Shown in pieces: positions 1 to 64,000 of a DNA stretch of 64,000 bases. The stretch covers positions 1-64,000 of the IMG/VR virus record IMGVR_UViG_3300032245_001322; one strand, written 5' to 3'. The notes beneath the pieces are model-generated. The model worked only from the letters and a program-made list of their open reading frames with translations. It was not told the DNA's origin and did not search any database. The position numbers were made by a program, and so were the translations under genes. This DNA comes from a virus. Within the stretch, counting starts at the first letter, position 1. Each line of letters opens with the position of its first letter.

Positions 1-8
1 TGGCGTTG

Positions 9-82
9 TGGTCGGGGCAGGATTCGAACCTGCACGATGCCGAACTTAATCACATTACGCTAACCAATTACGCCACCCGACC
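9..82 (-). tRNA. tRNA-like gene with non-canonical anticodon arm (possible pseudo-tRNA or unusual tRNA)
   Basis: Minus-strand read has a perfect 7-bp acceptor stem GGTCGGG/CCCGACC and a T-arm GCAGG-TTCGAAT-CCTGC. Only a 4-bp anticodon stem with an 11-nt loop can be drawn. GCGTAAT occurs twice as a direct repeat. Confidence 0.55.
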
Positions 83-101
83 TTTTTTTTTATCTCTTGG
101 G

Positions 102-344
102 TTATTTGTTACCTCCGTATGTTAAAATTTCTTGCTTAACTTCTTGCCAATATTGCAAATATGATGATGTCTCCACGAATGTATCTTCATCAATTAACAT
201 ATCTGTTTTTATTATTTCATCAACACAAATCAATGCACATTGTTTTGCGAATTCCAACGGAACAGGTATATATTCTTCCATTGTTCCAAATGATGCCGTT
301 AAATATTTATCAATTAATTCTTCTGCTTTTTCATTTGCTTTCAT
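102..344 (-). CDS. hypothetical small protein, paralog family A
   Basis: ATG at 344 preceded by GGAGGGAACAA. Shares KQCAL-C--EI and Y--EVK-EIL-Y motifs with the 6338..6595 product. Confidence 0.6.
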   Translation of the reverse strand: MKANEKAEELIDKYLTASFGTMEEYIPVPLEFAKQCALICVDEIIKTDMLIDEDTFVETSSYLQYWQEVKQEILTYGGNK

Positions 345-356
345 TTGTTCCCTCCG

Positions 357-521
357 TTAATTTAAAATTCCTTCTATTTTTAGTTTTTGCTCTATGCAAT
401 TAACTAATTCCTTAAATCCAAGTATTTTGATTAAACTAGAAAATTCGTACCCAACAATCAGTGGGGTAATTTCTTTTAGGTTAATCTTTGTGTGAATATC
501 TAAGGTTTTATACCAGTTCAT
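357..521 (-). CDS. hypothetical 54-aa protein
   Basis: ATG with GGAGAAATAACAA Shine-Dalgarno-like leader. Below the 60-aa cutoff of the ORF track. Confidence 0.35.
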   Translation of the reverse strand: MNWYKTLDIHTKINLKEITPLIVGYEFSSLIKILGFKELVNCIEQKLKIEGILN

Positions 522-774
522 TTGTTATTTCTCCGTTGTTGATTTCTGAATTTTCTTCAATATGTCTTACATATTTAAACAAATCAGAAGTGCCTTCAAA
601 ACCACCACCACTTTCATTTTTTAGTGATACATGAATAACACAATCTATAGGTCTAATAGTTGGGCTATTAAGAATAACTTCAAATTTTTCAACCTTGTAA
701 ATACCTAATACTCCACAAAATTCAACTTCAATAGTATCTCCAATACTAATGACTGATTTAATTGTTTTTTCCAT
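508..774 (-). CDS. hypothetical protein
   Basis: ORF in the co-directional minus operon, ATG start. Confidence 0.5.
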   Translation of the reverse strand: MEKTIKSVISIGDTIEVEFCGVLGIYKVEKFEVILNSPTIRPIDCVIHVSLKNESGGGFEGTSDLFKYVRHIEENSEINNGEITNELV

Positions 775-899
775 AATGCTATTTTTATTTTTTTATTTTT
801 TGTCTATTTGATTTTTTATTAAAATTATACTTATAGAAATAAGTAATCCTAAAATTATACCCGAAATAATTGTAAATGCGATTAATATTTGATTGTTAT

Positions 900-1178
900 T
901 CATTTGTTAACTCCTTTAGAATTTAGTTTTTTCAGTTTTTGAATAACATCTTCAAGTTCATCTTCATTGCACACCCCAAATTTATTTCCACACGTTGTGT
1001 AAATCCATTCTCCTTCTTTAACAACATAGTCTTCATTATGTGTAAGCGATGGGAAAATAATAAACTCCATTTTGCCGTCAACTCGCCTAATTTTGAATGC
1101 TATTGTCCTTATAAATTCAATAACTTCCTCGATTTTTTCTTGCGAATATTGTATCGCTTGTAATCTTTTAGTTTTCAT
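900..1178 (-). CDS. hypothetical protein
   Basis: ATG preceded by AGGAGGTAACAA; overlaps neighbouring genes by a few nt. Confidence 0.55.
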   Translation of the reverse strand: MKTKRLQAIQYSQEKIEEVIEFIRTIAFKIRRVDGKMEFIIFPSLTHNEDYVVKEGEWIYTTCGNKFGVCNEDELEDVIQKLKKLNSKGVNK

Positions 1179-1500
1179 TTGTTACCTCCTGTATTTTATT
1201 AAGCATCCATTTTGCTCCCTCAATAAAGTTTTCTCTAAAAAGTTTTCCTAAATCACAATAAATTTCTTCATATTCATTGTCATTTGGATATATTTTTTCG
1301 GCTTCTTCATCTATTAATTGAAAACTAATAACTTCTTTATTTTCTTTATCCGATATATCATTATCGCTTAGTAGTTCAATAAATTTTAATTTTCCCAAAA
1401 CCTCATGCTCATCGTAGGTTAATGGCGTTGCCCATATATTTTGACTAGTTCTTGCAATTCTTATGGCTTTTTTTACTTCTTCCTCTGTAAATAGTTTCAT
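1168..1500 (-). CDS. hypothetical protein
   Basis: ORF in minus operon; ATG start. Confidence 0.55.
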   Translation of the reverse strand: MKLFTEEEVKKAIRIARTSQNIWATPLTYDEHEVLGKLKFIELLSDNDISDKENKEVISFQLIDEEAEKIYPNDNEYEEIYCDLGKLFRENFIEGAKWMLNKIQEVTNEN

Positions 1501-1895
1501 TTCTCTTCTTTTATTGTTAATTCTTCTTCAGACAACACAAAATAAAAATTTTGAATTTGATGAACGTATTTAAAAATTATTTTAACACCTATCACGATTG
1601 CAAAAAAGTTGTCATCTATATCTTTATTGATAATTAAACAATGTTCATAATCATCTTCGATAATTTGACCAAACACTTTTGCAAAAGTTGGTATATCTGA
1701 TTCTTGTTCTTTAAACCCAAACTTCAACAACCATTCTTCAGTTAGTGTAATTGGGTCAACCAAATCATAAGGGACACATTCCTCATTCATAGTGTTTATG
1801 CAATCGCACAATACATCAATTATTTGTTCGGGCTCTTTTTCATTTCCCAATTGAACCCAATTGTTGATTCTTAAATCTCTTGCCGAAATATTCAT
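1497..1895 (-). CDS. hypothetical protein
   Basis: ORF with ATGA stop/start overlap with the downstream gene. Confidence 0.55.
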   Translation of the reverse strand: MNISARDLRINNWVQLGNEKEPEQIIDVLCDCINTMNEECVPYDLVDPITLTEEWLLKFGFKEQESDIPTFAKVFGQIIEDDYEHCLIINKDIDDNFFAIVIGVKIIFKYVHQIQNFYFVLSEEELTIKEEK

Positions 1896-1929
1896 ATTAC
1901 TTTATCAATTAAGCAGTTTTTTAATTTAG

Positions 1930-2000
1930 TGGCGAATCCAAGAATCGAACTTGGTATTATAGGTTATGAGCCTATCGTGTTACCTTTACACTAATTCGCA
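1930..2000 (-). tRNA. tRNA-Met (anticodon CAT); could also be Ile2 (lysidine) type
   Basis: Minus-strand cloverleaf: acceptor 6/7 bp (U1:C72 mismatch), D-stem GTGT/ACAC, anticodon stem ATAGG/CCTAT with loop CTCATAA (U33, CAT, A37), T-arm CCAAG-TTCGATT-CTTGG. No encoded CCA. Confidence 0.8.
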
Positions 2001-2067
2001 GTGTAGAGGGGTAAGTCAGCCCCTCTTTTTCTAAGTTTGCCCATTAGAAGATTAACGACTTGTTGTA

Positions 2068-2097
2068 CAAATATAATATTATTTTATAAAATAACAA
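2068..2097 (-). promoter_or_regulatory. conserved phage promoter cassette (Bacteroidota-type -33/-7)
   Basis: Minus-strand read TTGTTATTTTATAAAATAATATTATATTTG; precedes tRNA-Met and the minus operon. Confidence 0.6.
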
Positions 2098-2289
2098 ATA
2101 AAAATAAAAAAACCTCAAAAAATTAATTCTTGAGGTTTTGAAATTGAGAGGTGTGAGCGATAAAAACTGCTTAATGAATTCTATTTAGTGAATCAAATAT
2201 TGTAGCCCCCTTAATTAAACATAGCACATACACCTTCCAAATGCACTTTGAATAATTCCGAGTTGAAAGAACGTGTTGCAAATATACAA

Positions 2290-2916
2290 CTAAGAAATAA
2301 TAGTGTAGTCAATTATTTCTCCGTTTGTAAATAATTTTTGAATGTCGAACCAAATAGCATCTTTTGTAACGTGACACCCTGCACTCCAATTATCAATAAA
2401 AGAACCTAACCCACCCCTATGAAAGTTAATGCCATATAGACCATTAGTAATAGTGTGCTTATCTAATACCGAATCCTTATTACCATCTCTATATATCTTT
2501 AGGTTTTTAATTTGTCTAAAGAAAGGTGCACCTAACCATAGTGACTTCCAATTAGCACTTGTATTAAATTGATGTGAACCTAATACTTGTTGTGGTGATA
2601 CTGTTACTGCCGTTCCTGTAATACCACCCGTAGTGATAGGGTTTTGAATATAGTATTTTCCTGCCGTTGTAGAACAAGGGAATACCTTTGTAACTATACT
2701 ATCTAAAATTAATACTCCGAAGTCATCAAAAGTATTGGTTAACTTTTCATCGGTTCTAATCCATACTATTCCTTTTTTAGGGAACTTAAAATTGTTCTCT
2801 GTGATTCTTTTTGAAATGTAGATTTGCAATGCCGACAATGTTTGGTTTCCGATAATACCATCTACCTTTATTTCGGAATGTCCTCTCTCTTTTAAATATT
2901 GTTGTAGTTTTTCCAT
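2290..2916 (-). CDS. putative endolysin: N-terminal peptidoglycan-binding domain plus C-terminal YkuD-like (L,D-transpeptidase fold) His/Cys domain
   Basis: N-terminus LQQYLKERGHSEIKVDGIIGNQTLSAL resembles PG_binding_1. C-terminus HRGGLGSFIDNWSAGCHV fits the YkuD signature (His, then ~14 residues, then S-x-G-C). Adjacent to holin-like gene. Confidence 0.5.
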   Translation of the reverse strand: MEKLQQYLKERGHSEIKVDGIIGNQTLSALQIYISKRITENNFKFPKKGIVWIRTDEKLTNTFDDFGVLILDSIVTKVFPCSTTAGKYYIQNPITTGGITGTAVTVSPQQVLGSHQFNTSANWKSLWLGAPFFRQIKNLKIYRDGNKDSVLDKHTITNGLYGINFHRGGLGSFIDNWSAGCHVTKDAIWFDIQKLFTNGEIIDYTIIS

Positions 2917-2926
2917 AATTCAAAGA

Positions 2927-2956
2927 TAAAAAAAAAGGTAGCCAATTACGGCTACC
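2927..2956 (-). terminator. rho-independent terminator inside the lysis cassette
   Basis: Minus read: GGTAGCCGTAATTGGCTACC followed by T9. Confidence 0.6.
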
Positions 2957-2981
2957 CTTTGACACTTAATTAGAAAATTCT

Positions 2982-3167
2982 TTAAATTATATCCCCATCA
3001 ATTTTTTTCATTGCTTTCATTACAAGGTAAAAATAGAGTATGAATAAAAATGGTGATACAATAAAACAAACCCATGGATTGATGTAATTAAATAACATCA
3101 AACTAATTTGTATTATCAATATCAAAAGTAATACAAAGAAAACTGTATAAATAATTGCTTTTATCAT
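2982..3167 (-). CDS. holin-like 61-aa two-TM protein
   Basis: Start trimmed to the ATG at 3167 that overlaps the upstream TGA (ATGA). Two hydrophobic helices. Sits between lipoprotein and lysin. Confidence 0.5.
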   Translation of the reverse strand: MIKAIIYTVFFVLLLILIIQISLMLFNYINPWVCFIVSPFLFILYFYLVMKAMKKIDGDII

Positions 3168-3952
3168 TTTAGGTCTTTTATGAAGAATGGTGCACTTCCA
3201 TAAATTGGTGTGTGACCATCCCACTTTTTAATAAATTCTTGTTGCAATAGTTGTGGGGTAATTCCACTTGAAATAATTTTATTTTCCAAGGCTTGTAATT
3301 CTGCAAGTTCATTTCTCTTTTTTTGCTCAATAATTTGTTGGTCAATTACGGATACGTTTGTGTTAACTTCATTTCTTGAATCAATTTTTGCCTTAACCTT
3401 TGCACTAAAATCTAATTGACAACTGAATGTTAAAAGTTCTAAACCTTTTTTCTCAAATTCTAAAGAAACTAATTTTTGTACTTTCTCTTCAAATTTTAAA
3501 CTACCACCATTTGCCATTAATTCATCAGTTGTATATTTTCGACTTTCTTCTTTCATTAAATCATAAATCTTTGTTTCCAAAATATTATTTTCTAAAGACT
3601 TCATGAAGTCATCGCCACTACCTAAATGCTTATTATCAAATACAACATCAATTGCACGTCTTTCAATCACTTTGTAAGAGTAAATTGGTTTAGATGTAAA
3701 TTCAGTATTGTCGGACGCTTTTAAATGAAGAATTTTGTCTTCGTAGTCTGCTCTTTGTTCCCACAAAGGAACTTGAAATAATTCCATTCCTGCACCCCAA
3801 GTAGAAACACGACCCTTTTGTAAAGAAAAGTCACTTTTGCCACTTTTACCATAATTTTCCATTAATACACCAACATAATTAGGTGCTACACGCTCACAAG
3901 AGGTAGACAACAATATCATTGCCATTACTACCAAAATATTTATTTTTTTCAT
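3164..3952 (-). CDS. lipoprotein (signal peptide with lipobox LSTSC) with C-terminal coiled coil
   Basis: N-terminus MKKINILVVMAMILLSTSC. C-terminal heptad-like segment QQIIEQKKRNELAELQALENK. Confidence 0.55.
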   Translation of the reverse strand: MKKINILVVMAMILLSTSCERVAPNYVGVLMENYGKSGKSDFSLQKGRVSTWGAGMELFQVPLWEQRADYEDKILHLKASDNTEFTSKPIYSYKVIERRAIDVVFDNKHLGSGDDFMKSLENNILETKIYDLMKEESRKYTTDELMANGGSLKFEEKVQKLVSLEFEKKGLELLTFSCQLDFSAKVKAKIDSRNEVNTNVSVIDQQIIEQKKRNELAELQALENKIISSGITPQLLQQEFIKKWDGHTPIYGSAPFFIKDLK

Positions 3953-4317
3953 TTTTGTGTTTTTATTTTTACCATTTCAATTAATTCTTTTAACAATTGT
4001 AATTCACATTCTTCATGTGAAAATGTTTTTGGGCTTTTAACAATTTCTTCAATTTGAAATTCATCAGATTGTATTGTCCAATGGAATTCGCCATTTTCAT
4101 ATACTTCTATATATGAATGATAATCATATCTCTCTCTAAACCAATCAAATAATTGACAATAAAGTGGTGCATCTATGTATTGTTCAAATGATTGGGTTTT
4201 TTCATGTACAATCACATACCCATTATTGGCTTTATACCAATATAGTTCGCATTCTTCATTATATCCAATTTGCTTTAATTCTAAAACAATTTCACATGGT
4301 ACACAATATTTTTTCAT
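3949..4317 (-). CDS. hypothetical protein, paralog family B
   Basis: Shares QLFDWFRERYDYHSYIEV-like motif with 4314..4733 (QCFRWFRDKYKLYHKIDV). Confidence 0.55.
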   Translation of the reverse strand: MKKYCVPCEIVLELKQIGYNEECELYWYKANNGYVIVHEKTQSFEQYIDAPLYCQLFDWFRERYDYHSYIEVYENGEFHWTIQSDEFQIEEIVKSPKTFSHEECELQLLKELIEMVKIKTQK

Positions 4318-4733
4318 TTCCCGTTATTTGTTTTTACTATTACAATTGATTGTTTCAGACAAGCAAGTTCTGCTCCTTGGTATGACTTCAAATTTGCTTC
4401 TCTATGCAAGTCATTATTAAACTTACCTTTTTTTACTTCGAGAATTTCGTAATCGAATAAATCAAGTTCAATATCTTGTACATCTATTTTATGATACAAT
4501 TTATACTTATCTCTAAACCATCTAAAGCATTGGCTAAAAGTAGGAATAGAAATAGTAAATAAATTACTTTCATCTTTCCAATATTTTTGCCTATGTAATT
4601 TACTTGGAGAATTGGTTTCGCCCATCCATTTAGGTTTATCTTGGTCAACCCATTGAAACTTTACACAAGGTTCATCGAATCCAATATTAAACATTTCAAG
4701 GGCAATATCTTTTGATACAAATTCTTTTTCCAT
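4314..4733 (-). CDS. hypothetical protein, paralog family B
   Basis: Tandem paralog of 3949..4317. Confidence 0.55.
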   Translation of the reverse strand: MEKEFVSKDIALEMFNIGFDEPCVKFQWVDQDKPKWMGETNSPSKLHRQKYWKDESNLFTISIPTFSQCFRWFRDKYKLYHKIDVQDIELDLFDYEILEVKKGKFNNDLHREANLKSYQGAELACLKQSIVIVKTNNGK

Positions 4734-5767
4734 TATTTCATATTTGTTTTTAAAAACTCGGTCAATAAATCATAAACCTTATTTATATCTTCTATTTTTT
4801 CATCTTTGTAATAGAAATACTCTTTATCTACTTGAATTAAATCACCTATGTAAATAGTATTGGGTTTGTTTGCTTTCACATTATTTCCTATCACAATTGT
4901 ATTTTCTGCTGAATTAGTTCGACCAAATACCCCTATTTGAGCATCTAATTCCTCTCTTGTTTTAGCCTGTAATAATTCTTTTTGTTGTTGCTCTTGAATT
5001 CTTATTGCTTCGGCAAGTTCTTTGTCTTTTTGCTCTTGGAGTCTTTTTGCTTCTTCAATTAGTTTATTATTATATTCTTGAAGCCTTTTCGCTTCTGCAA
5101 GTTCCTTGTCTTTTGCGTCTTGGATTCTTTTTGCTTCTTGCCTTTGGTCTTCAAGTTGCTTTTGTAAACGTAAGTTTTCTAACCTTTGATTTTCAATACG
5201 AATTTTTTCTTCTTCAATTTTGGCTAATCTTTGACGCTCTTGTTCTTCTAATTCTGCTTTCTTTTTAAGAAACATATTTTTTGTAGTTTCAAGAATTGCA
5301 TTAAAAGTAAAATTATCCATTTCACCTAAGTTAAAATCATTTACATTAACCCCTTGTTCTAAATAAGGAGAAAGCAAATCAATTCTACTTGTAATCAATG
5401 ATGCTTTTCGTTCTGCTTCTTTTCTTTCGGCAAAAGTTTCTTGTTCTTTTAAATATTTTTCAGTAGGCTCGATTAATTCAGTAAGTTGTTTAGCAATTTT
5501 GTCAATCATTCGCCCCTCTTGTAAACTTGCATCTTTTAAACTTTTGCGAAGTCTTTCAATCTCAGTACGCTTTGAAGTTAAAAATTTACGCCCCTCTTTT
5601 GCTGAAGCCATAAGGTCTTTTTGATTCTCATCAGTAACTTGAATGGTTAATGATTTTTCTTTCCATTCATTTGCAACGCTTTCAAACTCTGCAAATTTGC
5701 TACTTAGTGAAAGTTGCTTTTCTTCGTCCAAGCCACTCTCTTTAATTAGGTCTTTAATATTTGTCAT
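4733..5767 (-). CDS. coiled-coil protein with internal KDKELAEA-R-QE repeats
   Basis: Long charged heptad region. Preceded by the conserved promoter at 5782..5811. Confidence 0.6.
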   Translation of the reverse strand: MTNIKDLIKESGLDEEKQLSLSSKFAEFESVANEWKEKSLTIQVTDENQKDLMASAKEGRKFLTSKRTEIERLRKSLKDASLQEGRMIDKIAKQLTELIEPTEKYLKEQETFAERKEAERKASLITSRIDLLSPYLEQGVNVNDFNLGEMDNFTFNAILETTKNMFLKKKAELEEQERQRLAKIEEEKIRIENQRLENLRLQKQLEDQRQEAKRIQDAKDKELAEAKRLQEYNNKLIEEAKRLQEQKDKELAEAIRIQEQQQKELLQAKTREELDAQIGVFGRTNSAENTIVIGNNVKANKPNTIYIGDLIQVDKEYFYYKDEKIEDINKVYDLLTEFLKTNMK

Positions 5768-5781
5768 AATAGAATTCGATG

Positions 5782-5811
5782 CAAATATAATATTATTTTA
5801 TAAAATAACAA
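5782..5811 (-). promoter_or_regulatory. conserved promoter cassette
   Basis: TTGTTATTTTATAAAATAATATTATATTTG on the minus strand. Confidence 0.6.
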
Positions 5812-5814
5812 TAA

Positions 5815-5848
5815 AAAATAAAAAAATAAAAAAGGGGCTTAAAGCCCC
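5815..5848 (-). terminator. rho-independent terminator
   Basis: Minus read: GGGGCTTTAAGCCCC then T-run. Confidence 0.6.
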
Positions 5849-6303
5849 ATGATGTTATTTCTTATTTCGTCCAAAGAAACTTTTTTTAGTTTTAAACTTT
5901 CTTCCCTAATCATTTTTTCGATTTCTTTGTTTTTTTCATATAATTGACTTATTGCTTTGAAGACACTCTCATTTATTGGGTCTTGTTTAAAATATTCTCC
6001 TTCTGAATATTTGCTTAATTGAACTCTTTTGCCATTTCTATCAATATAAATAAAAACTCCATGCTTAGTCATCCCAACAACTTCAAGAGTATCTTCATTA
6101 GAAAAATAAGTTCTTACTCGTTGAATTTTAAATGGCTTGAAGTTAAGATTTTCTTTTAAAAAATCATCAATGTATTTTTTAGTTGATGCATAACTTCTTT
6201 TGCTTTGTTGTCTATCGTATTCATTAGACGTAGTGTAAAAATCTTCATTTTCAGTGTCGAAAAAAATTTCCCAACCTCTGTATTCTTCTATTAGTACTCT
6301 CAT
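5839..6303 (-). CDS. hypothetical protein
   Basis: ORF followed on the minus strand by terminator hairpin GGGGCTTAAAGCCCC. Confidence 0.55.
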   Translation of the reverse strand: MRVLIEEYRGWEIFFDTENEDFYTTSNEYDRQQSKRSYASTKKYIDDFLKENLNFKPFKIQRVRTYFSNEDTLEVVGMTKHGVFIYIDRNGKRVQLSKYSEGEYFKQDPINESVFKAISQLYEKNKEIEKMIREESLKLKKVSLDEIRNNIMGL

Positions 6304-6337
6304 TTTTTATCTTATATTTTTTTACTTTGTTTTTTTA

Positions 6338-6595
6338 TTATTGATAGTTTAATATTTCTTCTTTCACTTCTTCGTAATATTTAATTGTAATATGTGCAGA
6401 ATAATGGTCTTTGCCTTCTGTTAAAGTCCCAAAATTTTCAAGAATCTCATTAATGCATCTTAATGCACATTGTTTGCTTAAATAAATATCATCAATACTT
6501 GTTTTTTCGGGGTATCCATCATGAAAGGTAGTGGATTCCATATCTCCAAAATCTTTAATTAATTGCTTTGCCTTTTCTTTTGGTGTAAGTTTCAT
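6338..6595 (-). CDS. hypothetical small protein, paralog family A
   Basis: Homologous motifs with the 102..344 product. Confidence 0.55.
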   Translation of the reverse strand: MKLTPKEKAKQLIKDFGDMESTTFHDGYPEKTSIDDIYLSKQCALRCINEILENFGTLTEGKDHYSAHITIKYYEEVKEEILNYQ

Positions 6596-6607
6596 AATTC
6601 ATTTTAA

Positions 6608-6868
6608 TTAATAAAGTAAAAATTTATCAAACCCATCTTTTATACTTATTTGCTCGAAGCAAATTTGAGAACGGAAAATATATTTTTGAATTTGATTCAA
6701 TTCATCATAATCTCCACCAAGTAATTCGGCTACTTTCTTTGCCAAATTTGTTGAAATCATTAATCTACCCGTGTGAGAAGTTTCTATTTTTTCATATATT
6801 TTTTCTCTAAGAAATTTTAACTTTTCATCATCGGTCATTAAAAAAAGTTTATTGTGTTTTTTCTTCAT
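6608..6868 (-). CDS. hypothetical protein
   Basis: ORF; ATGA overlap with the upstream gene. Confidence 0.5.
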   Translation of the reverse strand: MKKKHNKLFLMTDDEKLKFLREKIYEKIETSHTGRLMISTNLAKKVAELLGGDYDELNQIQKYIFRSQICFEQISIKDGFDKFLLY

Positions 6869-7254
6869 GATTTTTTAAATAATCTTTTATACCAAGGCAA
6901 TTGCATCCATGTTAAAATTTTAGATTTAGCATAATTTAATTCTTGCTCCGTGTCTGATAATTTTTCTTGCAAAATATATATTTGACCTTGTAAATTGTTT
7001 ATTTCGTATGACATTTGTCTTGCAATTGTATTCCCATCACACCCTAAAATAAAACTTATGTGCTCACCTACATCATATCTTGCTGAATGTTGACTTTTTG
7101 CATCATAAACTAAATCGCTAAACCAATTTTTTCTAACTATTATCCCCAATGTTCTACTTTTAATTAGTTCCCTTGAAGCCTTTAATTCTTGCTCCATTTT
7201 ATCAAATTCATCTTTTGATAAAATTATTTTTCTGTCTTTCATATTTATGTTCAT
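6865..7254 (-). CDS. hypothetical protein
   Basis: ORF; TAATG overlap with the upstream gene. Confidence 0.5.
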   Translation of the reverse strand: MNINMKDRKIILSKDEFDKMEQELKASRELIKSRTLGIIVRKNWFSDLVYDAKSQHSARYDVGEHISFILGCDGNTIARQMSYEINNLQGQIYILQEKLSDTEQELNYAKSKILTWMQLPWYKRLFKKS

Positions 7255-7718
7255 TAATAAATTTCTATTTCATAAATGCTATATTCTGTACCATCTTCAT
7301 CAAACATACTCGGAGTTTCATTTAAAGCCCAAAATTTTAGTTCGGGATTTCTTTCCCTTAAAATTAGCAATTGCTCATAAAACACATCTTCCGACCTCAT
7401 TGTCAAAATAATATTTTCTAATCCAACCACATCTAATTCAAAAAACAAATCAATAAGCATATTTATTTTGTCTTTATATACTCCTGTTGTCCCCACTATT
7501 AATGTTTTAGGTCTTAAAAATTGAAGAGAAACTAATCTTCTCGGTTTTTCATATAATTCATCAAGAACCCAATTTCTTGCTCCGTGAAAATTAAATGATT
7601 TAATCAAATAGTTTTCTGTATCGTGTAATCCTCTACCTCCCTCTAAAACACAAAAAGGAGCAAAATCATAAAGTGGGATAAGTTTTGTCGTTTCCATAGA
7701 TTGTATTTTTTGTTTCAT
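7254..7718 (-). CDS. hypothetical protein
   Basis: Track start 7739 is TTG; first ATG at 7718, downstream of the promoter at 7736..7768. Confidence 0.5.
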   Translation of the reverse strand: MKQKIQSMETTKLIPLYDFAPFCVLEGGRGLHDTENYLIKSFNFHGARNWVLDELYEKPRRLVSLQFLRPKTLIVGTTGVYKDKINMLIDLFFELDVVGLENIILTMRSEDVFYEQLLILRERNPELKFWALNETPSMFDEDGTEYSIYEIEIY

Positions 7719-7735
7719 TTTTGCAATTATTCCAT

Positions 7736-7768
7736 GCAAATATAATATTATTTTGAAAAATAAAAACT
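7736..7768 (-). promoter_or_regulatory. conserved promoter cassette (variant -33)
   Basis: TTTTTATTTTTCAAAATAATATTATATTTG on the minus strand. Confidence 0.5.
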
Positions 7769-7805
7769 TTTTTTAAAATATTTTTATTATGTTTGCAATA
7801 CAATT

Positions 7806-8150
7806 ATGGAAAGCACCTATGTAATAAGAAGAGTTAGTACACATGAAGGGCAAGTGTATCAACTTTACGACTTTGACAAAAGACAAGTTGTAGCCCAAGG
7901 TAGTGAACTTGCTTTGGTAAAAATTAGCGAGGACGATGGATACATACATGGTGGTACATTTATTCAAGGGTATAGATGTATGTCGCCAAAAGAATTAGGC
8001 AAGTTAGCAAACGATTTAATTAAAGTAAGACCAAAAATAAAAAGAAGTTTATGTAGCGACCCTTGTGGATTATGTTCTTACCATGGTTGTGCAGGGCATG
8101 AGGAGTTAGATAGAATAAACAATAAAATCATATTAGAATGGACGAAATAA
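7806..8150 (+). CDS. hypothetical protein with Cys/His-rich C-terminus
   Basis: ATG 20 nt after TATGTTTG. C-terminus CSDPCGLCSYHGCAGH. Confidence 0.5.
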   Translation: MESTYVIRRVSTHEGQVYQLYDFDKRQVVAQGSELALVKISEDDGYIHGGTFIQGYRCMSPKELGKLANDLIKVRPKIKRSLCSDPCGLCSYHGCAGHEELDRINNKIILEWTK

Positions 8151-8303
8151 AAGAATTAGTTCAATTTCACATCGAAGATGCGACTTTGAAAGAAGAGTTC
8201 GACAATGAACCAACAATCGACAAAGAAAAATTATTGAATGCCTTGGCGATAATGATTGATAGAAGAGAAAAGGCAATTTTTAGAAAATATAAAATTAATA
8301 AAA

Positions 8304-8639
8304 ATGATGATTGATACTATTTATGCATTATTGGGAGTTTTTTTAGCAGGGAATGTTTTACAAGCAGTATTTCGAGTTGATGCTAAACGTGAAGAAGGAA
8401 TATTCTTCAAACCTCACGACCTTGACTATTTAGATTTTAGACATAGTGTTTATGTGACTTTGTTTTGGGCTTCTATCATTACAAGCAGTTTGTATTACTA
8501 TTATCACCCGTTGCCATATTACCTTAATTTTAAAGCCAAGTATTCAACTTTTGCATATCATACAATTGTGATAATGTTTAGTATGTATGTTGGGGCTTCA
8601 TTCAATTACTACTTCTACAAAATATTTTTTAGAGATTAA
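8304..8639 (+). CDS. multi-pass membrane protein
   Basis: Track start 8256 is TTG; ATG at 8304. Three hydrophobic segments, Tyr-rich. Confidence 0.45.
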   Translation: MMIDTIYALLGVFLAGNVLQAVFRVDAKREEGIFFKPHDLDYLDFRHSVYVTLFWASIITSSLYYYYHPLPYYLNFKAKYSTFAYHTIVIMFSMYVGASFNYYFYKIFFRD

Positions 8640-8669
8640 TTGTTATTTTTGAAAATAATTATATATTTG
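8640..8669 (+). promoter_or_regulatory. conserved promoter cassette
   Basis: TTGTTATTTTTGAAAATAATTATATATTTG. Confidence 0.55.
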
Positions 8670-8676
8670 CAACAAT

Positions 8677-8853
8677 ATGGAAAACACACACGAATTACAA
8701 AAAGACGATTTGTCTATTTATCCAAGTCCTATGAATGAGGAAATGGATTTGTTTGAAGACATGGAAGACGATGTTCACGTTGACGATGAGCACGTTCCAT
8801 TTTCTTATGAAGATGACACAATACCTGCAAGTGAGAAAGGATTTCAATTATGA
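8677..8853 (+). CDS. small acidic protein (58 aa)
   Basis: ATG 8 nt after TATATTTG of the conserved promoter. Stop overlaps next ATG (ATGA). Confidence 0.45.
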   Translation: MENTHELQKDDLSIYPSPMNEEMDLFEDMEDDVHVDDEHVPFSYEDDTIPASEKGFQL

Positions 8854-9245
8854 TGTTTATTTTAAATATTCAAACATTTGCTTTGTGCGTATTGGCAACT
8901 TTGGTTTTTCTTTCTCTTTTTATTTTTTCTAAAAAGCCTTATGAAGAGAATATAGAAAATTATGAAGAAGTTGAAAATTTGCCGACTTATCACAAAGTAG
9001 AAAAGCCAACTTTACCAAATCCAACTTTACAAGAATTAAACATTGCCGAATCTTCAAAATTAGCAAAGGTTTACGAGATGTTAATTAGAGGTGATATTTT
9101 GACTGACGAAATAGTGTTTCGTGCATTGGGTAGTAAAAAGGCAAGTATTTTTATTTTTAGATTAAGGGAACGAGGTATGGTAATAGATACTTTGATTATG
9201 CCAAATGGCAAATCGGGGTATGCTTTTAGAAATTTTAAATTATGA
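8850..9245 (+). CDS. membrane-anchored protein (N-terminal TM)
   Basis: N-terminal hydrophobic helix then soluble domain. Confidence 0.5.
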   Translation: MMFILNIQTFALCVLATLVFLSLFIFSKKPYEENIENYEEVENLPTYHKVEKPTLPNPTLQELNIAESSKLAKVYEMLIRGDILTDEIVFRALGSKKASIFIFRLRERGMVIDTLIMPNGKSGYAFRNFKL

Positions 9246-9475
9246 CAACAAAAGATATTTCAATAAAAAAACAGACGAAGGTGTATGCATTGATTTTAAG
9301 TCGTGGATATAATCTTACGGAATTTATTAAGAGAGTTAAGGATACAACGGGTGTAAATATCGAGTTGTATAGAATGTCCAAAATTGCATCGGGATTAATC
9401 AGAAACTACAAAACTGATACTGCTCGTGCCATTGCAAATACCTTGGGTGTTCCTATTGATGATATTTTGGAATGA
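9242..9475 (+). CDS. XRE-type helix-turn-helix transcriptional regulator
   Basis: LTEFIKRVKDTTGVNIELYRMSKIASG...ARAIANTLGVPIDDIL resembles the Cro/C1 HTH. Confidence 0.55.
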   Translation: MTTKDISIKKQTKVYALILSRGYNLTEFIKRVKDTTGVNIELYRMSKIASGLIRNYKTDTARAIANTLGVPIDDILE

Positions 9476-10065
9476 TACCAAAGGAAGTTTGGAAACAACT
9501 GATTCCAAGACAAAATCATCTTAACCTATTAACTATGTTTCTTGCACACGAAGGCGAGGTATTGAGCCTATCTCGGATAAGTAGTGTGCTTGGACATAGT
9601 AGACAATATTTACATAAATTAATCAGCGAATTATCAAGTATGTTGGTTAAAAGCAAAGTTAATTTTAGTATTGTAACAAATAAGAATGGTTATGTTTTTA
9701 GTTTTGCTAAACAAGAGAAAAAAGCCGTCAAACAACAATCGTCAAATATTGACAACGTCAAATTGATTATTGATTATTTAAACAATAGAGCAGATAAAAA
9801 GTTTTCAGCAACTTCTAAATCTACTATAGATAGCATCAATGCAAGGATTAAAGAAGGATACAATTTTGATGACTTCAAATATGTTATTGATATAAAATGT
9901 CAAAAATGGTTGAATACATCAATGGAAGACTATCTTAGACCACAAACATTATTCGGAAATAAATTTAATTCATACCTAAATGAAAGACCACAATCACAAC
10001 CAATTAGCCAAATCGAATCAGCAATTAACGAATCCTCAAGAGCAGTCGATTGGGGCTTGGATTAA
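9472..10065 (+). CDS. hypothetical protein, possible DNA-binding
   Basis: ORF with ATGA overlap. Segment LSRISSVLGHSRQYLHKLISE is HTH-like. Confidence 0.45.
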   Translation: MIPKEVWKQLIPRQNHLNLLTMFLAHEGEVLSLSRISSVLGHSRQYLHKLISELSSMLVKSKVNFSIVTNKNGYVFSFAKQEKKAVKQQSSNIDNVKLIIDYLNNRADKKFSATSKSTIDSINARIKEGYNFDDFKYVIDIKCQKWLNTSMEDYLRPQTLFGNKFNSYLNERPQSQPISQIESAINESSRAVDWGLD

Positions 10066-10837
10066 AACCCAAGAAGAAAGGGATATTTACCTTGCCAACT
10101 TTGGCAAAACACTTCAGCATTTTTCAACGAATGCCGATATGGATGGTTTGAAAAATGTAATCGTCCAATGGGTTTATACTTTGGGGCTATCTTCAAAAAT
10201 TGGCGAAAAAGATATTTTTGCTTTGACCAAAATTACAAAAGACTTATTCCCAAAGTTGACTATTAAAGATATTCAGTTGGCGATAAAATTCAGTTTGCAA
10301 AACAAATTAGGAGTAGATATAGAATGTTATGGTAATTTTAGTGCTTTGTATATTTCGAAAATATTGAATGCTTATTGTGATTATAACCAAGAAAAAATGA
10401 AGGAAATTATTTGGAGGAAAGAATCATTTAATAAACAAATAGAAGCCCCTAAAGAAATTAGACCTTATGAAGAAAGATTGGAGTCAACAAAGAGATTAAT
10501 TATCTATTATGGCGATTGGGTAAAGAATAATGATACTTATTTAGGAGATTACAATAACGTTATTTGGGAGTTCCTAAAAAGAATTGGCTATTTAGACCCA
10601 ACAAAGGTTAATTTAGAAGAAGCAGAAGAGTGGGCTGATAATAGAATTAAGTTAGAAGCCATAACCACACAAGCAAAAGTGTTTTCAAAACTATCTCATG
10701 AAAAAAGAGAAAAGGAATTTGCTAAGTTTAGAAGATTGTATGGTCGCTATTATGTAATGAAGAAAATTTTTAGAGAAATTGATAATGTTACAGAATGGTT
10801 AAATAAGTTAGAGACAAAACAAATCTTATTACAATAA
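9980..10837 (+). CDS. hypothetical protein (start uncertain)
   Basis: ATG at 9980 overlaps the previous gene in another frame. Confidence 0.45.
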   Translation: MKDHNHNQLAKSNQQLTNPQEQSIGAWIKTQEERDIYLANFGKTLQHFSTNADMDGLKNVIVQWVYTLGLSSKIGEKDIFALTKITKDLFPKLTIKDIQLAIKFSLQNKLGVDIECYGNFSALYISKILNAYCDYNQEKMKEIIWRKESFNKQIEAPKEIRPYEERLESTKRLIIYYGDWVKNNDTYLGDYNNVIWEFLKRIGYLDPTKVNLEEAEEWADNRIKLEAITTQAKVFSKLSHEKREKEFAKFRRLYGRYYVMKKIFREIDNVTEWLNKLETKQILLQ

Positions 10838-10850
10838 AAAGTTATAAAAT

Positions 10851-11135
10851 ATGACAACAAAAACAATAAACCCACTTATGACTTTATCAATTCAAGACTT
10901 GAGAGAATTGATAATTGGAATAGAAAAAAATTTCATGAAAGTGGAAAGTATTGATATAGTCCAAAATATTGATTATTCAAAACACTTTGATAAATATCAA
11001 GACTTTATTAAATATTTAATTACAAATAAAGTTGTTATCAAACAAGGAGACAAAACACTAAATCTTTCTTACGGAGAAATGGCTTCAATATTGATTAGTG
11101 CAGAATTAAGAGATAGGATTTTGCCAAAAAACTAA
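10851..11135 (+). CDS. hypothetical protein
   Basis: ORF; ATG start. Confidence 0.5.
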   Translation: MTTKTINPLMTLSIQDLRELIIGIEKNFMKVESIDIVQNIDYSKHFDKYQDFIKYLITNKVVIKQGDKTLNLSYGEMASILISAELRDRILPKN

Positions 11136-11142
11136 ATAAAAA

Positions 11143-11292
11143 ATGTGTAAGCACAATTGGGAAACATTCGACTACGATGGAGAAAGGTCTATTATTTATT
11201 GTACTAAATGCGATAAGGTAAAAGTCAAATATCACACATTATTTTGGCATAACTTTATGGATAAAATATTTGGATGGATGTTTGTAAAGTAG
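11143..11292 (+). CDS. small Cys-containing protein (49 aa), possible zinc ribbon
   Basis: CKH...CTKC spacing. Below the track cutoff. Confidence 0.3.
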   Translation: MCKHNWETFDYDGERSIIYCTKCDKVKVKYHTLFWHNFMDKIFGWMFVK

Positions 11293-11325
11293 AAATATTA
11301 ACTTATTTTTGAAAATAATTAAAAA

Positions 11326-11997
11326 ATGGAAAACACGGACAACATAGTAACAGTAGCATTAGGTATTCCAACAATTAACAGGAATGATTTATTACAAGAA
11401 GCACTTGAAGTTTACAAAGATACTTGGTATGGTAGGAATGTATTTATCGTAGATAACGGAAACCAAGCAATACAAACCAAATCGGCTAACCAACGTGTAA
11501 TGGTTATGCCCAAAAATTTGGGTGTTGCAGGTTCTTGGAATTTATTGGCAAAAGTTGCAAGGAATAAAGGATATTCTCACATCGCACTTTTAAACGATGA
11601 TATTGTTTGGAAAAAAAATGCTGACGAAATTGAAGAATTTATCAAAAACCATCCTGCCGACTTTTATCAAGGGACGGGTACTTGGTGTTGTTTTGTAATG
11701 CCGATTGCAACGCTTGAGAAAGTTGGATTGTTTGATGAGATTTTTGTCGGTTCGTACTTTGAAGATAATTCTATGTACTACAGAATGAAGTTGTTAGGTA
11801 TGAAAATTATCGCAGATGTTTTTTTTAATCCCGAAGTTTATCGTAATAGTGCAACTATTGAAAAAGACCCATCATTAAATATGAATTTTGATAGGAATAG
11901 ACAAACATTTATTGAAATGTGGGGTGGAATGCCGATGCAAGAAACGTTTACAATTCCTTTTAATGGAACAAGACCTTATGACCCACCAAGATTTTAA
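11326..11997 (+). CDS. family 2 glycosyltransferase
   Basis: VTVALGIPTINRNDLLQEAL resembles the GT2 N-terminus. ALLNDDIV is a DxD-like motif. Confidence 0.55.
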   Translation: MENTDNIVTVALGIPTINRNDLLQEALEVYKDTWYGRNVFIVDNGNQAIQTKSANQRVMVMPKNLGVAGSWNLLAKVARNKGYSHIALLNDDIVWKKNADEIEEFIKNHPADFYQGTGTWCCFVMPIATLEKVGLFDEIFVGSYFEDNSMYYRMKLLGMKIIADVFFNPEVYRNSATIEKDPSLNMNFDRNRQTFIEMWGGMPMQETFTIPFNGTRPYDPPRF

Positions 11998-12601
11998 AAT
12001 AGACGGCAGAGAATTGCGTTTATTTCCCTTAAATGAAAATTATGGGGTAACTATTGATGGAGATGTTTATTCTTTTAAAAACAAAAAATGGATAAGTAAG
12101 CACATTAATAAAAATGGGTATTTTTTCGTAGGTATAAAAACAAAATGTAAAAAATCCTCTCAATTTTTTTTACATAGAGTTGTATTAATGACTTGGGGTA
12201 ATATGCCTCCCGAAGGTAAAAACGATGTGAATCACATTGATTGTAATAAAATGAATAATCATGTTTCAAATCTTGAATGGAATAGTAGAAAAGAAAATAT
12301 TGCACACGCAGTAAAAAATGGTTTATGGGATGCTCAAAAGAATGCCATTACCGAAAAAAACAAAAAAGATTGGGCTGAAGGCAAGAAGCGTAATGCAGTT
12401 GAAATGGGTGGGCTGAAACGTAAAGAATTTATAGGGGATAAACACGAACAATCAAAAACAATAATCAATATTAAAACAAATGAAATAATTGTTTGTGTTA
12501 GAGTATTGGCAGAAAAATTAAATATGCCATATTCTACTTTGAGGTCTAAACTCAATGGTCGTTCTAAAAACAATACAGAATGGAGATTTTTAAATAAATA
12601 A
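11978..12601 (+). CDS. HNH homing endonuclease (HNH_3 with NUMOD-like tail)
   Basis: HRVVLMTWGNMPPEGKNDVNHIDCNKMNNHVSNLEWNSRKENIAHA. Start trimmed to the ATG at 11978. Confidence 0.7.
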   Translation: MTHQDFKIDGRELRLFPLNENYGVTIDGDVYSFKNKKWISKHINKNGYFFVGIKTKCKKSSQFFLHRVVLMTWGNMPPEGKNDVNHIDCNKMNNHVSNLEWNSRKENIAHAVKNGLWDAQKNAITEKNKKDWAEGKKRNAVEMGGLKRKEFIGDKHEQSKTIINIKTNEIIVCVRVLAEKLNMPYSTLRSKLNGRSKNNTEWRFLNK

Positions 12602-12697
12602 TGGCTAAAAAACCTTTTTCATATTATTACGCAACTTCATACACCCAATATGGTTTTCAATTTGTTGGATTAGCAACTTTTAGAGTTAAATTTAGAT

Positions 12698-12964
12698 ATG
12701 TTTACACCGAAGATTTTTTTGATTAAGGTCAATACAAGAGCACCTTGGGAAGAGAAAGACCACAAATACACTTATATAAGTGATGTGGAGATAGAAAGCA
12801 GTTTGTGGAATCAATGCGACTTTCAAGGTGGTGCACGATTGTTTAGCCTTGAAGAAGCAACAAAAGTTTGTTCTTGGTTGAATAAAATAAATAAGAATTA
12901 TTTCGAAATTGATATTCGTTCAATATATATGAATACAAAACAATCTAAATTAAATGAAATATGA
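12698..12964 (+). CDS. hypothetical protein
   Basis: ORF; ATGA overlap with next gene. Confidence 0.5.
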   Translation: MFTPKIFLIKVNTRAPWEEKDHKYTYISDVEIESSLWNQCDFQGGARLFSLEEATKVCSWLNKINKNYFEIDIRSIYMNTKQSKLNEI

Positions 12965-13737
12965 GTGACGAAACACAAAAAACTGTATTTGATGTATTAA
13001 TTAAAAAACATTTAGAATTACCACACAGGGAAACAATAGTTGGTATTAATACATTACAAACAAAACCTTTTGACAATCAAAAAATGGAAAATATGAGCAA
13101 CGAAACACAACAATCAGCAGTAGATTATTATATTGATGCGACAATGGCTTTAGAAGTTTCACGAGGTCTAAACAACATGAATATCAAAGAATATATTGCG
13201 AGAAAAAAAATAATCATAGACAAAGCCAAAGAAATGGAGAAAGAACAAATGAAGATAACTGAAGATACGTCAGATGGTTATCATACATTTAAAGATTTAT
13301 ATGCAATTAGAAAGTCTTATAATGTGGCTTTATTTAATGGATGGGCAAAACAACATTATACACTTGACCCTTGTGGGCGTGAAATAGGATATGGATGCAT
13401 AAAAGATTGGAGTAATTTTAATAAAACATTTGATAAAATAAATGGTCATTTACCAAAGCATTTAGTCCATAAATCAAGGCGACATAATGATGGAGAATAT
13501 CCTTTTGGTAAAGACAATTGGTTTATAGTTTCGGCTATTTTACCTACGGGGCAAATATCAAATCATTACCCTATGGAAGATTGGGATTTGTTTATGATTC
13601 CCGAAACTGAAAAAGCACTATTTGAATTTGATGGGCACACTTCTCAAGATGTAATTGAAAGATTATTAAAATTAGAATTAGGGAAAGAAAGCATATTAAC
13701 ATATAACATATTATATGTAGGTTCAAATCAAGATTAA
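12961..13737 (+). CDS. hypothetical protein
   Basis: ORF. Confidence 0.55.
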   Translation: MSDETQKTVFDVLIKKHLELPHRETIVGINTLQTKPFDNQKMENMSNETQQSAVDYYIDATMALEVSRGLNNMNIKEYIARKKIIIDKAKEMEKEQMKITEDTSDGYHTFKDLYAIRKSYNVALFNGWAKQHYTLDPCGREIGYGCIKDWSNFNKTFDKINGHLPKHLVHKSRRHNDGEYPFGKDNWFIVSAILPTGQISNHYPMEDWDLFMIPETEKALFEFDGHTSQDVIERLLKLELGKESILTYNILYVGSNQD

Positions 13738-13741
13738 TAAA

Positions 13742-14377
13742 ATGAGAAAAGACTTATATAAATTTTTTAGCATTCTGATTATAGCCGTTTTGTTATGGCT
13801 ATTGTATGCAATTAATAACAACTTTGATAAAGTTAAAAACAACTTAGATACAATTACTAAAGAACGAGATAAAAATGGTGCTTTAATTGTAACACAAAAT
13901 CAACAAATACTTTCGATGAAGGATGCAATAAAAGTACTCAAGGAAACTAAAAACGTTTCCAAAGTTTCCCAACAAACTCAAATGAGAACGAAAAGTGCTA
14001 TTGTAGAAAAGAAAATACCCGTTTATTTTGAAACTATCAAATACATTGATTCAAATGAGATGGATACTTTTGAGTGGATGCCGTTGCCATATACATTCGT
14101 TTATCAAGATTCTTGGAGTAAATTAGAAGTTACAATTGACCCTTTAGATATTACAATAGATACGATGTATATGTTAAATAACTTTACTATTTCAGTTGGC
14201 GAAAAAAGTAATGGATTATTTAAAAAACCTACACCAATCGTAGAAATTAAATCAGACAACCCTTATACAGATATTACTTCGGTAAAAAATGTCACCATAG
14301 ATACAAAGAAGCCATTTTATAAGACTTTTTGGTTCGGGGGTGTAGTTGGTGCACTTGCAATGATTTTACTTCTTTAA
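13742..14377 (+). CDS. membrane-anchored protein (N-terminal TM)
   Basis: N-terminal hydrophobic helix. Confidence 0.5.
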   Translation: MRKDLYKFFSILIIAVLLWLLYAINNNFDKVKNNLDTITKERDKNGALIVTQNQQILSMKDAIKVLKETKNVSKVSQQTQMRTKSAIVEKKIPVYFETIKYIDSNEMDTFEWMPLPYTFVYQDSWSKLEVTIDPLDITIDTMYMLNNFTISVGEKSNGLFKKPTPIVEIKSDNPYTDITSVKNVTIDTKKPFYKTFWFGGVVGALAMILLL

Positions 14378-14386
14378 AATCCAAAT

Positions 14387-15328
14387 ATGGACAACACGAA
14401 AAAAGCATTAGTTATTGGAGCGACAGGAATGGATGGTTCACTTATGGTGGACTTATTGCTTTCCAAGGGATATTTTGTTTACGCTACTTTTTATAGCAAA
14501 GGCAATTTAAAAGAGCACGAAAATTTAAAGTGGTTCTTTTTTGATTTGTCTGATGAGAATTTAGTCTTTTCGCTTTTATCAATTCACGTTCACGAGAGTA
14601 TTGACGAGGTTTATAATTTTGGTGGCGTTTCTTTTAGCCCCGACTCTATTCGAATGCCAAGTTATACCATGGACGTAAACTATAGAAGTGTCATGAGATT
14701 ATTGGCTTGGGTTGAATATAAGAAATGTAAATTCTTTCAAGCGAGTAGTAGTGAAGTTTTTGGCAAGGTTAAAAATTTAACTTTAAATGAAAATTCACCG
14801 AGAAACCCACATACACCTTACGCTCACGCTAAAAATCTTGTAGATATGATGTTAAGGTATATGAGAGAGCAAGGATACCCCGTTTATAACGCAATATCTT
14901 TTAATCATGAATGCAATCTTAGAGGTGAACAATTCGTAACCAAAAAAATTACAAAGTTTGTTGCTGATATTGTAAATCACAAAAGAGTAGGAAAACTCAA
15001 ATTGGGAAACATACATAGTAAAAGGGATTGGGGTTATGCCCCCGACTTTATTGAGGGTTACTATAAAATGGTGCAAGGAGAACCTCGAGAACTTATATTT
15101 GCAACTGCTCAAACTCATTCTGTTCTTGATATTTTGAATATCGCATTTTCAAGTCAAGGATTAAATTGGGAAGATTATGTTTCGATTGATTCAGAATTAG
15201 TTCGTGAAGATGAAAGAGATAACTTATTGGGCGATTATTCAAAGGCTTGGCAAACTATTCAATGGTGTCCCAAAAAGCATTTTGATGAAATGATAATTGA
15301 AATGGTTGAATTAGAAAAAAATAAATAA
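14387..15328 (+). CDS. gmd: GDP-mannose 4,6-dehydratase
   Basis: Matches Gmd motifs: ALVIGATGMDGS...LLSKGY, DEVYNFG, FFQASSSEVFG, YAHAK, SFNHECNLRGEQFVTKKIT, LGNIHSKRDWGYAPDF. Confidence 0.85.
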   Translation: MDNTKKALVIGATGMDGSLMVDLLLSKGYFVYATFYSKGNLKEHENLKWFFFDLSDENLVFSLLSIHVHESIDEVYNFGGVSFSPDSIRMPSYTMDVNYRSVMRLLAWVEYKKCKFFQASSSEVFGKVKNLTLNENSPRNPHTPYAHAKNLVDMMLRYMREQGYPVYNAISFNHECNLRGEQFVTKKITKFVADIVNHKRVGKLKLGNIHSKRDWGYAPDFIEGYYKMVQGEPRELIFATAQTHSVLDILNIAFSSQGLNWEDYVSIDSELVREDERDNLLGDYSKAWQTIQWCPKKHFDEMIIEMVELEKNK

Positions 15329-15375
15329 TATATGAAAAGAGAAAATTGGACAGACACAAGAAAGGCGAATTTATC

Positions 15376-15936
15376 ATGAAGTTGTTTTTCTTTGATTTAG
15401 AAACCACAGGAGTGCGTTTTTGGAAAAATGGTATTCATCAAATATCGGGGAAAATTGTAATTGATGGAGAGTTGAAAGAGAGATTTGATTTTAAAGTACA
15501 ACCTTATAAGGATGCTTTAATAGAACAAGAAGCCTTGGATATAGCGAAAATAACCAAAGATGATTTATTAACTTATGAACCAATGATTTCGGTTTATTCT
15601 AAATTGCTTTCAATGTTAGGTAAGTATGTTGATAAATTTAATAAAAACGATAAATTTCATTTGGTTGGTTACAATAACGCTTCTTTTGATAATCAATTTT
15701 TTAGGGCATTTTTTACACAAATGGGTGATAATTATTTTGGTAGTTGGTTTTGGTCTGATTCTATTGACGTTATGGTTTTGGCTTCTCATTATTTAAAAAA
15801 TGAAAGGTCAAAATTGACAAACTTCAAACTTTCAAGCGTAGCAAAACATTTAGGGATTAAAGTAGTAGAAGATGATTTGCATGATGCTCAATATGATATT
15901 GATTTAACAGAGAAAATTTATAATATAGTAGGATGA
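15376..15936 (+). CDS. DEDD-family 3'-5' exonuclease (DnaQ-like)
   Basis: Exo I FFDLETTG, Exo II GYNNASFDNQFF, Exo III HDAQYD. Track start 15346 is TTG; ATG at 15376. Confidence 0.7.
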   Translation: MKLFFFDLETTGVRFWKNGIHQISGKIVIDGELKERFDFKVQPYKDALIEQEALDIAKITKDDLLTYEPMISVYSKLLSMLGKYVDKFNKNDKFHLVGYNNASFDNQFFRAFFTQMGDNYFGSWFWSDSIDVMVLASHYLKNERSKLTNFKLSSVAKHLGIKVVEDDLHDAQYDIDLTEKIYNIVG

Positions 15937-16553
15937 TACACAGTTATAGTCAATTTGGTGAAGATAAAATCTTGCAAGATTTCTTCGAATCGGGATACAA
16001 GGGAGTTTGTATTGATGTAGGTGCAACAGATGGTATTGGACAAAGTAATACTTATCATTTCGAAAAACATGGTTGGATGTGTATTTGTTGTGAAGCAAAT
16101 CCCGATATGTACGAGAATTTAAAAATGAATCGCCACAATGCAGTACATTGTGCAGTTGGTAGCGAAGATAAGTTAGAAGTAGAATTTAACGTAGTTACTT
16201 TAACTGCTCAAGGTGGAAATCAAACGGCTATTAGTGGTTTGCAAATAGACCAAAGGTTATATAATGACCATTTGTTTTTGCAACCCGAAGTTAAAAAAAT
16301 TAATGTGCCAATGATGACTTTAAATACTATTCTTAAAAAGTATCCTGCTATCGACAAGATTGATTTTTTATCAATTGATACCGAAGGTACTGAAGTAGAT
16401 GTTATGAAAGGATTTGATATTGCCAGATGGATGCCGAAAGTAGTTGTATTAGAAAACAATTATGACGACAAACATTATGTAGATTACATGGATAGTGTAG
16501 GATACAAAAGAGTTTTAAGAAATGTAGTTAATGATTTTTATATAAAAAAATGA
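15933..16553 (+). CDS. FkbM-family SAM methyltransferase
   Basis: SQFGEDKIL...CIDVGATDG...ANPDMYENL...FLSIDTEGTEVDVMKG pattern of Methyltransf_21. Confidence 0.7.
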   Translation: MIHSYSQFGEDKILQDFFESGYKGVCIDVGATDGIGQSNTYHFEKHGWMCICCEANPDMYENLKMNRHNAVHCAVGSEDKLEVEFNVVTLTAQGGNQTAISGLQIDQRLYNDHLFLQPEVKKINVPMMTLNTILKKYPAIDKIDFLSIDTEGTEVDVMKGFDIARWMPKVVVLENNYDDKHYVDYMDSVGYKRVLRNVVNDFYIKK

Positions 16554-17773
16554 AACACGGAGAAGAAATTTTAGATTTAGGCGAACACTTTGTTAGTGCA
16601 TTTACAGATACGTTCGAAGAAGCGTTTGAAGGGCAGAAATACCCCTTAAAATTAGTTTATGATGAAAACTTGGGATGTCCCGTACTTACAGAACAACCAC
16701 CATTTGATTTAATGTGGGGTAAATATTGGTATCATAGTGGAATCAATGGTAAAATGGTAAAAGATTTAAAAAAAGTAGTTGACAATATTGATGAACTCAT
16801 TTTACCACAAACAGGTGATGTTTGGTTGGATATTGCATCAAATGATGGTACTTTATTAAATTTTGTTAAAAACGAGTACGTTAAGGTGGGGTGCGACCCT
16901 GTTGAAGGATTCATTGCAGAATCATGTAAGCATAGAAGTAATATTTTTATCAATGATTATTTTACGGCTGAAAAATACTTACAAAATGTAACTAAAAAAG
17001 CAAAAGTTATTACTTGTTGTGCAATGTTTTACGACCTTCAAGACCCTATGTCGTTTTTAAATGATGTTAGAGAAATTTTAGATGAAGATGGAATATTTGT
17101 TTTCCAATTCACCTACACACCAAGTATGTTAATGATGGGCGATTTTATGAATATTTGTCACGAACATTATGCTTATCATTCATTTACGAATGTTGCAGGT
17201 ATGTTAGTTCAAAATAAATTTAGCGTTTTTAATGCCGAAATAAATGATGTTAATGGTGGTTCTATTAGAATATATTGTAGAAAAAGTTATAGTCATTCAT
17301 TTTTACCACCATCAAAATATGTGGTAGGAATTGTAAATATGTATGCTTTGCAAACTTTTGAAAAGACTGAAATTTCTTGGGAAACTTTTAAAAAGCATAT
17401 CAATCTTAGCAAAATGAAGTTAGTTGATTATGTTAGAGAAGCCAATAAACAAGGATTATCTGTTTGGGGTTATGGTGCATCTACAAAAGCAAATACTTTA
17501 TTGCAATACTATGAATTGGACTTTGAAGATATTACCAAAATTGCTGAAGCGAACACCGATAAATATGGTAAATTCACAAAAGGTAGTGGAATAGAAATTT
17601 GTAGCGAAGAAGAATGGAGAGAAGCAAAACCAAATCTTACTGTTGTTTTTCCTTTTCAATTTATTGATTATTTTGTAGAAAGAGAAAAAGATTACCTACA
17701 AAATGGAGGTACATTTTTAGTGCCTTGCCCCGAACCTCATTTGATTACAAAACATGGAGTAACGAACTTATGA
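16550..17773 (+). CDS. class I SAM methyltransferase with C-methyltransferase-like C-terminal domain
   Basis: Motif I LDIASNDGTLL. C-terminal VWGYGASTKANTLLQYY...DTDKYGKFTKGSGIEI. Confidence 0.55.
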   Translation: MKHGEEILDLGEHFVSAFTDTFEEAFEGQKYPLKLVYDENLGCPVLTEQPPFDLMWGKYWYHSGINGKMVKDLKKVVDNIDELILPQTGDVWLDIASNDGTLLNFVKNEYVKVGCDPVEGFIAESCKHRSNIFINDYFTAEKYLQNVTKKAKVITCCAMFYDLQDPMSFLNDVREILDEDGIFVFQFTYTPSMLMMGDFMNICHEHYAYHSFTNVAGMLVQNKFSVFNAEINDVNGGSIRIYCRKSYSHSFLPPSKYVVGIVNMYALQTFEKTEISWETFKKHINLSKMKLVDYVREANKQGLSVWGYGASTKANTLLQYYELDFEDITKIAEANTDKYGKFTKGSGIEICSEEEWREAKPNLTVVFPFQFIDYFVEREKDYLQNGGTFLVPCPEPHLITKHGVTNL

Positions 17774-18024
17774 AAAAAACTATTGGACAACTAATTGACG
17801 AACTTTCGATTGTAAACATCAAAATTTGGATGGCTGAAGATATTAAACGTGACCCGTCTGCAACTGATAAACAGATTGCAGACGCTACACGAAAAACAAA
17901 TATTGCCAATCAACAACGGAATGATTTAATCCAAGCGATTGACGAAGAAATGAATTTAATTGCACAAGGAAAGAAACAAAAGTTATACGACCAAGGAAGC
18001 ACTAAAATGTATGGAAAAGGTTAG
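17770..18024 (+). CDS. hypothetical small protein
   Basis: ATG overlapping upstream TGA; track start 17725 lies inside the previous gene. Confidence 0.4.
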   Translation: MKKTIGQLIDELSIVNIKIWMAEDIKRDPSATDKQIADATRKTNIANQQRNDLIQAIDEEMNLIAQGKKQKLYDQGSTKMYGKG

Positions 18025-18733
18025 TGTACTTATAAGTGGAAAGTTGGGTGATTTAATTCATTCATTATACGTTTGCAAAGTTTTATTTAAGCATTTCAAT
18101 AAAAAGTCTGTTATCTACATGACCGATAGTGTAGAGCCGTTTGAAAATGGTTTAAAAAATACTTATATGGAGTTGTATGAGTTTATTAAAATGCAATCTT
18201 TTTGTGAAGATTTTAAAATTTGGAATGGTGAGCCAATAGAAGCCAATACCACTCTATTCAGACGCTCGAATTTGTTATATAAAAATTGTTGGAGAGAAAT
18301 TTTTAACGAAACATTCAATACTTCAATATTGACGGGGGCTTGGCTCGATTACCATAACCCCAAAATAAAACAAAATACTTTGGTTATTGCAAGACGTTAT
18401 AAAACACCGATGAGCGACAATACAAAAATTATTTATTTGAAGTATATCGAGCAATTTGAAAAGATTGTTTTTTTAGGTTCAAAACACGACTACGACCTTT
18501 TTGATTTAAAGCATTACTGCAAATTAGTAACGCCTTTAACTATTGACGATTGGCTCATAAATATCAAAACAAGTGGTTATTTTATTGGCAATCAAAGTAG
18601 CCCTTTAGCGATGGCTTTAGCATTAGATGTCAATGTTTTAGCAGAGTTGTTCCCAAGAACTATTATTGATTATATTCACTATGTAGGTGAAGAAAAATAT
18701 AGTCAAAAGTTCAATTATTTTTTGAATGAATAA
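18011..18733 (+). CDS. GT9-like glycosyltransferase (heptosyltransferase-like)
   Basis: C-terminal YFIGNQSSPLAMALALDVNVLAEL resembles the GT9 GNDSGPMHLAAAL motif. Track start 17960 is TTG; ATG at 18011. Confidence 0.45.
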   Translation: MEKVSVLISGKLGDLIHSLYVCKVLFKHFNKKSVIYMTDSVEPFENGLKNTYMELYEFIKMQSFCEDFKIWNGEPIEANTTLFRRSNLLYKNCWREIFNETFNTSILTGAWLDYHNPKIKQNTLVIARRYKTPMSDNTKIIYLKYIEQFEKIVFLGSKHDYDLFDLKHYCKLVTPLTIDDWLINIKTSGYFIGNQSSPLAMALALDVNVLAELFPRTIIDYIHYVGEEKYSQKFNYFLNE

Positions 18734-18766
18734 TATTATTCTCTATAATAAAATTATATTTGCACT

Positions 18767-19084
18767 ATGAGTGAACAAGAAAAAATTAAATTAGAATATT
18801 TACATCAATATTCAGTTACCGAACACCCTCAAATTAAGGGAGTAAAAGTTTTAGTAAAAGACGGATTACCTGCTAAATGTCACAAATGTGCCCCAATACC
18901 TACTCAGAATATGGCTAATCAAATAGTTATGTCCTATGAGTTGTGTGGCACTAATTGTACAAAGTTGCAAGTGGCAAAAGAAGGCGAGAACGTTGTGGCT
19001 ATTCAGACTTGCGAGGTTCAAGCCATGAAATTTTTAGTTGGTAAATATGAAACAAAGCCTAAACTTGAAATACAAAGAAGTTAA
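18767..19084 (+). CDS. hypothetical Cys-rich protein
   Basis: ATG 5 nt after TATATTTG. Cysteines in CHKC...CGTNC...C pattern. Confidence 0.5.
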   Translation: MSEQEKIKLEYLHQYSVTEHPQIKGVKVLVKDGLPAKCHKCAPIPTQNMANQIVMSYELCGTNCTKLQVAKEGENVVAIQTCEVQAMKFLVGKYETKPKLEIQRS

Positions 19085-19206
19085 GCGTTTAATTATTTGT
19101 TCAAGGGGTGCAACCATTGGCGAAAATTTAAAAAATAAAAGTGTTGCCACCCTTAATGAATACGCACGTTTGAACGAAACAACTATTGACGAAATTTTTA
19201 AAAAAT

Positions 19207-21786
19207 ATGACGAAAGAATTGGACAAAAAAGACACTAAAAGAATATTGTGCTTTATGGATTTTATGTGCCCTACGGGATTTGGTACTGTAGCACACAATA
19301 TTTTAGATAGATTAACACCTTGGTTTAAAAAAATGAACATTGAGGTAGATGTATGTGCATTAAATTACGGAGACAACCCTCATACGAAGTATAACGAGCA
19401 AATAATGGTGCTCAATCCTAAGTTTTTTGCAAGAAACAAAGATGATTTTTATTGGAGGGATGGTGTTTTAAAGATTTTGCAGATAGGAGAATATGATTTG
19501 TTTTTCCCTATGAATGATATTCCCGTTATTAGCCCGATGGGTCGCCATTTACAAGCGTTAAAGGAAGATAAAATTTTTAAAAATAAAAAGCCCTTCAAGA
19601 CCTTATTTTACACGCCAATTGACTCGCAACCATATAGAAGATATTTTAAAGATTTAGAGTTTTTTGATACACTTGTAACATATACAGAATATGGTAAAAA
19701 AGAAATACTTGATGCTTACAAAGTAGTAAGCCCAAATAAAAAAATCAATGTAGAAATTATTAACCATGGTATTGATAGAAAAAACTTCAAACCAATGTCT
19801 AATAAGAGTGAGTTGCGTAAAAAGTATAATATGCCCGAAAATGCATTCATTTGGGGCAACGTAAACAAAAATCAACCCCGAAAGGATATAGGAACTACAC
19901 TTATTGCTTTTAAGTACTTTAAAGAATGGCTAAAAGAGAATCACCCTAACGAGAAAAGTGTTTTGTATTTGCATTGTTATCATTCGGACAATACAGGTAT
20001 CAATTTATATGTAGCCCTTGAAAGACTTGGTTTAACTATTGGCGAAGATGTAATACTTCCTTTAGAAGATAAGTATGTAAGCAATAATTACACTACTCAA
20101 GAGATGAATGAAGTTTTTAATTGTTTTGACGTATTTGTAAATACAACTATGGCAGAAGGTTGGGGGCTTTGTTTAGAATCAAATACCTTAGTTGAAACAA
20201 ATAATGGATTAAAGAAGATTAAAGATTTGCATTTATTTAAAGAAACGCAAGACAAGGTTTTAACTAATGATGGAGAGTTTCATAAAATATTAGATTTTAC
20301 AAGTAGAGATGTAAATGAATATTATATTTTAAATTCAGAATATAATATGGAAGTTTCCGTAACGCCAGAGCATCCATTTTTTGTCACTGATGGAATTTCA
20401 GAGCCATATTGGGCAAATGTTAAGGAATTGATAAATAAGCCAAATATGTACGTTGCAATGCGAAAACCAAAATTAATTAATGTTACGGATTCTAATATTT
20501 TATTAAGATTGGAAAATGAATTGAGTGATTATCAAGAAGATTTTTATTATGAAAATGAATTTGCTTTTTGCAAATATGGGTATTCCCCTTTTAATAAAAA
20601 ATGGAGTATTTCTTCAATAATGAAAAGATATAATGTCACTAAACATACTGTAGAACGTGCTATATTGAAAATAACCAATAATAGATTGTCTAATAATCCA
20701 AATGTTATAGATTTATGTAATAAACTAATTGAAGATGGATTTGAGAAAAACGAACCTATAAAATGCAAATCTAAAATTATAGTAGATGCAGATTTAGCCG
20801 AAGTTTTTGGATGGTATTTAGCCGAAGGCTCAAATGAGAATAGCAATAGAATAGAATTTTCTTTTAATGGAAATTTAATAAATAGTAAAGCAGTTTTTAT
20901 TAAAAACATTTTAGAAAATAAATTTGGATTAAAGTGCGTAATTGATAAAAATGGCAAAAATAAATGTAGAGTCAGAGTATCTAACAAAATTTTAGCAACA
21001 TTATTTGGAGAATGTTTTGGTATTCATGCTGAAAATAAAAAAATACCTCATTGGCTTTATTTAAATGGCGAACTAATGAAAAGTGTATTAAAAGGATATA
21101 TTTTAGGAGATGGACATATTAACCAAAGCAAAAATCACATTTCATATACTACTAAAAGCCCTCATTTAGCATTCCAAATAAGAAGTATATTAATGAGTTT
21201 TAATATAATGTCGGCTATTAAAAAATCAAAAAGAGGGTGTTATTATGTAATTTTTACAAATAATTCTCTTCAAAAAGCAAAATCATTTTTAGGTAATGAT
21301 ATGTGTTTTAGAAATGAAAACACTAGGAGACACAAGCCTAAATACATAGAAACATCTACTCACTTTTTTTCAAGAATAAACAATATAGAATTTGTTAAAT
21401 TAAATGAACCTACTAAATTTTACGATATTTGTGTTGAGAATGAACATAGTTTTACGGCAAATGGTATAATCTGTCACAATACAGTTACTGAAGCGATGAG
21501 TGTAGGAATGCCAATTATTTGTGGATTGCATACTTCTATTAATGAAATTACCGACTATGGAAAATTAGTTTATGGAGTTACGGATATGGTTGAACATTTT
21601 CAAATCTCAGATGCTGAAAATATTCGCTTTAAGTTAAATCCAATTGCAGTTAAAGACCAAATGATAAAAGCATTTGAAAATAGAAACAAACCATTTAGCC
21701 CAAATAAGTATAAACATAAATTCGAGGAATACGATTGGGATAAAATTGCAGAACAATTCAAACAACAAATAAAAAAATTGATATAA
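19207..21786 (+). CDS. GT1/GT4-like glycosyltransferase interrupted by an intein
   Basis: Extein junction AEGWGL | TVTEAMSVGMPIICG reconstructs the GT4 EGFGL--EAM-G-P motif. Track start 19186 is TTG; ATG at 19207. Confidence 0.7.
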   Translation: MTKELDKKDTKRILCFMDFMCPTGFGTVAHNILDRLTPWFKKMNIEVDVCALNYGDNPHTKYNEQIMVLNPKFFARNKDDFYWRDGVLKILQIGEYDLFFPMNDIPVISPMGRHLQALKEDKIFKNKKPFKTLFYTPIDSQPYRRYFKDLEFFDTLVTYTEYGKKEILDAYKVVSPNKKINVEIINHGIDRKNFKPMSNKSELRKKYNMPENAFIWGNVNKNQPRKDIGTTLIAFKYFKEWLKENHPNEKSVLYLHCYHSDNTGINLYVALERLGLTIGEDVILPLEDKYVSNNYTTQEMNEVFNCFDVFVNTTMAEGWGLCLESNTLVETNNGLKKIKDLHLFKETQDKVLTNDGEFHKILDFTSRDVNEYYILNSEYNMEVSVTPEHPFFVTDGISEPYWANVKELINKPNMYVAMRKPKLINVTDSNILLRLENELSDYQEDFYYENEFAFCKYGYSPFNKKWSISSIMKRYNVTKHTVERAILKITNNRLSNNPNVIDLCNKLIEDGFEKNEPIKCKSKIIVDADLAEVFGWYLAEGSNENSNRIEFSFNGNLINSKAVFIKNILENKFGLKCVIDKNGKNKCRVRVSNKILATLFGECFGIHAENKKIPHWLYLNGELMKSVLKGYILGDGHINQSKNHISYTTKSPHLAFQIRSILMSFNIMSAIKKSKRGCYYVIFTNNSLQKAKSFLGNDMCFRNENTRRHKPKYIETSTHFFSRINNIEFVKLNEPTKFYDICVENEHSFTANGIICHNTVTEAMSVGMPIICGLHTSINEITDYGKLVYGVTDMVEHFQISDAENIRFKLNPIAVKDQMIKAFENRNKPFSPNKYKHKFEEYDWDKIAEQFKQQIKKLI
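20170..21480 (+). mobile_element. LAGLIDADG-type intein (437 aa) inside the glycosyltransferase gene
   Basis: Starts with Cys (CLESNTLVETNNG, block A). LAGLIDADG-like FGWYLAEGS and LKGYILGDGHI. Ends ICHN with +1 Thr (block G). Confidence 0.75.
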
Positions 21787-21818
21787 TTAAAATTTTAAAA
21801 AGTTAAGGGCAAAAAAAA

Positions 21819-21850
21819 GGCGACAACATCGTTGTCGCACCCTTTCCATT
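21819..21850 (+). terminator. possible terminator hairpin after the GT-intein gene (weak U-tract)
   Basis: GGCGACAAC-ATC-GTTGTCGC, then ACCCTTTCC. Confidence 0.35.
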
Positions 21851-22279
21851 CAGTTAACACAGATTAACTATTTGCAAGAATTACTTCTTGTAAATAATGT
21901 AAGCGAGTGCACCGATAATAATTAGGTTGTGAACGTTGTTACCACCTAAAAATTTGTCTGAATTGATATTTAAGAAATCTCCCATAGTGTTACAAATATA
22001 CTATTGGCAAAAGACTCAAAATTATGCATTGGAATATTTTAGAATTGCATATTTAGTAAGTTATTAGTATAGTTGAATATAAAATTCATGCACAAAATTA
22101 TCTTATTAAATTACATTTGTATTTTACACCAATTTTACAAAGTTTTTTCTAACTATTTTTATCAATTATTGAAAAATTATGTCAAAATGATTTAAAACGC
22201 ATTTTTTATTGACCTCAAATGCTTTGCAAATTCCTTGAAAATAGAATTTAATATCTTATTCTTATATTTGTAATGTATT

Positions 22280-24640
22280 ATGCAAAATATTGATTACGAT
22301 TTAGAATACGATAACGCTATAAAAAAAATGGCGTTAGGTGGAGAGACCTCTGCTTTATTTAAAATAGATACCCCAACGGGTGCTCCCTCTAAATTGACTT
22401 ATATTCAACAATTATTAGTTCGCACTAAATCGTTTAAAGAATGGTTTGGTGATTGGGAAGATTTTGCTAATAAAATTGTACAAAGTAGAAAAGACAAAAG
22501 TCCTTTCTATGAAGTTGAAATTATGATAAAGAAAAATTTTGATAAAGACGACAAAAGCAATGGTAATTTGTCGAAGAATCAAAAATTATTATGGATATAT
22601 TTTGAAAACTTTGATATTAAAAATCTTTCTTATACAATTGACTATGACACTTTAGAACCACAAGCATATTGGCATGGAACTAAATCAGAAGAATTTTTTG
22701 AATTTAAGACTTATGTAAGTCGATTTGGTAGACCATACGCTTATTTTGCAGTTAATAAATCTTATAGTGATTTTTTTAGTGCAAGTGAAGAGCATTTATA
22801 TAGTGTTTTTACTTGTATAAAAAATCCATATATTAATTTTAACTATGAACATCAAAACACACTATCCTTTATATCAGAAATATTTATTGATTATGGTTTA
22901 AAGAATAATTTGGATTCGGCTCAAATAGAAAAATTGGCTAAAGATAAAGAATACGATTATATTAAAAAATATGGTATTTCATTTAGTCAAAGTAAAGATT
23001 ATCCATTTTGGAGATTGATGTCCGATGATAGTATGGGTCAATTCAAAATGTTTTTACAATCATTAGGTTATGACGGAGTTATGTATGTTGAAGAACTTCG
23101 ACTCGATTCCGATATAAGTAAAGAAGATGAATTTACAAGAGCCGTTACAATATTTGAACCTAATCAAGTAAAACTTGCAGATGGCAGGAATACTGAATTT
23201 AGTTCTTTAAGTAACGATATACGTTATGAAAAAGGTGGGTTAATTGCTCCTAATGGCAAGAAAAGTAATTTAACTCCCGAACAATATAAACTTGTTCGTA
23301 CTCCCGAATTTAAAAAATGGTTTGGAGATTGGGAAAATGACCCTAAAAACGCAAGTCAAGTTGTAGACGAAAATGGAGAACCTTTAGTAGTTTATCACGG
23401 GACTTATGCAAAAGAGCCATTTTACACATTTGATTTAGAAAAAGCCGATTTAGGTTTCCATTTTGGGACAAAAGAACAAGCAAAAAATCGCTCTACAACA
23501 AAATTTTTTATAGAGGGGTTTAAATCTTATGTAAGTTCTTATTTTTTAAACATAAAACCTTTATTTGAAGTAAGTGATATTGGAGAATGGGAATACCCTC
23601 AAAGATATATTGATATGTTAATTTCAGACAACATAATTGATGAAAAAATTGCCAAAGAAAAAGGGTTTTTAAGTGCTTATTATAGAGAAGACAATGTAAA
23701 AATTCGAGAATATATAAAATCTAAATATGGCAATTTTGTTGGGTTTATTTACAACAATAAATATGAGGGAGATGGTAAATCATTTATTGTACTTTCCCCT
23801 AATCAAATCAAACTTGCAGACGAAACAAACACAACTTTTGATAATGAAAGTAACGATATAAGATATAAAGAGGGTGGTAATATTGACAATAAAATTGCTT
23901 TTATTACAAAATTTGAAAACAATATTTATTGGTTAATATCTAAAAAAGATGATGATTTTTATTATCAAATAGATGGCGATAGAAGATTATATGTTGTCAA
24001 AGACATGGCTAAAAGATGGGGATATAAGTTAGTTTCTGCAAAAGAATATAATGATTATTATGATGTTCCCGAAAGAATAAGGATGCATGAAAATAAAACA
24101 AAATATGAAAATGGAGGCAAAACAACAACAATGAATAGATATTCTCATTTACACGGAATGTTTGGGCAAGAAACCCCAAAATTTGCCGAAGGTGGTTCAG
24201 TAGCAACTGCACACGGAATTACTAACAATGGTAAAAAAGGTGGTTACTTCGATGGTAGAAGTCACGCTGAAGGTGGTATAAAAGCATGGAATTCAACAAC
24301 TAATTCACCAATAGAAGTAGAAGGGGGAGAAGTTATTATCACTAAAAAAGCCGTTGAAGATGATGAATTATACGAATTTGAAGGCGAAATGCTAACAAAT
24401 AGGCAAATATTATCCAAAATAAATGAAAGTGGTGGAGGTGTTAAGTTTGAAGATGGTGGTGAAATTCATCAATGTAATTGTTCGGGTAAAATGTATAAAT
24501 TTGGGGGCGAAACTATGGAAGATTATCAAATAATGAATAAAATAAATTCAACTTATAATAAAAAACAAGGCATGAAAAACCATAAAACTTCTTACGGGCA
24601 CAACCTTATGAGAAAAATGAAAGAAGGAGGATATTGCTAA
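22280..24640 (+). CDS. large internally duplicated protein (two modules with WFGDWE and Y/W-HGT motifs; C-terminal aromatic-x-GG repeats)
   Basis: FKEWFGDWE...YWHGTKSEE and FKKWFGDWE...VVYHGTYAKE. PNQVKLADGRNTEFSSLSNDIRYEKGG vs PNQIKLADETNTTFDNESNDIRYKEGG. ATG 8 nt after TATATTTG. Confidence 0.6.
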   Translation: MQNIDYDLEYDNAIKKMALGGETSALFKIDTPTGAPSKLTYIQQLLVRTKSFKEWFGDWEDFANKIVQSRKDKSPFYEVEIMIKKNFDKDDKSNGNLSKNQKLLWIYFENFDIKNLSYTIDYDTLEPQAYWHGTKSEEFFEFKTYVSRFGRPYAYFAVNKSYSDFFSASEEHLYSVFTCIKNPYINFNYEHQNTLSFISEIFIDYGLKNNLDSAQIEKLAKDKEYDYIKKYGISFSQSKDYPFWRLMSDDSMGQFKMFLQSLGYDGVMYVEELRLDSDISKEDEFTRAVTIFEPNQVKLADGRNTEFSSLSNDIRYEKGGLIAPNGKKSNLTPEQYKLVRTPEFKKWFGDWENDPKNASQVVDENGEPLVVYHGTYAKEPFYTFDLEKADLGFHFGTKEQAKNRSTTKFFIEGFKSYVSSYFLNIKPLFEVSDIGEWEYPQRYIDMLISDNIIDEKIAKEKGFLSAYYREDNVKIREYIKSKYGNFVGFIYNNKYEGDGKSFIVLSPNQIKLADETNTTFDNESNDIRYKEGGNIDNKIAFITKFENNIYWLISKKDDDFYYQIDGDRRLYVVKDMAKRWGYKLVSAKEYNDYYDVPERIRMHENKTKYENGGKTTTMNRYSHLHGMFGQETPKFAEGGSVATAHGITNNGKKGGYFDGRSHAEGGIKAWNSTTNSPIEVEGGEVIITKKAVEDDELYEFEGEMLTNRQILSKINESGGGVKFEDGGEIHQCNCSGKMYKFGGETMEDYQIMNKINSTYNKKQGMKNHKTSYGHNLMRKMKEGGYC

Positions 24641-25974
24641 TGGCAAAAGAGAAAAAAGACCTCATAATTTTTGGGGAAACGTATAAAAACATTGACGTAA
24701 ATACTTATGGAGGCTCATATACTTTGGATACTACAGGTATTGCTCAAGTGATTAAGCAATATGTTAAAAACAATTATGGAGATATAAAAGTTTGGGCAAA
24801 AAGCAGTTCATATTCTATGGGTTCATCTATAAATATATATTTATGGAATGTTCCAAAAGATTGGGTTAAAAAAATTAATGATTTCGCTCAAAGTTTTGGT
24901 CAATACAATGAATATGATGGAGGTGATGGAATATGGAAGGGTCGTGAAGTAGATGCTCAATTAACCGATGGAACGAAAATTGGAAATTGGTCGCCAATTA
25001 TATTTGTTAATAATACACCACCTTATGGCTCAAAAGAATATGATTTGACACCTCCAAATTACGAAGATATGCCTAAACCTAAGAAAAAAGAATACAAGGG
25101 TAAATTCGAAAAAAAAGGTGCTAAATTTAGTCCAACTGACAACCTTGATTTAATTCTTGATTGTGGGAATGGATGGAAAATTTATGTGGGTAAACCAAAA
25201 GAAAAATATCTTTATAAAGCAGTTAAGGACGAAGCAACAGAACCTAATAGAGAGAAGTGGGCTGAAATTAAATCAGATATGCTTGAAGTAGGTTTTCAAT
25301 GGAATTGGAAGGACGCTACATTTGTTAGATGGACGACTAATGCCGATGATACCATTCCACAAATGGCTTGTGATGTTTTAAGCAAATATTGGGCAGGAGC
25401 GAGTCAACCAAAAGCAGAAAATCCCATAAAGCCACAAGTAGTTATTCCACAATGGACTGAATTCGAATTAATAGAAGATGATGGGAATTTAAAAAAGGGA
25501 GATATAGGTGTTTTATCTAAAGATTATTATCCACCAAATACTTTTGTAGATGTATATATGAATTCTGAAGCAAGACCCGATTATAATTATATTATTCCAT
25601 TTAAAAAGATTAGGGTTATTGAAGAAAGCACAAAAGAAGTTTTGCCATTTTATTTAAACGATACAATACAATTAAAAATGCCTTTTCGGTATAATGTTTC
25701 GTTGTATCCAATAGGATATGTTGGTGTTATTAGTTCTATTGATTATGGTCAAAAAGAAGCCTATATAGATTTTGATGGCAATGGAATTACTATACCCGTG
25801 CCTTTTGAATTTATTGAAAAATATGTATCTAAATCACAAACAAAATTAGAAGTTAATTTAGATGAATATATTAGTGACTTAAATTATCTATTAGAGATGG
25901 AAGCAGATGAATCAAAAAGAATGGAATTGGCTACATATATAAGCGATTTAAATACCTTAAAATTATTAGATTAA
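24640..25974 (+). CDS. hypothetical protein
   Basis: ATG overlapping upstream TAA, preceded by AAGGAGG. Confidence 0.55.
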   Translation: MAKEKKDLIIFGETYKNIDVNTYGGSYTLDTTGIAQVIKQYVKNNYGDIKVWAKSSSYSMGSSINIYLWNVPKDWVKKINDFAQSFGQYNEYDGGDGIWKGREVDAQLTDGTKIGNWSPIIFVNNTPPYGSKEYDLTPPNYEDMPKPKKKEYKGKFEKKGAKFSPTDNLDLILDCGNGWKIYVGKPKEKYLYKAVKDEATEPNREKWAEIKSDMLEVGFQWNWKDATFVRWTTNADDTIPQMACDVLSKYWAGASQPKAENPIKPQVVIPQWTEFELIEDDGNLKKGDIGVLSKDYYPPNTFVDVYMNSEARPDYNYIIPFKKIRVIEESTKEVLPFYLNDTIQLKMPFRYNVSLYPIGYVGVISSIDYGQKEAYIDFDGNGITIPVPFEFIEKYVSKSQTKLEVNLDEYISDLNYLLEMEADESKRMELATYISDLNTLKLLD

Positions 25975-25980
25975 AACGAA

Positions 25981-27435
25981 ATGACACAACAAGAAATAAA
26001 TTCAAAAATTGAAGCAATGGAAAGGATTGTAAGCAATCCAAGTACCCCCGAAAGTATTCGCTTAAATGCTCAATCCAAATTAGATGAATTAAAAGCAATG
26101 ACTCCTAAAGTAGAGGAAGTTGTTATAAAAGAAACTAAAAAAGAAAAAAAGGCAAAATCAACTACTGATGGTTCTTCAACTATTGATGCTATGCTTACCA
26201 CATTGAGGGCTATGATGCTTTCTAATCAAGGTGGTGGCATGGATAGTTACGAAGTAAGGAAAATGATTGAAGAGTTCCTTACAACTCGTAAAATCAATTT
26301 AGATGAATTAGATAAAAGCGTTTTAGATGAAATACGCAAAAATCAAATAGTTGTTTTAAGTTTGCCTAAATACGATTTGCAAATTACAGTGGATAAAAGC
26401 ACTGCAATGATACCAAATATTTTCTCTATTTTGGATGATGTATTGGCAGGAAATAACGTTTATTTAATTGGTGAGGCTGGTTCAGGAAAAACCATATCGG
26501 CAGAAAAAGTATCTGAAATATTAAATAGAGAGTATTTAATGTTAAATTGTTCTCAATATACTTCGCCAACTGAAATTTTAGGAGGTCAAACAATCGAAGG
26601 TTATAAGGATGGCAAATTAGTGATAGCATGGAGAGATGGTAAAATATTGGTTTTAGACGAAATGCCTAAACTTGACCCGAATACGGCAGGTTTATTAAAC
26701 GATGCTTTAGCAAAATCTTCTAAAACAAGAAAAAATCCTAAAATAAATTCAACGAACCCAAGCGAACCTCCGATTCCAAGAAATGAAAATTTTGCAGTTA
26801 TAGCAACAGGTAACGTGTATCCGAATAAACCAAACCCAGCAGGATATGTTGGTAACAACCAACAAGATTTATCTTTATTAGATAGATTTAGTGGTAGTGT
26901 TTACTATGTTGATTATTCTCAATATATTGACGAAGAAAGTTGCCGTTATAAGTTTTTATATGATATGCTTGTAGGTAATTATCATGAATATATTAAAGCA
27001 AAAAGAGATGGTAGACCATTGCCTACCCCAAGAGGATTAAGAACGATTATTGAAGCAAACAATATGAAAAATATGGCGTTAGTTTCTTATCGTACAATTA
27101 TTGCCTTTAGAGTAGGTTTTGAAATAGAATTGGTTCGTGCTATTGCCAAAAAACAAGGAGATTCAGATGTTACTAATAAAGGGAAAACGGTATTGTCAAC
27201 TTTTGAAAGTTATTTAGTTGCTTTTGGCGATGATGCTAAACAAACCTTAATTCGTGAAAGTGGATACACCTACGATGAAGTTGAAAAAATAACTAAAAAT
27301 GCTATTGATTTAATCGTCAATGGTGGAGAAAGTGGGTTTGTAGATTCATTGACCCCAATGGTTAAAGAAACGGCTTCTAAAATTTATAGCGAATCAACAA
27401 ATTGGTTAATTGCTGATAAATATATTGTTAACTAA
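25981..27435 (+). CDS. MoxR/AAA_5-type AAA+ ATPase
   Basis: Walker A GEAGSGKT, Walker B ILVLDEM, sensor ATGN, LLDRF motif typical of MoxR-like ATPases. Confidence 0.65.
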   Translation: MTQQEINSKIEAMERIVSNPSTPESIRLNAQSKLDELKAMTPKVEEVVIKETKKEKKAKSTTDGSSTIDAMLTTLRAMMLSNQGGGMDSYEVRKMIEEFLTTRKINLDELDKSVLDEIRKNQIVVLSLPKYDLQITVDKSTAMIPNIFSILDDVLAGNNVYLIGEAGSGKTISAEKVSEILNREYLMLNCSQYTSPTEILGGQTIEGYKDGKLVIAWRDGKILVLDEMPKLDPNTAGLLNDALAKSSKTRKNPKINSTNPSEPPIPRNENFAVIATGNVYPNKPNPAGYVGNNQQDLSLLDRFSGSVYYVDYSQYIDEESCRYKFLYDMLVGNYHEYIKAKRDGRPLPTPRGLRTIIEANNMKNMALVSYRTIIAFRVGFEIELVRAIAKKQGDSDVTNKGKTVLSTFESYLVAFGDDAKQTLIRESGYTYDEVEKITKNAIDLIVNGGESGFVDSLTPMVKETASKIYSESTNWLIADKYIVN

Positions 27436-28736
27436 TGGGATTTACTAAAGTAGACATATCTTCAGTCAAACCTAATAGTCAAACTATCTTATTTGATAGT
27501 TATTTTGACTATGTAGATTACATAAATGATTTAGTCCCTAAATTACAAGGGAATGCTCGGACTGTTTATGATTTGACATTTTCACGAACAACTCTTGAAA
27601 ATGATGCAAGAGATGAAAATTGGTTTGGTACTACAGACCTAAGTCAAGTAACAGACGATGTGACTACTTTTTTATTCAATAATGAATTAAGTCAAGAATT
27701 AGAAGCATTTGACAGACGTAATACAAATATTGAACAAATAGATTTAGAGCAAAAAAAGAAAATAACTTTTACTGCTCAAGAAATTGGAATTTTCTCTTTT
27801 GACCTTGCATCTTTAGGGCTTATTCCCGTAGTTGAATATTTTAGCCCACTATTAAATAGAATTGTTAGTGGCGATGAAGTTCGTTCTTATAAAACGGGTA
27901 ATGGGGATGTGGTTTTTTATCACATTTTCGTTGCCGAAATACCACAACACTATTTAAAACAAGAAAAAGGTAAATTGTTTTCTCCTATTTTAAATATTTT
28001 TGTCAATGAAAATAGTCCTTATGTTATTAAAGAAATAATTGATGGCAAATTTGAATTTATTCATTTAAAAGTAGAAGAAATTCCACGTCACGATGTTCAA
28101 CAAAGACAAGTTATTGGAGATAATGGATTGCCTAAATTTAGTTCTACTTGGAAAAAAAGTTTTATTTATATACCTCAAATTCCTTTTCAGTTACCTCAGA
28201 TAGATATTGTTATTCAAGTCAGTTACAATGCCTATATTCAAGCAAGAAACCAAATGTTTTGGACTTCTGTTGCGGTGAACGCTATTATTGAAAAATTAAG
28301 CAAATCTAATGTTAGATTTAGAATTTATGCAGGAGGTTCAACTTCTTGGGGAACGAACGGAACGAAAATAATAAGTAGTTTTATTAAACTAAAAGATTTA
28401 AACGACCCATTAAATATAAATACAACTTCAATTATTTCTGCTGATGCAAGAAATTTTAGGTATCAATTTTTTAAATACATTATAACTGCTTCTTATGATT
28501 TAGGATATGATGCAGATATTAATACAGGTTTGGGTAGGGCGATTAATGATGTTGATGTTACAAAAAGAAGTCTTATTGAAGCATTGAAAATAAGTAAAGA
28601 TTTTGGAAGTAGTCAAAACGATAGTTTAAATCCTAATACTAAAATTATAATCAATGCTTGTTTAAGTGAAGAAGAAGCCCAAGAGACATTTGATAGAGCG
28701 ATAAGACAAATTAAAAATTTAGAGCAAACGCCATGA
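27435..28736 (+). CDS. hypothetical protein (possible partner of the AAA+ ATPase)
   Basis: ORF immediately downstream with start/stop overlap. Confidence 0.5.
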   Translation: MGFTKVDISSVKPNSQTILFDSYFDYVDYINDLVPKLQGNARTVYDLTFSRTTLENDARDENWFGTTDLSQVTDDVTTFLFNNELSQELEAFDRRNTNIEQIDLEQKKKITFTAQEIGIFSFDLASLGLIPVVEYFSPLLNRIVSGDEVRSYKTGNGDVVFYHIFVAEIPQHYLKQEKGKLFSPILNIFVNENSPYVIKEIIDGKFEFIHLKVEEIPRHDVQQRQVIGDNGLPKFSSTWKKSFIYIPQIPFQLPQIDIVIQVSYNAYIQARNQMFWTSVAVNAIIEKLSKSNVRFRIYAGGSTSWGTNGTKIISSFIKLKDLNDPLNINTTSIISADARNFRYQFFKYIITASYDLGYDADINTGLGRAINDVDVTKRSLIEALKISKDFGSSQNDSLNPNTKIIINACLSEEEAQETFDRAIRQIKNLEQTP

Positions 28737-29035
28737 CAGATTTACAAAAATACAAAATAGAAAATTTAAGAAACGAGTATAACAATAATGTTAATGAATA
28801 CATAGGGTTTGGCTCTGAAAGGTATTGCTCTTTTGAAGTTAGAAAAAGTCTAAATGAGGAAGATAATAGTATAACTATTGTTTCAACTTTAATAGAAGAT
28901 TTATCTGAAGAAAACATTCCATTTACTAAACAAATATTTTATAATATTTTATTTGATGGTGAAGTAATAACTATGAATTTAGTTATGCCACAACCATTAA
29001 TTGCTAAATATATAAGTAACACAACACTAATATGA
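28733..29035 (+). CDS. hypothetical protein
   Basis: ORF. Confidence 0.5.
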   Translation: MTDLQKYKIENLRNEYNNNVNEYIGFGSERYCSFEVRKSLNEEDNSITIVSTLIEDLSEENIPFTKQIFYNILFDGEVITMNLVMPQPLIAKYISNTTLI

Positions 29036-29409
29036 TAAGATTTTTTAATTTTTTAAATATATCCGAAGAGGAACAAAATAAATTACCACAAGATATTCTT
29101 GATGGTGGCAAATTAATTGATGGAATGCAGTTAATTTATGAAGAAATAACAAATGAGCGTAAAAGAGATGTAATGGCTCATACTATTGCAGAAATGTCAA
29201 GTATTTTGTTAAAGCGTTTAAATGAATATAAATTAAATCCTAAAGCAAAAGAAAACATTGAAGAAGAAATAAAAGAAATTGAGCAGGTTCAAGATATTCA
29301 AGAAGTTCAAGTTGTCGAAACGCCACCAAGTGACGATGATAAAAATATTGATGAAAAAAGATTATTTTTGGAACATATTAGAAAAGACATTTTAGATATA
29401 GAATTTTAA
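29032..29409 (+). CDS. hypothetical acidic protein
   Basis: ORF. Confidence 0.5.
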   Translation: MIRFFNFLNISEEEQNKLPQDILDGGKLIDGMQLIYEEITNERKRDVMAHTIAEMSSILLKRLNEYKLNPKAKENIEEEIKEIEQVQDIQEVQVVETPPSDDDKNIDEKRLFLEHIRKDILDIEF

Positions 29410-29418
29410 AATAAAATT

Positions 29419-30216
29419 ATGAGACATACTACAAATACTTTATCCACTTTATACAGGTCTATTGACCAAACAAAGATTTCTGATAAAGCAAAGGAAACAT
29501 TAAAAAAATTGCGTTTAGCAACGGGTAATTTTGTTGGTAAAGACGAAGAAGCAAAACAATTATTTGTTGATTTTTTTAACAAGTTAAAAGAAAGTAAACC
29601 TATTGCCGTTAAGACAACTCCCGAATATAAAAAGGCTTTGAGAGATGCTCAAAGAGAGAGAGGTAAAGCCCTTGGCGAAAAAAGGAAACAGAAATCTAAA
29701 GAGCCCAAAGGTACAGGGAACGAAATTGACGCAAGTAGACCTGCAAAACCTTTTGGATGGAGAATGAGGGGTAAACATAATTACAAAAAACCTACAAGAG
29801 CAGACATTACAGAAGGAAGAGCGTATTACGAAGGACGTGTTAATCGTGCAGATGTAAAACGTAAAAAATATCCTATGTTAGAGCGTGGTGGCTATATGGC
29901 TGAAGGTGGTATGATTAACCATGGCTTTAGAAGTGGAGATAAAATCATTGAAATTTACAAAGGATATGGCATTATAGAATCAAAAGATATTGTTGAAGTA
30001 ATTGACCCTTCAAGAGGTTCTCGCTATGTTGTAGACCATGGAAATACTATGGACGAACAAATTGATGGTGCAAAAAGAATGATTGATAATATGACCCCTA
30101 TAGAACTTGTAGATAGAATTGAAATAGGAACAGATAGAAATGGTTCTATGGATAGACGTGGAGTTGAATATGCTAAAGGTGGAGTATTTTACACCGAAAA
30201 ACACAAAAAAGATTAA
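29419..30216 (+). CDS. basic protein with aromatic-x-GG repeats
   Basis: LERGGYMAEGGMINHG, YAKGGVFY. Lys/Arg-rich N-terminal half. Confidence 0.55.
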   Translation: MRHTTNTLSTLYRSIDQTKISDKAKETLKKLRLATGNFVGKDEEAKQLFVDFFNKLKESKPIAVKTTPEYKKALRDAQRERGKALGEKRKQKSKEPKGTGNEIDASRPAKPFGWRMRGKHNYKKPTRADITEGRAYYEGRVNRADVKRKKYPMLERGGYMAEGGMINHGFRSGDKIIEIYKGYGIIESKDIVEVIDPSRGSRYVVDHGNTMDEQIDGAKRMIDNMTPIELVDRIEIGTDRNGSMDRRGVEYAKGGVFYTEKHKKD

Positions 30217-31085
30217 TGATGAAGTTGTTTACAAAAGACATTGATAAAAAGTTATTTGCTCAATTCCCGAAAGGTGGGGATTTAGCAAATCAAAAGGTAA
30301 TTGCTAAAATATTTAATCCTTATGGTCGTGGAGTTTGGTATATAATTAATTCAGACCCCGATGACCCAGATTATTTATGGGCTATTGTTAACTTATTTGA
30401 AGTTGAAGTAGGGAGCGTTTCAAGAAAAGAACTTGAATCTTTAAGAATAAAGCCATTTATGTTGCCTTTAGAGAGAGATTTATCGTTTCGTGAAAGAAAT
30501 GCTTTAGAGGTATATAAAGGTGTACAAGGTGGCGAAAGATATGAGCATGGTGGGGAGTTAGAAATGGGTATCAAAAAAGAAATGGAAGAGCATGGTATGT
30601 CAAAAGAAGAGGCTACCAAAACGGCTATAGACCACTTGAGAGAAAATCCTAAATACTATACATTGCTTGAAAAATTCAAATTAGCAGGTGGTGGCGTAAC
30701 GAGAAAACATAAAATTACCTTGTATGAAAGTAAATTAATGGCTGAAGAAGGTAAACGAGTTTTAGTATCTCAAGATGGTCAACAATTTTATACTATTGAA
30801 GAAGGTGTCCTATACAAAACTGATGATGACTTAAATCATCAAGAAAAGTTTGATATGGATAAAATAAAGTTAATTATTTTACCTATGGAAAGTTATGAAA
30901 GTAAATTTGCAAAAGGTGGTTTAACATTTGATGAAAAAGTTAAAGCAGTTAAAAAATCATTAATGAGTAGAGATGTTCCTAAAAAATATCGAAATTTGTA
31001 TGGTAAAAAATACGATAAAGATGAAGCAGAGGAATCTGCTAAAAAAATTATTGGGGCACAAGTAAAAAAATACAACAAAAAATAA
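30216..31085 (+). CDS. protein with aromatic-x-GG repeats
   Basis: YEHGGELEMG, LAGGGVTRKH, FAKGGLTFDE. Confidence 0.55.
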   Translation: MMKLFTKDIDKKLFAQFPKGGDLANQKVIAKIFNPYGRGVWYIINSDPDDPDYLWAIVNLFEVEVGSVSRKELESLRIKPFMLPLERDLSFRERNALEVYKGVQGGERYEHGGELEMGIKKEMEEHGMSKEEATKTAIDHLRENPKYYTLLEKFKLAGGGVTRKHKITLYESKLMAEEGKRVLVSQDGQQFYTIEEGVLYKTDDDLNHQEKFDMDKIKLIILPMESYESKFAKGGLTFDEKVKAVKKSLMSRDVPKKYRNLYGKKYDKDEAEESAKKIIGAQVKKYNKK

Positions 31086-31097
31086 AAATAGGACAAC

Positions 31098-31598
31098 ATG
31101 GACAAAATTATTAAAGTTCTCAAACAGAACAAATTAAAAGAAAGTATGCTAAGTCAAGAGATTCAAACTTCTATTGAAAATCTTGAAAATTTAATTGTAA
31201 AGCATAATGCTGAAGTTGATGAATTGGACAATTCAGAAGAAGTAACTGAAGAACAAGAAAATCATATTGAGCAACAATCTCAATTAATTGATTCAACGGA
31301 AGCAAGTATTGTTTCTGCAATTGAAACTTTTTTAGAAGCAAAAGCAGATGCTGAAGCAAAAGCAAAAGAAGAAGCAGAGCAAAAAGCAAAAGACGAAGCC
31401 GATAAAAAGGCAAAAGAAGATGCTGATTCAAAAGCGAAAGCAGACTCAGAAGCAAAAGAAGAAGCCGATAGAAAGGCTAAAGAAGAATTAAACAAACCTA
31501 AACCAAAAGAGAAAAAAAGTGGATTAGGAATGTTTTTGTTGGGTGCAGTAGTACTTATTGCAACGGCAGGGGTAGTTAATGTAATGAATAAAAAATAA
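31098..31598 (+). CDS. coiled-coil repeat protein (KAKEEAD repeats) with C-terminal TM anchor
   Basis: AEAKAKEEAEQKAKDEADKKAKEDADSKAKADSEAKEEADRKAKEE, then GMFLLGAVVLIATAGVV. Confidence 0.55.
   Translation: MDKIIKVLKQNKLKESMLSQEIQTSIENLENLIVKHNAEVDELDNSEEVTEEQENHIEQQSQLIDSTEASIVSAIETFLEAKADAEAKAKEEAEQKAKDEADKKAKEDADSKAKADSEAKEEADRKAKEELNKPKPKEKKSGLGMFLLGAVVLIATAGVVNVMNKK
31330..31480 (+). repeat. imperfect 21-24-nt coding repeats (GCAAAAG[A/C]AGA[A/T]GC[T/C]GA...)
   Basis: Encodes KAKEEAD-type repeats. Confidence 0.5.
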
Positions 31599-31891
31599 TG
31601 GCTTATAAAATAACTGCATATACCAAATCACAAGCGAAAAAACTTGGCGTAGTAGTGAAGAATTCTTCGGTGAAAGGGAAGAAGATTGCAGTTATTAAAA
31701 ACGGCAAAAAAATAGCCGATGTAGGTGCATTAGGTTACAATGATTATCCCACTTTCCTTGAATTAGAAAAACAAGGCAAATTGCCAAAAGGTACTGCAAC
31801 CCAAAAAAGGAAAAATTATAAAAGTAGGCACGAGAAAGATAGGAAAGTCCCTAATTCTCGTGGCTACTATGCAGACAAACTTTTATGGTAG
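31598..31891 (+). CDS. hypothetical basic protein
   Basis: ORF. Confidence 0.5.
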   Translation: MAYKITAYTKSQAKKLGVVVKNSSVKGKKIAVIKNGKKIADVGALGYNDYPTFLELEKQGKLPKGTATQKRKNYKSRHEKDRKVPNSRGYYADKLLW

Positions 31892-32163
31892 TTAAAAAAG
31901 AGGATATGAAGTTACCGATTACATTTGAACAATTTAAAAAAAATCCTATCACGGCAGTTACATTTTGTATGCTAGTCGTAGTAGGTTACTTATATGTCGA
32001 CCAAAAGACAAGTGAGAAAGAGAGATTAACCGATTGTGCTACAGAAGTTAATGCACTAAAATCCGAGTTGAAAATTGTACAAAATAGACAACGAAAGAAT
32101 GATAGTGCTTTGGCAGTAGCCATGACTGAATTAAAGATTTTAACAAGATTAGGCAAAATATGA
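31885..32163 (+). CDS. membrane protein (one TM)
   Basis: Hydrophobic helix AVTFCMLVVVGYLYV. Confidence 0.5.
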   Translation: MVVKKEDMKLPITFEQFKKNPITAVTFCMLVVVGYLYVDQKTSEKERLTDCATEVNALKSELKIVQNRQRKNDSALAVAMTELKILTRLGKI

Positions 32164-32465
32164 AAAAATTAATTCCTTTGATATTTTTGATTGGATGTTC
32201 GCAGAAAGAAACACCAAAAAAATACGAACACGATGAAGTTATTATTCACGACACATTAATAGCGTCTTTTAGTGACGAAATTAAAAATATGAAGTCGGCT
32301 ATTGAAAATAAAAATCATTCAGTCAAAAGGTCTAAGGATTCGTTATCTAAGCAAATAAAAAAGTTACACGCTAAAAACAAACATCTTCAATATGAAAATG
32401 ATTTCTATTTAGATGCAATTGATGGATATAGCGATGTAATCATGCATAATGATACTATTAAATAA
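32160..32465 (+). CDS. lipoprotein
   Basis: MKKLIPLIFLIGC lipobox. Confidence 0.5.
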   Translation: MKKLIPLIFLIGCSQKETPKKYEHDEVIIHDTLIASFSDEIKNMKSAIENKNHSVKRSKDSLSKQIKKLHAKNKHLQYENDFYLDAIDGYSDVIMHNDTIK

Positions 32466-32486
32466 AAATGCTTAAATTTGTAAATC

Positions 32487-32633
32487 ATGAGTAGAAATTT
32501 TATTATAATCGGAAGTGTTTTAGCCGTGGCTATTGGAATAGGTTATTGGTATTATATCTCTAACCAAGAGAAAGATACGGAAGCAATAACTCCCGAAGAT
32601 AAAGAGGAATTAGAAAAAATTAAAATAGTTTAA
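32487..32633 (+). CDS. small TM protein (48 aa)
   Basis: Below track cutoff; hydrophobic IIIGSVLAVAIGIGYWYYI. Confidence 0.35.
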   Translation: MSRNFIIIGSVLAVAIGIGYWYYISNQEKDTEAITPEDKEELEKIKIV

Positions 32634-32634
32634 T

Positions 32635-33399
32635 ATGGCAAACATTGTTATACCTGCATTAAAAGAAGAATATAAAGTACCTGCAAACCAACCACCTTGG
32701 AAAATTCAGTCAATTGCGACTGTTAAAAAGGTAAAGGCTAATTATGGTAAAGTTCTTGAAGAAGCATCAAGTTATATTGGTGTGCCTTATGAATTAGTAG
32801 TTGGCTTTACTTCAACCGAGAGTGGTGGTGCAAAAAACGAAACTTTAAATGGTGGTGCAAAAGGTATTATGCAAGTCGAAGTAGGTACTGCATGGCAATG
32901 TTTATCAGACCAATTAAAAGTTGATACCTTGGGTAATTTTTATATTTTTTATAAACTTGCACCAAACTTATTTTCAATTAAAAAAACTATTCCAAATCCT
33001 TTAGGAAATGCAAGTAATGAAAAGGCTTCAGATTATTTAAAAATAAAACCTTTAAGTTCTGTATCAAGTTCCGTTGCAAAATATTTAACGACAAAAGATG
33101 CCAAATTTTCTGCCTACATAGGTTCTTTGGTATTAGGTCAAATGATTAACAAAACTTTGAAAAGTGTTGGTCAAATTAGACTTGACCATATTATCATTAA
33201 GTATAACGCAGGAACGGGTGCTTTTTCTAAAAATGTAACAAAAAAAGGGTTGGAAAAATCAAATGTTGATACAACGGGTATTTACAATAGTATTAAAACG
33301 AACTTCGCTCAAAGAAAATCTGAGGTTCTTCGTTCGTACTTAGTAAAAATGCTTGGTATTAATGGTTTTTTAGACGTTCAAAAACAAAAATTAGCATAA
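32635..33399 (+). CDS. lytic transglycosylase (SLT domain)
   Basis: FTSTESGGAKNE...GAKGIMQVEVGTA matches the SLT E-S ... GLMQ motif. Confidence 0.6.
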   Translation: MANIVIPALKEEYKVPANQPPWKIQSIATVKKVKANYGKVLEEASSYIGVPYELVVGFTSTESGGAKNETLNGGAKGIMQVEVGTAWQCLSDQLKVDTLGNFYIFYKLAPNLFSIKKTIPNPLGNASNEKASDYLKIKPLSSVSSSVAKYLTTKDAKFSAYIGSLVLGQMINKTLKSVGQIRLDHIIIKYNAGTGAFSKNVTKKGLEKSNVDTTGIYNSIKTNFAQRKSEVLRSYLVKMLGINGFLDVQKQKLA

Positions 33400-33400
33400 T

Positions 33401-33643
33401 ATGAATTTTTTCAGAAATATGGTTAGTTCTAAGGGTGATGTTTCTTCAAAGAGATTTCTTGGGGCTATTGGATTCATTTCTCTTATCCTTGCTATGTTTA
33501 TCACACTTTATGTTAAGTTTGATTTAGAAGTAGGTAAGAGATTAATTGAAGCCGTTGAATACATTTCTATTGCTTATGGTTTAGGTACTGTGGCAGAGAA
33601 ATTTGCAAATAAAAACGAAACAAATAATGAAATAATTAATTAA
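33401..33643 (+). CDS. small TM protein
   Basis: Hydrophobic helix. Confidence 0.5.
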   Translation: MNFFRNMVSSKGDVSSKRFLGAIGFISLILAMFITLYVKFDLEVGKRLIEAVEYISIAYGLGTVAEKFANKNETNNEIIN

Positions 33644-33645
33644 AT

Positions 33646-33762
33646 ATGGATACTAAAAAAATAGGTTTAGGTGGGATGTTATTCTCATTAGCCGTAGGAT
33701 TTGCGACTATCTATGCATTTGCATACGTTGCAGGTAAGGGTTGGAAAAAAGCAAATAGTTAA
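33646..33762 (+). CDS. small TM protein (38 aa)
   Basis: Below cutoff; hydrophobic. Confidence 0.3.
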   Translation: MDTKKIGLGGMLFSLAVGFATIYAFAYVAGKGWKKANS

Positions 33763-34244
33763 TGCAAGGGGTTTTTAAGGAAATATCGAGAGCGACTGAA
33801 GGGTCTTATGGTACTGCAATCATTTATGCAGGTGCTATTGGATTGATTCTATCTGACATTATTCCTACTCCTGCTGACGCTTTATATTTCTATACCGAAA
33901 AGAAACTTCGTGACCAATGGGTTGCTAAACAAATTACGCCAAAACAATATTGGATAAGGTCGGCATCGGCTTATTACTTATACAATCCTATTTGGTGGAC
34001 TTTGGTTTTAGGGGCTATGCACTACACCGAAGGCGACTTTAAACAAAAGGCTAAAATTGGCTTAATGGTTATTGGAGCAGGTGCAGTAATTGGTATGATT
34101 TATAGGAACTATAAAGTAGACATTCAACAAGTTAAAGAAGATGCTTTTGCAAAAGACACAAAAGTAAACTTTGATGCAAAACCAAGTACCAATCGAGTAA
34201 GAAGTGTTTACAGAGTTGGTAATAAAATTAAATTCACACAATAA
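33762..34244 (+). CDS. membrane protein
   Basis: Several hydrophobic segments. Confidence 0.5.
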   Translation: MQGVFKEISRATEGSYGTAIIYAGAIGLILSDIIPTPADALYFYTEKKLRDQWVAKQITPKQYWIRSASAYYLYNPIWWTLVLGAMHYTEGDFKQKAKIGLMVIGAGAVIGMIYRNYKVDIQQVKEDAFAKDTKVNFDAKPSTNRVRSVYRVGNKIKFTQ

Positions 34245-34597
34245 TGATAGACCCTAACGCAACACAACAAGTAGCAACAAATGGTGCAGGAGGTTCGCCA
34301 CAAGTGAACATCCCACCTATGGAAACACCAACACCATCTCAAGGTATGGCAGAAGGTGGTTCAACTGACAATAATACAATTGATACTTTAGAAGAAAATA
34401 CGGCTATGGATAGAACTCAATGGTTAACCATTTTTTTAATTGGTTTAACAATTGTATCCTTAGTCATGAGTATCGTTTCAAGTCGTAAACAGATTCAAAA
34501 ATTGGACAAAGATGATTCTGATATGAACAAAAAATTGAACGAACTCGAAACTAATTTAAGAAAACAAATGGGCGACAAGTATGAAGAGTTGGCTTGA
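34244..34597 (+). CDS. TM protein
   Basis: Central hydrophobic helix. Confidence 0.5.
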   Translation: MIDPNATQQVATNGAGGSPQVNIPPMETPTPSQGMAEGGSTDNNTIDTLEENTAMDRTQWLTIFLIGLTIVSLVMSIVSSRKQIQKLDKDDSDMNKKLNELETNLRKQMGDKYEELA

Positions 34598-35231
34598 CGA
34601 AGTCACATACGGAAATCCGAATGATATTTACTTGCCCTACTTGAAAAAAGGGGGCGAGTTTGAATCATTATATGAGGAATTTAAAAATTTTCCTTTCCCC
34701 TCTAATTCATCAGAGACAACCAAAGATGAAATAAGAGAACTATTGCATTATCAAAATAGCGAAAGTCAACAAAATGAAAAAATTGTTACTCGATATATTT
34801 CCTACGATGATGATTTAGCATCAATTTTAAAGCGTTATTGCGTTGAAAAAATTGGTCAAAACGAAGATGAACTTATTGATGATATTATTGAATCTACAAA
34901 AAGTTTAATCGCAAAATTAAAATTTCACTATCAACGACCAAGACCTTATCAGTTGGCACAATATTTAAAGGCTCGGTTATTCCCTTCAGCAAGTATGTCG
35001 GCATTGAATCCTTCATACCCAAGTGGACATACCTTACAAGCAAAACTTGTTTGTAGTGTTTTGGGAAACAAATACGTTGAACACAATGATTATTTACAAA
35101 AATTGGCACACGACATATCAGTTAGTAGATTGTTCTTAGGATTGCATTATTCAAGTGATAATGATTTTTCCTTAATTATTGCAGACAAAATACTAACAGA
35201 CAAAAACTTCACGAAAAAACATGGAATATGA
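34581..35231 (+). CDS. PAP2-family phosphatase
   Basis: Complete tripartite signature: KLKFHYQRP (K-x6-RP), PSGH, SRLFLGLHYSSD (SR-x5-H-x3-D). Confidence 0.7.
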   Translation: MKSWLDEVTYGNPNDIYLPYLKKGGEFESLYEEFKNFPFPSNSSETTKDEIRELLHYQNSESQQNEKIVTRYISYDDDLASILKRYCVEKIGQNEDELIDDIIESTKSLIAKLKFHYQRPRPYQLAQYLKARLFPSASMSALNPSYPSGHTLQAKLVCSVLGNKYVEHNDYLQKLAHDISVSRLFLGLHYSSDNDFSLIIADKILTDKNFTKKHGI

Positions 35232-35604
35232 ATTTTTAGTAACACCGATAGGTAAACCAAGAATGACCCAAAGGGACAAATGGTTAAAACCTCCAAGAGA
35301 AGCAGTTTTAAAATATAGACTGCATAAAAAAGCCATGGAAGATTACGCCATGATAACTAAGTTTAAATTAACGGAAATTTTAGATGTAGATTTTTACATT
35401 CCTATGCCCGAAAGTTGGAGCAAAAAGAAAAAAGAGTCTATGTGTGGTAAACCACATCAAAATAAACCCGACTTAGATAATATTTTAAAATTTATCATGG
35501 ATACGCTATTACCCGAAGGCGACCAAAATGTACACACTATTGTGGCTAAAAAAGTTTGGGATTACGAAGGCAAAATTATTTTTAGAGATGCAACCAACGA
35601 ATAA
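35221..35604 (+). CDS. rusA: RusA-like Holliday junction resolvase
   Basis: KPDLDNILKFIMDTL and GDQNVHTIVAKKVW resemble RusA RRDLDNLQKAAFDAL and DDAQVV-YRVVK. Confidence 0.65.
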   Translation: MEYEFLVTPIGKPRMTQRDKWLKPPREAVLKYRLHKKAMEDYAMITKFKLTEILDVDFYIPMPESWSKKKKESMCGKPHQNKPDLDNILKFIMDTLLPEGDQNVHTIVAKKVWDYEGKIIFRDATNE

Positions 35605-35617
35605 TGATAACAATCAA

Positions 35618-36040
35618 ATGGTTTCTAATCTATTAGAGACCATGGTTTCGACAATTAAAGAAATAGGAATATTAAATACTATTCTTGTTCTCGAAAATGG
35701 CAAAGATAAATCTAATAACTTTGAAAGAAAAGATATTTTGTGGGCTATAGAATGTGTATGTGCAGTATTCAATATGCCACCCGAAACACTCTTTTCACCA
35801 AGTAAAAAATATCCAAGAAAATATGCTTTTGGTATTTGGGCTTATCTATGTGATAAACACTTGCTTTATAGTCCTAAAGACCTTGCCAAAATAAGTGGTA
35901 AAAGTAGGGCTACAATTTACAAGTCAACTTGCTTTATTAGGAAATTCCCTAAATCAAGTACAAACGCTTTTGAGCAAAAAATTATTGAAAAAATTAACGA
36001 ATCAGAAAACAACTTAAAAATAAAATTAAACAAAAATTAA
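35618..36040 (+). CDS. hypothetical protein with DnaA-C-terminal-like HTH
   Basis: PRKYAFGIWAYLCDKHLLYSPKDLAKISGKSRATIYKS resembles DnaA domain IV. Start trimmed to in-frame ATG after the RusA stop. Confidence 0.35.
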   Translation: MVSNLLETMVSTIKEIGILNTILVLENGKDKSNNFERKDILWAIECVCAVFNMPPETLFSPSKKYPRKYAFGIWAYLCDKHLLYSPKDLAKISGKSRATIYKSTCFIRKFPKSSTNAFEQKIIEKINESENNLKIKLNKN

Positions 36041-36041
36041 T

Positions 36042-37049
36042 ATGGACAACAACGTAGGATTTAACGCTGAAGCAGAATTTGAAAATGACTTTTCACCACT
36101 ACAAGAAAATGTAGTTCAAAGAGATTATACAAGACCGAATGTATCGGGAATGGTAGATTCATCTCCTATTGAAGAAGCAGTCGTTATTCCACCAACTTTT
36201 GAAGATTTGAATAATTCATTTCAACAAAATTTAGGTGGTGCAGAAATGGAAGAACAACCAAGTGGCGATGGTAGAAAAGTTTGGGGCTCTGATGACGAAT
36301 CGGGAAGTGCAAACCCTTACACAGAGAATTTAGATAAAAAAGACCAAAAGAAAGCGTCCGAAGCACTTGTAGAAGCCGTTTTAGATGGCTACACTCAATT
36401 AAATGGTTTTGCTAACAAACTTATTCAATTCAATCCGAATAAGGTTCAGAAAATGATTAGCGAAGGGGAAATTGATGGTGGTTTAAGAATTCCAATTCAA
36501 GGTCAAACTATTGGAGTATTAGATTACATTAATGAATACAATAAACAAACCGAAGGAGTTATTAGTGTAAGTGATGAATTTAAAGACAAGGTAAGACCTG
36601 TAATGGTTCGTGTATTCCAAAAGAGAAATATTGGAATGACAGATGAGCAGTTATTGGCTTATTATTTTGGTGTGGATATTATTCAAAAAGGTGCTATGGT
36701 TTATCAATTAAGAGGTCAAAATGCTCAATTATTGGCACAACTTAAAGATATGAGTACGGGTTACACGCCACCACCACCACAAAGAGAACAAGCAAGGGAA
36801 GAAGCCCCACGCCAAGAACCACAACAAACAAATGAAGCCCCACAAAGGGAATATGTTGAACCCGATGAAGTAAAAAAAGAAAGTCCAAAAGAAGAATTCG
36901 TAGAAGTCGAAGTAGTTAAGGAAACACCTAAACGTGCTAAGAGACCTACAACCATGCCCGAATTTGGAAATGAATCTATTTTACAACACATGGAAGATAT
37001 AGCAAACGAAGGTAAACCAAGAACAAATACAAGAAGGAAAAGAAAATGA
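36042..37049 (+). CDS. hypothetical protein with basic C-terminus
   Basis: Ends KPRTNTRRKRK; Pro/Glu-rich segment. Confidence 0.55.
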   Translation: MDNNVGFNAEAEFENDFSPLQENVVQRDYTRPNVSGMVDSSPIEEAVVIPPTFEDLNNSFQQNLGGAEMEEQPSGDGRKVWGSDDESGSANPYTENLDKKDQKKASEALVEAVLDGYTQLNGFANKLIQFNPNKVQKMISEGEIDGGLRIPIQGQTIGVLDYINEYNKQTEGVISVSDEFKDKVRPVMVRVFQKRNIGMTDEQLLAYYFGVDIIQKGAMVYQLRGQNAQLLAQLKDMSTGYTPPPPQREQAREEAPRQEPQQTNEAPQREYVEPDEVKKESPKEEFVEVEVVKETPKRAKRPTTMPEFGNESILQHMEDIANEGKPRTNTRRKRK

Positions 37050-37861
37050 GAGAAGCAATGCTAGGTGTAGCCGTTGGTAAAAAAGGGGTTGGAAAATCCT
37101 TTACCACCAACAAAATGATTCAATCTTATGTAACGGGGAATTTAGCAAGTGGCATACTTCCCCGAAGGGCTTTGATATTAGATGTTAATGATGAATTTTC
37201 TCACATTAAATCAATTGCAATGAAAGACTTAGTGAGATTTTCTGTACACCCTATTGTTGAAGCAAGAAGAATTAGACCTTTTCATGAGAATGGTAAAAAG
37301 ATGACCTTGGACGATATTGCCAAGACGCTTTTTATCATTCTTGAAACATATAGAGGTGGGTTGTTGTTAATTGAAGATATTAATAAATACATATCAGACG
37401 CTTTACCAAATGACGTTATTGGTGCAATTTGTACAAATAGGCATACGGATATGGACATTATCATGCACTTTCAATCTATTGGACGTATTAGCCCAAAAAT
37501 TTGGCAAAACATGAATTGGATTAGATTCCATAAAAATTTGGATTCAGTTGGTCGTCACGCTAAAAAGTTTGAAGACAAATATGAACTACTTCGAATTGTG
37601 GAAATGTTAACCGATAATGAATACAATAGTGGGAATAAAAGATTCTTCCAATATGTAGATATGGACGAGATGAAAATAGTAGGTAAAATAGATGATAAAA
37701 AACTTGACTTTGCTATTCGTCAATACATAGAAGAAAACTATCGTAAAATAATTACCCCTTTATTACAAATAAAAGGGTCAAATGGTAAAAACAAATACAC
37801 AACTGATAGTGCATTGAAATCTGAATACAATAGAATCAAAAATCTTTACACTAATTCATAA
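37046..37861 (+). CDS. small P-loop ATPase (candidate packaging ATPase of A32/PRD1-P9 type, or ParA-like)
   Basis: Walker A GVAVGKKGVGKS; Walker B-like GGLLLIEDI. 271 aa, directly upstream of putative major structural protein. Confidence 0.5.
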   Translation: MREAMLGVAVGKKGVGKSFTTNKMIQSYVTGNLASGILPRRALILDVNDEFSHIKSIAMKDLVRFSVHPIVEARRIRPFHENGKKMTLDDIAKTLFIILETYRGGLLLIEDINKYISDALPNDVIGAICTNRHTDMDIIMHFQSIGRISPKIWQNMNWIRFHKNLDSVGRHAKKFEDKYELLRIVEMLTDNEYNSGNKRFFQYVDMDEMKIVGKIDDKKLDFAIRQYIEENYRKIITPLLQIKGSNGKNKYTTDSALKSEYNRIKNLYTNS

Positions 37862-38029
37862 TTTGTAAATAATTGATTTTCTTGTTATTGGAAATTAAAT
37901 TCTAACATAGTTAAACATTCATAGGAATTTAAGAAATGCGTAGCAAACTTATTATCAATAATAAAAAATAATTTTGAAATAGTTAAGACCTCTGAAGGTG
38001 CTTGACAAGAAAAAAATAGAAATATAGAA

Positions 38030-38137
38030 ATGGAAAAGGTAAAAGAATTTTTATTATCGGTAGGAGTTATCGTTGTTGGTGTCCTTGTTGCCAACCAAGT
38101 GCAAAAAGCAATTGACAAAAACAAGACTACAATTTAA
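38030..38137 (+). CDS. small TM protein (35 aa)
   Basis: Below cutoff; LLSVGVIVVGVLVA. Confidence 0.3.
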   Translation: MEKVKEFLLSVGVIVVGVLVANQVQKAIDKNKTTI

Positions 38138-38170
38138 ACAAACAAACAAAAATTTTAAAAAAACAAAATT

Positions 38171-38869
38171 ATGAGTATTAGAAAATATTTAGCCGATGCA
38201 CAAAGAAATGCAAACGAAGGCTTCGCAAACGCAGACGGATTTTTTGACGATGATTTGTCATTCACCGCTTCTGATGACTTTTATGGTGCTGATGCATCAT
38301 CAATGGGTGCTCCAAGTGCTCCAACTTCACAACCTTACATCGTAACAATTACTAACACAGGTTCTGCCGTTAATAATTTTGACGTATTAGGTTCATTTGA
38401 ATACATTAACAATAATGGCTTCAATGCAAGTGGTAACTTGGTAATTGGTAACGTAACGATTAGTTCTGCTATTCCAAACGTAACTTACCAACAAATGTTA
38501 TGGCAGTTCCAAAGCGTACCTTATAGCGTAGGTTTGACTTATATCCAATCTGCAACTGCAAATCAGTTGTTGGAGACTTTGTCAATCAACACTAAAGATG
38601 CGAATGGTAACATTGCACAAAAAGCGTTAATCCCAACTCTTGACCCATATCAGCAACAATCAACTGTGTTGGCTATGCGTTATGGCTATAGAATTGATGG
38701 TTACACCAAAATCATCCTTTCTTCTGTTTTAGCATCTACAACTGTTAAATTGTACTTGTACCCAAGTGACAACATTAACATGGCTCGTGGATTAAGTGGT
38801 AAAGCAGTTGCTCGTGATTTCGCATCACCAGGCATTGTACGTTCACAACCTGTTAAATTGGTAGGTTAA
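38171..38869 (+). CDS. putative major virion structural (capsid) protein
   Basis: 232-aa beta-rich protein followed by the strongest rho-independent terminator in the window. Positioned after an ATPase and before a membrane-protein run. Confidence 0.4.
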   Translation: MSIRKYLADAQRNANEGFANADGFFDDDLSFTASDDFYGADASSMGAPSAPTSQPYIVTITNTGSAVNNFDVLGSFEYINNNGFNASGNLVIGNVTISSAIPNVTYQQMLWQFQSVPYSVGLTYIQSATANQLLETLSINTKDANGNIAQKALIPTLDPYQQQSTVLAMRYGYRIDGYTKIILSSVLASTTVKLYLYPSDNINMARGLSGKAVARDFASPGIVRSQPVKLVG

Positions 38870-38892
38870 TCCTAACAATTGACTTTATAAAA

Positions 38893-38926
38893 AGGGTGGG
38901 GTGTTATCGCCCTACCCTTTTTTTTT
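38893..38926 (+). terminator. strong rho-independent terminator after putative major structural gene
   Basis: GGGTGGGGTGTTATCGCCCTACCC followed by T9. Confidence 0.75.
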
Positions 38927-38950
38927 ATCACATAAAAAAGAATTAAAACG

Positions 38951-39346
38951 ATGTATGAATATATAGCAATAAACAATCCGTATGGAGCAATGTCCGTGTT
39001 AAAATCTTATGGATTAAAAATTAGGGATAAAAGAAACCTTGGTTCGGCTTTACGCAAGTTGGTTGCCCAAGAAGGAGAACCTGCATTACGCAAGATTGCA
39101 GATTTACATCCCGATAAAGAATTAATCATGGATGTATATTCAAACGCAGACGGAGGTTGTAATTGTGGATGTCAAAACAAATCAAGTATGGGTCAAGACC
39201 TTAAATACAATTTTGTTGGAGCAGACGCAAGTACTTCAGTAAGTAACAACCAAGTAAGTGAATCTACTAAATTAGCAATGCAAACAAATGCATTTTTAAT
39301 TGTAGCAACAATAATCATCGCATCAGCAATAATCACAAGAAAATGA
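38951..39346 (+). CDS. C-terminally TM-anchored protein
   Basis: C-terminal helix AFLIVATIIIASAII; shares the FVGADAST motif. Confidence 0.5.
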   Translation: MYEYIAINNPYGAMSVLKSYGLKIRDKRNLGSALRKLVAQEGEPALRKIADLHPDKELIMDVYSNADGGCNCGCQNKSSMGQDLKYNFVGADASTSVSNNQVSESTKLAMQTNAFLIVATIIIASAIITRK

Positions 39347-39903
39347 AACAATTAACAGATAAAGAAGTTTTTTTAGTTGCAGTAGCAACTATTGACAAAA
39401 AGAAACCCGAAGTAATCGCATTGATTAACAAGTATGGTATCAAATTATCACCAAGTGCCGATTTAAAAACTATTGATTCGGCTTTTTTAACTTTGGCTAA
39501 AACGAGCAACAATTTTAGAAAAGAATTTTCTGATTTGTCAGCACAAGCATCTGCATCTTTTACAGGTGACAATGGCTTTTTTGGAGCAGACGCAACACCA
39601 AGTACTTCTACAACTACTTCTACTTCAAGTGGGGGCTTTTTAAGTAAACTTGGTGAATATCTTAGTCCCGATGTTTTCAAATCAATTGTTAACACAGGTT
39701 TAAATGTTTGGTCAGTTAAACAAACAGGTCAAAATGCACCAACTGCTCAAGGGGCTATGGATTCTGCAAGAGAAACTTATTACCAACAACAAGGCACTCA
39801 ATCTTCTGAAAAATCGGGCATGGGTGTAGGTAGCATTATTCTTTTGTCTGTAGGTGGTCTTTTGCTTTTAGGTGGTATTATTTATTTCGTAAGAAAAAAG
39901 TAA
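39343..39903 (+). CDS. C-terminally TM-anchored protein
   Basis: C-terminal GVGSIILLSVGGLLLLGGIIYFV; FFGADATPST motif. Confidence 0.5.
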   Translation: MKQLTDKEVFLVAVATIDKKKPEVIALINKYGIKLSPSADLKTIDSAFLTLAKTSNNFRKEFSDLSAQASASFTGDNGFFGADATPSTSTTTSTSSGGFLSKLGEYLSPDVFKSIVNTGLNVWSVKQTGQNAPTAQGAMDSARETYYQQQGTQSSEKSGMGVGSIILLSVGGLLLLGGIIYFVRKK

Positions 39904-39904
39904 T

Positions 39905-40021
39905 ATGGATGAGGTAAAATTTAAAGAATTAGAAACCAAAGTAAATATGCTTTACAATACGCACAAAGTTGCGATTATTGTTTTGGCAGTTGCTTTAGGA
40001 GTATATCTAATAAAAAAGTAA
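39905..40021 (+). CDS. small TM protein (38 aa)
   Basis: Below cutoff. Confidence 0.3.
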   Translation: MDEVKFKELETKVNMLYNTHKVAIIVLAVALGVYLIKK

Positions 40022-40025
40022 ACCT

Positions 40026-40250
40026 ATGAATGAATTTGAAGATGCATTAGATAACGTAAAAAGCATTAAGGAAACAAATAATCATGATTCTTTTATGTCA
40101 ACTGCTAAACAAACCATAAAAGGAAGTGCAGTTGGTGCTATTGCAGGTTTGATGTTCGCATGGTACAAACAAAAAAATCTCTACGTTTATGGCTTTTTAG
40201 GGGCTATAGGTGGTGGAGCAATTAACTATTTTTTAATAGGGAAAAAATGA
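40026..40250 (+). CDS. small TM protein
   Basis: Gly-rich hydrophobic helices. Confidence 0.5.
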   Translation: MNEFEDALDNVKSIKETNNHDSFMSTAKQTIKGSAVGAIAGLMFAWYKQKNLYVYGFLGAIGGGAINYFLIGKK

Positions 40251-40447
40251 AAACAGAACACATAATTACAGGAATAGTAGTTTTAGGCATAGCCTATTTA
40301 ATTTTCAAGCCTAAAAATGACAAGGTTCTTGATACTGCAAAAGTAACCGAGGAGAGTACATTGTCGTTTGACGCTATTGACGATTCTATGGCAGATATGT
40401 CACAAAAGAATATTTTCAAAAGTAAAGCAAGATTTAATTTAAGATAA
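40247..40447 (+). CDS. small N-terminally TM-anchored protein
   Basis: ATGA overlap. Confidence 0.5.
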   Translation: MKTEHIITGIVVLGIAYLIFKPKNDKVLDTAKVTEESTLSFDAIDDSMADMSQKNIFKSKARFNLR

Positions 40448-40448
40448 A

Positions 40449-41054
40449 ATGAAAACTATAACAAAAGTAGCATTAGTAGTCGGTGGATTAATTATTGCAA
40501 ATAAATTATTGTCAAAGCCAAAAGGAACAACAACTGCAACCGAAGAAGGTGAAGAACCCACTTCGGGTGGTGGTGGAGGTGGTGGATTTCCAATAATTCC
40601 TGCTTTAGGAATACCAATTTTACCTTTAGGTATTCCGATTAGTAAAACAGAAGAACAAATAAAGGCTGAAGCAGATGCAAAAATTAAAGCAGAAGCCGAA
40701 GCAAAAGCAAAAGCCGTTTTGGATAGCGTTCAACAAAAAATAAAAGATATGCAAAAGGCAACTGCTACAACAACTGTGACTCCTGCTTCGGGCACTATTG
40801 GAGACCAATTAGGCATAGGAACAACTTCTGGAACTTCTACGGGAGCAACCACGGGAACTTCTACGGGAACAACTACGGGAACTTCTACGGGAACAACTAC
40901 GGGAACTTCTACGGGTGGTATCTTAGGAGGAACGGGTACAACAACAACTTCGGGGTCAACAGTAACTCGTATGGGTGCTCCAACTCCAATTGGAGGGGTA
41001 ATTCCTTTTGATGGAACAATTGAAACATTAAGACGAAAACCAAATTTTAGATAA
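40449..41054 (+). CDS. N-TM protein with KAEAEAKAKA coiled-coil and (GTSTGTTT)n repeats
   Basis: Tandem 24-nt repeats at 40823..40916 encode a Gly/Thr/Ser-rich segment. Confidence 0.55.
   Translation: MKTITKVALVVGGLIIANKLLSKPKGTTTATEEGEEPTSGGGGGGGFPIIPALGIPILPLGIPISKTEEQIKAEADAKIKAEAEAKAKAVLDSVQQKIKDMQKATATTTVTPASGTIGDQLGIGTTSGTSTGATTGTSTGTTTGTSTGTTTGTSTGGILGGTGTTTTSGSTVTRMGAPTPIGGVIPFDGTIETLRRKPNFR
40823..40916 (+). repeat. in-frame tandem 24-nt repeat (ACGGGAACTTCTACGGGAACAACT, about 3.5 copies)
   Basis: Direct reading; encodes (GTSTGTTT)n. Confidence 0.7.
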
Positions 41055-41641
41055 TGGAAAGTAAAAACATAATTATTGGGGTTGGCGTTTTAGCCATTGG
41101 TGGGTATTTAGCATATAAATACTTTAAAAAGCCTACGGGTCAAGAAAATGAAAATTCTGAAAACGAAAGTGCTAATTCAACAAAAAATCAAACTGCTCAA
41201 GAAGTAACATCTCAAGGATTAAAATTGGGAGAAACTAAAGAAAAAATTCAAGAAGTTGCAGATGTTAAACCATCATCAAGTACGACAACTATGGCAGGTG
41301 GAAATACCCCTGTTAAAGGCATTACTATTGACCCAAATAAAATATCTTCTTCAAAAGCACCTTTTGTAAATGCAAAAATTATGAAAGATATTAACAAGAA
41401 AATTTTAACAGGTCAAATAGTTCCTTTGTTTAAAAAAGGAGATATTGTTAGTGTTGCAAATACTTTTGGAGATTCAACTGAAACTTATGTTGAAGGCAAT
41501 ACATCATTAAAATTAAAATGGGATGTTGATGTATATTTCCCAAGAAGTGGAAGTAAAATAAATACTGCAAGTGGAGTAGGTGGAGCACCTCAATTTGATG
41601 GTGGCAAAACCAAAGGACATAATTTCCCTTATTTTTATTAA
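41054..41641 (+). CDS. N-terminally TM-anchored protein
   Basis: Hydrophobic N-terminus. Confidence 0.5.
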   Translation: MESKNIIIGVGVLAIGGYLAYKYFKKPTGQENENSENESANSTKNQTAQEVTSQGLKLGETKEKIQEVADVKPSSSTTTMAGGNTPVKGITIDPNKISSSKAPFVNAKIMKDINKKILTGQIVPLFKKGDIVSVANTFGDSTETYVEGNTSLKLKWDVDVYFPRSGSKINTASGVGGAPQFDGGKTKGHNFPYFY

Positions 41642-41650
41642 TTTTACAAA

Positions 41651-41908
41651 ATGATTAGTGCTAATAAAATATATAAAGAAAGTGGTTCTTCTTTGCCTTT
41701 TAAAGATTGGTTGGAGAGAGAAAAGAATAAAGGACATTTTATTCCTAACGCTCAAGCATTAAAAGAATTCCAAAATTTTGATGGTGAAGAAAGCACGGAA
41801 ACAAATATCAAAGGCGAATTTATCGGAAGCAATGTAATGAGAAATACTTTGATTGTTTTAGGTTTAGGAATTGGAATATATTTATTTTATAAATTACAGA
41901 CACAATGA
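41651..41908 (+). CDS. C-terminally TM-anchored protein
   Basis: Hydrophobic C-terminus. Confidence 0.5.
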   Translation: MISANKIYKESGSSLPFKDWLEREKNKGHFIPNAQALKEFQNFDGEESTETNIKGEFIGSNVMRNTLIVLGLGIGIYLFYKLQTQ

Positions 41909-42126
41909 GTTTAACAAATAAGCAATTAGCATGTATTGGTATTGGAATTATTTGCGTAATTATTATTTATGCAAATAGGGGAAATTTGCCACTTCCTAAA
42001 GAGCCATTAAATGCTGATGGTGATGGTGTTAACGCAATTGATAAAGCAATTGCACTATTAAAGAGTGGGCAAATTAAAGTAAATGAAATGCCCGATAACG
42101 TAAAGCAACAATTGAATGAAGTATAA
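41905..42126 (+). CDS. N-terminally TM-anchored protein
   Basis: Hydrophobic N-terminus. Confidence 0.5.
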   Translation: MSLTNKQLACIGIGIICVIIIYANRGNLPLPKEPLNADGDGVNAIDKAIALLKSGQIKVNEMPDNVKQQLNEV

Positions 42127-42901
42127 AATAACAACAAACTACGCTCCTTTAACTTTGGCAGTTACTTTAAAAACAAGTAAACCTACCAAGTTGCAATTGT
42201 GTGTGTATGATGCAACGGACAAGACAAGAAAATTTACCGATAGATACAAAACTATCAATGGTGAAGAAACTTTGTATGTCCGTATGCCATTATCACCCGA
42301 AGTTGCAGTAGTTGAAGTTTATAATTGTGCACTTGGTAAGAATATACCAAGAGAACAAGAAAAATCATTCGAAATAGTAAGTGTTCGAAAAACACCTTTA
42401 GAAAGAAGGTTGGATGAGAACGATATGGGAAATGCGTTAATTAAGAGTTTTGTGGATTTTTCACAAAAATTTGCATTTAACCTTGGAGAATTGACCCCAA
42501 ACACCTATAAAAGTGACGATAATCGCTATTTTATACGATTAAGTCAACAAATAAAAGGTCAAGATGGAAAAGTCTTAAATACACCTGCAAGAGTAGGTAG
42601 GAAAACAGGAATTATTGAAGTCTCTAAAGAAGAGTTTCAAAAAATGACTATTCCAATGAGATTAGCAATTCTATTTCATGAATTTTCTCATTATTACTTA
42701 AATGAACAAATAAATGATGAAATGGAAGCAGATTTGAATGGTTTATTGATTTATTTGTCTTTGGGTTATCCAAGGATTGAAGCATATCAAGCATTCTTGG
42801 AAACTTTCCAAGGAAGACCTTCAAAATTAAACAAGGAAAGAGCCGATTTGATTGATAAATTTATCAATGATTTCGACAAATTAAATATGGTAATTAAATA
42901 A
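42116..42901 (+). CDS. putative zinc metallopeptidase (HExxH)
   Basis: AILFHEFSHYYLNE contains HEFSH. Confidence 0.45.
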   Translation: MKYKITTNYAPLTLAVTLKTSKPTKLQLCVYDATDKTRKFTDRYKTINGEETLYVRMPLSPEVAVVEVYNCALGKNIPREQEKSFEIVSVRKTPLERRLDENDMGNALIKSFVDFSQKFAFNLGELTPNTYKSDDNRYFIRLSQQIKGQDGKVLNTPARVGRKTGIIEVSKEEFQKMTIPMRLAILFHEFSHYYLNEQINDEMEADLNGLLIYLSLGYPRIEAYQAFLETFQGRPSKLNKERADLIDKFINDFDKLNMVIK

Positions 42902-42908
42902 GTAAAAA

Positions 42909-43358
42909 ATGGTAGTAACAACTTGGAATGTAGTTCCCGATTATGATGCTTGGGGTTCAGATACTTCTTGGACTTGTGACAATTGGATTCAATGGCACAA
43001 AGAACTAAAGAAGCGTTTTGGTGGTGATAAAGCCAATGCTATTTGGAACTATGCATATTCACTTCAAAGTGATGGTGCAAGAGCATTAGATTGCAGAACA
43101 TTTAACACGGCATTTAGGAAATATATGACTGAGGAATCATTAGACCCGTATGCGAGTGCAGGAGTTTTTGCATTAGTTTTAAAACCAATTGGTGCAGGTA
43201 CGGATTTAGTAGATTCGGCTTCAAATTTGATTACGAATATTGGTCAAGGAATTAGTGGTTTTTTTAGTGGAAACATGATTAAAACCATCGTAACAATTGG
43301 TGTAGTTGGAGTTGTTGGATATTATGGTTACAAGTTTTATAAATCTACACAATCATGA
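42909..43358 (+). CDS. C-terminally TM-anchored protein
   Basis: Hydrophobic C-terminus. Confidence 0.5.
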   Translation: MVVTTWNVVPDYDAWGSDTSWTCDNWIQWHKELKKRFGGDKANAIWNYAYSLQSDGARALDCRTFNTAFRKYMTEESLDPYASAGVFALVLKPIGAGTDLVDSASNLITNIGQGISGFFSGNMIKTIVTIGVVGVVGYYGYKFYKSTQS

Positions 43359-43528
43359 AAAAAGAAACTTGGGTAAAAATAGGGATAATAAGTGCAGTCG
43401 CTATTGTTGGAGTTATCATTATAACAAAAAACAAAGAAACGGCTAAGTATGGTGGAAAAACTAAAGAAGAGTTTGACGCTGAAGAAATAAAAAAATTAGT
43501 TGACGCAATAGATAAAGCCAAAAAATGA
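43355..43528 (+). CDS. small N-TM protein (57 aa)
   Basis: Below cutoff; ATGA overlaps on both sides. Confidence 0.35.
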   Translation: MKKETWVKIGIISAVAIVGVIIITKNKETAKYGGKTKEEFDAEEIKKLVDAIDKAKK

Positions 43529-44055
43529 AAAAAGAATATTTAATATATGGTGGACTTGGAGTAGTTGTTTTGATTGCTTTGTATTATGCAACTAAAGACA
43601 CGCCAAAAGGAGACACTTCTGAAGATGAAGGACAAACTGTAAGTGATATTGAACAAGGTTCAGATAAAACAAAAGAGCAAATAAAATTAGACCCTGCTTT
43701 AGCAAATATTTTTAAATCTCCAACTTGGAATAAAGATATAATTGGTAAAAAGGTTTATTCTAAAATTGCCGATATAAAACTTAGAGATAACGAATTGGTT
43801 AATGATGGATTAATTAACAATATTTATGGTGTTGTATCTAAAGCAGGTACATATCTCGGTGATGTTGTTGGTGCTTATTATGATAGAGGTGGTGCAATAA
43901 ATCCCGAAAGTAAAGTAAAATATAAGTGGGTTAAAATTAAATTAACTGATGCAGTTTATAAAGAAGTTCAAAGTGAAAAAAGTTTTTTAACTAAGGATTT
44001 GTTCAAAATACCAAATGTTTACAAATATGTTAGGGAGGATGTAATTAAATTATGA
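43525..44055 (+). CDS. N-terminally TM-anchored protein
   Basis: Hydrophobic N-terminus. Confidence 0.5.
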   Translation: MKKEYLIYGGLGVVVLIALYYATKDTPKGDTSEDEGQTVSDIEQGSDKTKEQIKLDPALANIFKSPTWNKDIIGKKVYSKIADIKLRDNELVNDGLINNIYGVVSKAGTYLGDVVGAYYDRGGAINPESKVKYKWVKIKLTDAVYKEVQSEKSFLTKDLFKIPNVYKYVREDVIKL

Positions 44056-44450
44056 AAAATAAAAAATTAATTTATGGCACTATTATCGTGCTTGGAATAT
44101 ATGTGCTTTACAAAATGTTCAAAAGTGATAGTCCGATTGTTTTAGTTGCAGGTGGTGGTATTGATAAAACACCTTACGACCCAAATGAAGATATGTCAAA
44201 ATACAAATCAAATTCATTTGACCCTATTGCTGAAGCAATTAAAGATGGAATTTTCGAAACTAAAGTTATGTTATTCCAAAATAAATTGAATAAAGTTTTA
44301 GCACAAAAATATCCGAACGAACCTCAATTAATAGCAGATGGTCGTTTGGGTGACAAAACTTTAAAAGCAATTATCAGAGTTTTTGGTGATAGAATGTTGC
44401 CAATAGTAAGCAAACAACAAGTTGAATTTTTAAGTAATCAATTAAAATAA
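44052..44450 (+). CDS. N-TM protein with peptidoglycan-binding-like domain
   Basis: LNKVLAQKYPNEPQLIADGRLGDKTLKAI resembles PG_binding_1. Confidence 0.45.
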   Translation: MKNKKLIYGTIIVLGIYVLYKMFKSDSPIVLVAGGGIDKTPYDPNEDMSKYKSNSFDPIAEAIKDGIFETKVMLFQNKLNKVLAQKYPNEPQLIADGRLGDKTLKAIIRVFGDRMLPIVSKQQVEFLSNQLK

Positions 44451-44451
44451 A

Positions 44452-45000
44452 ATGGAAATAGATGTATTTTACCAAAATGATGATATGTCTTTTGGATTTG
44501 ACGGAATGTCAAAATTAGATAAAAATGCTTTTGCTTTTGCAAAAAAAGCACAATATGGATTTTCCGATGTAGATTATTCGTATGCTGATGGCAAACCCGA
44601 TGGAAGTTGGGGAAGTAGACAACAAGAAGCATATAAAGGAAGATTTGAAGGATGGAAAAAAAGTTATAGAACAGATTGTACTATGCTTGAAAAATATATT
44701 AACAATTGCAAAAAACAAATCAAAAAAGATGAAGATGATTATTTAACTGCAAGTGTTGATAGAAAAAGAGTTATTAATGATTACATTCAAGGTTCAAAAT
44801 ATGCTTTATCTGAATTAGAAGGATATTATGATAAAGCAGAATGTTTGATAAAAAAAACTAAAGAAGAAGAACAAAATTATCAAAATGAATTATTAAATGC
44901 AAAAGGCAATTCTAAAATTGGTACTTTTGTATTAATAGGTTCAATTGTGGTTTTGGTTGGAGTAGTTGGATTTTTGGCTTATAGGAGATTTAACAAATGA
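44452..45000 (+). CDS. C-terminally TM-anchored protein
   Basis: Hydrophobic C-terminus. Confidence 0.5.
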   Translation: MEIDVFYQNDDMSFGFDGMSKLDKNAFAFAKKAQYGFSDVDYSYADGKPDGSWGSRQQEAYKGRFEGWKKSYRTDCTMLEKYINNCKKQIKKDEDDYLTASVDRKRVINDYIQGSKYALSELEGYYDKAECLIKKTKEEEQNYQNELLNAKGNSKIGTFVLIGSIVVLVGVVGFLAYRRFNK

Positions 45001-45851
45001 AAAATATAAATAAACAATTAGGGGCAACTGTACGAAGAAATGTAACCCCAATAGGTATGTTTAAAAGTCGGAATGGCTTTTTAAATTTAGAAGGTTCTTA
45101 CGCTTATTCAAATATTAATTTGAGTGGGTTGGAAGATATTGACAAAAATGGCGATTTTCAAAAAAGAGTCATGGCTATGGTTGATGAATTAAAAAATTCT
45201 AAAGGATATAAAATTAATGAATCAATTGATGATGACACTTTAGATAGCCAAATGAACGAAGTTCAATCGTATGCAAATAACGAAGGGAATAAAGCATTAC
45301 AAACTAAATCAAGACTTCAAAAAGATTATGGAAAACAATTTGGAAGTGCTTTAAAATCAGAATTAAATGGATGGTTAAAAAGTGGTGCAAATGGTCAATG
45401 GAATGATTTATTCAATCAATACCAATTAGCAAATGCTTTGAGCATTATTGCAGTTTCCATGAAAAAAGAACTTGATTTAAGGCAAAAAATTAGTGATAGA
45501 ATTAATTCTGCGATTAAAGAAGGTGATTTAACTTTAATTAAAAGTTTAGAAAACGAGTATCGCACTATTGAACAAAAGAAACAAATTAAGGATGCTATTT
45601 TATTTGCTGAAGCACAAGAAAAAAAGAAAGAAGAGGAACGCTTAAAGCAACAAAAATTAGATGAACTAAATAGCAAGTTAGCAAACGCAAAAACGGCTGA
45701 AGAAAGACAAGCAATTGCTTCTCAAATTTCCAATCTTACAGGTAGCGTAGCATCTCAGTTTGGCATTCCTAAAGGGATGATTTATTTTGGGATTGGTATT
45801 GCAGTTGTAGTTGGTGTTTGGATTACAATTAGAGCAATTAGAAAAGACTAA
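44997..45851 (+). CDS. C-terminally TM-anchored coiled-coil protein
   Basis: C-terminal GIGIAVVVGVWITI. Confidence 0.5.
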   Translation: MKNINKQLGATVRRNVTPIGMFKSRNGFLNLEGSYAYSNINLSGLEDIDKNGDFQKRVMAMVDELKNSKGYKINESIDDDTLDSQMNEVQSYANNEGNKALQTKSRLQKDYGKQFGSALKSELNGWLKSGANGQWNDLFNQYQLANALSIIAVSMKKELDLRQKISDRINSAIKEGDLTLIKSLENEYRTIEQKKQIKDAILFAEAQEKKKEEERLKQQKLDELNSKLANAKTAEERQAIASQISNLTGSVASQFGIPKGMIYFGIGIAVVVGVWITIRAIRKD

Positions 45852-45852
45852 A

Positions 45853-46356
45853 ATGGATAAAACAAGTAAATTTTTATTGGCAGTTGGTGGGGGCTTGGGT
45901 GCTTTTGCTATATTCCGTTATGTGTACAAAACAATTTCATTGGCTCAAAGAATGGAATTGCAATATGAAGGATTCATTATAAAAACTATTACCCCCGAAT
46001 TATCGGGAGTAGTAACTATGAATATTTTAAATAAATCTGATTTAACATTAACGATTAAGAATGTCGATATAAAATTATTTGCAGGTACTGCCGAAGTTGG
46101 AAGTTTAGTTCAACCAAGAGAATTAAGCATTTTGCCTAATGGTAAGTCTTTGATAAGATTAAATATAAATGTTAATTATCAAAGTGTTATAGATGGTTTT
46201 GGTCAAATCAAAAATGCAATTAAATCAACAAATGATTTGCCAATAGATATTATTGGTAATGCAGATGTTAAATCAATTTTTGGTTGGGTTAAAATGCCAT
46301 TAAAATATTCTACAAGTGGTAAAGATTTAAAAGCACTTTACGACCAATATTATTAA
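45853..46356 (+). CDS. N-terminally TM-anchored protein
   Basis: Track start 45811 is TTG; ATG at 45853. Confidence 0.5.
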   Translation: MDKTSKFLLAVGGGLGAFAIFRYVYKTISLAQRMELQYEGFIIKTITPELSGVVTMNILNKSDLTLTIKNVDIKLFAGTAEVGSLVQPRELSILPNGKSLIRLNINVNYQSVIDGFGQIKNAIKSTNDLPIDIIGNADVKSIFGWVKMPLKYSTSGKDLKALYDQYY

Positions 46357-46357
46357 A

Positions 46358-46924
46358 ATGTCAGCAACTCAAGATTATATTAGTAAGCACATAGGAGATG
46401 TTATGTTAGCAGTTCAAGGGAGTAAAATATTCCCCGAAGTTGCTATATCTCAAAGTGCTTTGGAAAGTTCTTGGGGGAAATCGTTACTTGCAAGTAAATA
46501 CAATAACTACTTTGGAATTAAAGCAAGTCCCGATTGGAAAGGCGAAACAATAACTTTAAAAACTGATGAAGTTTACAATGGTGTAAAAAGCAATATAAGT
46601 GGGACTTTTAGAGTTTATGATTCTTTTTTGGATTCAGTTAGAGATTATGTTAAATTTTTAACTGAAAATCCAAGATATACTTCGGGTGGAGTGTTTAATG
46701 CAATTTCGCCCGAAGAACAAATCAAAAGATTAAAAGAGTCGGGATATGCTACAGGTTTAGACTATACTCAAATCGTTATAAATGTTTTAAAATCGAATAG
46801 AGATTACATTCAAGACAAAATTACGGATTATTTAAAAAACCAACCTGCAAAAGCATTGTTAGTAATTTTATTGTTTGCAGGGGTTGTGTATAGCGTATAT
46901 AAGTTGTCAAAATTGAATAAATAA
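46358..46924 (+). CDS. membrane-anchored glucosaminidase (FlgJ-type PG hydrolase)
   Basis: AISQSALESSWGKSLLASKYNNYFGIKA is the glucosaminidase-domain signature. C-terminal TM helix. Confidence 0.7.
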   Translation: MSATQDYISKHIGDVMLAVQGSKIFPEVAISQSALESSWGKSLLASKYNNYFGIKASPDWKGETITLKTDEVYNGVKSNISGTFRVYDSFLDSVRDYVKFLTENPRYTSGGVFNAISPEEQIKRLKESGYATGLDYTQIVINVLKSNRDYIQDKITDYLKNQPAKALLVILLFAGVVYSVYKLSKLNK

Positions 46925-46938
46925 CATATTTTTGTAAT

Positions 46939-47325
46939 ATGTTAGTTGGCAGAATTAAAAAAGACTTTCTCAATGGAGTCAATAAAATCGCATTAAAAAA
47001 ACAATGCAACATTGAACAAATTCAGATAAAATTAACCTTTGGTGAAAGTCAAGAAAATCCAATAGTTTACACTTTGTGTCAAGATTGGAAACCTTACGAA
47101 GTAAGTACTTACAAGGCTATCATGGACAAAAAATTTGACTTCATTGGTGAGGAAAGTCTTGTTACGCCTTATTTAATTCATTCCATGGCTACAAAGATGC
47201 AAGAGATTGGTGCTGAACCACATCAGTTCTCTGCTTACTTGCAAGAGTTTAAAGGCACAATTATGGTTGCTTTGTTTAAAGGAGTGAATTGCATTAAAAC
47301 TTTACCTATTGAACAATTGTTCTGA
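46939..47325 (+). CDS. hypothetical protein
   Basis: ORF. Confidence 0.5.
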   Translation: MLVGRIKKDFLNGVNKIALKKQCNIEQIQIKLTFGESQENPIVYTLCQDWKPYEVSTYKAIMDKKFDFIGEESLVTPYLIHSMATKMQEIGAEPHQFSAYLQEFKGTIMVALFKGVNCIKTLPIEQLF

Positions 47326-47431
47326 TTATATTTTTATATAATTTTTACCTAAAATAACACTTATTGTTTTTATTGATTTTAAAGTATAAATTTGCGTAAG
47401 CCCAAAAGGGCTTAAATGTTTATTGTTAAAA

Positions 47432-47677
47432 ATGATAGGGAAAAAAGCATTCAGTATTGATGACTTATGGACTTGGTTTTTAAGAATCATTATGGGAATT
47501 GTGTCATTTATTTTGATGGAAACTTATAATGATATAAAAAAGATGAGCCAAGACTTGGGTGAGATAAAGGTAATTGTTGCTCAAAGTCAAAAAGACATTG
47601 AGTACTTAAAAGACGACCATAAACAATTTAAAGAGGAAACTAAAGGGCGTTTAACTTACTTAGAACAAAAAAAATAA
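47432..47677 (+). CDS. small N-TM protein
   Basis: Track start 47423 is TTG; ATG at 47432; TAAATTTG upstream. Confidence 0.45.
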   Translation: MIGKKAFSIDDLWTWFLRIIMGIVSFILMETYNDIKKMSQDLGEIKVIVAQSQKDIEYLKDDHKQFKEETKGRLTYLEQKK

Positions 47678-47679
47678 TT

Positions 47680-47982
47680 ATGTCAGCAGAATTAATTGCA
47701 GGATTGGTAGAAGGTATAGGTAATATGGGTGTTAACATCTATAACAATGAGGATAATCAAAACCTTAAATCTTACTTAGCAGGTAAAACACTTGCAGACC
47801 AAAGAGAGATTCAACAACAAATGTTGTCTTTACAAACCCAAGCCCAAAAACAAGCATACGCTCAATCTATGATTGATAAAGCAAGAAAAACAAAATACAT
47901 ACCTTATTACATAGCAGGTGGCGTATTATTGGTGACTATTGGTATTGCATTGTTCGTTGTTTTTAGAAAAAAAGACGTTTAA
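47680..47982 (+). CDS. C-terminally TM-anchored protein
   Basis: Hydrophobic C-terminus. Confidence 0.5.
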   Translation: MSAELIAGLVEGIGNMGVNIYNNEDNQNLKSYLAGKTLADQREIQQQMLSLQTQAQKQAYAQSMIDKARKTKYIPYYIAGGVLLVTIGIALFVVFRKKDV

Positions 47983-47983
47983 A

Positions 47984-48295
47984 ATGGATTCAAGGATAAG
48001 AGATTATTTACTCATTGGTGGTATAGTCGTAGTTGGCTATTTAATTCTTGTTCCAAGGAGCAAAGGTATTAAAAAACCACAAGTTGCAACTGAGAGTGAC
48101 GTAAGTCAAGTTCAAAATGCAAGAACTGTGTTAGATGCTTTCTTAAATGCGTATGAAGCCAAAGAACCACCATCCGAACTAAACAAATTAAATCAAATAT
48201 TTGTTAAAGAATATGGATTGAAGGTTCATAAACGTAAAGACGGGAAATTTGTTGCTCGTACTTTAGATGGTAAAGATGTTTTAATGGTTAAATAA
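47984..48295 (+). CDS. N-terminally TM-anchored protein
   Basis: Track start inside the previous gene; ATG at 47984. Confidence 0.45.
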   Translation: MDSRIRDYLLIGGIVVVGYLILVPRSKGIKKPQVATESDVSQVQNARTVLDAFLNAYEAKEPPSELNKLNQIFVKEYGLKVHKRKDGKFVARTLDGKDVLMVK

Positions 48296-48738
48296 TGCCG
48301 AGTGTACCACCAAATATCACAGTTGGGTCAACACCTACTATTGTTGTAGATAGTATTAGTGGAGTTTCCTATAATCAAATCAATCAAAGTATTGGTTCGT
48401 TTAGTTATTTGGTTAAAAATATTTACATTTATTCAAGTAATCTTGACCAACTTTTACAACCAATAGGTTTAAAAAAGTATAATAAATTTGGTGATAAGCA
48501 CATTCGTGTTTTACAACCAATGATTGACCCTTATCAAACATCAAGTGCTTTAAATCAAACTACAATAGGATTAGATTATGCTTTCGATTCCAATAATGGA
48601 TTTTATCCAATTATATCAGCAAACACAACTGCAACTTTTCAAATTGATACTAGACAAATAAGTGCAGACGAATTACTAAATATAAGAAGTAATTTTGAAG
48701 ATATTGAATTTTTAACAGATTACTTAAACGATTTTTAA
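48295..48738 (+). CDS. hypothetical protein
   Basis: ORF. Confidence 0.5.
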   Translation: MPSVPPNITVGSTPTIVVDSISGVSYNQINQSIGSFSYLVKNIYIYSSNLDQLLQPIGLKKYNKFGDKHIRVLQPMIDPYQTSSALNQTTIGLDYAFDSNNGFYPIISANTTATFQIDTRQISADELLNIRSNFEDIEFLTDYLNDF

Positions 48739-49112
48739 TGATTGACGGAAAGATAGTTGTAAACGTAACAAATAACTTGGCATTCGATGCTCAAGTTTCA
48801 TTATTTGGTTCTACTTCAGACCCTTTGGCTTCTTCCGTTGGTGCTTATACTCAATATCATTGGGATATTGCTTACCCGTTTTTAAATGTGGCAAATACTC
48901 CAATTATGTATTTGGAATATAAGAATGTTGGAGCACCAAGTTTTTCGACCATTCCTTTTTATACAAATTTAACTTATCAAGGAATTTGGATTGGTTTAAA
49001 TAGTTTAAATATGGGTATTTTTTGGAATGGTTATCCTACTTTCATACCAACAATTGGGTATCAAGTTTATACTTCAAACGATAAGTTTGAATTTGGGAAT
49101 ATTACTTGGTAA
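48738..49112 (+). CDS. hypothetical protein
   Basis: Last ORF of the plus block, before a convergent terminator. Confidence 0.5.
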   Translation: MIDGKIVVNVTNNLAFDAQVSLFGSTSDPLASSVGAYTQYHWDIAYPFLNVANTPIMYLEYKNVGAPSFSTIPFYTNLTYQGIWIGLNSLNMGIFWNGYPTFIPTIGYQVYTSNDKFEFGNITW

Positions 49113-49138
49113 AAAAAAAGAGGGATTTTAACCCCTCT
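49110..49138 (-). terminator. terminator at the convergent junction
   Basis: AGAGGG-ATTTTAAC-CCCTCT hairpin flanked by an A9/T9 tract. Confidence 0.55.
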
Positions 49139-49225
49139 TAATTGTGAAACGAACAGTCGTTAGCGTTGGAAAAAATCAAATCACTTTATTTTGGTAAAAA
49201 TATCGTGTGGTACAAAAATAGTAAA

Positions 49226-50023
49226 TTAATCGAAATCTACATCACCAAACATTGACTTTTCTTTTATATCAGTTGTTAATTTGGTTACAATTACATTATT
49301 TTCAGCATCTAAATCTAATAAGTTTCCACCCTCTAAAGCATTGTCAGTATTAACTGCTAACGTTCCCGAATAGTCTTTAGGTAAAAATTTAGCAAGTTGT
49401 TTTAATACAATCTTTTTGAGCATCCAATGATTTGAATCTTTAACATCGTTAAAATAAAAATCACTTTTTGTTTTTTGCATATTGATTGTAGCCAACAATT
49501 CACTTCGTGTCATCACTTTAAACGATTTTGTGCCATTTTTAAAGGTTGCTACACAATACACATGAGTTAGAGTAAATGCATTCCTAATAGGGTCTTCGGG
49601 AATATGTTTTAAAATTGGATTCAATCCTAATTCATACTCGAAAATATCACCTTCATGTACACTTTCACCACTAATAGAGATTATTTCACCACTTCTTAAT
49701 AAAATTGAGATTAATCCTTGGTATCCAATGATAGGATTTACATAGTAACCTTTTGCATCTGATTTTTCTACACTAAAATAAAACTGCCCAAGTTGACTAC
49801 TCGGCATTAACCCTAACTGAGCACATAATACGATAGAAGCAAACAAAGAAGTTGGATTTGTTTGAAATGCTATTTGCATATTGTACGATTTTTTTATTTC
49901 AGAGAGAATTAATTGCTTAAAAGTCGCTCCCGAAATATTATGATTTTTCAAAAGGTCATTGAATACCTTTTTTTCATAAGCATCTAACTGATTACTTAAC
50001 TCTAATATTAATTCATTGTCCAT
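49226..50023 (-). CDS. recT: RecT-family single-strand annealing protein
   Basis: QTNPTSLFASIVLCAQLGLMPSSQLGQFYFSV...IIGYQGLISILLRSG matches the RecT core. Confidence 0.65.
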   Translation of the reverse strand: MDNELILELSNQLDAYEKKVFNDLLKNHNISGATFKQLILSEIKKSYNMQIAFQTNPTSLFASIVLCAQLGLMPSSQLGQFYFSVEKSDAKGYYVNPIIGYQGLISILLRSGEIISISGESVHEGDIFEYELGLNPILKHIPEDPIRNAFTLTHVYCVATFKNGTKSFKVMTRSELLATINMQKTKSDFYFNDVKDSNHWMLKKIVLKQLAKFLPKDYSGTLAVNTDNALEGGNLLDLDAENNVIVTKLTTDIKEKSMFGDVDFD

Positions 50024-50198
50024 TGGTTAATATTTTAAGGGCTTCTTTTTTAGTTTTCATTTTTCTCAAATCTTCGGAAGTATATCCGAAAATTGTAAAT
50101 TCATTGTTTAATGAATCTATTTCTTTTTTTAATTGCTCTATGGCTTCTGATTGAACTTTTGTCTTTAAAAGTTCGTCAACTATTTGTTGTGCTTCCAT
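50013..50198 (-). CDS. hypothetical small coiled-coil protein
   Basis: Start trimmed to ATG at 50198. Confidence 0.4.
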   Translation of the reverse strand: MEAQQIVDELLKTKVQSEAIEQLKKEIDSLNNEFTIFGYTSEDLRKMKTKKEALKILTNGQ

Positions 50199-50971
50199 TA
50201 ATAGTAAATTGTTGTTATTGTTGGTAATAGTGCTCTTGATTCGCAATTTTCATTTATAGGGCAAGTTGAACATTTAAGTAAACTTGGTCTTGGTTTAAAG
50301 TTATTTGTTTCAACCATTTTTTGCCACATTTGTTTGGCTAATTTAATATCCTCAATGTGTTTTAAGGTTTTCATAGGGTCAACTTCTATTTTTGCCACTC
50401 TTACATCTGAAGGATTGGTGCTTGAAAATAAAAAGAAATAAAAATCTACAGGTTCTTGATACAAAGATTCAGCAATATATTTGTAGTGCACGGCTTGAAT
50501 CATCAATTGGTCTTTCTCGGTTAAAGTGTTAAAATCCCAACCTCTTTCATCCCACTTATTATCTAATAAACCCGAATATTTTAAATCTATAATGCATAGT
50601 CTACCATTCCATCTTGCTTTAATATCTAAAGTTCCTTTAGCATCGTTATACTCAATTGTTTCACCCGTGGACAAAACATCTATATCCATTTTTTGAATTA
50701 AAACTTTGCAATATAGGGCACTTTGATATGCACGTTGGTAAGGTTCTGATAATTTTTCTTTTGGTGTTCCCTCGGATACTTTTTTGGCTTTAGGTACATT
50801 TCCAAATTTAGGTAGTTGACCCGTTGCTATATATTCGAAATATTGACCTAATAACATTGCTTCGCTTTTAAATAAGTCTTTATTTTCTACATACATAGCC
50901 TTTAAAATCAGACCACATTCTTCCTTCAAAAAATACTTTTGAAGGGACTTCATTAAAGATTGACTAATCAT
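50198..50971 (-). CDS. Cas4-like PD-(D/E)xK exonuclease with four-Cys cluster
   Basis: D...IIDLKYS nuclease motif. One N-terminal Cys plus C-terminal C-x2-C-x5-C. Partner of RecT. Confidence 0.6.
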   Translation of the reverse strand: MISQSLMKSLQKYFLKEECGLILKAMYVENKDLFKSEAMLLGQYFEYIATGQLPKFGNVPKAKKVSEGTPKEKLSEPYQRAYQSALYCKVLIQKMDIDVLSTGETIEYNDAKGTLDIKARWNGRLCIIDLKYSGLLDNKWDERGWDFNTLTEKDQLMIQAVHYKYIAESLYQEPVDFYFFLFSSTNPSDVRVAKIEVDPMKTLKHIEDIKLAKQMWQKMVETNNFKPRPSLLKCSTCPINENCESRALLPTITTIYY

Positions 50972-50974
50972 AAT

Positions 50975-51340
50975 TTAAAAAGGTACATCGTCAATAGGTG
51001 CAAAAGGGTCATCAACTTTTGGTTGCTCTACAGGTTTTTCTTTAGCCCCTAAAAGTTGTATTTCATCAATTCTCATTTTTAGATAAGGTTTACCTTCGAA
51101 TAGAGTGGCATTCATTTCGCCACGAACATAAACTAAAGTTCCTTTAAGTAAATAATCTGCAATCTTGTGACTTGCATTGGGTTGTACCCAACGAGTTGCA
51201 CTTACCCAAGTTGTTATTTTATTTCCATCTTTGTCTTTTTTGTTTGACCCGATTGAAAATGTAATTGCACGGCTACCATCTTGCATGGTAGTTACTTTGG
51301 CATCTGCTCCTAAGTTGCCAATCATTGTTGTCATTATCAT
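50975..51340 (-). CDS. ssb: single-stranded DNA-binding protein
   Basis: OB-fold-like sequence with acidic C-terminal tail DDPFAPIDDVPF. Confidence 0.7.
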   Translation of the reverse strand: MIMTTMIGNLGADAKVTTMQDGSRAITFSIGSNKKDKDGNKITTWVSATRWVQPNASHKIADYLLKGTLVYVRGEMNATLFEGKPYLKMRIDEIQLLGAKEKPVEQPKVDDPFAPIDDVPF

Positions 51341-51573
51341 AATTTATTCCAAGTGTTGTTTTGCCAAATGTATTTTTGATTGTTAATTATCTTTTCACTT
51401 ACCCCTTCTAATAAGGCTTCAACTGTTTCTCGACAAAGATTTTCTAAAAAATAACCTTTAGACTCTAAATCGGGAATAATGTTTTGAAGTTTAATTCGAG
51501 CGTTGTATTTATTTGTCGCTTCAATCTTTATCGGCTTGTCTATATCCGTAAAATAAAATCTGTAAATATTCAT
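51337..51573 (-). CDS. hypothetical protein
   Basis: ORF. Confidence 0.5.
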   Translation of the reverse strand: MNIYRFYFTDIDKPIKIEATNKYNARIKLQNIIPDLESKGYFLENLCRETVEALLEGVSEKIINNQKYIWQNNTWNKL

Positions 51574-51714
51574 AAAATCCGTGTCAATAATAGATTAAGG
51601 GGTAATTAATTCTAAATTTTTAATAATTATTTTTGAAGCACATACATTTCGTTAGAAGTGTCGTGTTGTCCAATAAGGGTGGGTAAAGTCGCCAACTACT
51701 CCCACCCTTTTAAA

Positions 51715-52056
51715 TTATCTTACTTTAATCCAATTAATTTGCTTTTTTAAATCTTCGATATTCATATCGTGGTCAACATCGTCTCCCTCAGAATCAGTTC
51801 CAACAATCATTGCGTTGTTCATGATTGGGGAATCCCAAGAATCTAATTGAAAACCACCTTTAATATCGTGAACTCTAAATAAAATTTCGCCATCACAATA
51901 AAGAGCATTTCCAAAATTCTTTTCAGAAGGGAAATTTATCGGACACTCAAAACAATCACATCCATTACCGATAGTTCTATAGATAGCATCCAAGCCACCC
52001 TCAAATTCTATCTCATAAACATCTTGTTTTTCAACATCAATTTTTACTACTTTCAT
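51715..52056 (-). CDS. hypothetical protein
   Basis: ORF. Confidence 0.5.
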   Translation of the reverse strand: MKVVKIDVEKQDVYEIEFEGGLDAIYRTIGNGCDCFECPINFPSEKNFGNALYCDGEILFRVHDIKGGFQLDSWDSPIMNNAMIVGTDSEGDDVDHDMNIEDLKKQINWIKVR

Positions 52057-52271
52057 CGTTTTGCGTTATAAAAGCGTTTAACTTCATTTGCGTTGTGTTG
52101 ATAGACTTCTGCAAGTTGTTCTGCAACATCATCCAAGGTTTTCATCTCAGAATACCATTGAGCAAATGGCTTTGCTTCTTCGGTAGGTGCAGGAAATAAT
52201 TTGTCGGAGATTTTGTCAGAAACTTTCTGAGCAAAATCATTCATTCTTTGAGCAATTGTTCTTTTTTGCAT
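52053..52271 (-). CDS. hypothetical protein
   Basis: ORF. Confidence 0.5.
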   Translation of the reverse strand: MQKRTIAQRMNDFAQKVSDKISDKLFPAPTEEAKPFAQWYSEMKTLDDVAEQLAEVYQHNANEVKRFYNAKR

Positions 52272-52273
52272 GA

Positions 52274-52672
52274 TTATTTTTTAATTATAAATGGTTTTAA
52301 GTTTTTGTCTTTGCAATATCTTTCAAGTTCAATGAAAATTTGAATTGCCATCTCTCTATTTTTTGCTTTGGCTTTGTTCTTGAAAAACCAAAAAATGTTA
52401 CCTTCTTCATCTTGACAACCGAATTTGTATTTCCATAAATGTTTGCTAACATTCGCACGATAAGGTTGTAAAAATGTTAATTTTCGACCATCTTCAGCAA
52501 CGGAAATAAAACAAAAGAAGTAATCTTGGTAAACAAATTCTTCGCCACCTTTAAATAGTTCACGATTTACCTCGACAATATCTTTTGCTTTTCCCATAGC
52601 ATAGTAATCAAGGGTATCTTGGTCGATAAGTTCCTCGATTTTTGCTTCGTTTAATTCTAATGTAATACTCAT
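52274..52672 (-). CDS. hypothetical protein
   Basis: Track start 52690 is TTG; ATG at 52672. Confidence 0.45.
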   Translation of the reverse strand: MSITLELNEAKIEELIDQDTLDYYAMGKAKDIVEVNRELFKGGEEFVYQDYFFCFISVAEDGRKLTFLQPYRANVSKHLWKYKFGCQDEEGNIFWFFKNKAKAKNREMAIQIFIELERYCKDKNLKPFIIKK

Positions 52673-52735
52673 TTCGATACAAATATACAAAGTAATTTTA
52701 TTTTACAAAATAATATTGCAAATATTTTTAAAAAA

Positions 52736-53491
52736 TTATTGATTTTCTTCTTCCCAAATGATTTGACGATATGTAAAACCTTGTTCCGTAAGGTAATCGT
52801 ACACTTTTTTGCGATTTTCAACAGAATCTCTGTAGTATATGCAGTCGGTTCTATAGGCTTCAAAATCCTTACCTAAGATAACTGCAAGTTGACCCATGTG
52901 ATAGTAGCAACCATAACGGATTGCACGATACAAGTTTTTTAATTTTTCGTGGTGCTCTGTGGCTACAATGATTGGTTTTTCAATTCTTTGACCTTTCTCG
53001 TAAACATAGTATGCTTTGATTCGTCCTAAAACTGCAAGTGACGCTAACTTAGTTACTTTGTAATCTTTGTCGTTTCCTTTATGGTAGGTTTGCTCTGAGA
53101 TTATTCCCAATTTATACGCCATCGTCCAATATGCTGATTCAATATCAGTCCCCGTAATTTGACCATAAGAATTATCATAATCAATGTTTGTCACGTTCAC
53201 GGGTAATTTATTGCTAATCTCAAAATTGGGATTTTCTTGGGTAAATCTAATTGCATCCCTTTTCACTGCTGAAAATATCCAAAGTTGTTTCGGTGGGAAC
53301 GTATATTCCTTATCTTTACTCGGATAAATAGTTTCTAAACCATCGTGAATAATCGAAGTATAATACTTCGTTTTTCGAATTACAAAATTTTGTTTTCGAT
53401 TTACAAGTGTATCAAGTAACGCTTGGTCTTTGCCAATTGGCTTGAATACACGCTCGACGACTTCGGGGCTATCTGCGAATTCGGGTTTCAT
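52736..53491 (-). CDS. hypothetical protein
   Basis: First gene after the conserved promoter at 53496..53526. Confidence 0.55.
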   Translation of the reverse strand: MKPEFADSPEVVERVFKPIGKDQALLDTLVNRKQNFVIRKTKYYTSIIHDGLETIYPSKDKEYTFPPKQLWIFSAVKRDAIRFTQENPNFEISNKLPVNVTNIDYDNSYGQITGTDIESAYWTMAYKLGIISEQTYHKGNDKDYKVTKLASLAVLGRIKAYYVYEKGQRIEKPIIVATEHHEKLKNLYRAIRYGCYYHMGQLAVILGKDFEAYRTDCIYYRDSVENRKKVYDYLTEQGFTYRQIIWEEENQ

Positions 53492-53495
53492 ACAA

Positions 53496-53526
53496 CAAAT
53501 ATAATATTATTTTTGAAAATAACTAC
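53496..53526 (-). promoter_or_regulatory. conserved promoter cassette
   Basis: AGTTATTTTCAAAAATAATATTATATTTG on the minus strand. Confidence 0.55.
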
Positions 53527-54536
53527 ACTACACCACCATCTTTAAATTTAGAAATAGCAAGTTTAGTTGTAGCCATGATTTCTTTACGCTCGGCAGTAAA
53601 TTCTTGTTTAGTCAAAATACCCTCACGAAATAAACGCTCTGATTCTGCTAACATCTCTTTTTCACGCTCAAGGGCTTCTTGAACATTTTTGGTTCGAGTT
53701 TCTTGAGAAGTTTTTTGCTCTAAAGTTGGTTTTTCTTTTTTTGTAGGACGTGGACGCTTTCGGGCTTCCTTTTCTTTCATTGCTTGTCTACGAACTTTTG
53801 CACGTTCTTTTTTCGCTAATGTTATTTCTTTTCGTCTTGCTCTACGTTGTTCTAAAGTTTCTTGTGGTAAAGGAATTTCGGTTGTAGATACTTCAGCAGT
53901 AAAAGTTGGTGGAACTTCCTTGCCACCTATATATAGTGTAAAACGTAAAAAATAAGAATCCGTTTGACCATCGTCAGTAAATCCTTCTCTAACTACGGGT
54001 TGTCCCACCCATTCGGGTTCTGAGTCGTCCTCTAAAGATTCTCTAATACTTTCAATAATTTCGTTTAATCCCGTAAATTCATATTGATAATTCAATAAGT
54101 CAAAAATACCTGTAGAACCATATTCTCCTGCATTAACTTCAACTCTTAAATCCAAGGGGCTAACTTCAGAAAACAAATCAACACTTAAATAATCATCAAG
54201 GTCAAACCATAGGATACCCGTGGTTCTTGAAGGACTAATAAGTAAAGGGTTATAATAGATTTGTGAAGATTGTACACCTTCAATAATTGGAGTAGGAGAA
54301 GGATTTTGGGCTTGAAGTTGTGTTTGAATTACCGATTTAATATCTCTTACTCTAACTTGGTAAGATTTTTCGCCTTTAAAGTCGGGATAAACATTTTTTT
54401 GTGTAAATTCTCTAACTTCTTTTACCGACCATTGTAAATCATTTTTTTCGGCAAATTTTTTGACGGATTTATAAACCTTATAATAGGTCTTTAAGGCTTG
54501 TTTTCGTTTCGTTTGGACTTTTGGATTACGGGGCAT
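53523..54536 (-). CDS. hypothetical protein with basic C-terminal region
   Basis: Preceded by GTCACCCCTTAAACACAAT element. Confidence 0.55.
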   Translation of the reverse strand: MPRNPKVQTKRKQALKTYYKVYKSVKKFAEKNDLQWSVKEVREFTQKNVYPDFKGEKSYQVRVRDIKSVIQTQLQAQNPSPTPIIEGVQSSQIYYNPLLISPSRTTGILWFDLDDYLSVDLFSEVSPLDLRVEVNAGEYGSTGIFDLLNYQYEFTGLNEIIESIRESLEDDSEPEWVGQPVVREGFTDDGQTDSYFLRFTLYIGGKEVPPTFTAEVSTTEIPLPQETLEQRRARRKEITLAKKERAKVRRQAMKEKEARKRPRPTKKEKPTLEQKTSQETRTKNVQEALEREKEMLAESERLFREGILTKQEFTAERKEIMATTKLAISKFKDGGVV

Positions 54537-54630
54537 AATTGTGTTTAAGGGGTGACGAAATTACAATAATCAATTTTTAAAAAAAAATTTTTGTTAAAAA
54601 AATGTGTCAAGCCCTTTGTTTATATGGTGT

Positions 54631-54834
54631 TTACCCTTGCAAGTAAATTGATATTTCATTTTTATTTTCCTTGTCAATAAACTTGGTTTTTCTATCTTTT
54701 GAAATGATAAGCATTACTTCGCCTTTTTTATCAAAAAGACTTTGTGGAATTTCGATAGATTCCTTTACGATAATTTTGCCGTTAAATTCTATAACGAACA
54801 TTTGATTGTTTGTATTTTCCATATTTTTTATCAT
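54631..54834 (-). CDS. hypothetical small protein
   Basis: Preceded by GTCACCCCTTATTAAACACAAT element. Confidence 0.45.
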   Translation of the reverse strand: MIKNMENTNNQMFVIEFNGKIIVKESIEIPQSLFDKKGEVMLIISKDRKTKFIDKENKNEISIYLQG

Positions 54835-55043
54835 ATTTGCATTCGATTTGTGAACTCATCTAATTAGGATTGTGTTTAATAAGGGGTGACTTGGGGAGGT
54901 TGCCCCTTTTTTTCTTCCAACAAATGTGTGAATTTTCCGATTTTTTTCTTATAATATTTGGTGAATGGATAGTTTTTTTAGTAAAAATTCATATAATGTA
55001 TATTTTTGATTAAATTTGCTTAGAATAAATAACATAAAATATT

Positions 55044-55307
55044 ATGGCTACTACTTTTCAAGCATTAAATGCATCTGTAATTACACCTTCAAATACTACA
55101 GATTTAACTTTATCGGGTGGAGCAATAGAATCTACAGAAACAGGTGCTTGTATATTTGTTGGAACTACAGGAAATTTACAAGTAACAATGTTAGGTGGTC
55201 AAGTTGTTGTTTTTAATAATATTCCTTCGGGGACATTTTTACCAATTCAAGTTAAAAGGGTTTGGAGTACAAATACAACGGCTACCAATTTATTGGCATT
55301 ATATTAA
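55044..55307 (+). CDS. hypothetical small protein
   Basis: ATG downstream of TAAATTTG. Confidence 0.5.
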   Translation: MATTFQALNASVITPSNTTDLTLSGGAIESTETGACIFVGTTGNLQVTMLGGQVVVFNNIPSGTFLPIQVKRVWSTNTTATNLLALY

Positions 55308-55317
55308 AATATAAAAT

Positions 55318-57609
55318 ATGTTAGTCAACATTATAGGTAATAGCATTTCGTCTAATGCTCAAGCATCGGGCTCTATAACTTATGAACCATTTGTTTTTCA
55401 AGTAACAGTTACAAATGGTCAAACGATAACTTTGCCTTATTATGTTGATGGTGAATATACGGGAAATATAGATTGGGGAGATGGAAATACAAGCGTAAAT
55501 AGTTATGCAAATAGGCAACACACTTATTCCATAGGTTCAAAATATACAATTAGAATACAAGGAAGAGTAAAAAAATTTTCTTTCGTTTCGTTAACGGCAT
55601 CAGAAAGATTATATATCAATGAAATAGTTTCGTGGGGCGATTTTGAGCCAAGTTCTGTTGGAAGTACTTTTATTGGATGTACAAATTTGGATTGTAGAAC
55701 TACAACTGATTATTTAAAAATAAAATCAGATACGAACTTAACCTCTTTTTTTCAAGATTGCAATCAAACAATTTTTACTTCAATTAATAATTTAACATTG
55801 TGGGATTTAAACAATTTAGTTTTATACAAAACATTGTCAAAAATGTTTTTAAATTGTTTATATTTTAATCAAAGCATAAATTCTTGGGATGTATCAAATA
55901 TTACAAATATGTCATATTTATTTGCATCAACTATTGCAGGTTATCATTCATTTAATCAAAGTTTAAGCAATTGGAATGTTTCAAATGTTACTGACATGAG
56001 TTTCATGTTCACGGCAAGTTCTTTTAATCAACCTTTAAGCACATGGAATGTTTCAAATGTTACTACGATGCAATCAATGTTTCAAGCATCAAATGCATTT
56101 TCGCAAAATTTAAGTAATTGGAATGTTTCCAATGTTACAACATTCCAAGAAATGTTTGCACTAAGTGTATTTAATTCAGCAATAAATTGGACTATGGGTG
56201 GTAACTCAACTATAAATGTTAGTTTATACTTGATGTTTAGTGAAAATATAAACTTTAATCAACCAATAAATTCTTGGAATACTTCAAGAGTTACTAATTT
56301 AAACAATACATTTGGTAGAACTTTAAATTTTAATCAAGCATTAAATTTGTGGAATACATCCTTGGTTACTGATATGAATGGGACTTTTCGAGGTACAAGT
56401 GCAGTAAATAAATCAATTTTCAATCAAGATATTAGTTCATGGAATACATCAAATGTTTTGGATATGACACAAATGTTTGATTATAGCAATTTTAACAATG
56501 GTGGTGCAAGTTTAAATAGTTGGAATACTTCAAAAGTAACATCAATGTCAACAATGTTTAGAAATACTCCATTTAATCAAAATATTACTTCTTGGAATAC
56601 ATCAAATGTTACTACGATGCAACGTATGTTTCTCAATGCAACTTCATTTAATCAAAATGTTGGTGGGTGGGATGTATCAAAAGTTACAACGATGTCAGAA
56701 ATGTTTAGTGGAGCAAGTGCATTCAATAACGCAAGTAATTCATCAATAGGTTCTTGGAATGTTGGGTTAGTTACCAATATGTCTTCTATGTTTTCAAGTA
56801 GTCCTTTTAATCAAAACATAGGGTCTTGGAATACATCAAATGTTACTACAATGGCTTCAATGTTTGCAACGGCAACTTCATTTAATCAAAATATTGGTGG
56901 GTGGGATACATCAAAAGTTACGACAATGGCTTCAATGTTTAATGGGGCAACAGCATTCAATAACGCAAGTAATTCATCAATAGGTTCTTGGAATGTTGGG
57001 TTAGTTACGACAATTCAAACAATGTTTAGGAGTTCTGCATTTAATCAACCTATTGGAAGTTGGAATGTTTTAAACGTGACTAATATGAATGGTACATTTC
57101 AAACAAATACTGCATTCAATCAAAGTTTAAGTTCTTGGAATGTAGGGAAAGTTACTACATTCCAAAATTGTTTTAGTGGAGCAACTGCTTTTAATCAAAA
57201 TATTGGTTCATGGAATGTTTCTTCTTGTACCATTTTTTCTAATATGTTTACGTCTGCAACATCCTTCAATAATGGTGGGTCAAATACAATAAATAATTGG
57301 TCATTAAATACTTCTACATCAATAACGATAGCAATGCAATCTATGTTTCAAAGTGCAACTGCTTTTAATCAACCAATTAATAATTGGGTAATATCAAGAG
57401 TTAATAATTTTACCAATTTTATGGCAAATAAAACTAACTTAAATTATTCAGCATCTAATCTTGACGCTATTTATAACACTTGGTCAACAATATCAAGAAT
57501 AGCATCATTATCAATTAGTTTCGGGACAATAAAATATACTGCTGGGGGTTCGGCAGGAAGGGCTATATTAGTGGCAACACCATGGACAATAACTGACGGA
57601 GGAATATAA
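55318..57609 (+). CDS. DUF285 (BspA-like) repeat protein, candidate receptor-binding/adhesin
   Basis: About 20 repeats of FNQ-I--WNVSNVT-M--MF; intragenic near-identical duplications. Confidence 0.65.
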   Translation: MLVNIIGNSISSNAQASGSITYEPFVFQVTVTNGQTITLPYYVDGEYTGNIDWGDGNTSVNSYANRQHTYSIGSKYTIRIQGRVKKFSFVSLTASERLYINEIVSWGDFEPSSVGSTFIGCTNLDCRTTTDYLKIKSDTNLTSFFQDCNQTIFTSINNLTLWDLNNLVLYKTLSKMFLNCLYFNQSINSWDVSNITNMSYLFASTIAGYHSFNQSLSNWNVSNVTDMSFMFTASSFNQPLSTWNVSNVTTMQSMFQASNAFSQNLSNWNVSNVTTFQEMFALSVFNSAINWTMGGNSTINVSLYLMFSENINFNQPINSWNTSRVTNLNNTFGRTLNFNQALNLWNTSLVTDMNGTFRGTSAVNKSIFNQDISSWNTSNVLDMTQMFDYSNFNNGGASLNSWNTSKVTSMSTMFRNTPFNQNITSWNTSNVTTMQRMFLNATSFNQNVGGWDVSKVTTMSEMFSGASAFNNASNSSIGSWNVGLVTNMSSMFSSSPFNQNIGSWNTSNVTTMASMFATATSFNQNIGGWDTSKVTTMASMFNGATAFNNASNSSIGSWNVGLVTTIQTMFRSSAFNQPIGSWNVLNVTNMNGTFQTNTAFNQSLSSWNVGKVTTFQNCFSGATAFNQNIGSWNVSSCTIFSNMFTSATSFNNGGSNTINNWSLNTSTSITIAMQSMFQSATAFNQPINNWVISRVNNFTNFMANKTNLNYSASNLDAIYNTWSTISRIASLSISFGTIKYTAGGSAGRAILVATPWTITDGGI
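56630..57045 (+). repeat. intragenic near-identical direct duplication (~180 nt units about 235 nt apart) in the DUF285 gene
   Basis: GCATTCAATAACGCAAGTAATTCATCAATAGGTTCTTGGAATGTTGGGTTAGTTAC at ~56718 and ~56953. TTTAATCAAAATATTGGTGGGTGGGAT at ~56646 and ~56883. Confidence 0.65.
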
Positions 57610-57611
57610 AT

Positions 57612-57971
57612 ATGCAAGAAATAAATTATCCAAGTGAATTAACATATTTTATTGCTTATGTCGATGAAAATATTTTTTGTTACGGCATTGTTGAACCACA
57701 ACAATGTATGGCAACAGGCGAACCTAATCTTTATCAAACAACAAATTATTATGATTGGATTGAGGAATTAAAAAAATTTCATGTTTTTCAAGGTTACTAT
57801 TTTAACAACATTGAAGAAGCACAAAATGCTAAAAATTCTATTGAAGAATTTTATGGAACAAACATTAGAACTTTAGGGGATTCAATCAATAATGGCAATG
57901 TATTTTATTATATATTAGGCAATTATGTTGATATTTTAGGAGAAAGCACTTTGCTAAAAATACCTTTATAA
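57612..57971 (+). CDS. hypothetical protein
   Basis: ORF. Confidence 0.5.
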   Translation: MQEINYPSELTYFIAYVDENIFCYGIVEPQQCMATGEPNLYQTTNYYDWIEELKKFHVFQGYYFNNIEEAQNAKNSIEEFYGTNIRTLGDSINNGNVFYYILGNYVDILGESTLLKIPL

Positions 57972-57972
57972 A

Positions 57973-58020
57973 AATTATTTTTGAAAATATTTGTTTGTTT
58001 GTAAAATAATATTACATTTG
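57973..58020 (+). promoter_or_regulatory. conserved promoter cassette with upstream palindrome
   Basis: AAATTATTTTTGAAAATA ... TTGTTTGTTTGTAAAATAATATTACATTTG. Confidence 0.55.
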
Positions 58021-58043
58021 TAGTGAACAAAAGAACAAAACAA

Positions 58044-58451
58044 ATGGAAAACAAAAATTCAAACGAAACAAATTTTACTGAATTAGTTAACAACTTTTTG
58101 CAGATTACCGAATTTGAGTTATTAGAACTCTCTACTATTGAAGAACATGGAAAATTAACTATTGACTATGTTGGCTTGTGTGCTTTCAAAATGGTTAAGT
58201 TAGAGTTGGTGATTAAAGAAGTAGAAAATGTTATAATTTCCAAAATAGAAAAAACTCATGGTCAATTAGGAGTTAAAAAAATGAGACAAATTTTATTTAT
58301 GGAATTAGTTTCTTGGTTAGATAAATATGGTAAAAGAATTGTACATGATGCAATTCTAAAAAATGAAGAAGATGTAAACCAAGAAGAATTAAAGATTGAA
58401 CTTGCTTTTATGAAAAGTGCTTACGAGTTATTTGAAAAAATAGAGAGATGA
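58044..58451 (+). CDS. hypothetical protein
   Basis: Track start 58023 is GTG; ATG at 58044, downstream of the conserved promoter. Confidence 0.5.
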   Translation: MENKNSNETNFTELVNNFLQITEFELLELSTIEEHGKLTIDYVGLCAFKMVKLELVIKEVENVIISKIEKTHGQLGVKKMRQILFMELVSWLDKYGKRIVHDAILKNEEDVNQEELKIELAFMKSAYELFEKIER

Positions 58452-58813
58452 AATTAATTGATGGTAAATTTTACAAAAATGGCGAAGAAGTGCCATTGGA
58501 GATAGGTAATTGGGAACAAATTAATTTACTTAAAGAAAAGGCAAAACAATTAGAAAAGGGTACTAAAGTTGATGTTATAATAAAAAGCACTTATACATTG
58601 AGTGTTGAATTTGAATGTCCCCTTTGTTGTAAAGTAAATACAATAGAAGATGCAGAAGAATATGAAGATTTCGAACCCGATGATGAAGATGTGGAATCAT
58701 TGTGTAGTGCTGAGATTTGCCAATGTGATTATTGTTTAGGCGATATAAAACTAAAAGTTGAAAATTCGGATGAGAGATTTAGGAGTAAAAAATTCTTCGT
58801 AAAACCTGCTTAA
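58448..58813 (+). CDS. zinc-ribbon-like protein
   Basis: CPLCC...CSAEICQCDYC; followed by a strong terminator. Confidence 0.5.
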   Translation: MKLIDGKFYKNGEEVPLEIGNWEQINLLKEKAKQLEKGTKVDVIIKSTYTLSVEFECPLCCKVNTIEDAEEYEDFEPDDEDVESLCSAEICQCDYCLGDIKLKVENSDERFRSKKFFVKPA

Positions 58814-58816
58814 AAC

Positions 58817-58842
58817 GTGCCCCTTTTTGGGGCTTTTTTTTT
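58817..58842 (+). terminator. rho-independent terminator
   Basis: GCCCCTTTTTGGGGC then T9. Confidence 0.7.
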
Positions 58843-58872
58843 GTACAGAATTAATTATATATTTGTATTATT

Positions 58873-59679
58873 ATGGCAAGTGTAAATATAGTTAACGATT
58901 TAGGGCAAAATATTACGGCAGATGTGAAATACAATCCTATCGTAAATGGTCGTGCACTTGACCCTCAAAGAATCGTTGACACTTTAAATAAATATTATCC
59001 AACTATATTAACTGCATACGAAAGTCAAGATGCATATTTAAACAAACCAATTTTTGTTGGAATAAGAATGAAGTCTTGTGGTATTTCGGGCGTTAAAGGT
59101 GGTGTTGTTGCAGATGACATTTTTGTTATGTTAAGAAGACAAACAAGCCCACTTCATGCATTTTTTACAAATTGGACGATTGAATATTATCCGATAACAA
59201 CTGACCCGACTTCGGCTTTTAGAGAGAAAGGAATTCAAAACAAAAAGAAAACGGGTTATCTAATTGCTCGAAATTGGTCTCCTACAGAACAAATCCCCGA
59301 ATTTTGTGGTCACTATTTATATAGAGTAGGTAACTATATGAATAGCAACGCTTTTATTTGTAGAACTGAGCAAAATGTTTGGCAATTTGATATTGTTGCC
59401 GAAGGCAAACAACAAATACCCGTTGGTATGACTGCTGATGCCTATGCAAAACAAATTGGGTTAAAACCAACAAGATACCAAGCAGGAATGTTTATTCATC
59501 GCTCTTGGGGTGATTTGATGTTTATGGATTCGGCAGGTTGCCAAGTTTTTAAAGACAATAATGATTTAAGTAGAGTTTTCAATATTGCTTGGGCTTGGGA
59601 ATCTAAAATGAGGTCTAAAAACAAAAAGTATAAAGGCTTTTTTGATTATGTATTAGTTGATGGGGAGATGGTGTTATGA
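58873..59679 (+). CDS. YkuD-like (L,D-transpeptidase fold) protein, paralog of the lysin catalytic domain
   Basis: FIHRSWGDLMFMDSAGCQVFKD parallels HRGGLGSFIDNWSAGCHVTKD of 2290..2916. ATG 7 nt after TATATTTG. Confidence 0.5.
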   Translation: MASVNIVNDLGQNITADVKYNPIVNGRALDPQRIVDTLNKYYPTILTAYESQDAYLNKPIFVGIRMKSCGISGVKGGVVADDIFVMLRRQTSPLHAFFTNWTIEYYPITTDPTSAFREKGIQNKKKTGYLIARNWSPTEQIPEFCGHYLYRVGNYMNSNAFICRTEQNVWQFDIVAEGKQQIPVGMTADAYAKQIGLKPTRYQAGMFIHRSWGDLMFMDSAGCQVFKDNNDLSRVFNIAWAWESKMRSKNKKYKGFFDYVLVDGEMVL

Positions 59680-59918
59680 TGATAAAAAATAAAGGTGTAT
59701 TGTTATTCTCATTAGGATTTTTATCAGTCTTTTTAGGTACTTACGTTTATTTCTATATTGATAGAAATAGAACTGCTGAATTTACAGATGAAAAAGCAGA
59801 AGTTGAAGAATTATTGAGACAATTTTTAGTGATGAAAGGTTTGCAAGATAATGCAACCAATAGAATAAAATATTCGCAAATGACAAAGGAAGACTTAGAG
59901 AAAGCCCTTGGTTATTAA
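59676..59918 (+). CDS. small N-TM protein
   Basis: ATGA overlap; followed by a terminator. Confidence 0.5.
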   Translation: MMIKNKGVLLFSLGFLSVFLGTYVYFYIDRNRTAEFTDEKAEVEELLRQFLVMKGLQDNATNRIKYSQMTKEDLEKALGY

Positions 59919-59938
59919 TATTTCGTTCTTATTTAGTT

Positions 59939-59972
59939 AGCCCTTATTTGAGAAAATAGGGGCTTTTTTTTT
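59939..59972 (+). terminator. rho-independent terminator
   Basis: AGCCCTTATTTGAGAAAATAGGGGCT then T10. Confidence 0.65.
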
Positions 59973-59999
59973 GGATAAATAATTGACTTATATTTGTAT

Positions 60000-60581
60000 A
60001 TGCCAATATCAAAATCACTAAGCGAAGATATTACCTCTCCAATAGGAAATAGCCTTGCTATATTTAAAGAAGATGATTCAGACCTTTTAATGTTAAAAGA
60101 CATCTATGGTAATAACGAACCTTTAAATAATTATTTGAATTATCAAGGTAGTTTTTACGATACAACGACTCAAACAAGTTTAGGTAGCGAAATTAAAATT
60201 TTGACATTTAATTCTACATTTATTTCCAATGGAATAAGCCTTATTAACAATAGTCAATTAAAAGTATCTCAAAAAGGAATTTACAATTTGCAATTTTCTG
60301 CTCAATTAACTAAAACTTCGGGTGCAAGTTTAGAAATCGCTTATATTTGGTTTAGAAAAAATGGTCAAGATATACCGAATTCAGCGAGTACAATTTCTAT
60401 TCAAGCAAATAATAATACAAGGTTAGTTCCTTCGTGGAATTTTTTCGCTGATATGAATAAAAATGATTATTTAGAAATAGTTTGGTACAGTACAGATGTA
60501 CATATCGTATTTTTAGCAGTTGCTGAAAGTGTAAATATACCTGCCATTCCAAGTGTTATAGTTACAATGTCAAGAGTGTAA
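60000..60581 (+). CDS. C1q/TNF-like domain protein (candidate fibre/receptor-binding)
   Basis: KGIYNLQFSAQL...WFRKNGQDI...NDYLEIVWYS matches the C1q jelly-roll pattern G-Y-F-F ... NG ... D-V-V. Track start is TTG; ATG at 60000. Confidence 0.4.
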   Translation: MPISKSLSEDITSPIGNSLAIFKEDDSDLLMLKDIYGNNEPLNNYLNYQGSFYDTTTQTSLGSEIKILTFNSTFISNGISLINNSQLKVSQKGIYNLQFSAQLTKTSGASLEIAYIWFRKNGQDIPNSASTISIQANNNTRLVPSWNFFADMNKNDYLEIVWYSTDVHIVFLAVAESVNIPAIPSVIVTMSRV

Positions 60582-60594
60582 CTATATTTGTATT

Positions 60595-61101
60595 ATGTTA
60601 AATTTAAAGGACGACAAAACAAAATTTGCCATTGGTATTATTGGTGTAATTGCCTTTTTTTTATTTAAAAGAAAAATGTCCACAACTTATACGGAAAGCA
60701 ATTGGAAAAATGATTTAGTAAATCCAATAAGAGGGAAAGTCGCTTCGGGATTTGGTGGTAGAATTAATCCAATAACAAAAGTGTGGGGCTTTCATAACGG
60801 AGTAGATATAGGAGCACCTCGTGATACACCTATTTTAGCACCTTTAAATGGAGTAGTTTCAGCAAAATACACAAGTAGTGCAGGTGGAAATCAATTAATA
60901 ATTGATTCGGGATACCCTAAATTTGGATTTGCTCATTTGAATAAATATGCCGAAAACATTGAAGTAGGCTCTGTAGTTAATCGTGGCGAAATAATTGGAT
61001 ATGTAGGAACAACGGGTATGTCAACGGGCAATCATTTACATTTTACCTTGCGTCTAAATAATCAACCAACAGACCCTGCAAAACATTTTTCGTTTAAATG
61101 A
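60595..61101 (+). CDS. M23 family peptidase with N-terminal TM
   Basis: HNGVDIGAP...GTTGMSTGNHLHF is the classic M23/LytM motif. Confidence 0.8.
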   Translation: MLNLKDDKTKFAIGIIGVIAFFLFKRKMSTTYTESNWKNDLVNPIRGKVASGFGGRINPITKVWGFHNGVDIGAPRDTPILAPLNGVVSAKYTSSAGGNQLIIDSGYPKFGFAHLNKYAENIEVGSVVNRGEIIGYVGTTGMSTGNHLHFTLRLNNQPTDPAKHFSFK

Positions 61102-61490
61102 TGGAAACGGCAAAAAAGAAAAATCCTAAACTTTGGGAATCAATTGTGGCATCTGTAAAAAGAGGTGACAAAGGTGGTAAAAAAGGCGAGTGGAGTGCAC
61201 GAAAAGCCCAATTAGCCGTCAAAATGTATAAGGATAAAGGGGGTGAATATATTGGGGCAAAAAGCAAAAGCAATTCACTTGTAAAATGGACTAAACAAGA
61301 TTGGACTACAAAAAGTGGAAAACCATCTTTGGAAACGGGCGAAAGATATTTACCTAAGAAAGCAATCAAATCTTTAACCCCAAAAGAATATAAAGAGACT
61401 TCATTGGCAAAAAAGAAAAGTCTTAAAAAAGGCGAACAATTTTCTAAGCAACCAACCAAAATAGCAAAAAAGGTTTCTAAATTCAGATAA
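61098..61490 (+). CDS. hypothetical basic Lys/Gly-rich protein
   Basis: ATGA overlap; KGGKKGEWSARKAQ. Confidence 0.5.
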   Translation: MMETAKKKNPKLWESIVASVKRGDKGGKKGEWSARKAQLAVKMYKDKGGEYIGAKSKSNSLVKWTKQDWTTKSGKPSLETGERYLPKKAIKSLTPKEYKETSLAKKKSLKKGEQFSKQPTKIAKKVSKFR

Positions 61491-61705
61491 TGGCAAAAAC
61501 AAAAGAAATAAGCATATCAGTTAATAATTGGTACGCAATATATGACCCTAACAAGGGCTTTACTCAATTTGGAATAGCACAAAGTTTAGTTAAGGATGTA
61601 GTTCTATTTAAAATGAAGAATGGAAACATGGAAAGGTATGAGCATAAATATTGCACAAAAGTCTATGAGAACAATCTTTTATTTCAATTAAACGAAACTT
61701 CTTGA
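61490..61705 (+). CDS. hypothetical small protein
   Basis: ORF followed by a terminator. Confidence 0.45.
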   Translation: MAKTKEISISVNNWYAIYDPNKGFTQFGIAQSLVKDVVLFKMKNGNMERYEHKYCTKVYENNLLFQLNETS

Positions 61706-61774
61706 GGTTTATTGGAAAATAATATTATATTTGTATTGCTTTTCATTTGAGCAATTTGTTCTTTAATTAATGGA

Positions 61775-61806
61775 GGGGTTAGAAGAAATTTTAACCCCTT
61801 TTTTAT
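61775..61806 (+). terminator. rho-independent terminator
   Basis: GGGGTTAGAAGAAATTTTAACCCC then T-run. Confidence 0.65.
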
Positions 61807-61812
61807 TTTTGT

Positions 61813-61842
61813 TTGTTATTTTCAAAAATAATATTACATTTG
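61813..61842 (+). promoter_or_regulatory. conserved promoter cassette
   Basis: TTGTTATTTTCAAAAATAATATTACATTTG; 19-nt spacer. Confidence 0.6.
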
Positions 61843-61846
61843 TCAT

Positions 61847-62122
61847 ATGAAACAATACACAAAAATTTACATGGATTATTTTGGGTATGATACTTCAGAC
61901 TTTATTTGTTGTGAAGTATGTGGAAATCAAGGGGTCGATACGCATCATATTGAAGCACGTTCTATGGGTGGCACGAAGAAAAAAGATGAAATTTTCAATT
62001 TAATGTGTTTATGTCGTCATTGCCACGTCAAATATGGCGATAAGAAACAATACAAAGATTTTTTAAAAAATACACATTTAGAATTTATGTCCAAAATGGG
62101 AGGTAACAATGGAACTAAATAA
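61847..62122 (+). CDS. small HNH nuclease
   Basis: CEVCGNQGVDTHHIEARSMGG...CRHCHVKY. Confidence 0.55.
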   Translation: MKQYTKIYMDYFGYDTSDFICCEVCGNQGVDTHHIEARSMGGTKKKDEIFNLMCLCRHCHVKYGDKKQYKDFLKNTHLEFMSKMGGNNGTK

Positions 62123-62513
62123 ACCAAAAGAAATTCGCCACAAAGTAGATAGTAGTGGCAACATCCTTCGTGCCTATTGGTACGGAGATGTAAGTAGAAT
62201 CACTCTCTCACTTGCAAAAGAAAAACGTGAGCGTGAGATTGGTGTAATTAATCATGCTAAAAGAAGATTTGAAATTAGACGTGACCCCAAGCGTCACCTA
62301 TTTTTAAAATTCAATGCTTATGGAATGAATCACTCTTTGTTAAATGACCAATTATTTGATAGCGTTTTAATCGAAGATGGTAAAAACACTTGGAACGTGC
62401 CAAATGATTGGATAATAAACAATGGCAAGTTCTTAAACTTTAAAAACAATGGTGGTTTTGAACTTCAAGTATTCATTCCTTTGGATGCAATTACCCAATT
62501 TAAAGTAAATTGA
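62109..62513 (+). CDS. hypothetical protein
   Basis: ORF. Confidence 0.5.
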   Translation: MELNKPKEIRHKVDSSGNILRAYWYGDVSRITLSLAKEKREREIGVINHAKRRFEIRRDPKRHLFLKFNAYGMNHSLLNDQLFDSVLIEDGKNTWNVPNDWIINNGKFLNFKNNGGFELQVFIPLDAITQFKVN

Positions 62514-62533
62514 AAAATATTTTTTTACTTTAC

Positions 62534-62563
62534 TTGTTATTTTGAAAAATAATATTACATTTG
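62534..62563 (+). promoter_or_regulatory. conserved promoter cassette
   Basis: TTGTTATTTTGAAAAATAATATTACATTTG; 19-nt spacer. Confidence 0.6.
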
Positions 62564-62579
62564 TAATGAAGAACACAAA

Positions 62580-62825
62580 ATGGAAGGCAAAAACGAAAAA
62601 ACACAATTGAGCACTCGATGGCTCGTTGAGAAATTATTTGAAGAGGGATTTTTGGTGAAAACTCCCGAAAACATCAAATCGCTAAGATTGATTATCAAAG
62701 AAGCAACCGAAATGGAAAAGATGAAAATCATTGACTCGCACATTGTTGCTTATGAGGAAATGGGTTTCCCGTATTCTGCAAAAGATTCAGCAGTTACATA
62801 TTATAAAGAAATTTACGGAAAATGA
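62580..62825 (+). CDS. hypothetical protein
   Basis: Downstream of the conserved promoter; a tiny 14-codon uORF at 62565 precedes it. Confidence 0.5.
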   Translation: MEGKNEKTQLSTRWLVEKLFEEGFLVKTPENIKSLRLIIKEATEMEKMKIIDSHIVAYEEMGFPYSAKDSAVTYYKEIYGK

Positions 62826-63184
62826 GAATGGCAAAAGCCCCCCAAGAGCACATTGATAAATTGCGTGTGTGGATGCAATTTAACGATGAATTATGCGAAA
62901 TCGACCCAACTTATGAGTTAGAGTGGAAGAAATTTAAAAAAGATTGGGAAGAAGATGAAAGATTTGTTCCTATAATAAAACATTGTGAGGATGATAACGG
63001 ATTTAATTGGGAATATTATTGGGATTATTATCGTAGTAATATATCACACATACACATGAGAATTTTAATGGGGTATGATGTTTTAGTCGATAATGTGTGC
63101 GACCCCGATTTGGACTATTTAGATTATAAACCCGAACTAAAAAAACAATTTGAATTTTACGAAAAAAACGCAAACGAAAAATGA
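62822..63184 (+). CDS. hypothetical protein
   Basis: ORF. Confidence 0.5.
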   Translation: MRMAKAPQEHIDKLRVWMQFNDELCEIDPTYELEWKKFKKDWEEDERFVPIIKHCEDDNGFNWEYYWDYYRSNISHIHMRILMGYDVLVDNVCDPDLDYLDYKPELKKQFEFYEKNANEK

Positions 63185-63390
63185 GAAAGTTTTTATTATC
63201 AATTGGTATTATTCAAACTCGCAAAGAGACAACAAATCATGGTACTTTTACATATAAAAGGTTAAATCCGTTTAATCCTTTAACTTATGTATTGATTGTT
63301 TTAACATTCATTATTGGAACTTTGATGTTTGGGTTTGTGGGGGTGTGGAAAGAAATAAATTTAGATGAGTTAAAATTCAAATGGAAATAA
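63181..63390 (+). CDS. small TM protein
   Basis: Hydrophobic segment. Confidence 0.45.
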   Translation: MRKFLLSIGIIQTRKETTNHGTFTYKRLNPFNPLTYVLIVLTFIIGTLMFGFVGVWKEINLDELKFKWK

Positions 63391-63479
63391 AATGAGCAGG
63401 GTCGATTCTTTTTTCATGCCAAATTACTTATATAAATGTTCACGAAATCGTGAACAAATAAAAATAATGAACAAAACAA

Positions 63480-63752
63480 ATGAAAAAATATAGAATTAAA
63501 ATAATCGAAAGACATAATGGGGATATTTGCTATATTCCTCAATTTGGTATGTCAAATATTTGGTCAAATATAGTATTTCTAATTAACCCCATTACAGGCA
63601 ACACTATGAAACAAGTGAGAATAAATGCAGTATTGGAAAAAGAGTTTGACACGGAAGAAGAAGCATTAAAAATGATAAATCAACATAAAATACAAGAGGA
63701 GATAGACGAGGGATTTAAAATAAAAACAACAACTTATAAAGATATATTATGA
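63480..63752 (+). CDS. hypothetical protein
   Basis: ORF. Confidence 0.5.
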   Translation: MKKYRIKIIERHNGDICYIPQFGMSNIWSNIVFLINPITGNTMKQVRINAVLEKEFDTEEEALKMINQHKIQEEIDEGFKIKTTTYKDIL

Positions 63753-64000
63753 GCCAAGAAACAAACCAACAATTGCATAAACAAAACTCGATTGAATTAG
63801 AATGGTATATAGACCAAGTTGGTATTTTGGCTATGAAATCATTTAATAATGAAATAAGCGTAGATGAGTTTCACGTTAAAAGAAAAGAGTTAGAAAAACA
63901 ATGTGAAGAAATGATAATTAAAAGTAAAGAAAGTATATATGCCGATGGATATAGCGAAGGCTACAAACGAGCATTAGGGTTAATTGAATGGATGGTAAAA
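63749..64000 (+). CDS. hypothetical protein (3' partial at window end)
   Basis: ATGA overlap; continues past the window. Confidence 0.35.
   Translation, partial: MSQETNQQLHKQNSIELEWYIDQVGILAMKSFNNEISVDEFHVKRKELEKQCEEMIIKSKESIYADGYSEGYKRALGLIEWMVK

Follow-up and report, generated by a model that had tools for sequence, protein, structure and literature searches.

Near-identical predicted promoters of the Bacteroidota type with an embedded putative operator head about ten putative early transcription units of an uncultured freshwater phage

Promoters of the primary sigma factor of Bacteroidota (sigma-ABfr) comprise a -33 TTTG and a -7 TAnnTTTG element, as described for Flavobacterium johnsoniae (PMC6847099) and F. 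psychrophilum (PMC9723704). In F. johnsoniae, the -7 box spans positions -12 to -5 and transcription starts 4-5 nt downstream, while AT-rich motifs at -28 and -18 are stronger than the motif at -33 (PMC6847099); the -33 box has been called dispensable in the literature on Bacteroidota promoters. Among phages, the crAss-like Cellulophaga phage phi14:2 has tripartite extended middle promoters that are used by host RNA polymerase (bioRxiv 10.1101/2020.03.07.982082), and T4-type phages harbor promoter-early stem-loops, or PeSLs (PMC2839356, PMC4122927). A further class are the Cro/CI circuits of the phages lambda, 434, P22 and TP901-1, together with controller C-proteins and their C-boxes: a small XRE-family HTH protein is encoded, a dyad of 14-18 bp is repeated at several promoters, over the polymerase site, and the regulator gene lies behind one of its own operators.

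The window analysed here, the first 64,000 nt of the IMG/VR virus record IMGVR_UViG_3300032245_001322, belongs to an uncultured freshwater phage and contains about ten putative early transcription units that are headed by near-identical promoters of the Bacteroidota type (Table 1). The cassette common to them is the 30-mer TTGTTATTTT-NN-AAAATAATATTAYATTTG (full form TTGTTATTTTNNAAAATAATATTAYATTTG), with two central bases. A preliminary description of this DNA had assumed a single central N; the resulting 29-nt form is one base short and yields only 1 match at up to 3 mismatches, and the palindrome given there as TTATTTT-N-AAAATAA has to be read as the 16-bp dyad TTATTTT-NN-AAAATAA. With the corrected 30-mer and up to 3 mismatches, exactly the eight positions listed in that description are recovered (2068-, 5782-, 7737-, 8640+, 53496-, 57991+, 61813+ and 62534+, with 0-3 mismatches), as compared to 0 matches in 100 shuffles (0 expected by chance). 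The right half, AAATAATATTAYATTTG, occurs in 9 exact copies, the additional one at 61717+, plus a weak one at 18746. A weak copy suggested near 11298 does exist, with a TTG at 11282 and a -7 box, yet its main feature is a perfect palindrome over this box; cassette sequence is otherwise absent from the site. The half cassette at 61704 is followed by about 65 nt that contain two hairpins and a T-run (fold z = -4.2), a candidate small RNA.

Table 1. Coordinates of cassettes, palindromes and associated genes in the window (copies are putative promoters).
Feature	Position	Strand	Context
Cassette, 1 mismatch	2068..2097	-	67 nt upstream of tRNA-Met (1929-2000); preceded by terminator hairpin 2109-2139(-)
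Cassette, 1 mismatch	5782..5811	-	Heads operon 5767->2290; preceded by terminator 5834-5848(-)
Cassette, TTT for TTG at -33	7737..7766	-	Heads operon 7718->5839
Putative plus-strand TATGTTTG promoter	7788-7795	+	Divergent from cassette 7737..7766
Cassette, 3 mismatches, palindrome intact	8640..8669	+	Heads operon with HTH gene and Phg_2220_C replication-type gene
77-aa candidate Cro/C1-type HTH regulator	9242..9475	+	Proposed palindrome binder; adjoins downstream Phg_2220_C gene (9472-10065)
Perfect palindrome TTATTTTTGAAAATAA	11303..11318	+	Overlaps -7 box TATTTTTG (11304-11311) of glycosyltransferase gene 11326-11997
Degenerate cassette TTATTCT-CT-ATAATAA-AAT-TATATTTG	18733..18762	+	-7 box G 4 nt before ATG 18767
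RecT, PD-(D/E)XK exonuclease and SSB genes	49226..51340	-	
Palindrome TTATTTTGTAAAATAA (52698-52713) and -7 box TATATTTG (52680-52687)	52680..52713	-	Gene 52274-52672
Cassette, TAG for TTG	53496..53525	-	-7 box G 4 nt before ATG of 52736-53491
Cassette 57991-58020 (inner left arm degenerate) and displaced palindrome TTATTTTTGAAAATAT (57975-57990)	57975..58020	+	
Half cassette 61704-61733, right half only, without palindrome	61704..61806	+	Followed by ~65 nt without ORF
Perfect cassette	61813..61842	+	Directly after terminator 61772-61801; -7 box G 4 nt before ATG of HNH endonuclease gene (61847-62122)
Perfect cassette	62534..62563	+	Heads 62580-63390

The reading of these copies as promoters is supported by their placement and sequence. 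Every copy is intergenic and co-directional with a downstream gene or the tRNA-Met, three of the nine (2068, 5782 and 61813) directly follow an intrinsic terminator, and TAYATTTG, an exact match to the Bacteroidota -7 box, terminates all nine (it fits both TAnnTTTG and TAHHTTTG, with no G at either n). The reported spacing of 19 nt between TTG and TAYATTTG was confirmed, with the TTG itself present in 6 of 9 copies; the remaining three have TTT (7737), TAG (53496) and GAG (61704), and TTT is frequent in relatives. Likewise, all eight additional genes for which a TAnnTTTG just upstream had been claimed do possess one. Across the whole window, the number of TAnnTTTG motifs is close to chance (133, versus 123 expected). 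For genes preceded by a gap of 25 nt or more, a sense TAnnTTTG is found within 60 nt upstream in 16 of 33 cases, as compared to 2 antisense occurrences and a shuffle mean of 1.3; sigma-70-type sites show no enrichment. A Shine-Dalgarno core precedes 13 of 114 genes and an A at -3 is found in 71% of genes, in agreement with the translation signals of F. johnsoniae (PMC6847099). The enrichment of the -7 box and the translation signals indirectly support a Bacteroidota host. A search for cultured relatives of the phage found none, and a single cassette match is located in a Chitinophagaceae MAG contig whose gene content is unrelated to the phage.

Near-identical promoters of about 25 nt are typical of phage polymerases, and ORF 22280-24640 has a faint nucleotide match to crAss-like 'RNAP-associated' proteins. 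It is nevertheless extremely improbable that the cassette serves an RNA polymerase or sigma factor encoded by the phage itself, in the style of T7, N4 or crAss-like phages: its 3' end is a perfect -7 box of the host type, a scan of ~70 proteins (the three largest ORFs included) detected neither RNA polymerase nor sigma domains, the ORF with the crAss-like match carries an ART-PolyVal domain, and the early promoters of the virion polymerase of phi14:2 share no motif.

Conservation of the cassette extends well beyond the two promoter boxes. In orthologous comparisons with relatives of 70-92% identity, 5 of 280 fixed cassette positions are changed, as compared to 109 of 600 flanking positions (Fisher p = 3e-14); that is, the 28 fixed positions show about ten times fewer changes than the flanks, while the central NN is changed in 9 of 20 cases. 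A simple explanation would be that the cassette is a very strong host sigma-A promoter without a dedicated regulator, its T- and A-rich blocks being -28 and -18 sub-elements or UP-like contacts, its dyad symmetry a by-product, and its copies alike due to selection for strength and gene conversion. Several observations are consistent with this explanation. The positions of the palindrome arms are those of the AT-rich -28 and -18 motifs that outweigh the -33 box in F. johnsoniae, and the significance of the dyad as a single sequence is modest (P = 0.02-0.14, depending on the null, for finding a 7+7 dyad of A and T only within 22 nt of AT-rich sequence). The arms are also unequally conserved, the right one being invariant and the left one degenerate at 57991 and absent at 61704; compensation from arm to arm between the palindrome halves was not seen. 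Moreover, the right-half 18-mer is widespread in other viral contigs, where the left arm is missing, and appears promoter-like there: 45 of 108 matches have an ORF start in sense orientation within 45 nt, versus 8 in the antisense control. Mapped promoters of F. psychrophilum (TSS map, PMC9723704), however, contain TATATTTG 103 times and AATATTATATTTG once, hence no fixed extension, so a generic sigma-A preference fails to explain the invariance of the cassette.

The behavior of the palindrome as a separate element further argues against this explanation. TTATTTT-NN-AAAATAA occurs at 10 sites in the window versus 0.56 expected, each at a promoter-like site. No palindrome lies between 11318 and 52698, and all are outside the 19-49 kb block that likely encodes virion and packaging functions; the ART-PolyVal (likely virion) gene, the peptidase M23 gene and similar genes have putative promoters with a -7 box and without the dyad. 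Three palindromes have non-canonical offsets from the -7 box that are kept in relatives, including overlap of the box and a placement at about -50 to -35. The palindrome at 52698-52713, located 10 nt upstream of its -7 box instead of the usual 3 nt, is kept in the relatives L203, L207 and the ~68%-identical L212, and the 10-nt placement is also found in L218 and L225. At the glycosyltransferase orthologue, the palindrome over the -7 box is the same in L223 and has one mismatch in L225 and L218. The 57991 locus is reversed in L207, where the inner palindrome is intact and the upstream one degenerate, a compensatory turnover of two neighboring dyads. In four further, distant lineages, TATTTT-NN-AAAATA is found 1-2 times per 11-21 kb versus 0.01-0.02 expected, in the same three placements, although the remainder of the cassette is not conserved. 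Retention of the palindrome off its canonical position and its enrichment at promoters in these four lineages favor the operator reading already proposed, with the operator as putative, and we regard a sigma-A promoter without a regulator as unlikely.

The candidate binder proposed earlier, the product of 9242-9475, finds support in its positional orthologues, which carry the Pfam domain HTH_26 (PF13443, Cro/C1 type; E = 2.5e-7 for the orthologue in L218). A Pfam search with the window protein itself gave no match; its AF2 model is weak (pLDDT 59.5), and the top matches of a fold search with this model are all XRE-type HTH domains, none of them significant. Orthologues in four other lineages are 48-57% identical, and the gene has the same position in all five lineages, within a putatively palindrome-controlled operon. 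Invariant across the orthologues are Y43, R44, S46, K47, I48 and G51, a stretch taken to be the recognition helix. Both this stretch and the palindrome half-site are unchanged across lineages, which is co-conservation and not covariation. With a length of 16 bp and a distance of 9 bp between its half-site centres, the dyad is suited to an HTH dimer, and position and plausibility suggest that the 9242-9475 product is the most likely protein to bind it. Binding by the Phg_2220_C replication-type protein or by a host nucleoid protein instead is very unlikely. The Phg_2220_C gene is adjacent to the HTH gene and equally conserved, and nucleoid proteins often bind AT-rich dyads, but the sites are single and dispersed at promoters, not clustered like the iterons of an origin, and their geometry suits the HTH dimer.

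We therefore favor, with a probability of about 0.6, the explanation that the cassette combines an early promoter for host sigma-A with the operator of a phage Cro-like repressor that shuts down the early class. The first element would be a strong promoter for the host primary sigma factor, consisting of TAYATTTG and often a -33 TTG, with transcription predicted to start 4-5 nt past the final G of the -7 box. The second element, the dyad, extends from about -31 to -16, over the greater part of the spacer, and may act as operator for a phage-encoded dimer of the Cro/C1 type, most likely the 77-aa protein. With the operon of the HTH gene driven by a cassette, this protein would accumulate and fill the operators, so that RNA polymerase would be kept from some ten promoters and the early class turned off along with synthesis of the repressor. 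Gene content suggests that the cassette genes form one temporal, early class: they include tRNA-Met, small ORFans, and genes for replication, sugar modification and recombination. Initiation, binding, repression and timing at the cassettes are what we infer from the sequence, with the position of the sites suggesting repression rather than activation.

The cassettes may also have a secondary role. Near-identical copies of 30-45 nt, several of them with a terminator, could serve as homology patches at which gene modules are gained, lost and moved, plausibly via the RecT, exonuclease and SSB proteins encoded by the phage, whose single-strand-annealing machinery could recombine repeats of this length. 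The genes of these proteins form the end of a block that begins with the cassette-headed gene 52736-53491. In the relative R4 (L215), one cassette is found in place of two cassettes plus an operon in the window; in R1, a 7737-type upstream flank is fused to a 5782-type downstream flank; and in L208 and L215, the HNH and 62109 genes have moved behind other cassettes. Together with the paired terminator and promoter at 2068, 5782 and 61813, these cases are consistent with repeats that are chiefly recombinational, that is, PeSL-like promoter-terminator cassettes whose identity is kept for shuffling and for which repressor control is incidental or absent. We consider this quite unlikely as the main explanation. 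Several module indels or relocations are bounded by cassettes in a tally made without a null model, but many breakpoints lie elsewhere, and whole-gene indels always break intergenically, where promoters also sit. Left unexplained are the free central NN within an otherwise invariant unit and the isolated dyad kept in lineages of ~50% protein identity. The recombinational reading is compatible with the operator reading and does not exclude it. Tentatively, the cassettes could be regarded as portable units of terminator, UP-like tract, sigma-A promoter and operator that are copied and exchanged by RecT-type recombination of the phage. If so, an acquired gene would land under the early programme of the phage and its Cro-like shut-off, and the cassettes would be the equivalent of PeSLs in a phage of Bacteroidota, with the operator already included.

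With respect to known systems, the cassette shares with sigma-ABfr promoters the perfect -7 box, an AT-rich spacer and a position near the start codon, as well as, in 6 of 9 copies, a TTG at 19 nt from the box. It differs from host promoters, which have no fixed spacer sequence, in that an invariant dyad takes up 14 positions of the spacer, and from the consensus in that 3 of 9 window copies, and the copies in many relatives, lack the -33 TTG. Compared by description, phi14:2, a phage of a Bacteroidota host, likewise has a promoter motif of several blocks that is conserved beyond the two host boxes and also precedes tRNA genes; unlike in phi14:2, to which the phage is unrelated, a virion RNA polymerase was not found in the ~70 proteins scanned. 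As with the PeSLs of T4-type phages, a repeated putative early promoter, in part with a terminator hairpin, is located among small non-conserved genes, and close relatives gain, lose and relocate some modules at the repeats. The promoter type and the phage group are different, however, the hairpin accompanies 3 of 9 copies, a dyad is embedded, and no T4-like genes were found among the window proteins scanned. The likeness is an analogy and not membership. All three traits named above for Cro/CI circuits and C-box systems have a putative equivalent in the window. In contrast to the clustered OL/OR sets of Cro/CI phages, about ten dispersed single putative operators are known here from sequence, and the transcription apparatus of the host is probably that of Bacteroidota. 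Neither an integrase nor a CI-like partner is among the ~70 window proteins scanned, so the circuit may serve early shut-off in purely lytic growth: a circuit of an ordinary phage kind, found in a little-studied group of phages.

The promoter cassette is a 30-nt element that consists of two halves around two free central bases, TTGTTATTTT-NN-AAAATAATATTAYATTTG. At 0-3 mismatches it is found in the window at exactly the eight positions listed in a preliminary description, and never in 100 shuffles. The 29-nt pattern typed in that description, with a single central N, yields one weak match; the sequence has two central bases. A search with the right half alone returns nine exact copies, adding a half cassette to the eight, plus a degenerate copy. 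The spacing of 19 nt claimed between TTG (the -33 box) and TAYATTTG (the -7 box) is borne out in the cassette. All copies are intergenic and face the gene that follows or, in one case, tRNA-Met, and intrinsic-terminator hairpins are found immediately upstream of copies 2068, 5782 and 61813. The likeness among several copies reaches approximately 45 nt, including a T-rich tract. An A-tract/T-tract element (AAATATTTTTT and variants), which resembles the distal subsite of the E. coli UP element, precedes several cassettes by about 20 nt; in cassettes that follow a terminator, the T-run of the terminator replaces this tract.

Coordinates of cassettes, related elements and genes in the window
Feature	Position	Strand	Remark
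Cassette copies	2068, 5782, 7737, 53496	-	30-mer scan
Cassette copies	8640, 57991, 61813, 62534	+	30-mer scan
Half cassette	61704-61733		right half exact
Degenerate copy	18733-18762		
A-tract/T-tract elements	8619-8630, 62515-62527, 57970-57983		
A-tract/T-tract element	7769-7785	-	
Non-canonical dyad	11303-11318		overlaps -7 box of glycosyltransferase gene
Non-canonical dyad	52698-52713		10 nt, not 3 nt, upstream of -7 box
Non-canonical dyad	57975-57990		abuts the 57991 cassette on its upstream side; inner left arm of that cassette degenerate
-7 boxes 4 nt before ATG	18755-18762, 46927-46934, 60583-60590, 61835-61842		
-7 boxes 4 nt before ATG	2921-2928, 53496-53503	-	
TATATTTGTA(T/A)	58858-58865, 59989-59996, 60583-60590, 22263-22270		possible late promoters
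(T/C)ACCCCTTA	54546-54554, 54880-54888, 51596-51604	-	upstream of three genes
Candidate small RNA	61734-61812	+	follows half cassette
Small ORFans and two tRNAs	1-7.8 kb	-	block; tRNA-Met at 1929-2000
Candidate HTH protein gene	9242-9475		77 aa
Phg_2220_C gene	9472-10065		replication-type module, first in plus-strand block
Sugar-modification cluster	11326-21786	+	follows in same block; glycosyltransferases, GDP-mannose 4,6-dehydratase, FkbM-type methyltransferase, C-methyltransferase
First HNH endonuclease gene	11888-12601	+	missing from R1, clean 23-nt junction
Presumed virion and packaging genes	22-49 kb		mostly without family hits; ART-PolyVal protein, weak transglycosylase and terminase hits
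ART-PolyVal protein gene	22280-24640	+	786 aa
Coding tandem repeats	31315-31511, 40818-40937		
SSB, PD-(D/E)XK exonuclease, RecT		-	block
Small genes		+	block; includes peptidase M23 and second HNH endonuclease (61847-62122, +)
Repeat protein gene	55318-57609	+	763 aa

The window, a phage genome segment of about 30% GC, has no cultured close relative in a nucleotide search against known phages, and a search with the terminase-like protein was likewise empty. Pattern scans found relatives in freshwater-lake metagenomes: R1 (a 61.6-kb contig, 72-92% nucleotide identity), several partial contigs, and the contig L212 (about 68% identity). Three more distant syntenic lineages were reached via homologues of the GDP-mannose dehydratase and a fourth via a profile of the HTH protein. 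Across ten orthologous site comparisons, 5 of 280 bases at the 28 fixed cassette positions are changed (1.8%), versus 109 of 600 (18%) in the flanks of 30 nt on either side (Fisher p = 3e-14) and 9 of 20 (45%) at the two central bases; positions 13-30 show zero changes. Given this difference in rate and the unchanged positions, alignment of the orthologous sites argues that the cassette is under strong, sharply bounded selection.

The motif TAnnTTTG is not enriched window-wide, nor are sigma-70-type sites. Of the 33 genes preceded by a gap of 25 nt or more, 16 have a sense TAHHTTTG within 60 nt upstream, versus two in antisense and a shuffle mean of 1.3. A Shine-Dalgarno core precedes only 13 of the 114 genes, A occupies position -3 in 71%, and G is not enriched at -12 to -7 in these 114 genes; the translation signals reported for Flavobacterium johnsoniae are the same (PMC6847099). 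Promoters of that species carry the -7 element at -12 to -5 and start transcription 4-5 nt further on; their -33 box is weak and stands out less than AT-rich motifs at -18 and -28 (PMC6847099). Because of the -7 motif enrichment, the translation signals and this promoter layout, the cassette can be read with high confidence as a host sigma-A promoter of the Bacteroidota type, and a Bacteroidota host is supported, though indirectly. The full cassette has one match in bacterial genomes, on a Chitinophagaceae MAG contig that shares no genes with the window and is therefore uninformative on the host. Some other metagenome matches are probably due to chance, such as the one in L202/L204, with an ORF that appears, from its sequence, to be Agenet-like and of eukaryote type. 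The GDP-mannose dehydratase gives no host clue either: its nearest homologues are on other phage contigs, and none of the named bacterial ones among the top 120 exceeds 41% identity.

A generic preference of sigma-A could in principle account for the fixed spacer. Mapped promoters of F. psychrophilum have no fixed extension, with TATATTTG occurring 103 times versus AATATTATATTTG once (PMC9723704 supplement), so that such a preference fails to explain the invariance of the cassette and was rejected for this species. Over 100 further AT-rich viral contigs contain the right-half 18-mer, frequently in a promoter-like position: in 45 of 108 matches a sense ORF begins within 45 nt (antisense control: 8). 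The left arm is absent from all of these matches. The unrelated 78-kb viral contig L102 (IMGVR_UViG_3300025647_000026) carries three exact copies of AAAATAATATTATATTTG at 218-2938, one ahead of each of three tail-fibre-like genes at 4-5 nt from the ATG. These also lack the left arm, which suggests that the right half is a more general promoter core.

The palindrome described in the spacer is present, with two central bases in place of one. Searched alone with at most one mismatch, the dyad TTATTTT-NN-AAAATAA has 10 sites in the window versus 0.56 expected. All 10 are promoter-like and none lies between 11318 and 52698; seven occupy the usual place within the cassette (about -31 to -16). The three non-canonical dyads are kept in relatives, including L212. 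At the 57991 locus, the upstream dyad is intact and the inner one degenerate in both the window and the related contig L203, while L207 has the reverse arrangement. In four distant lineages, TATTTT-NN-AAAATA occurs 1-2 times per 11-21 kb versus 0.01-0.02 expected (loci of 34-38% GC), at the same three placements, the glycosyltransferase promoter included; the remainder of the 30-mer is not conserved there. As a single sequence, the dyad is only mildly improbable (P = 0.02-0.14); its arms fall where AT-rich motifs are known, at -28 and -18, the right arm is better conserved than the left, and no compensatory changes between the arms were found. An RNA hairpin was considered and rejected: the fold is weak (-2.4 kcal/mol, z between -0.65 and -1.28), and a DNA-protein site is thus the natural reading of the palindrome.

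In five of five lineages, the gene that directly precedes the Phg_2220_C gene codes for a protein of 67-77 aa, with the Cro/C1-type Pfam domain HTH_26 in four (E = 2.5e-7 in L218). The window's own version has no Pfam match, is 48-57% identical to its orthologues, and in direct homologue searches retrieves only close relatives. Residues Y43, R44, S46, K47, I48 and G51 are invariant, and, by analogy with HTH domains of the XRE family, this stretch is read as the putative recognition helix. A single-sequence AF2 run gives a low-confidence five-helix model, and its top-ranking fold matches are XRE-type DNA-binding domains throughout, none of them significant. The gene lies within the operon headed by the 8640 cassette. 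From general considerations, an HTH dimer would fit a dyad whose half-sites are centred 9 bp from each other, and the placement of the dyad within the stretch from -33 to -7, or on top of the -7 box and the start, would fit repression by occlusion. The half-site and the invariant protein stretch do not covary across lineages but are conserved together. Sequence comparison, as far as it reaches, supports the proposal of a promoter with an embedded operator: the cassette appears to be a host-type early promoter that contains a candidate operator for a conserved Cro-like protein.

Further elements accompany the cassettes. In six or more genes the ATG follows the G of the -7 box at a distance of exactly 4 nt, a spacing from which the transcripts are predicted to be leaderless; only about 5% of mRNAs in F. 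psychrophilum are (PMC9723704). A second promoter type, TATATTTGTA(T/A), has neither a dyad nor a clear -33 box and often follows a terminator directly. Genes behind such promoters include the ART-PolyVal (likely virion) gene and the peptidase M23 gene; the promoters may be late ones. The motif (T/C)ACCCCTTA is not statistically enriched, and one of its copies makes up one arm of a hairpin that resembles a terminator and lies between divergent genes. CACCCCTTA was rejected as a second promoter class (7 found versus 7.7 expected, with one copy forming such a hairpin arm). The segment after the half cassette contains about 65 nt without an ORF and two hairpins (-23.3 kcal/mol, z = -4.2), the second being a terminator. 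It is kept in the related contigs L206 and L207, with one terminator stem pair lost on both strands together, and is a candidate small RNA without an Rfam match; an Rfam search of the window matched only the two tRNAs.

The sugar-modification cluster is syntenic in all lineages examined and may act in DNA or surface-glycan modification. The ART-PolyVal gene is conserved in distant lineages. ART-PolyVal is the ADP-ribosyltransferase of polyvalent proteins, which are virion-packaged; as pure speculation, by analogy with T4 Alt, this protein could modify host RNA polymerase while the early promoters fire. The 763-aa protein consists of approximately 25-aa FNQxIxxWNxSxVT repeats (DNA repeats of 63-234 nt) and is missing from close relatives. 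Its nearest matches are very diverse viral contigs, giant-virus bins among them, and it was rejected as a marker for relatives since it brought up unrelated loci; the gene is probably a recent acquisition coding for a surface or adhesin-like protein. One coding tandem repeat has 24-nt Lys/Ala/Glu-rich units, the other 12-nt Gly-Thr-(Ser/Thr) units within the 40449-41054 protein.

Several rearrangements involve cassettes. R4 (L215) has a single cassette where the window has two and the 7737 operon; R1 combines an upstream flank of the 7737 type with a downstream flank of the 5782 type, with 2955-7704 replaced, and near the window's 11.1-11.3 kb junction carries a full cassette and about 1.5 kb of extra DNA. 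The HNH (61847-62122) and 62109 genes stand behind different cassettes in L208 and L215, also in changed relative order. Modules at 58.4-60.6 kb, bounded by a terminator and plain TATATTTG promoters, are reordered as well. These rearrangements, together with the encoded RecT, exonuclease and SSB, are like the mechanism of promoter-early stem-loops (PeSLs) in T4-type phages (PMC2839356, PMC4122927). Numerous breakpoints lie away from cassettes, and intergenic breakpoints are expected in any case; by this analogy, PeSL-like recombination is plausible as a secondary property of the cassette. Three ends of two related contigs fall inside cassette copies, namely both ends of R1 (L001 2-28, L003 11-37) and the start of L224 (position 2). 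Assemblies thus break at the repeats, and identical ends could pass for circularity; R1 apparently has no equivalent of 62.6-64 kb and 1-1.9 kb of the window.

Promoters and regulators of Bacteroidota phages have hardly been characterised so far. The locus is a compact regulon candidate that comprises some ten strong promoters of near-identical sequence, a putative operator of 16 bp, and a candidate repressor of 77 aa that is conserved over five freshwater phage lineages. If the reading is true, its strong promoter and its repressor could serve as a ready pair in genetic tools for Flavobacteriia and Chitinophagia, and early genes and host phylum would be predictable from sequence alone in uncultured phages. 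The proposed layout of promoter and operator is a familiar phage design, here in an uncharacterised group of Bacteroidota phages.
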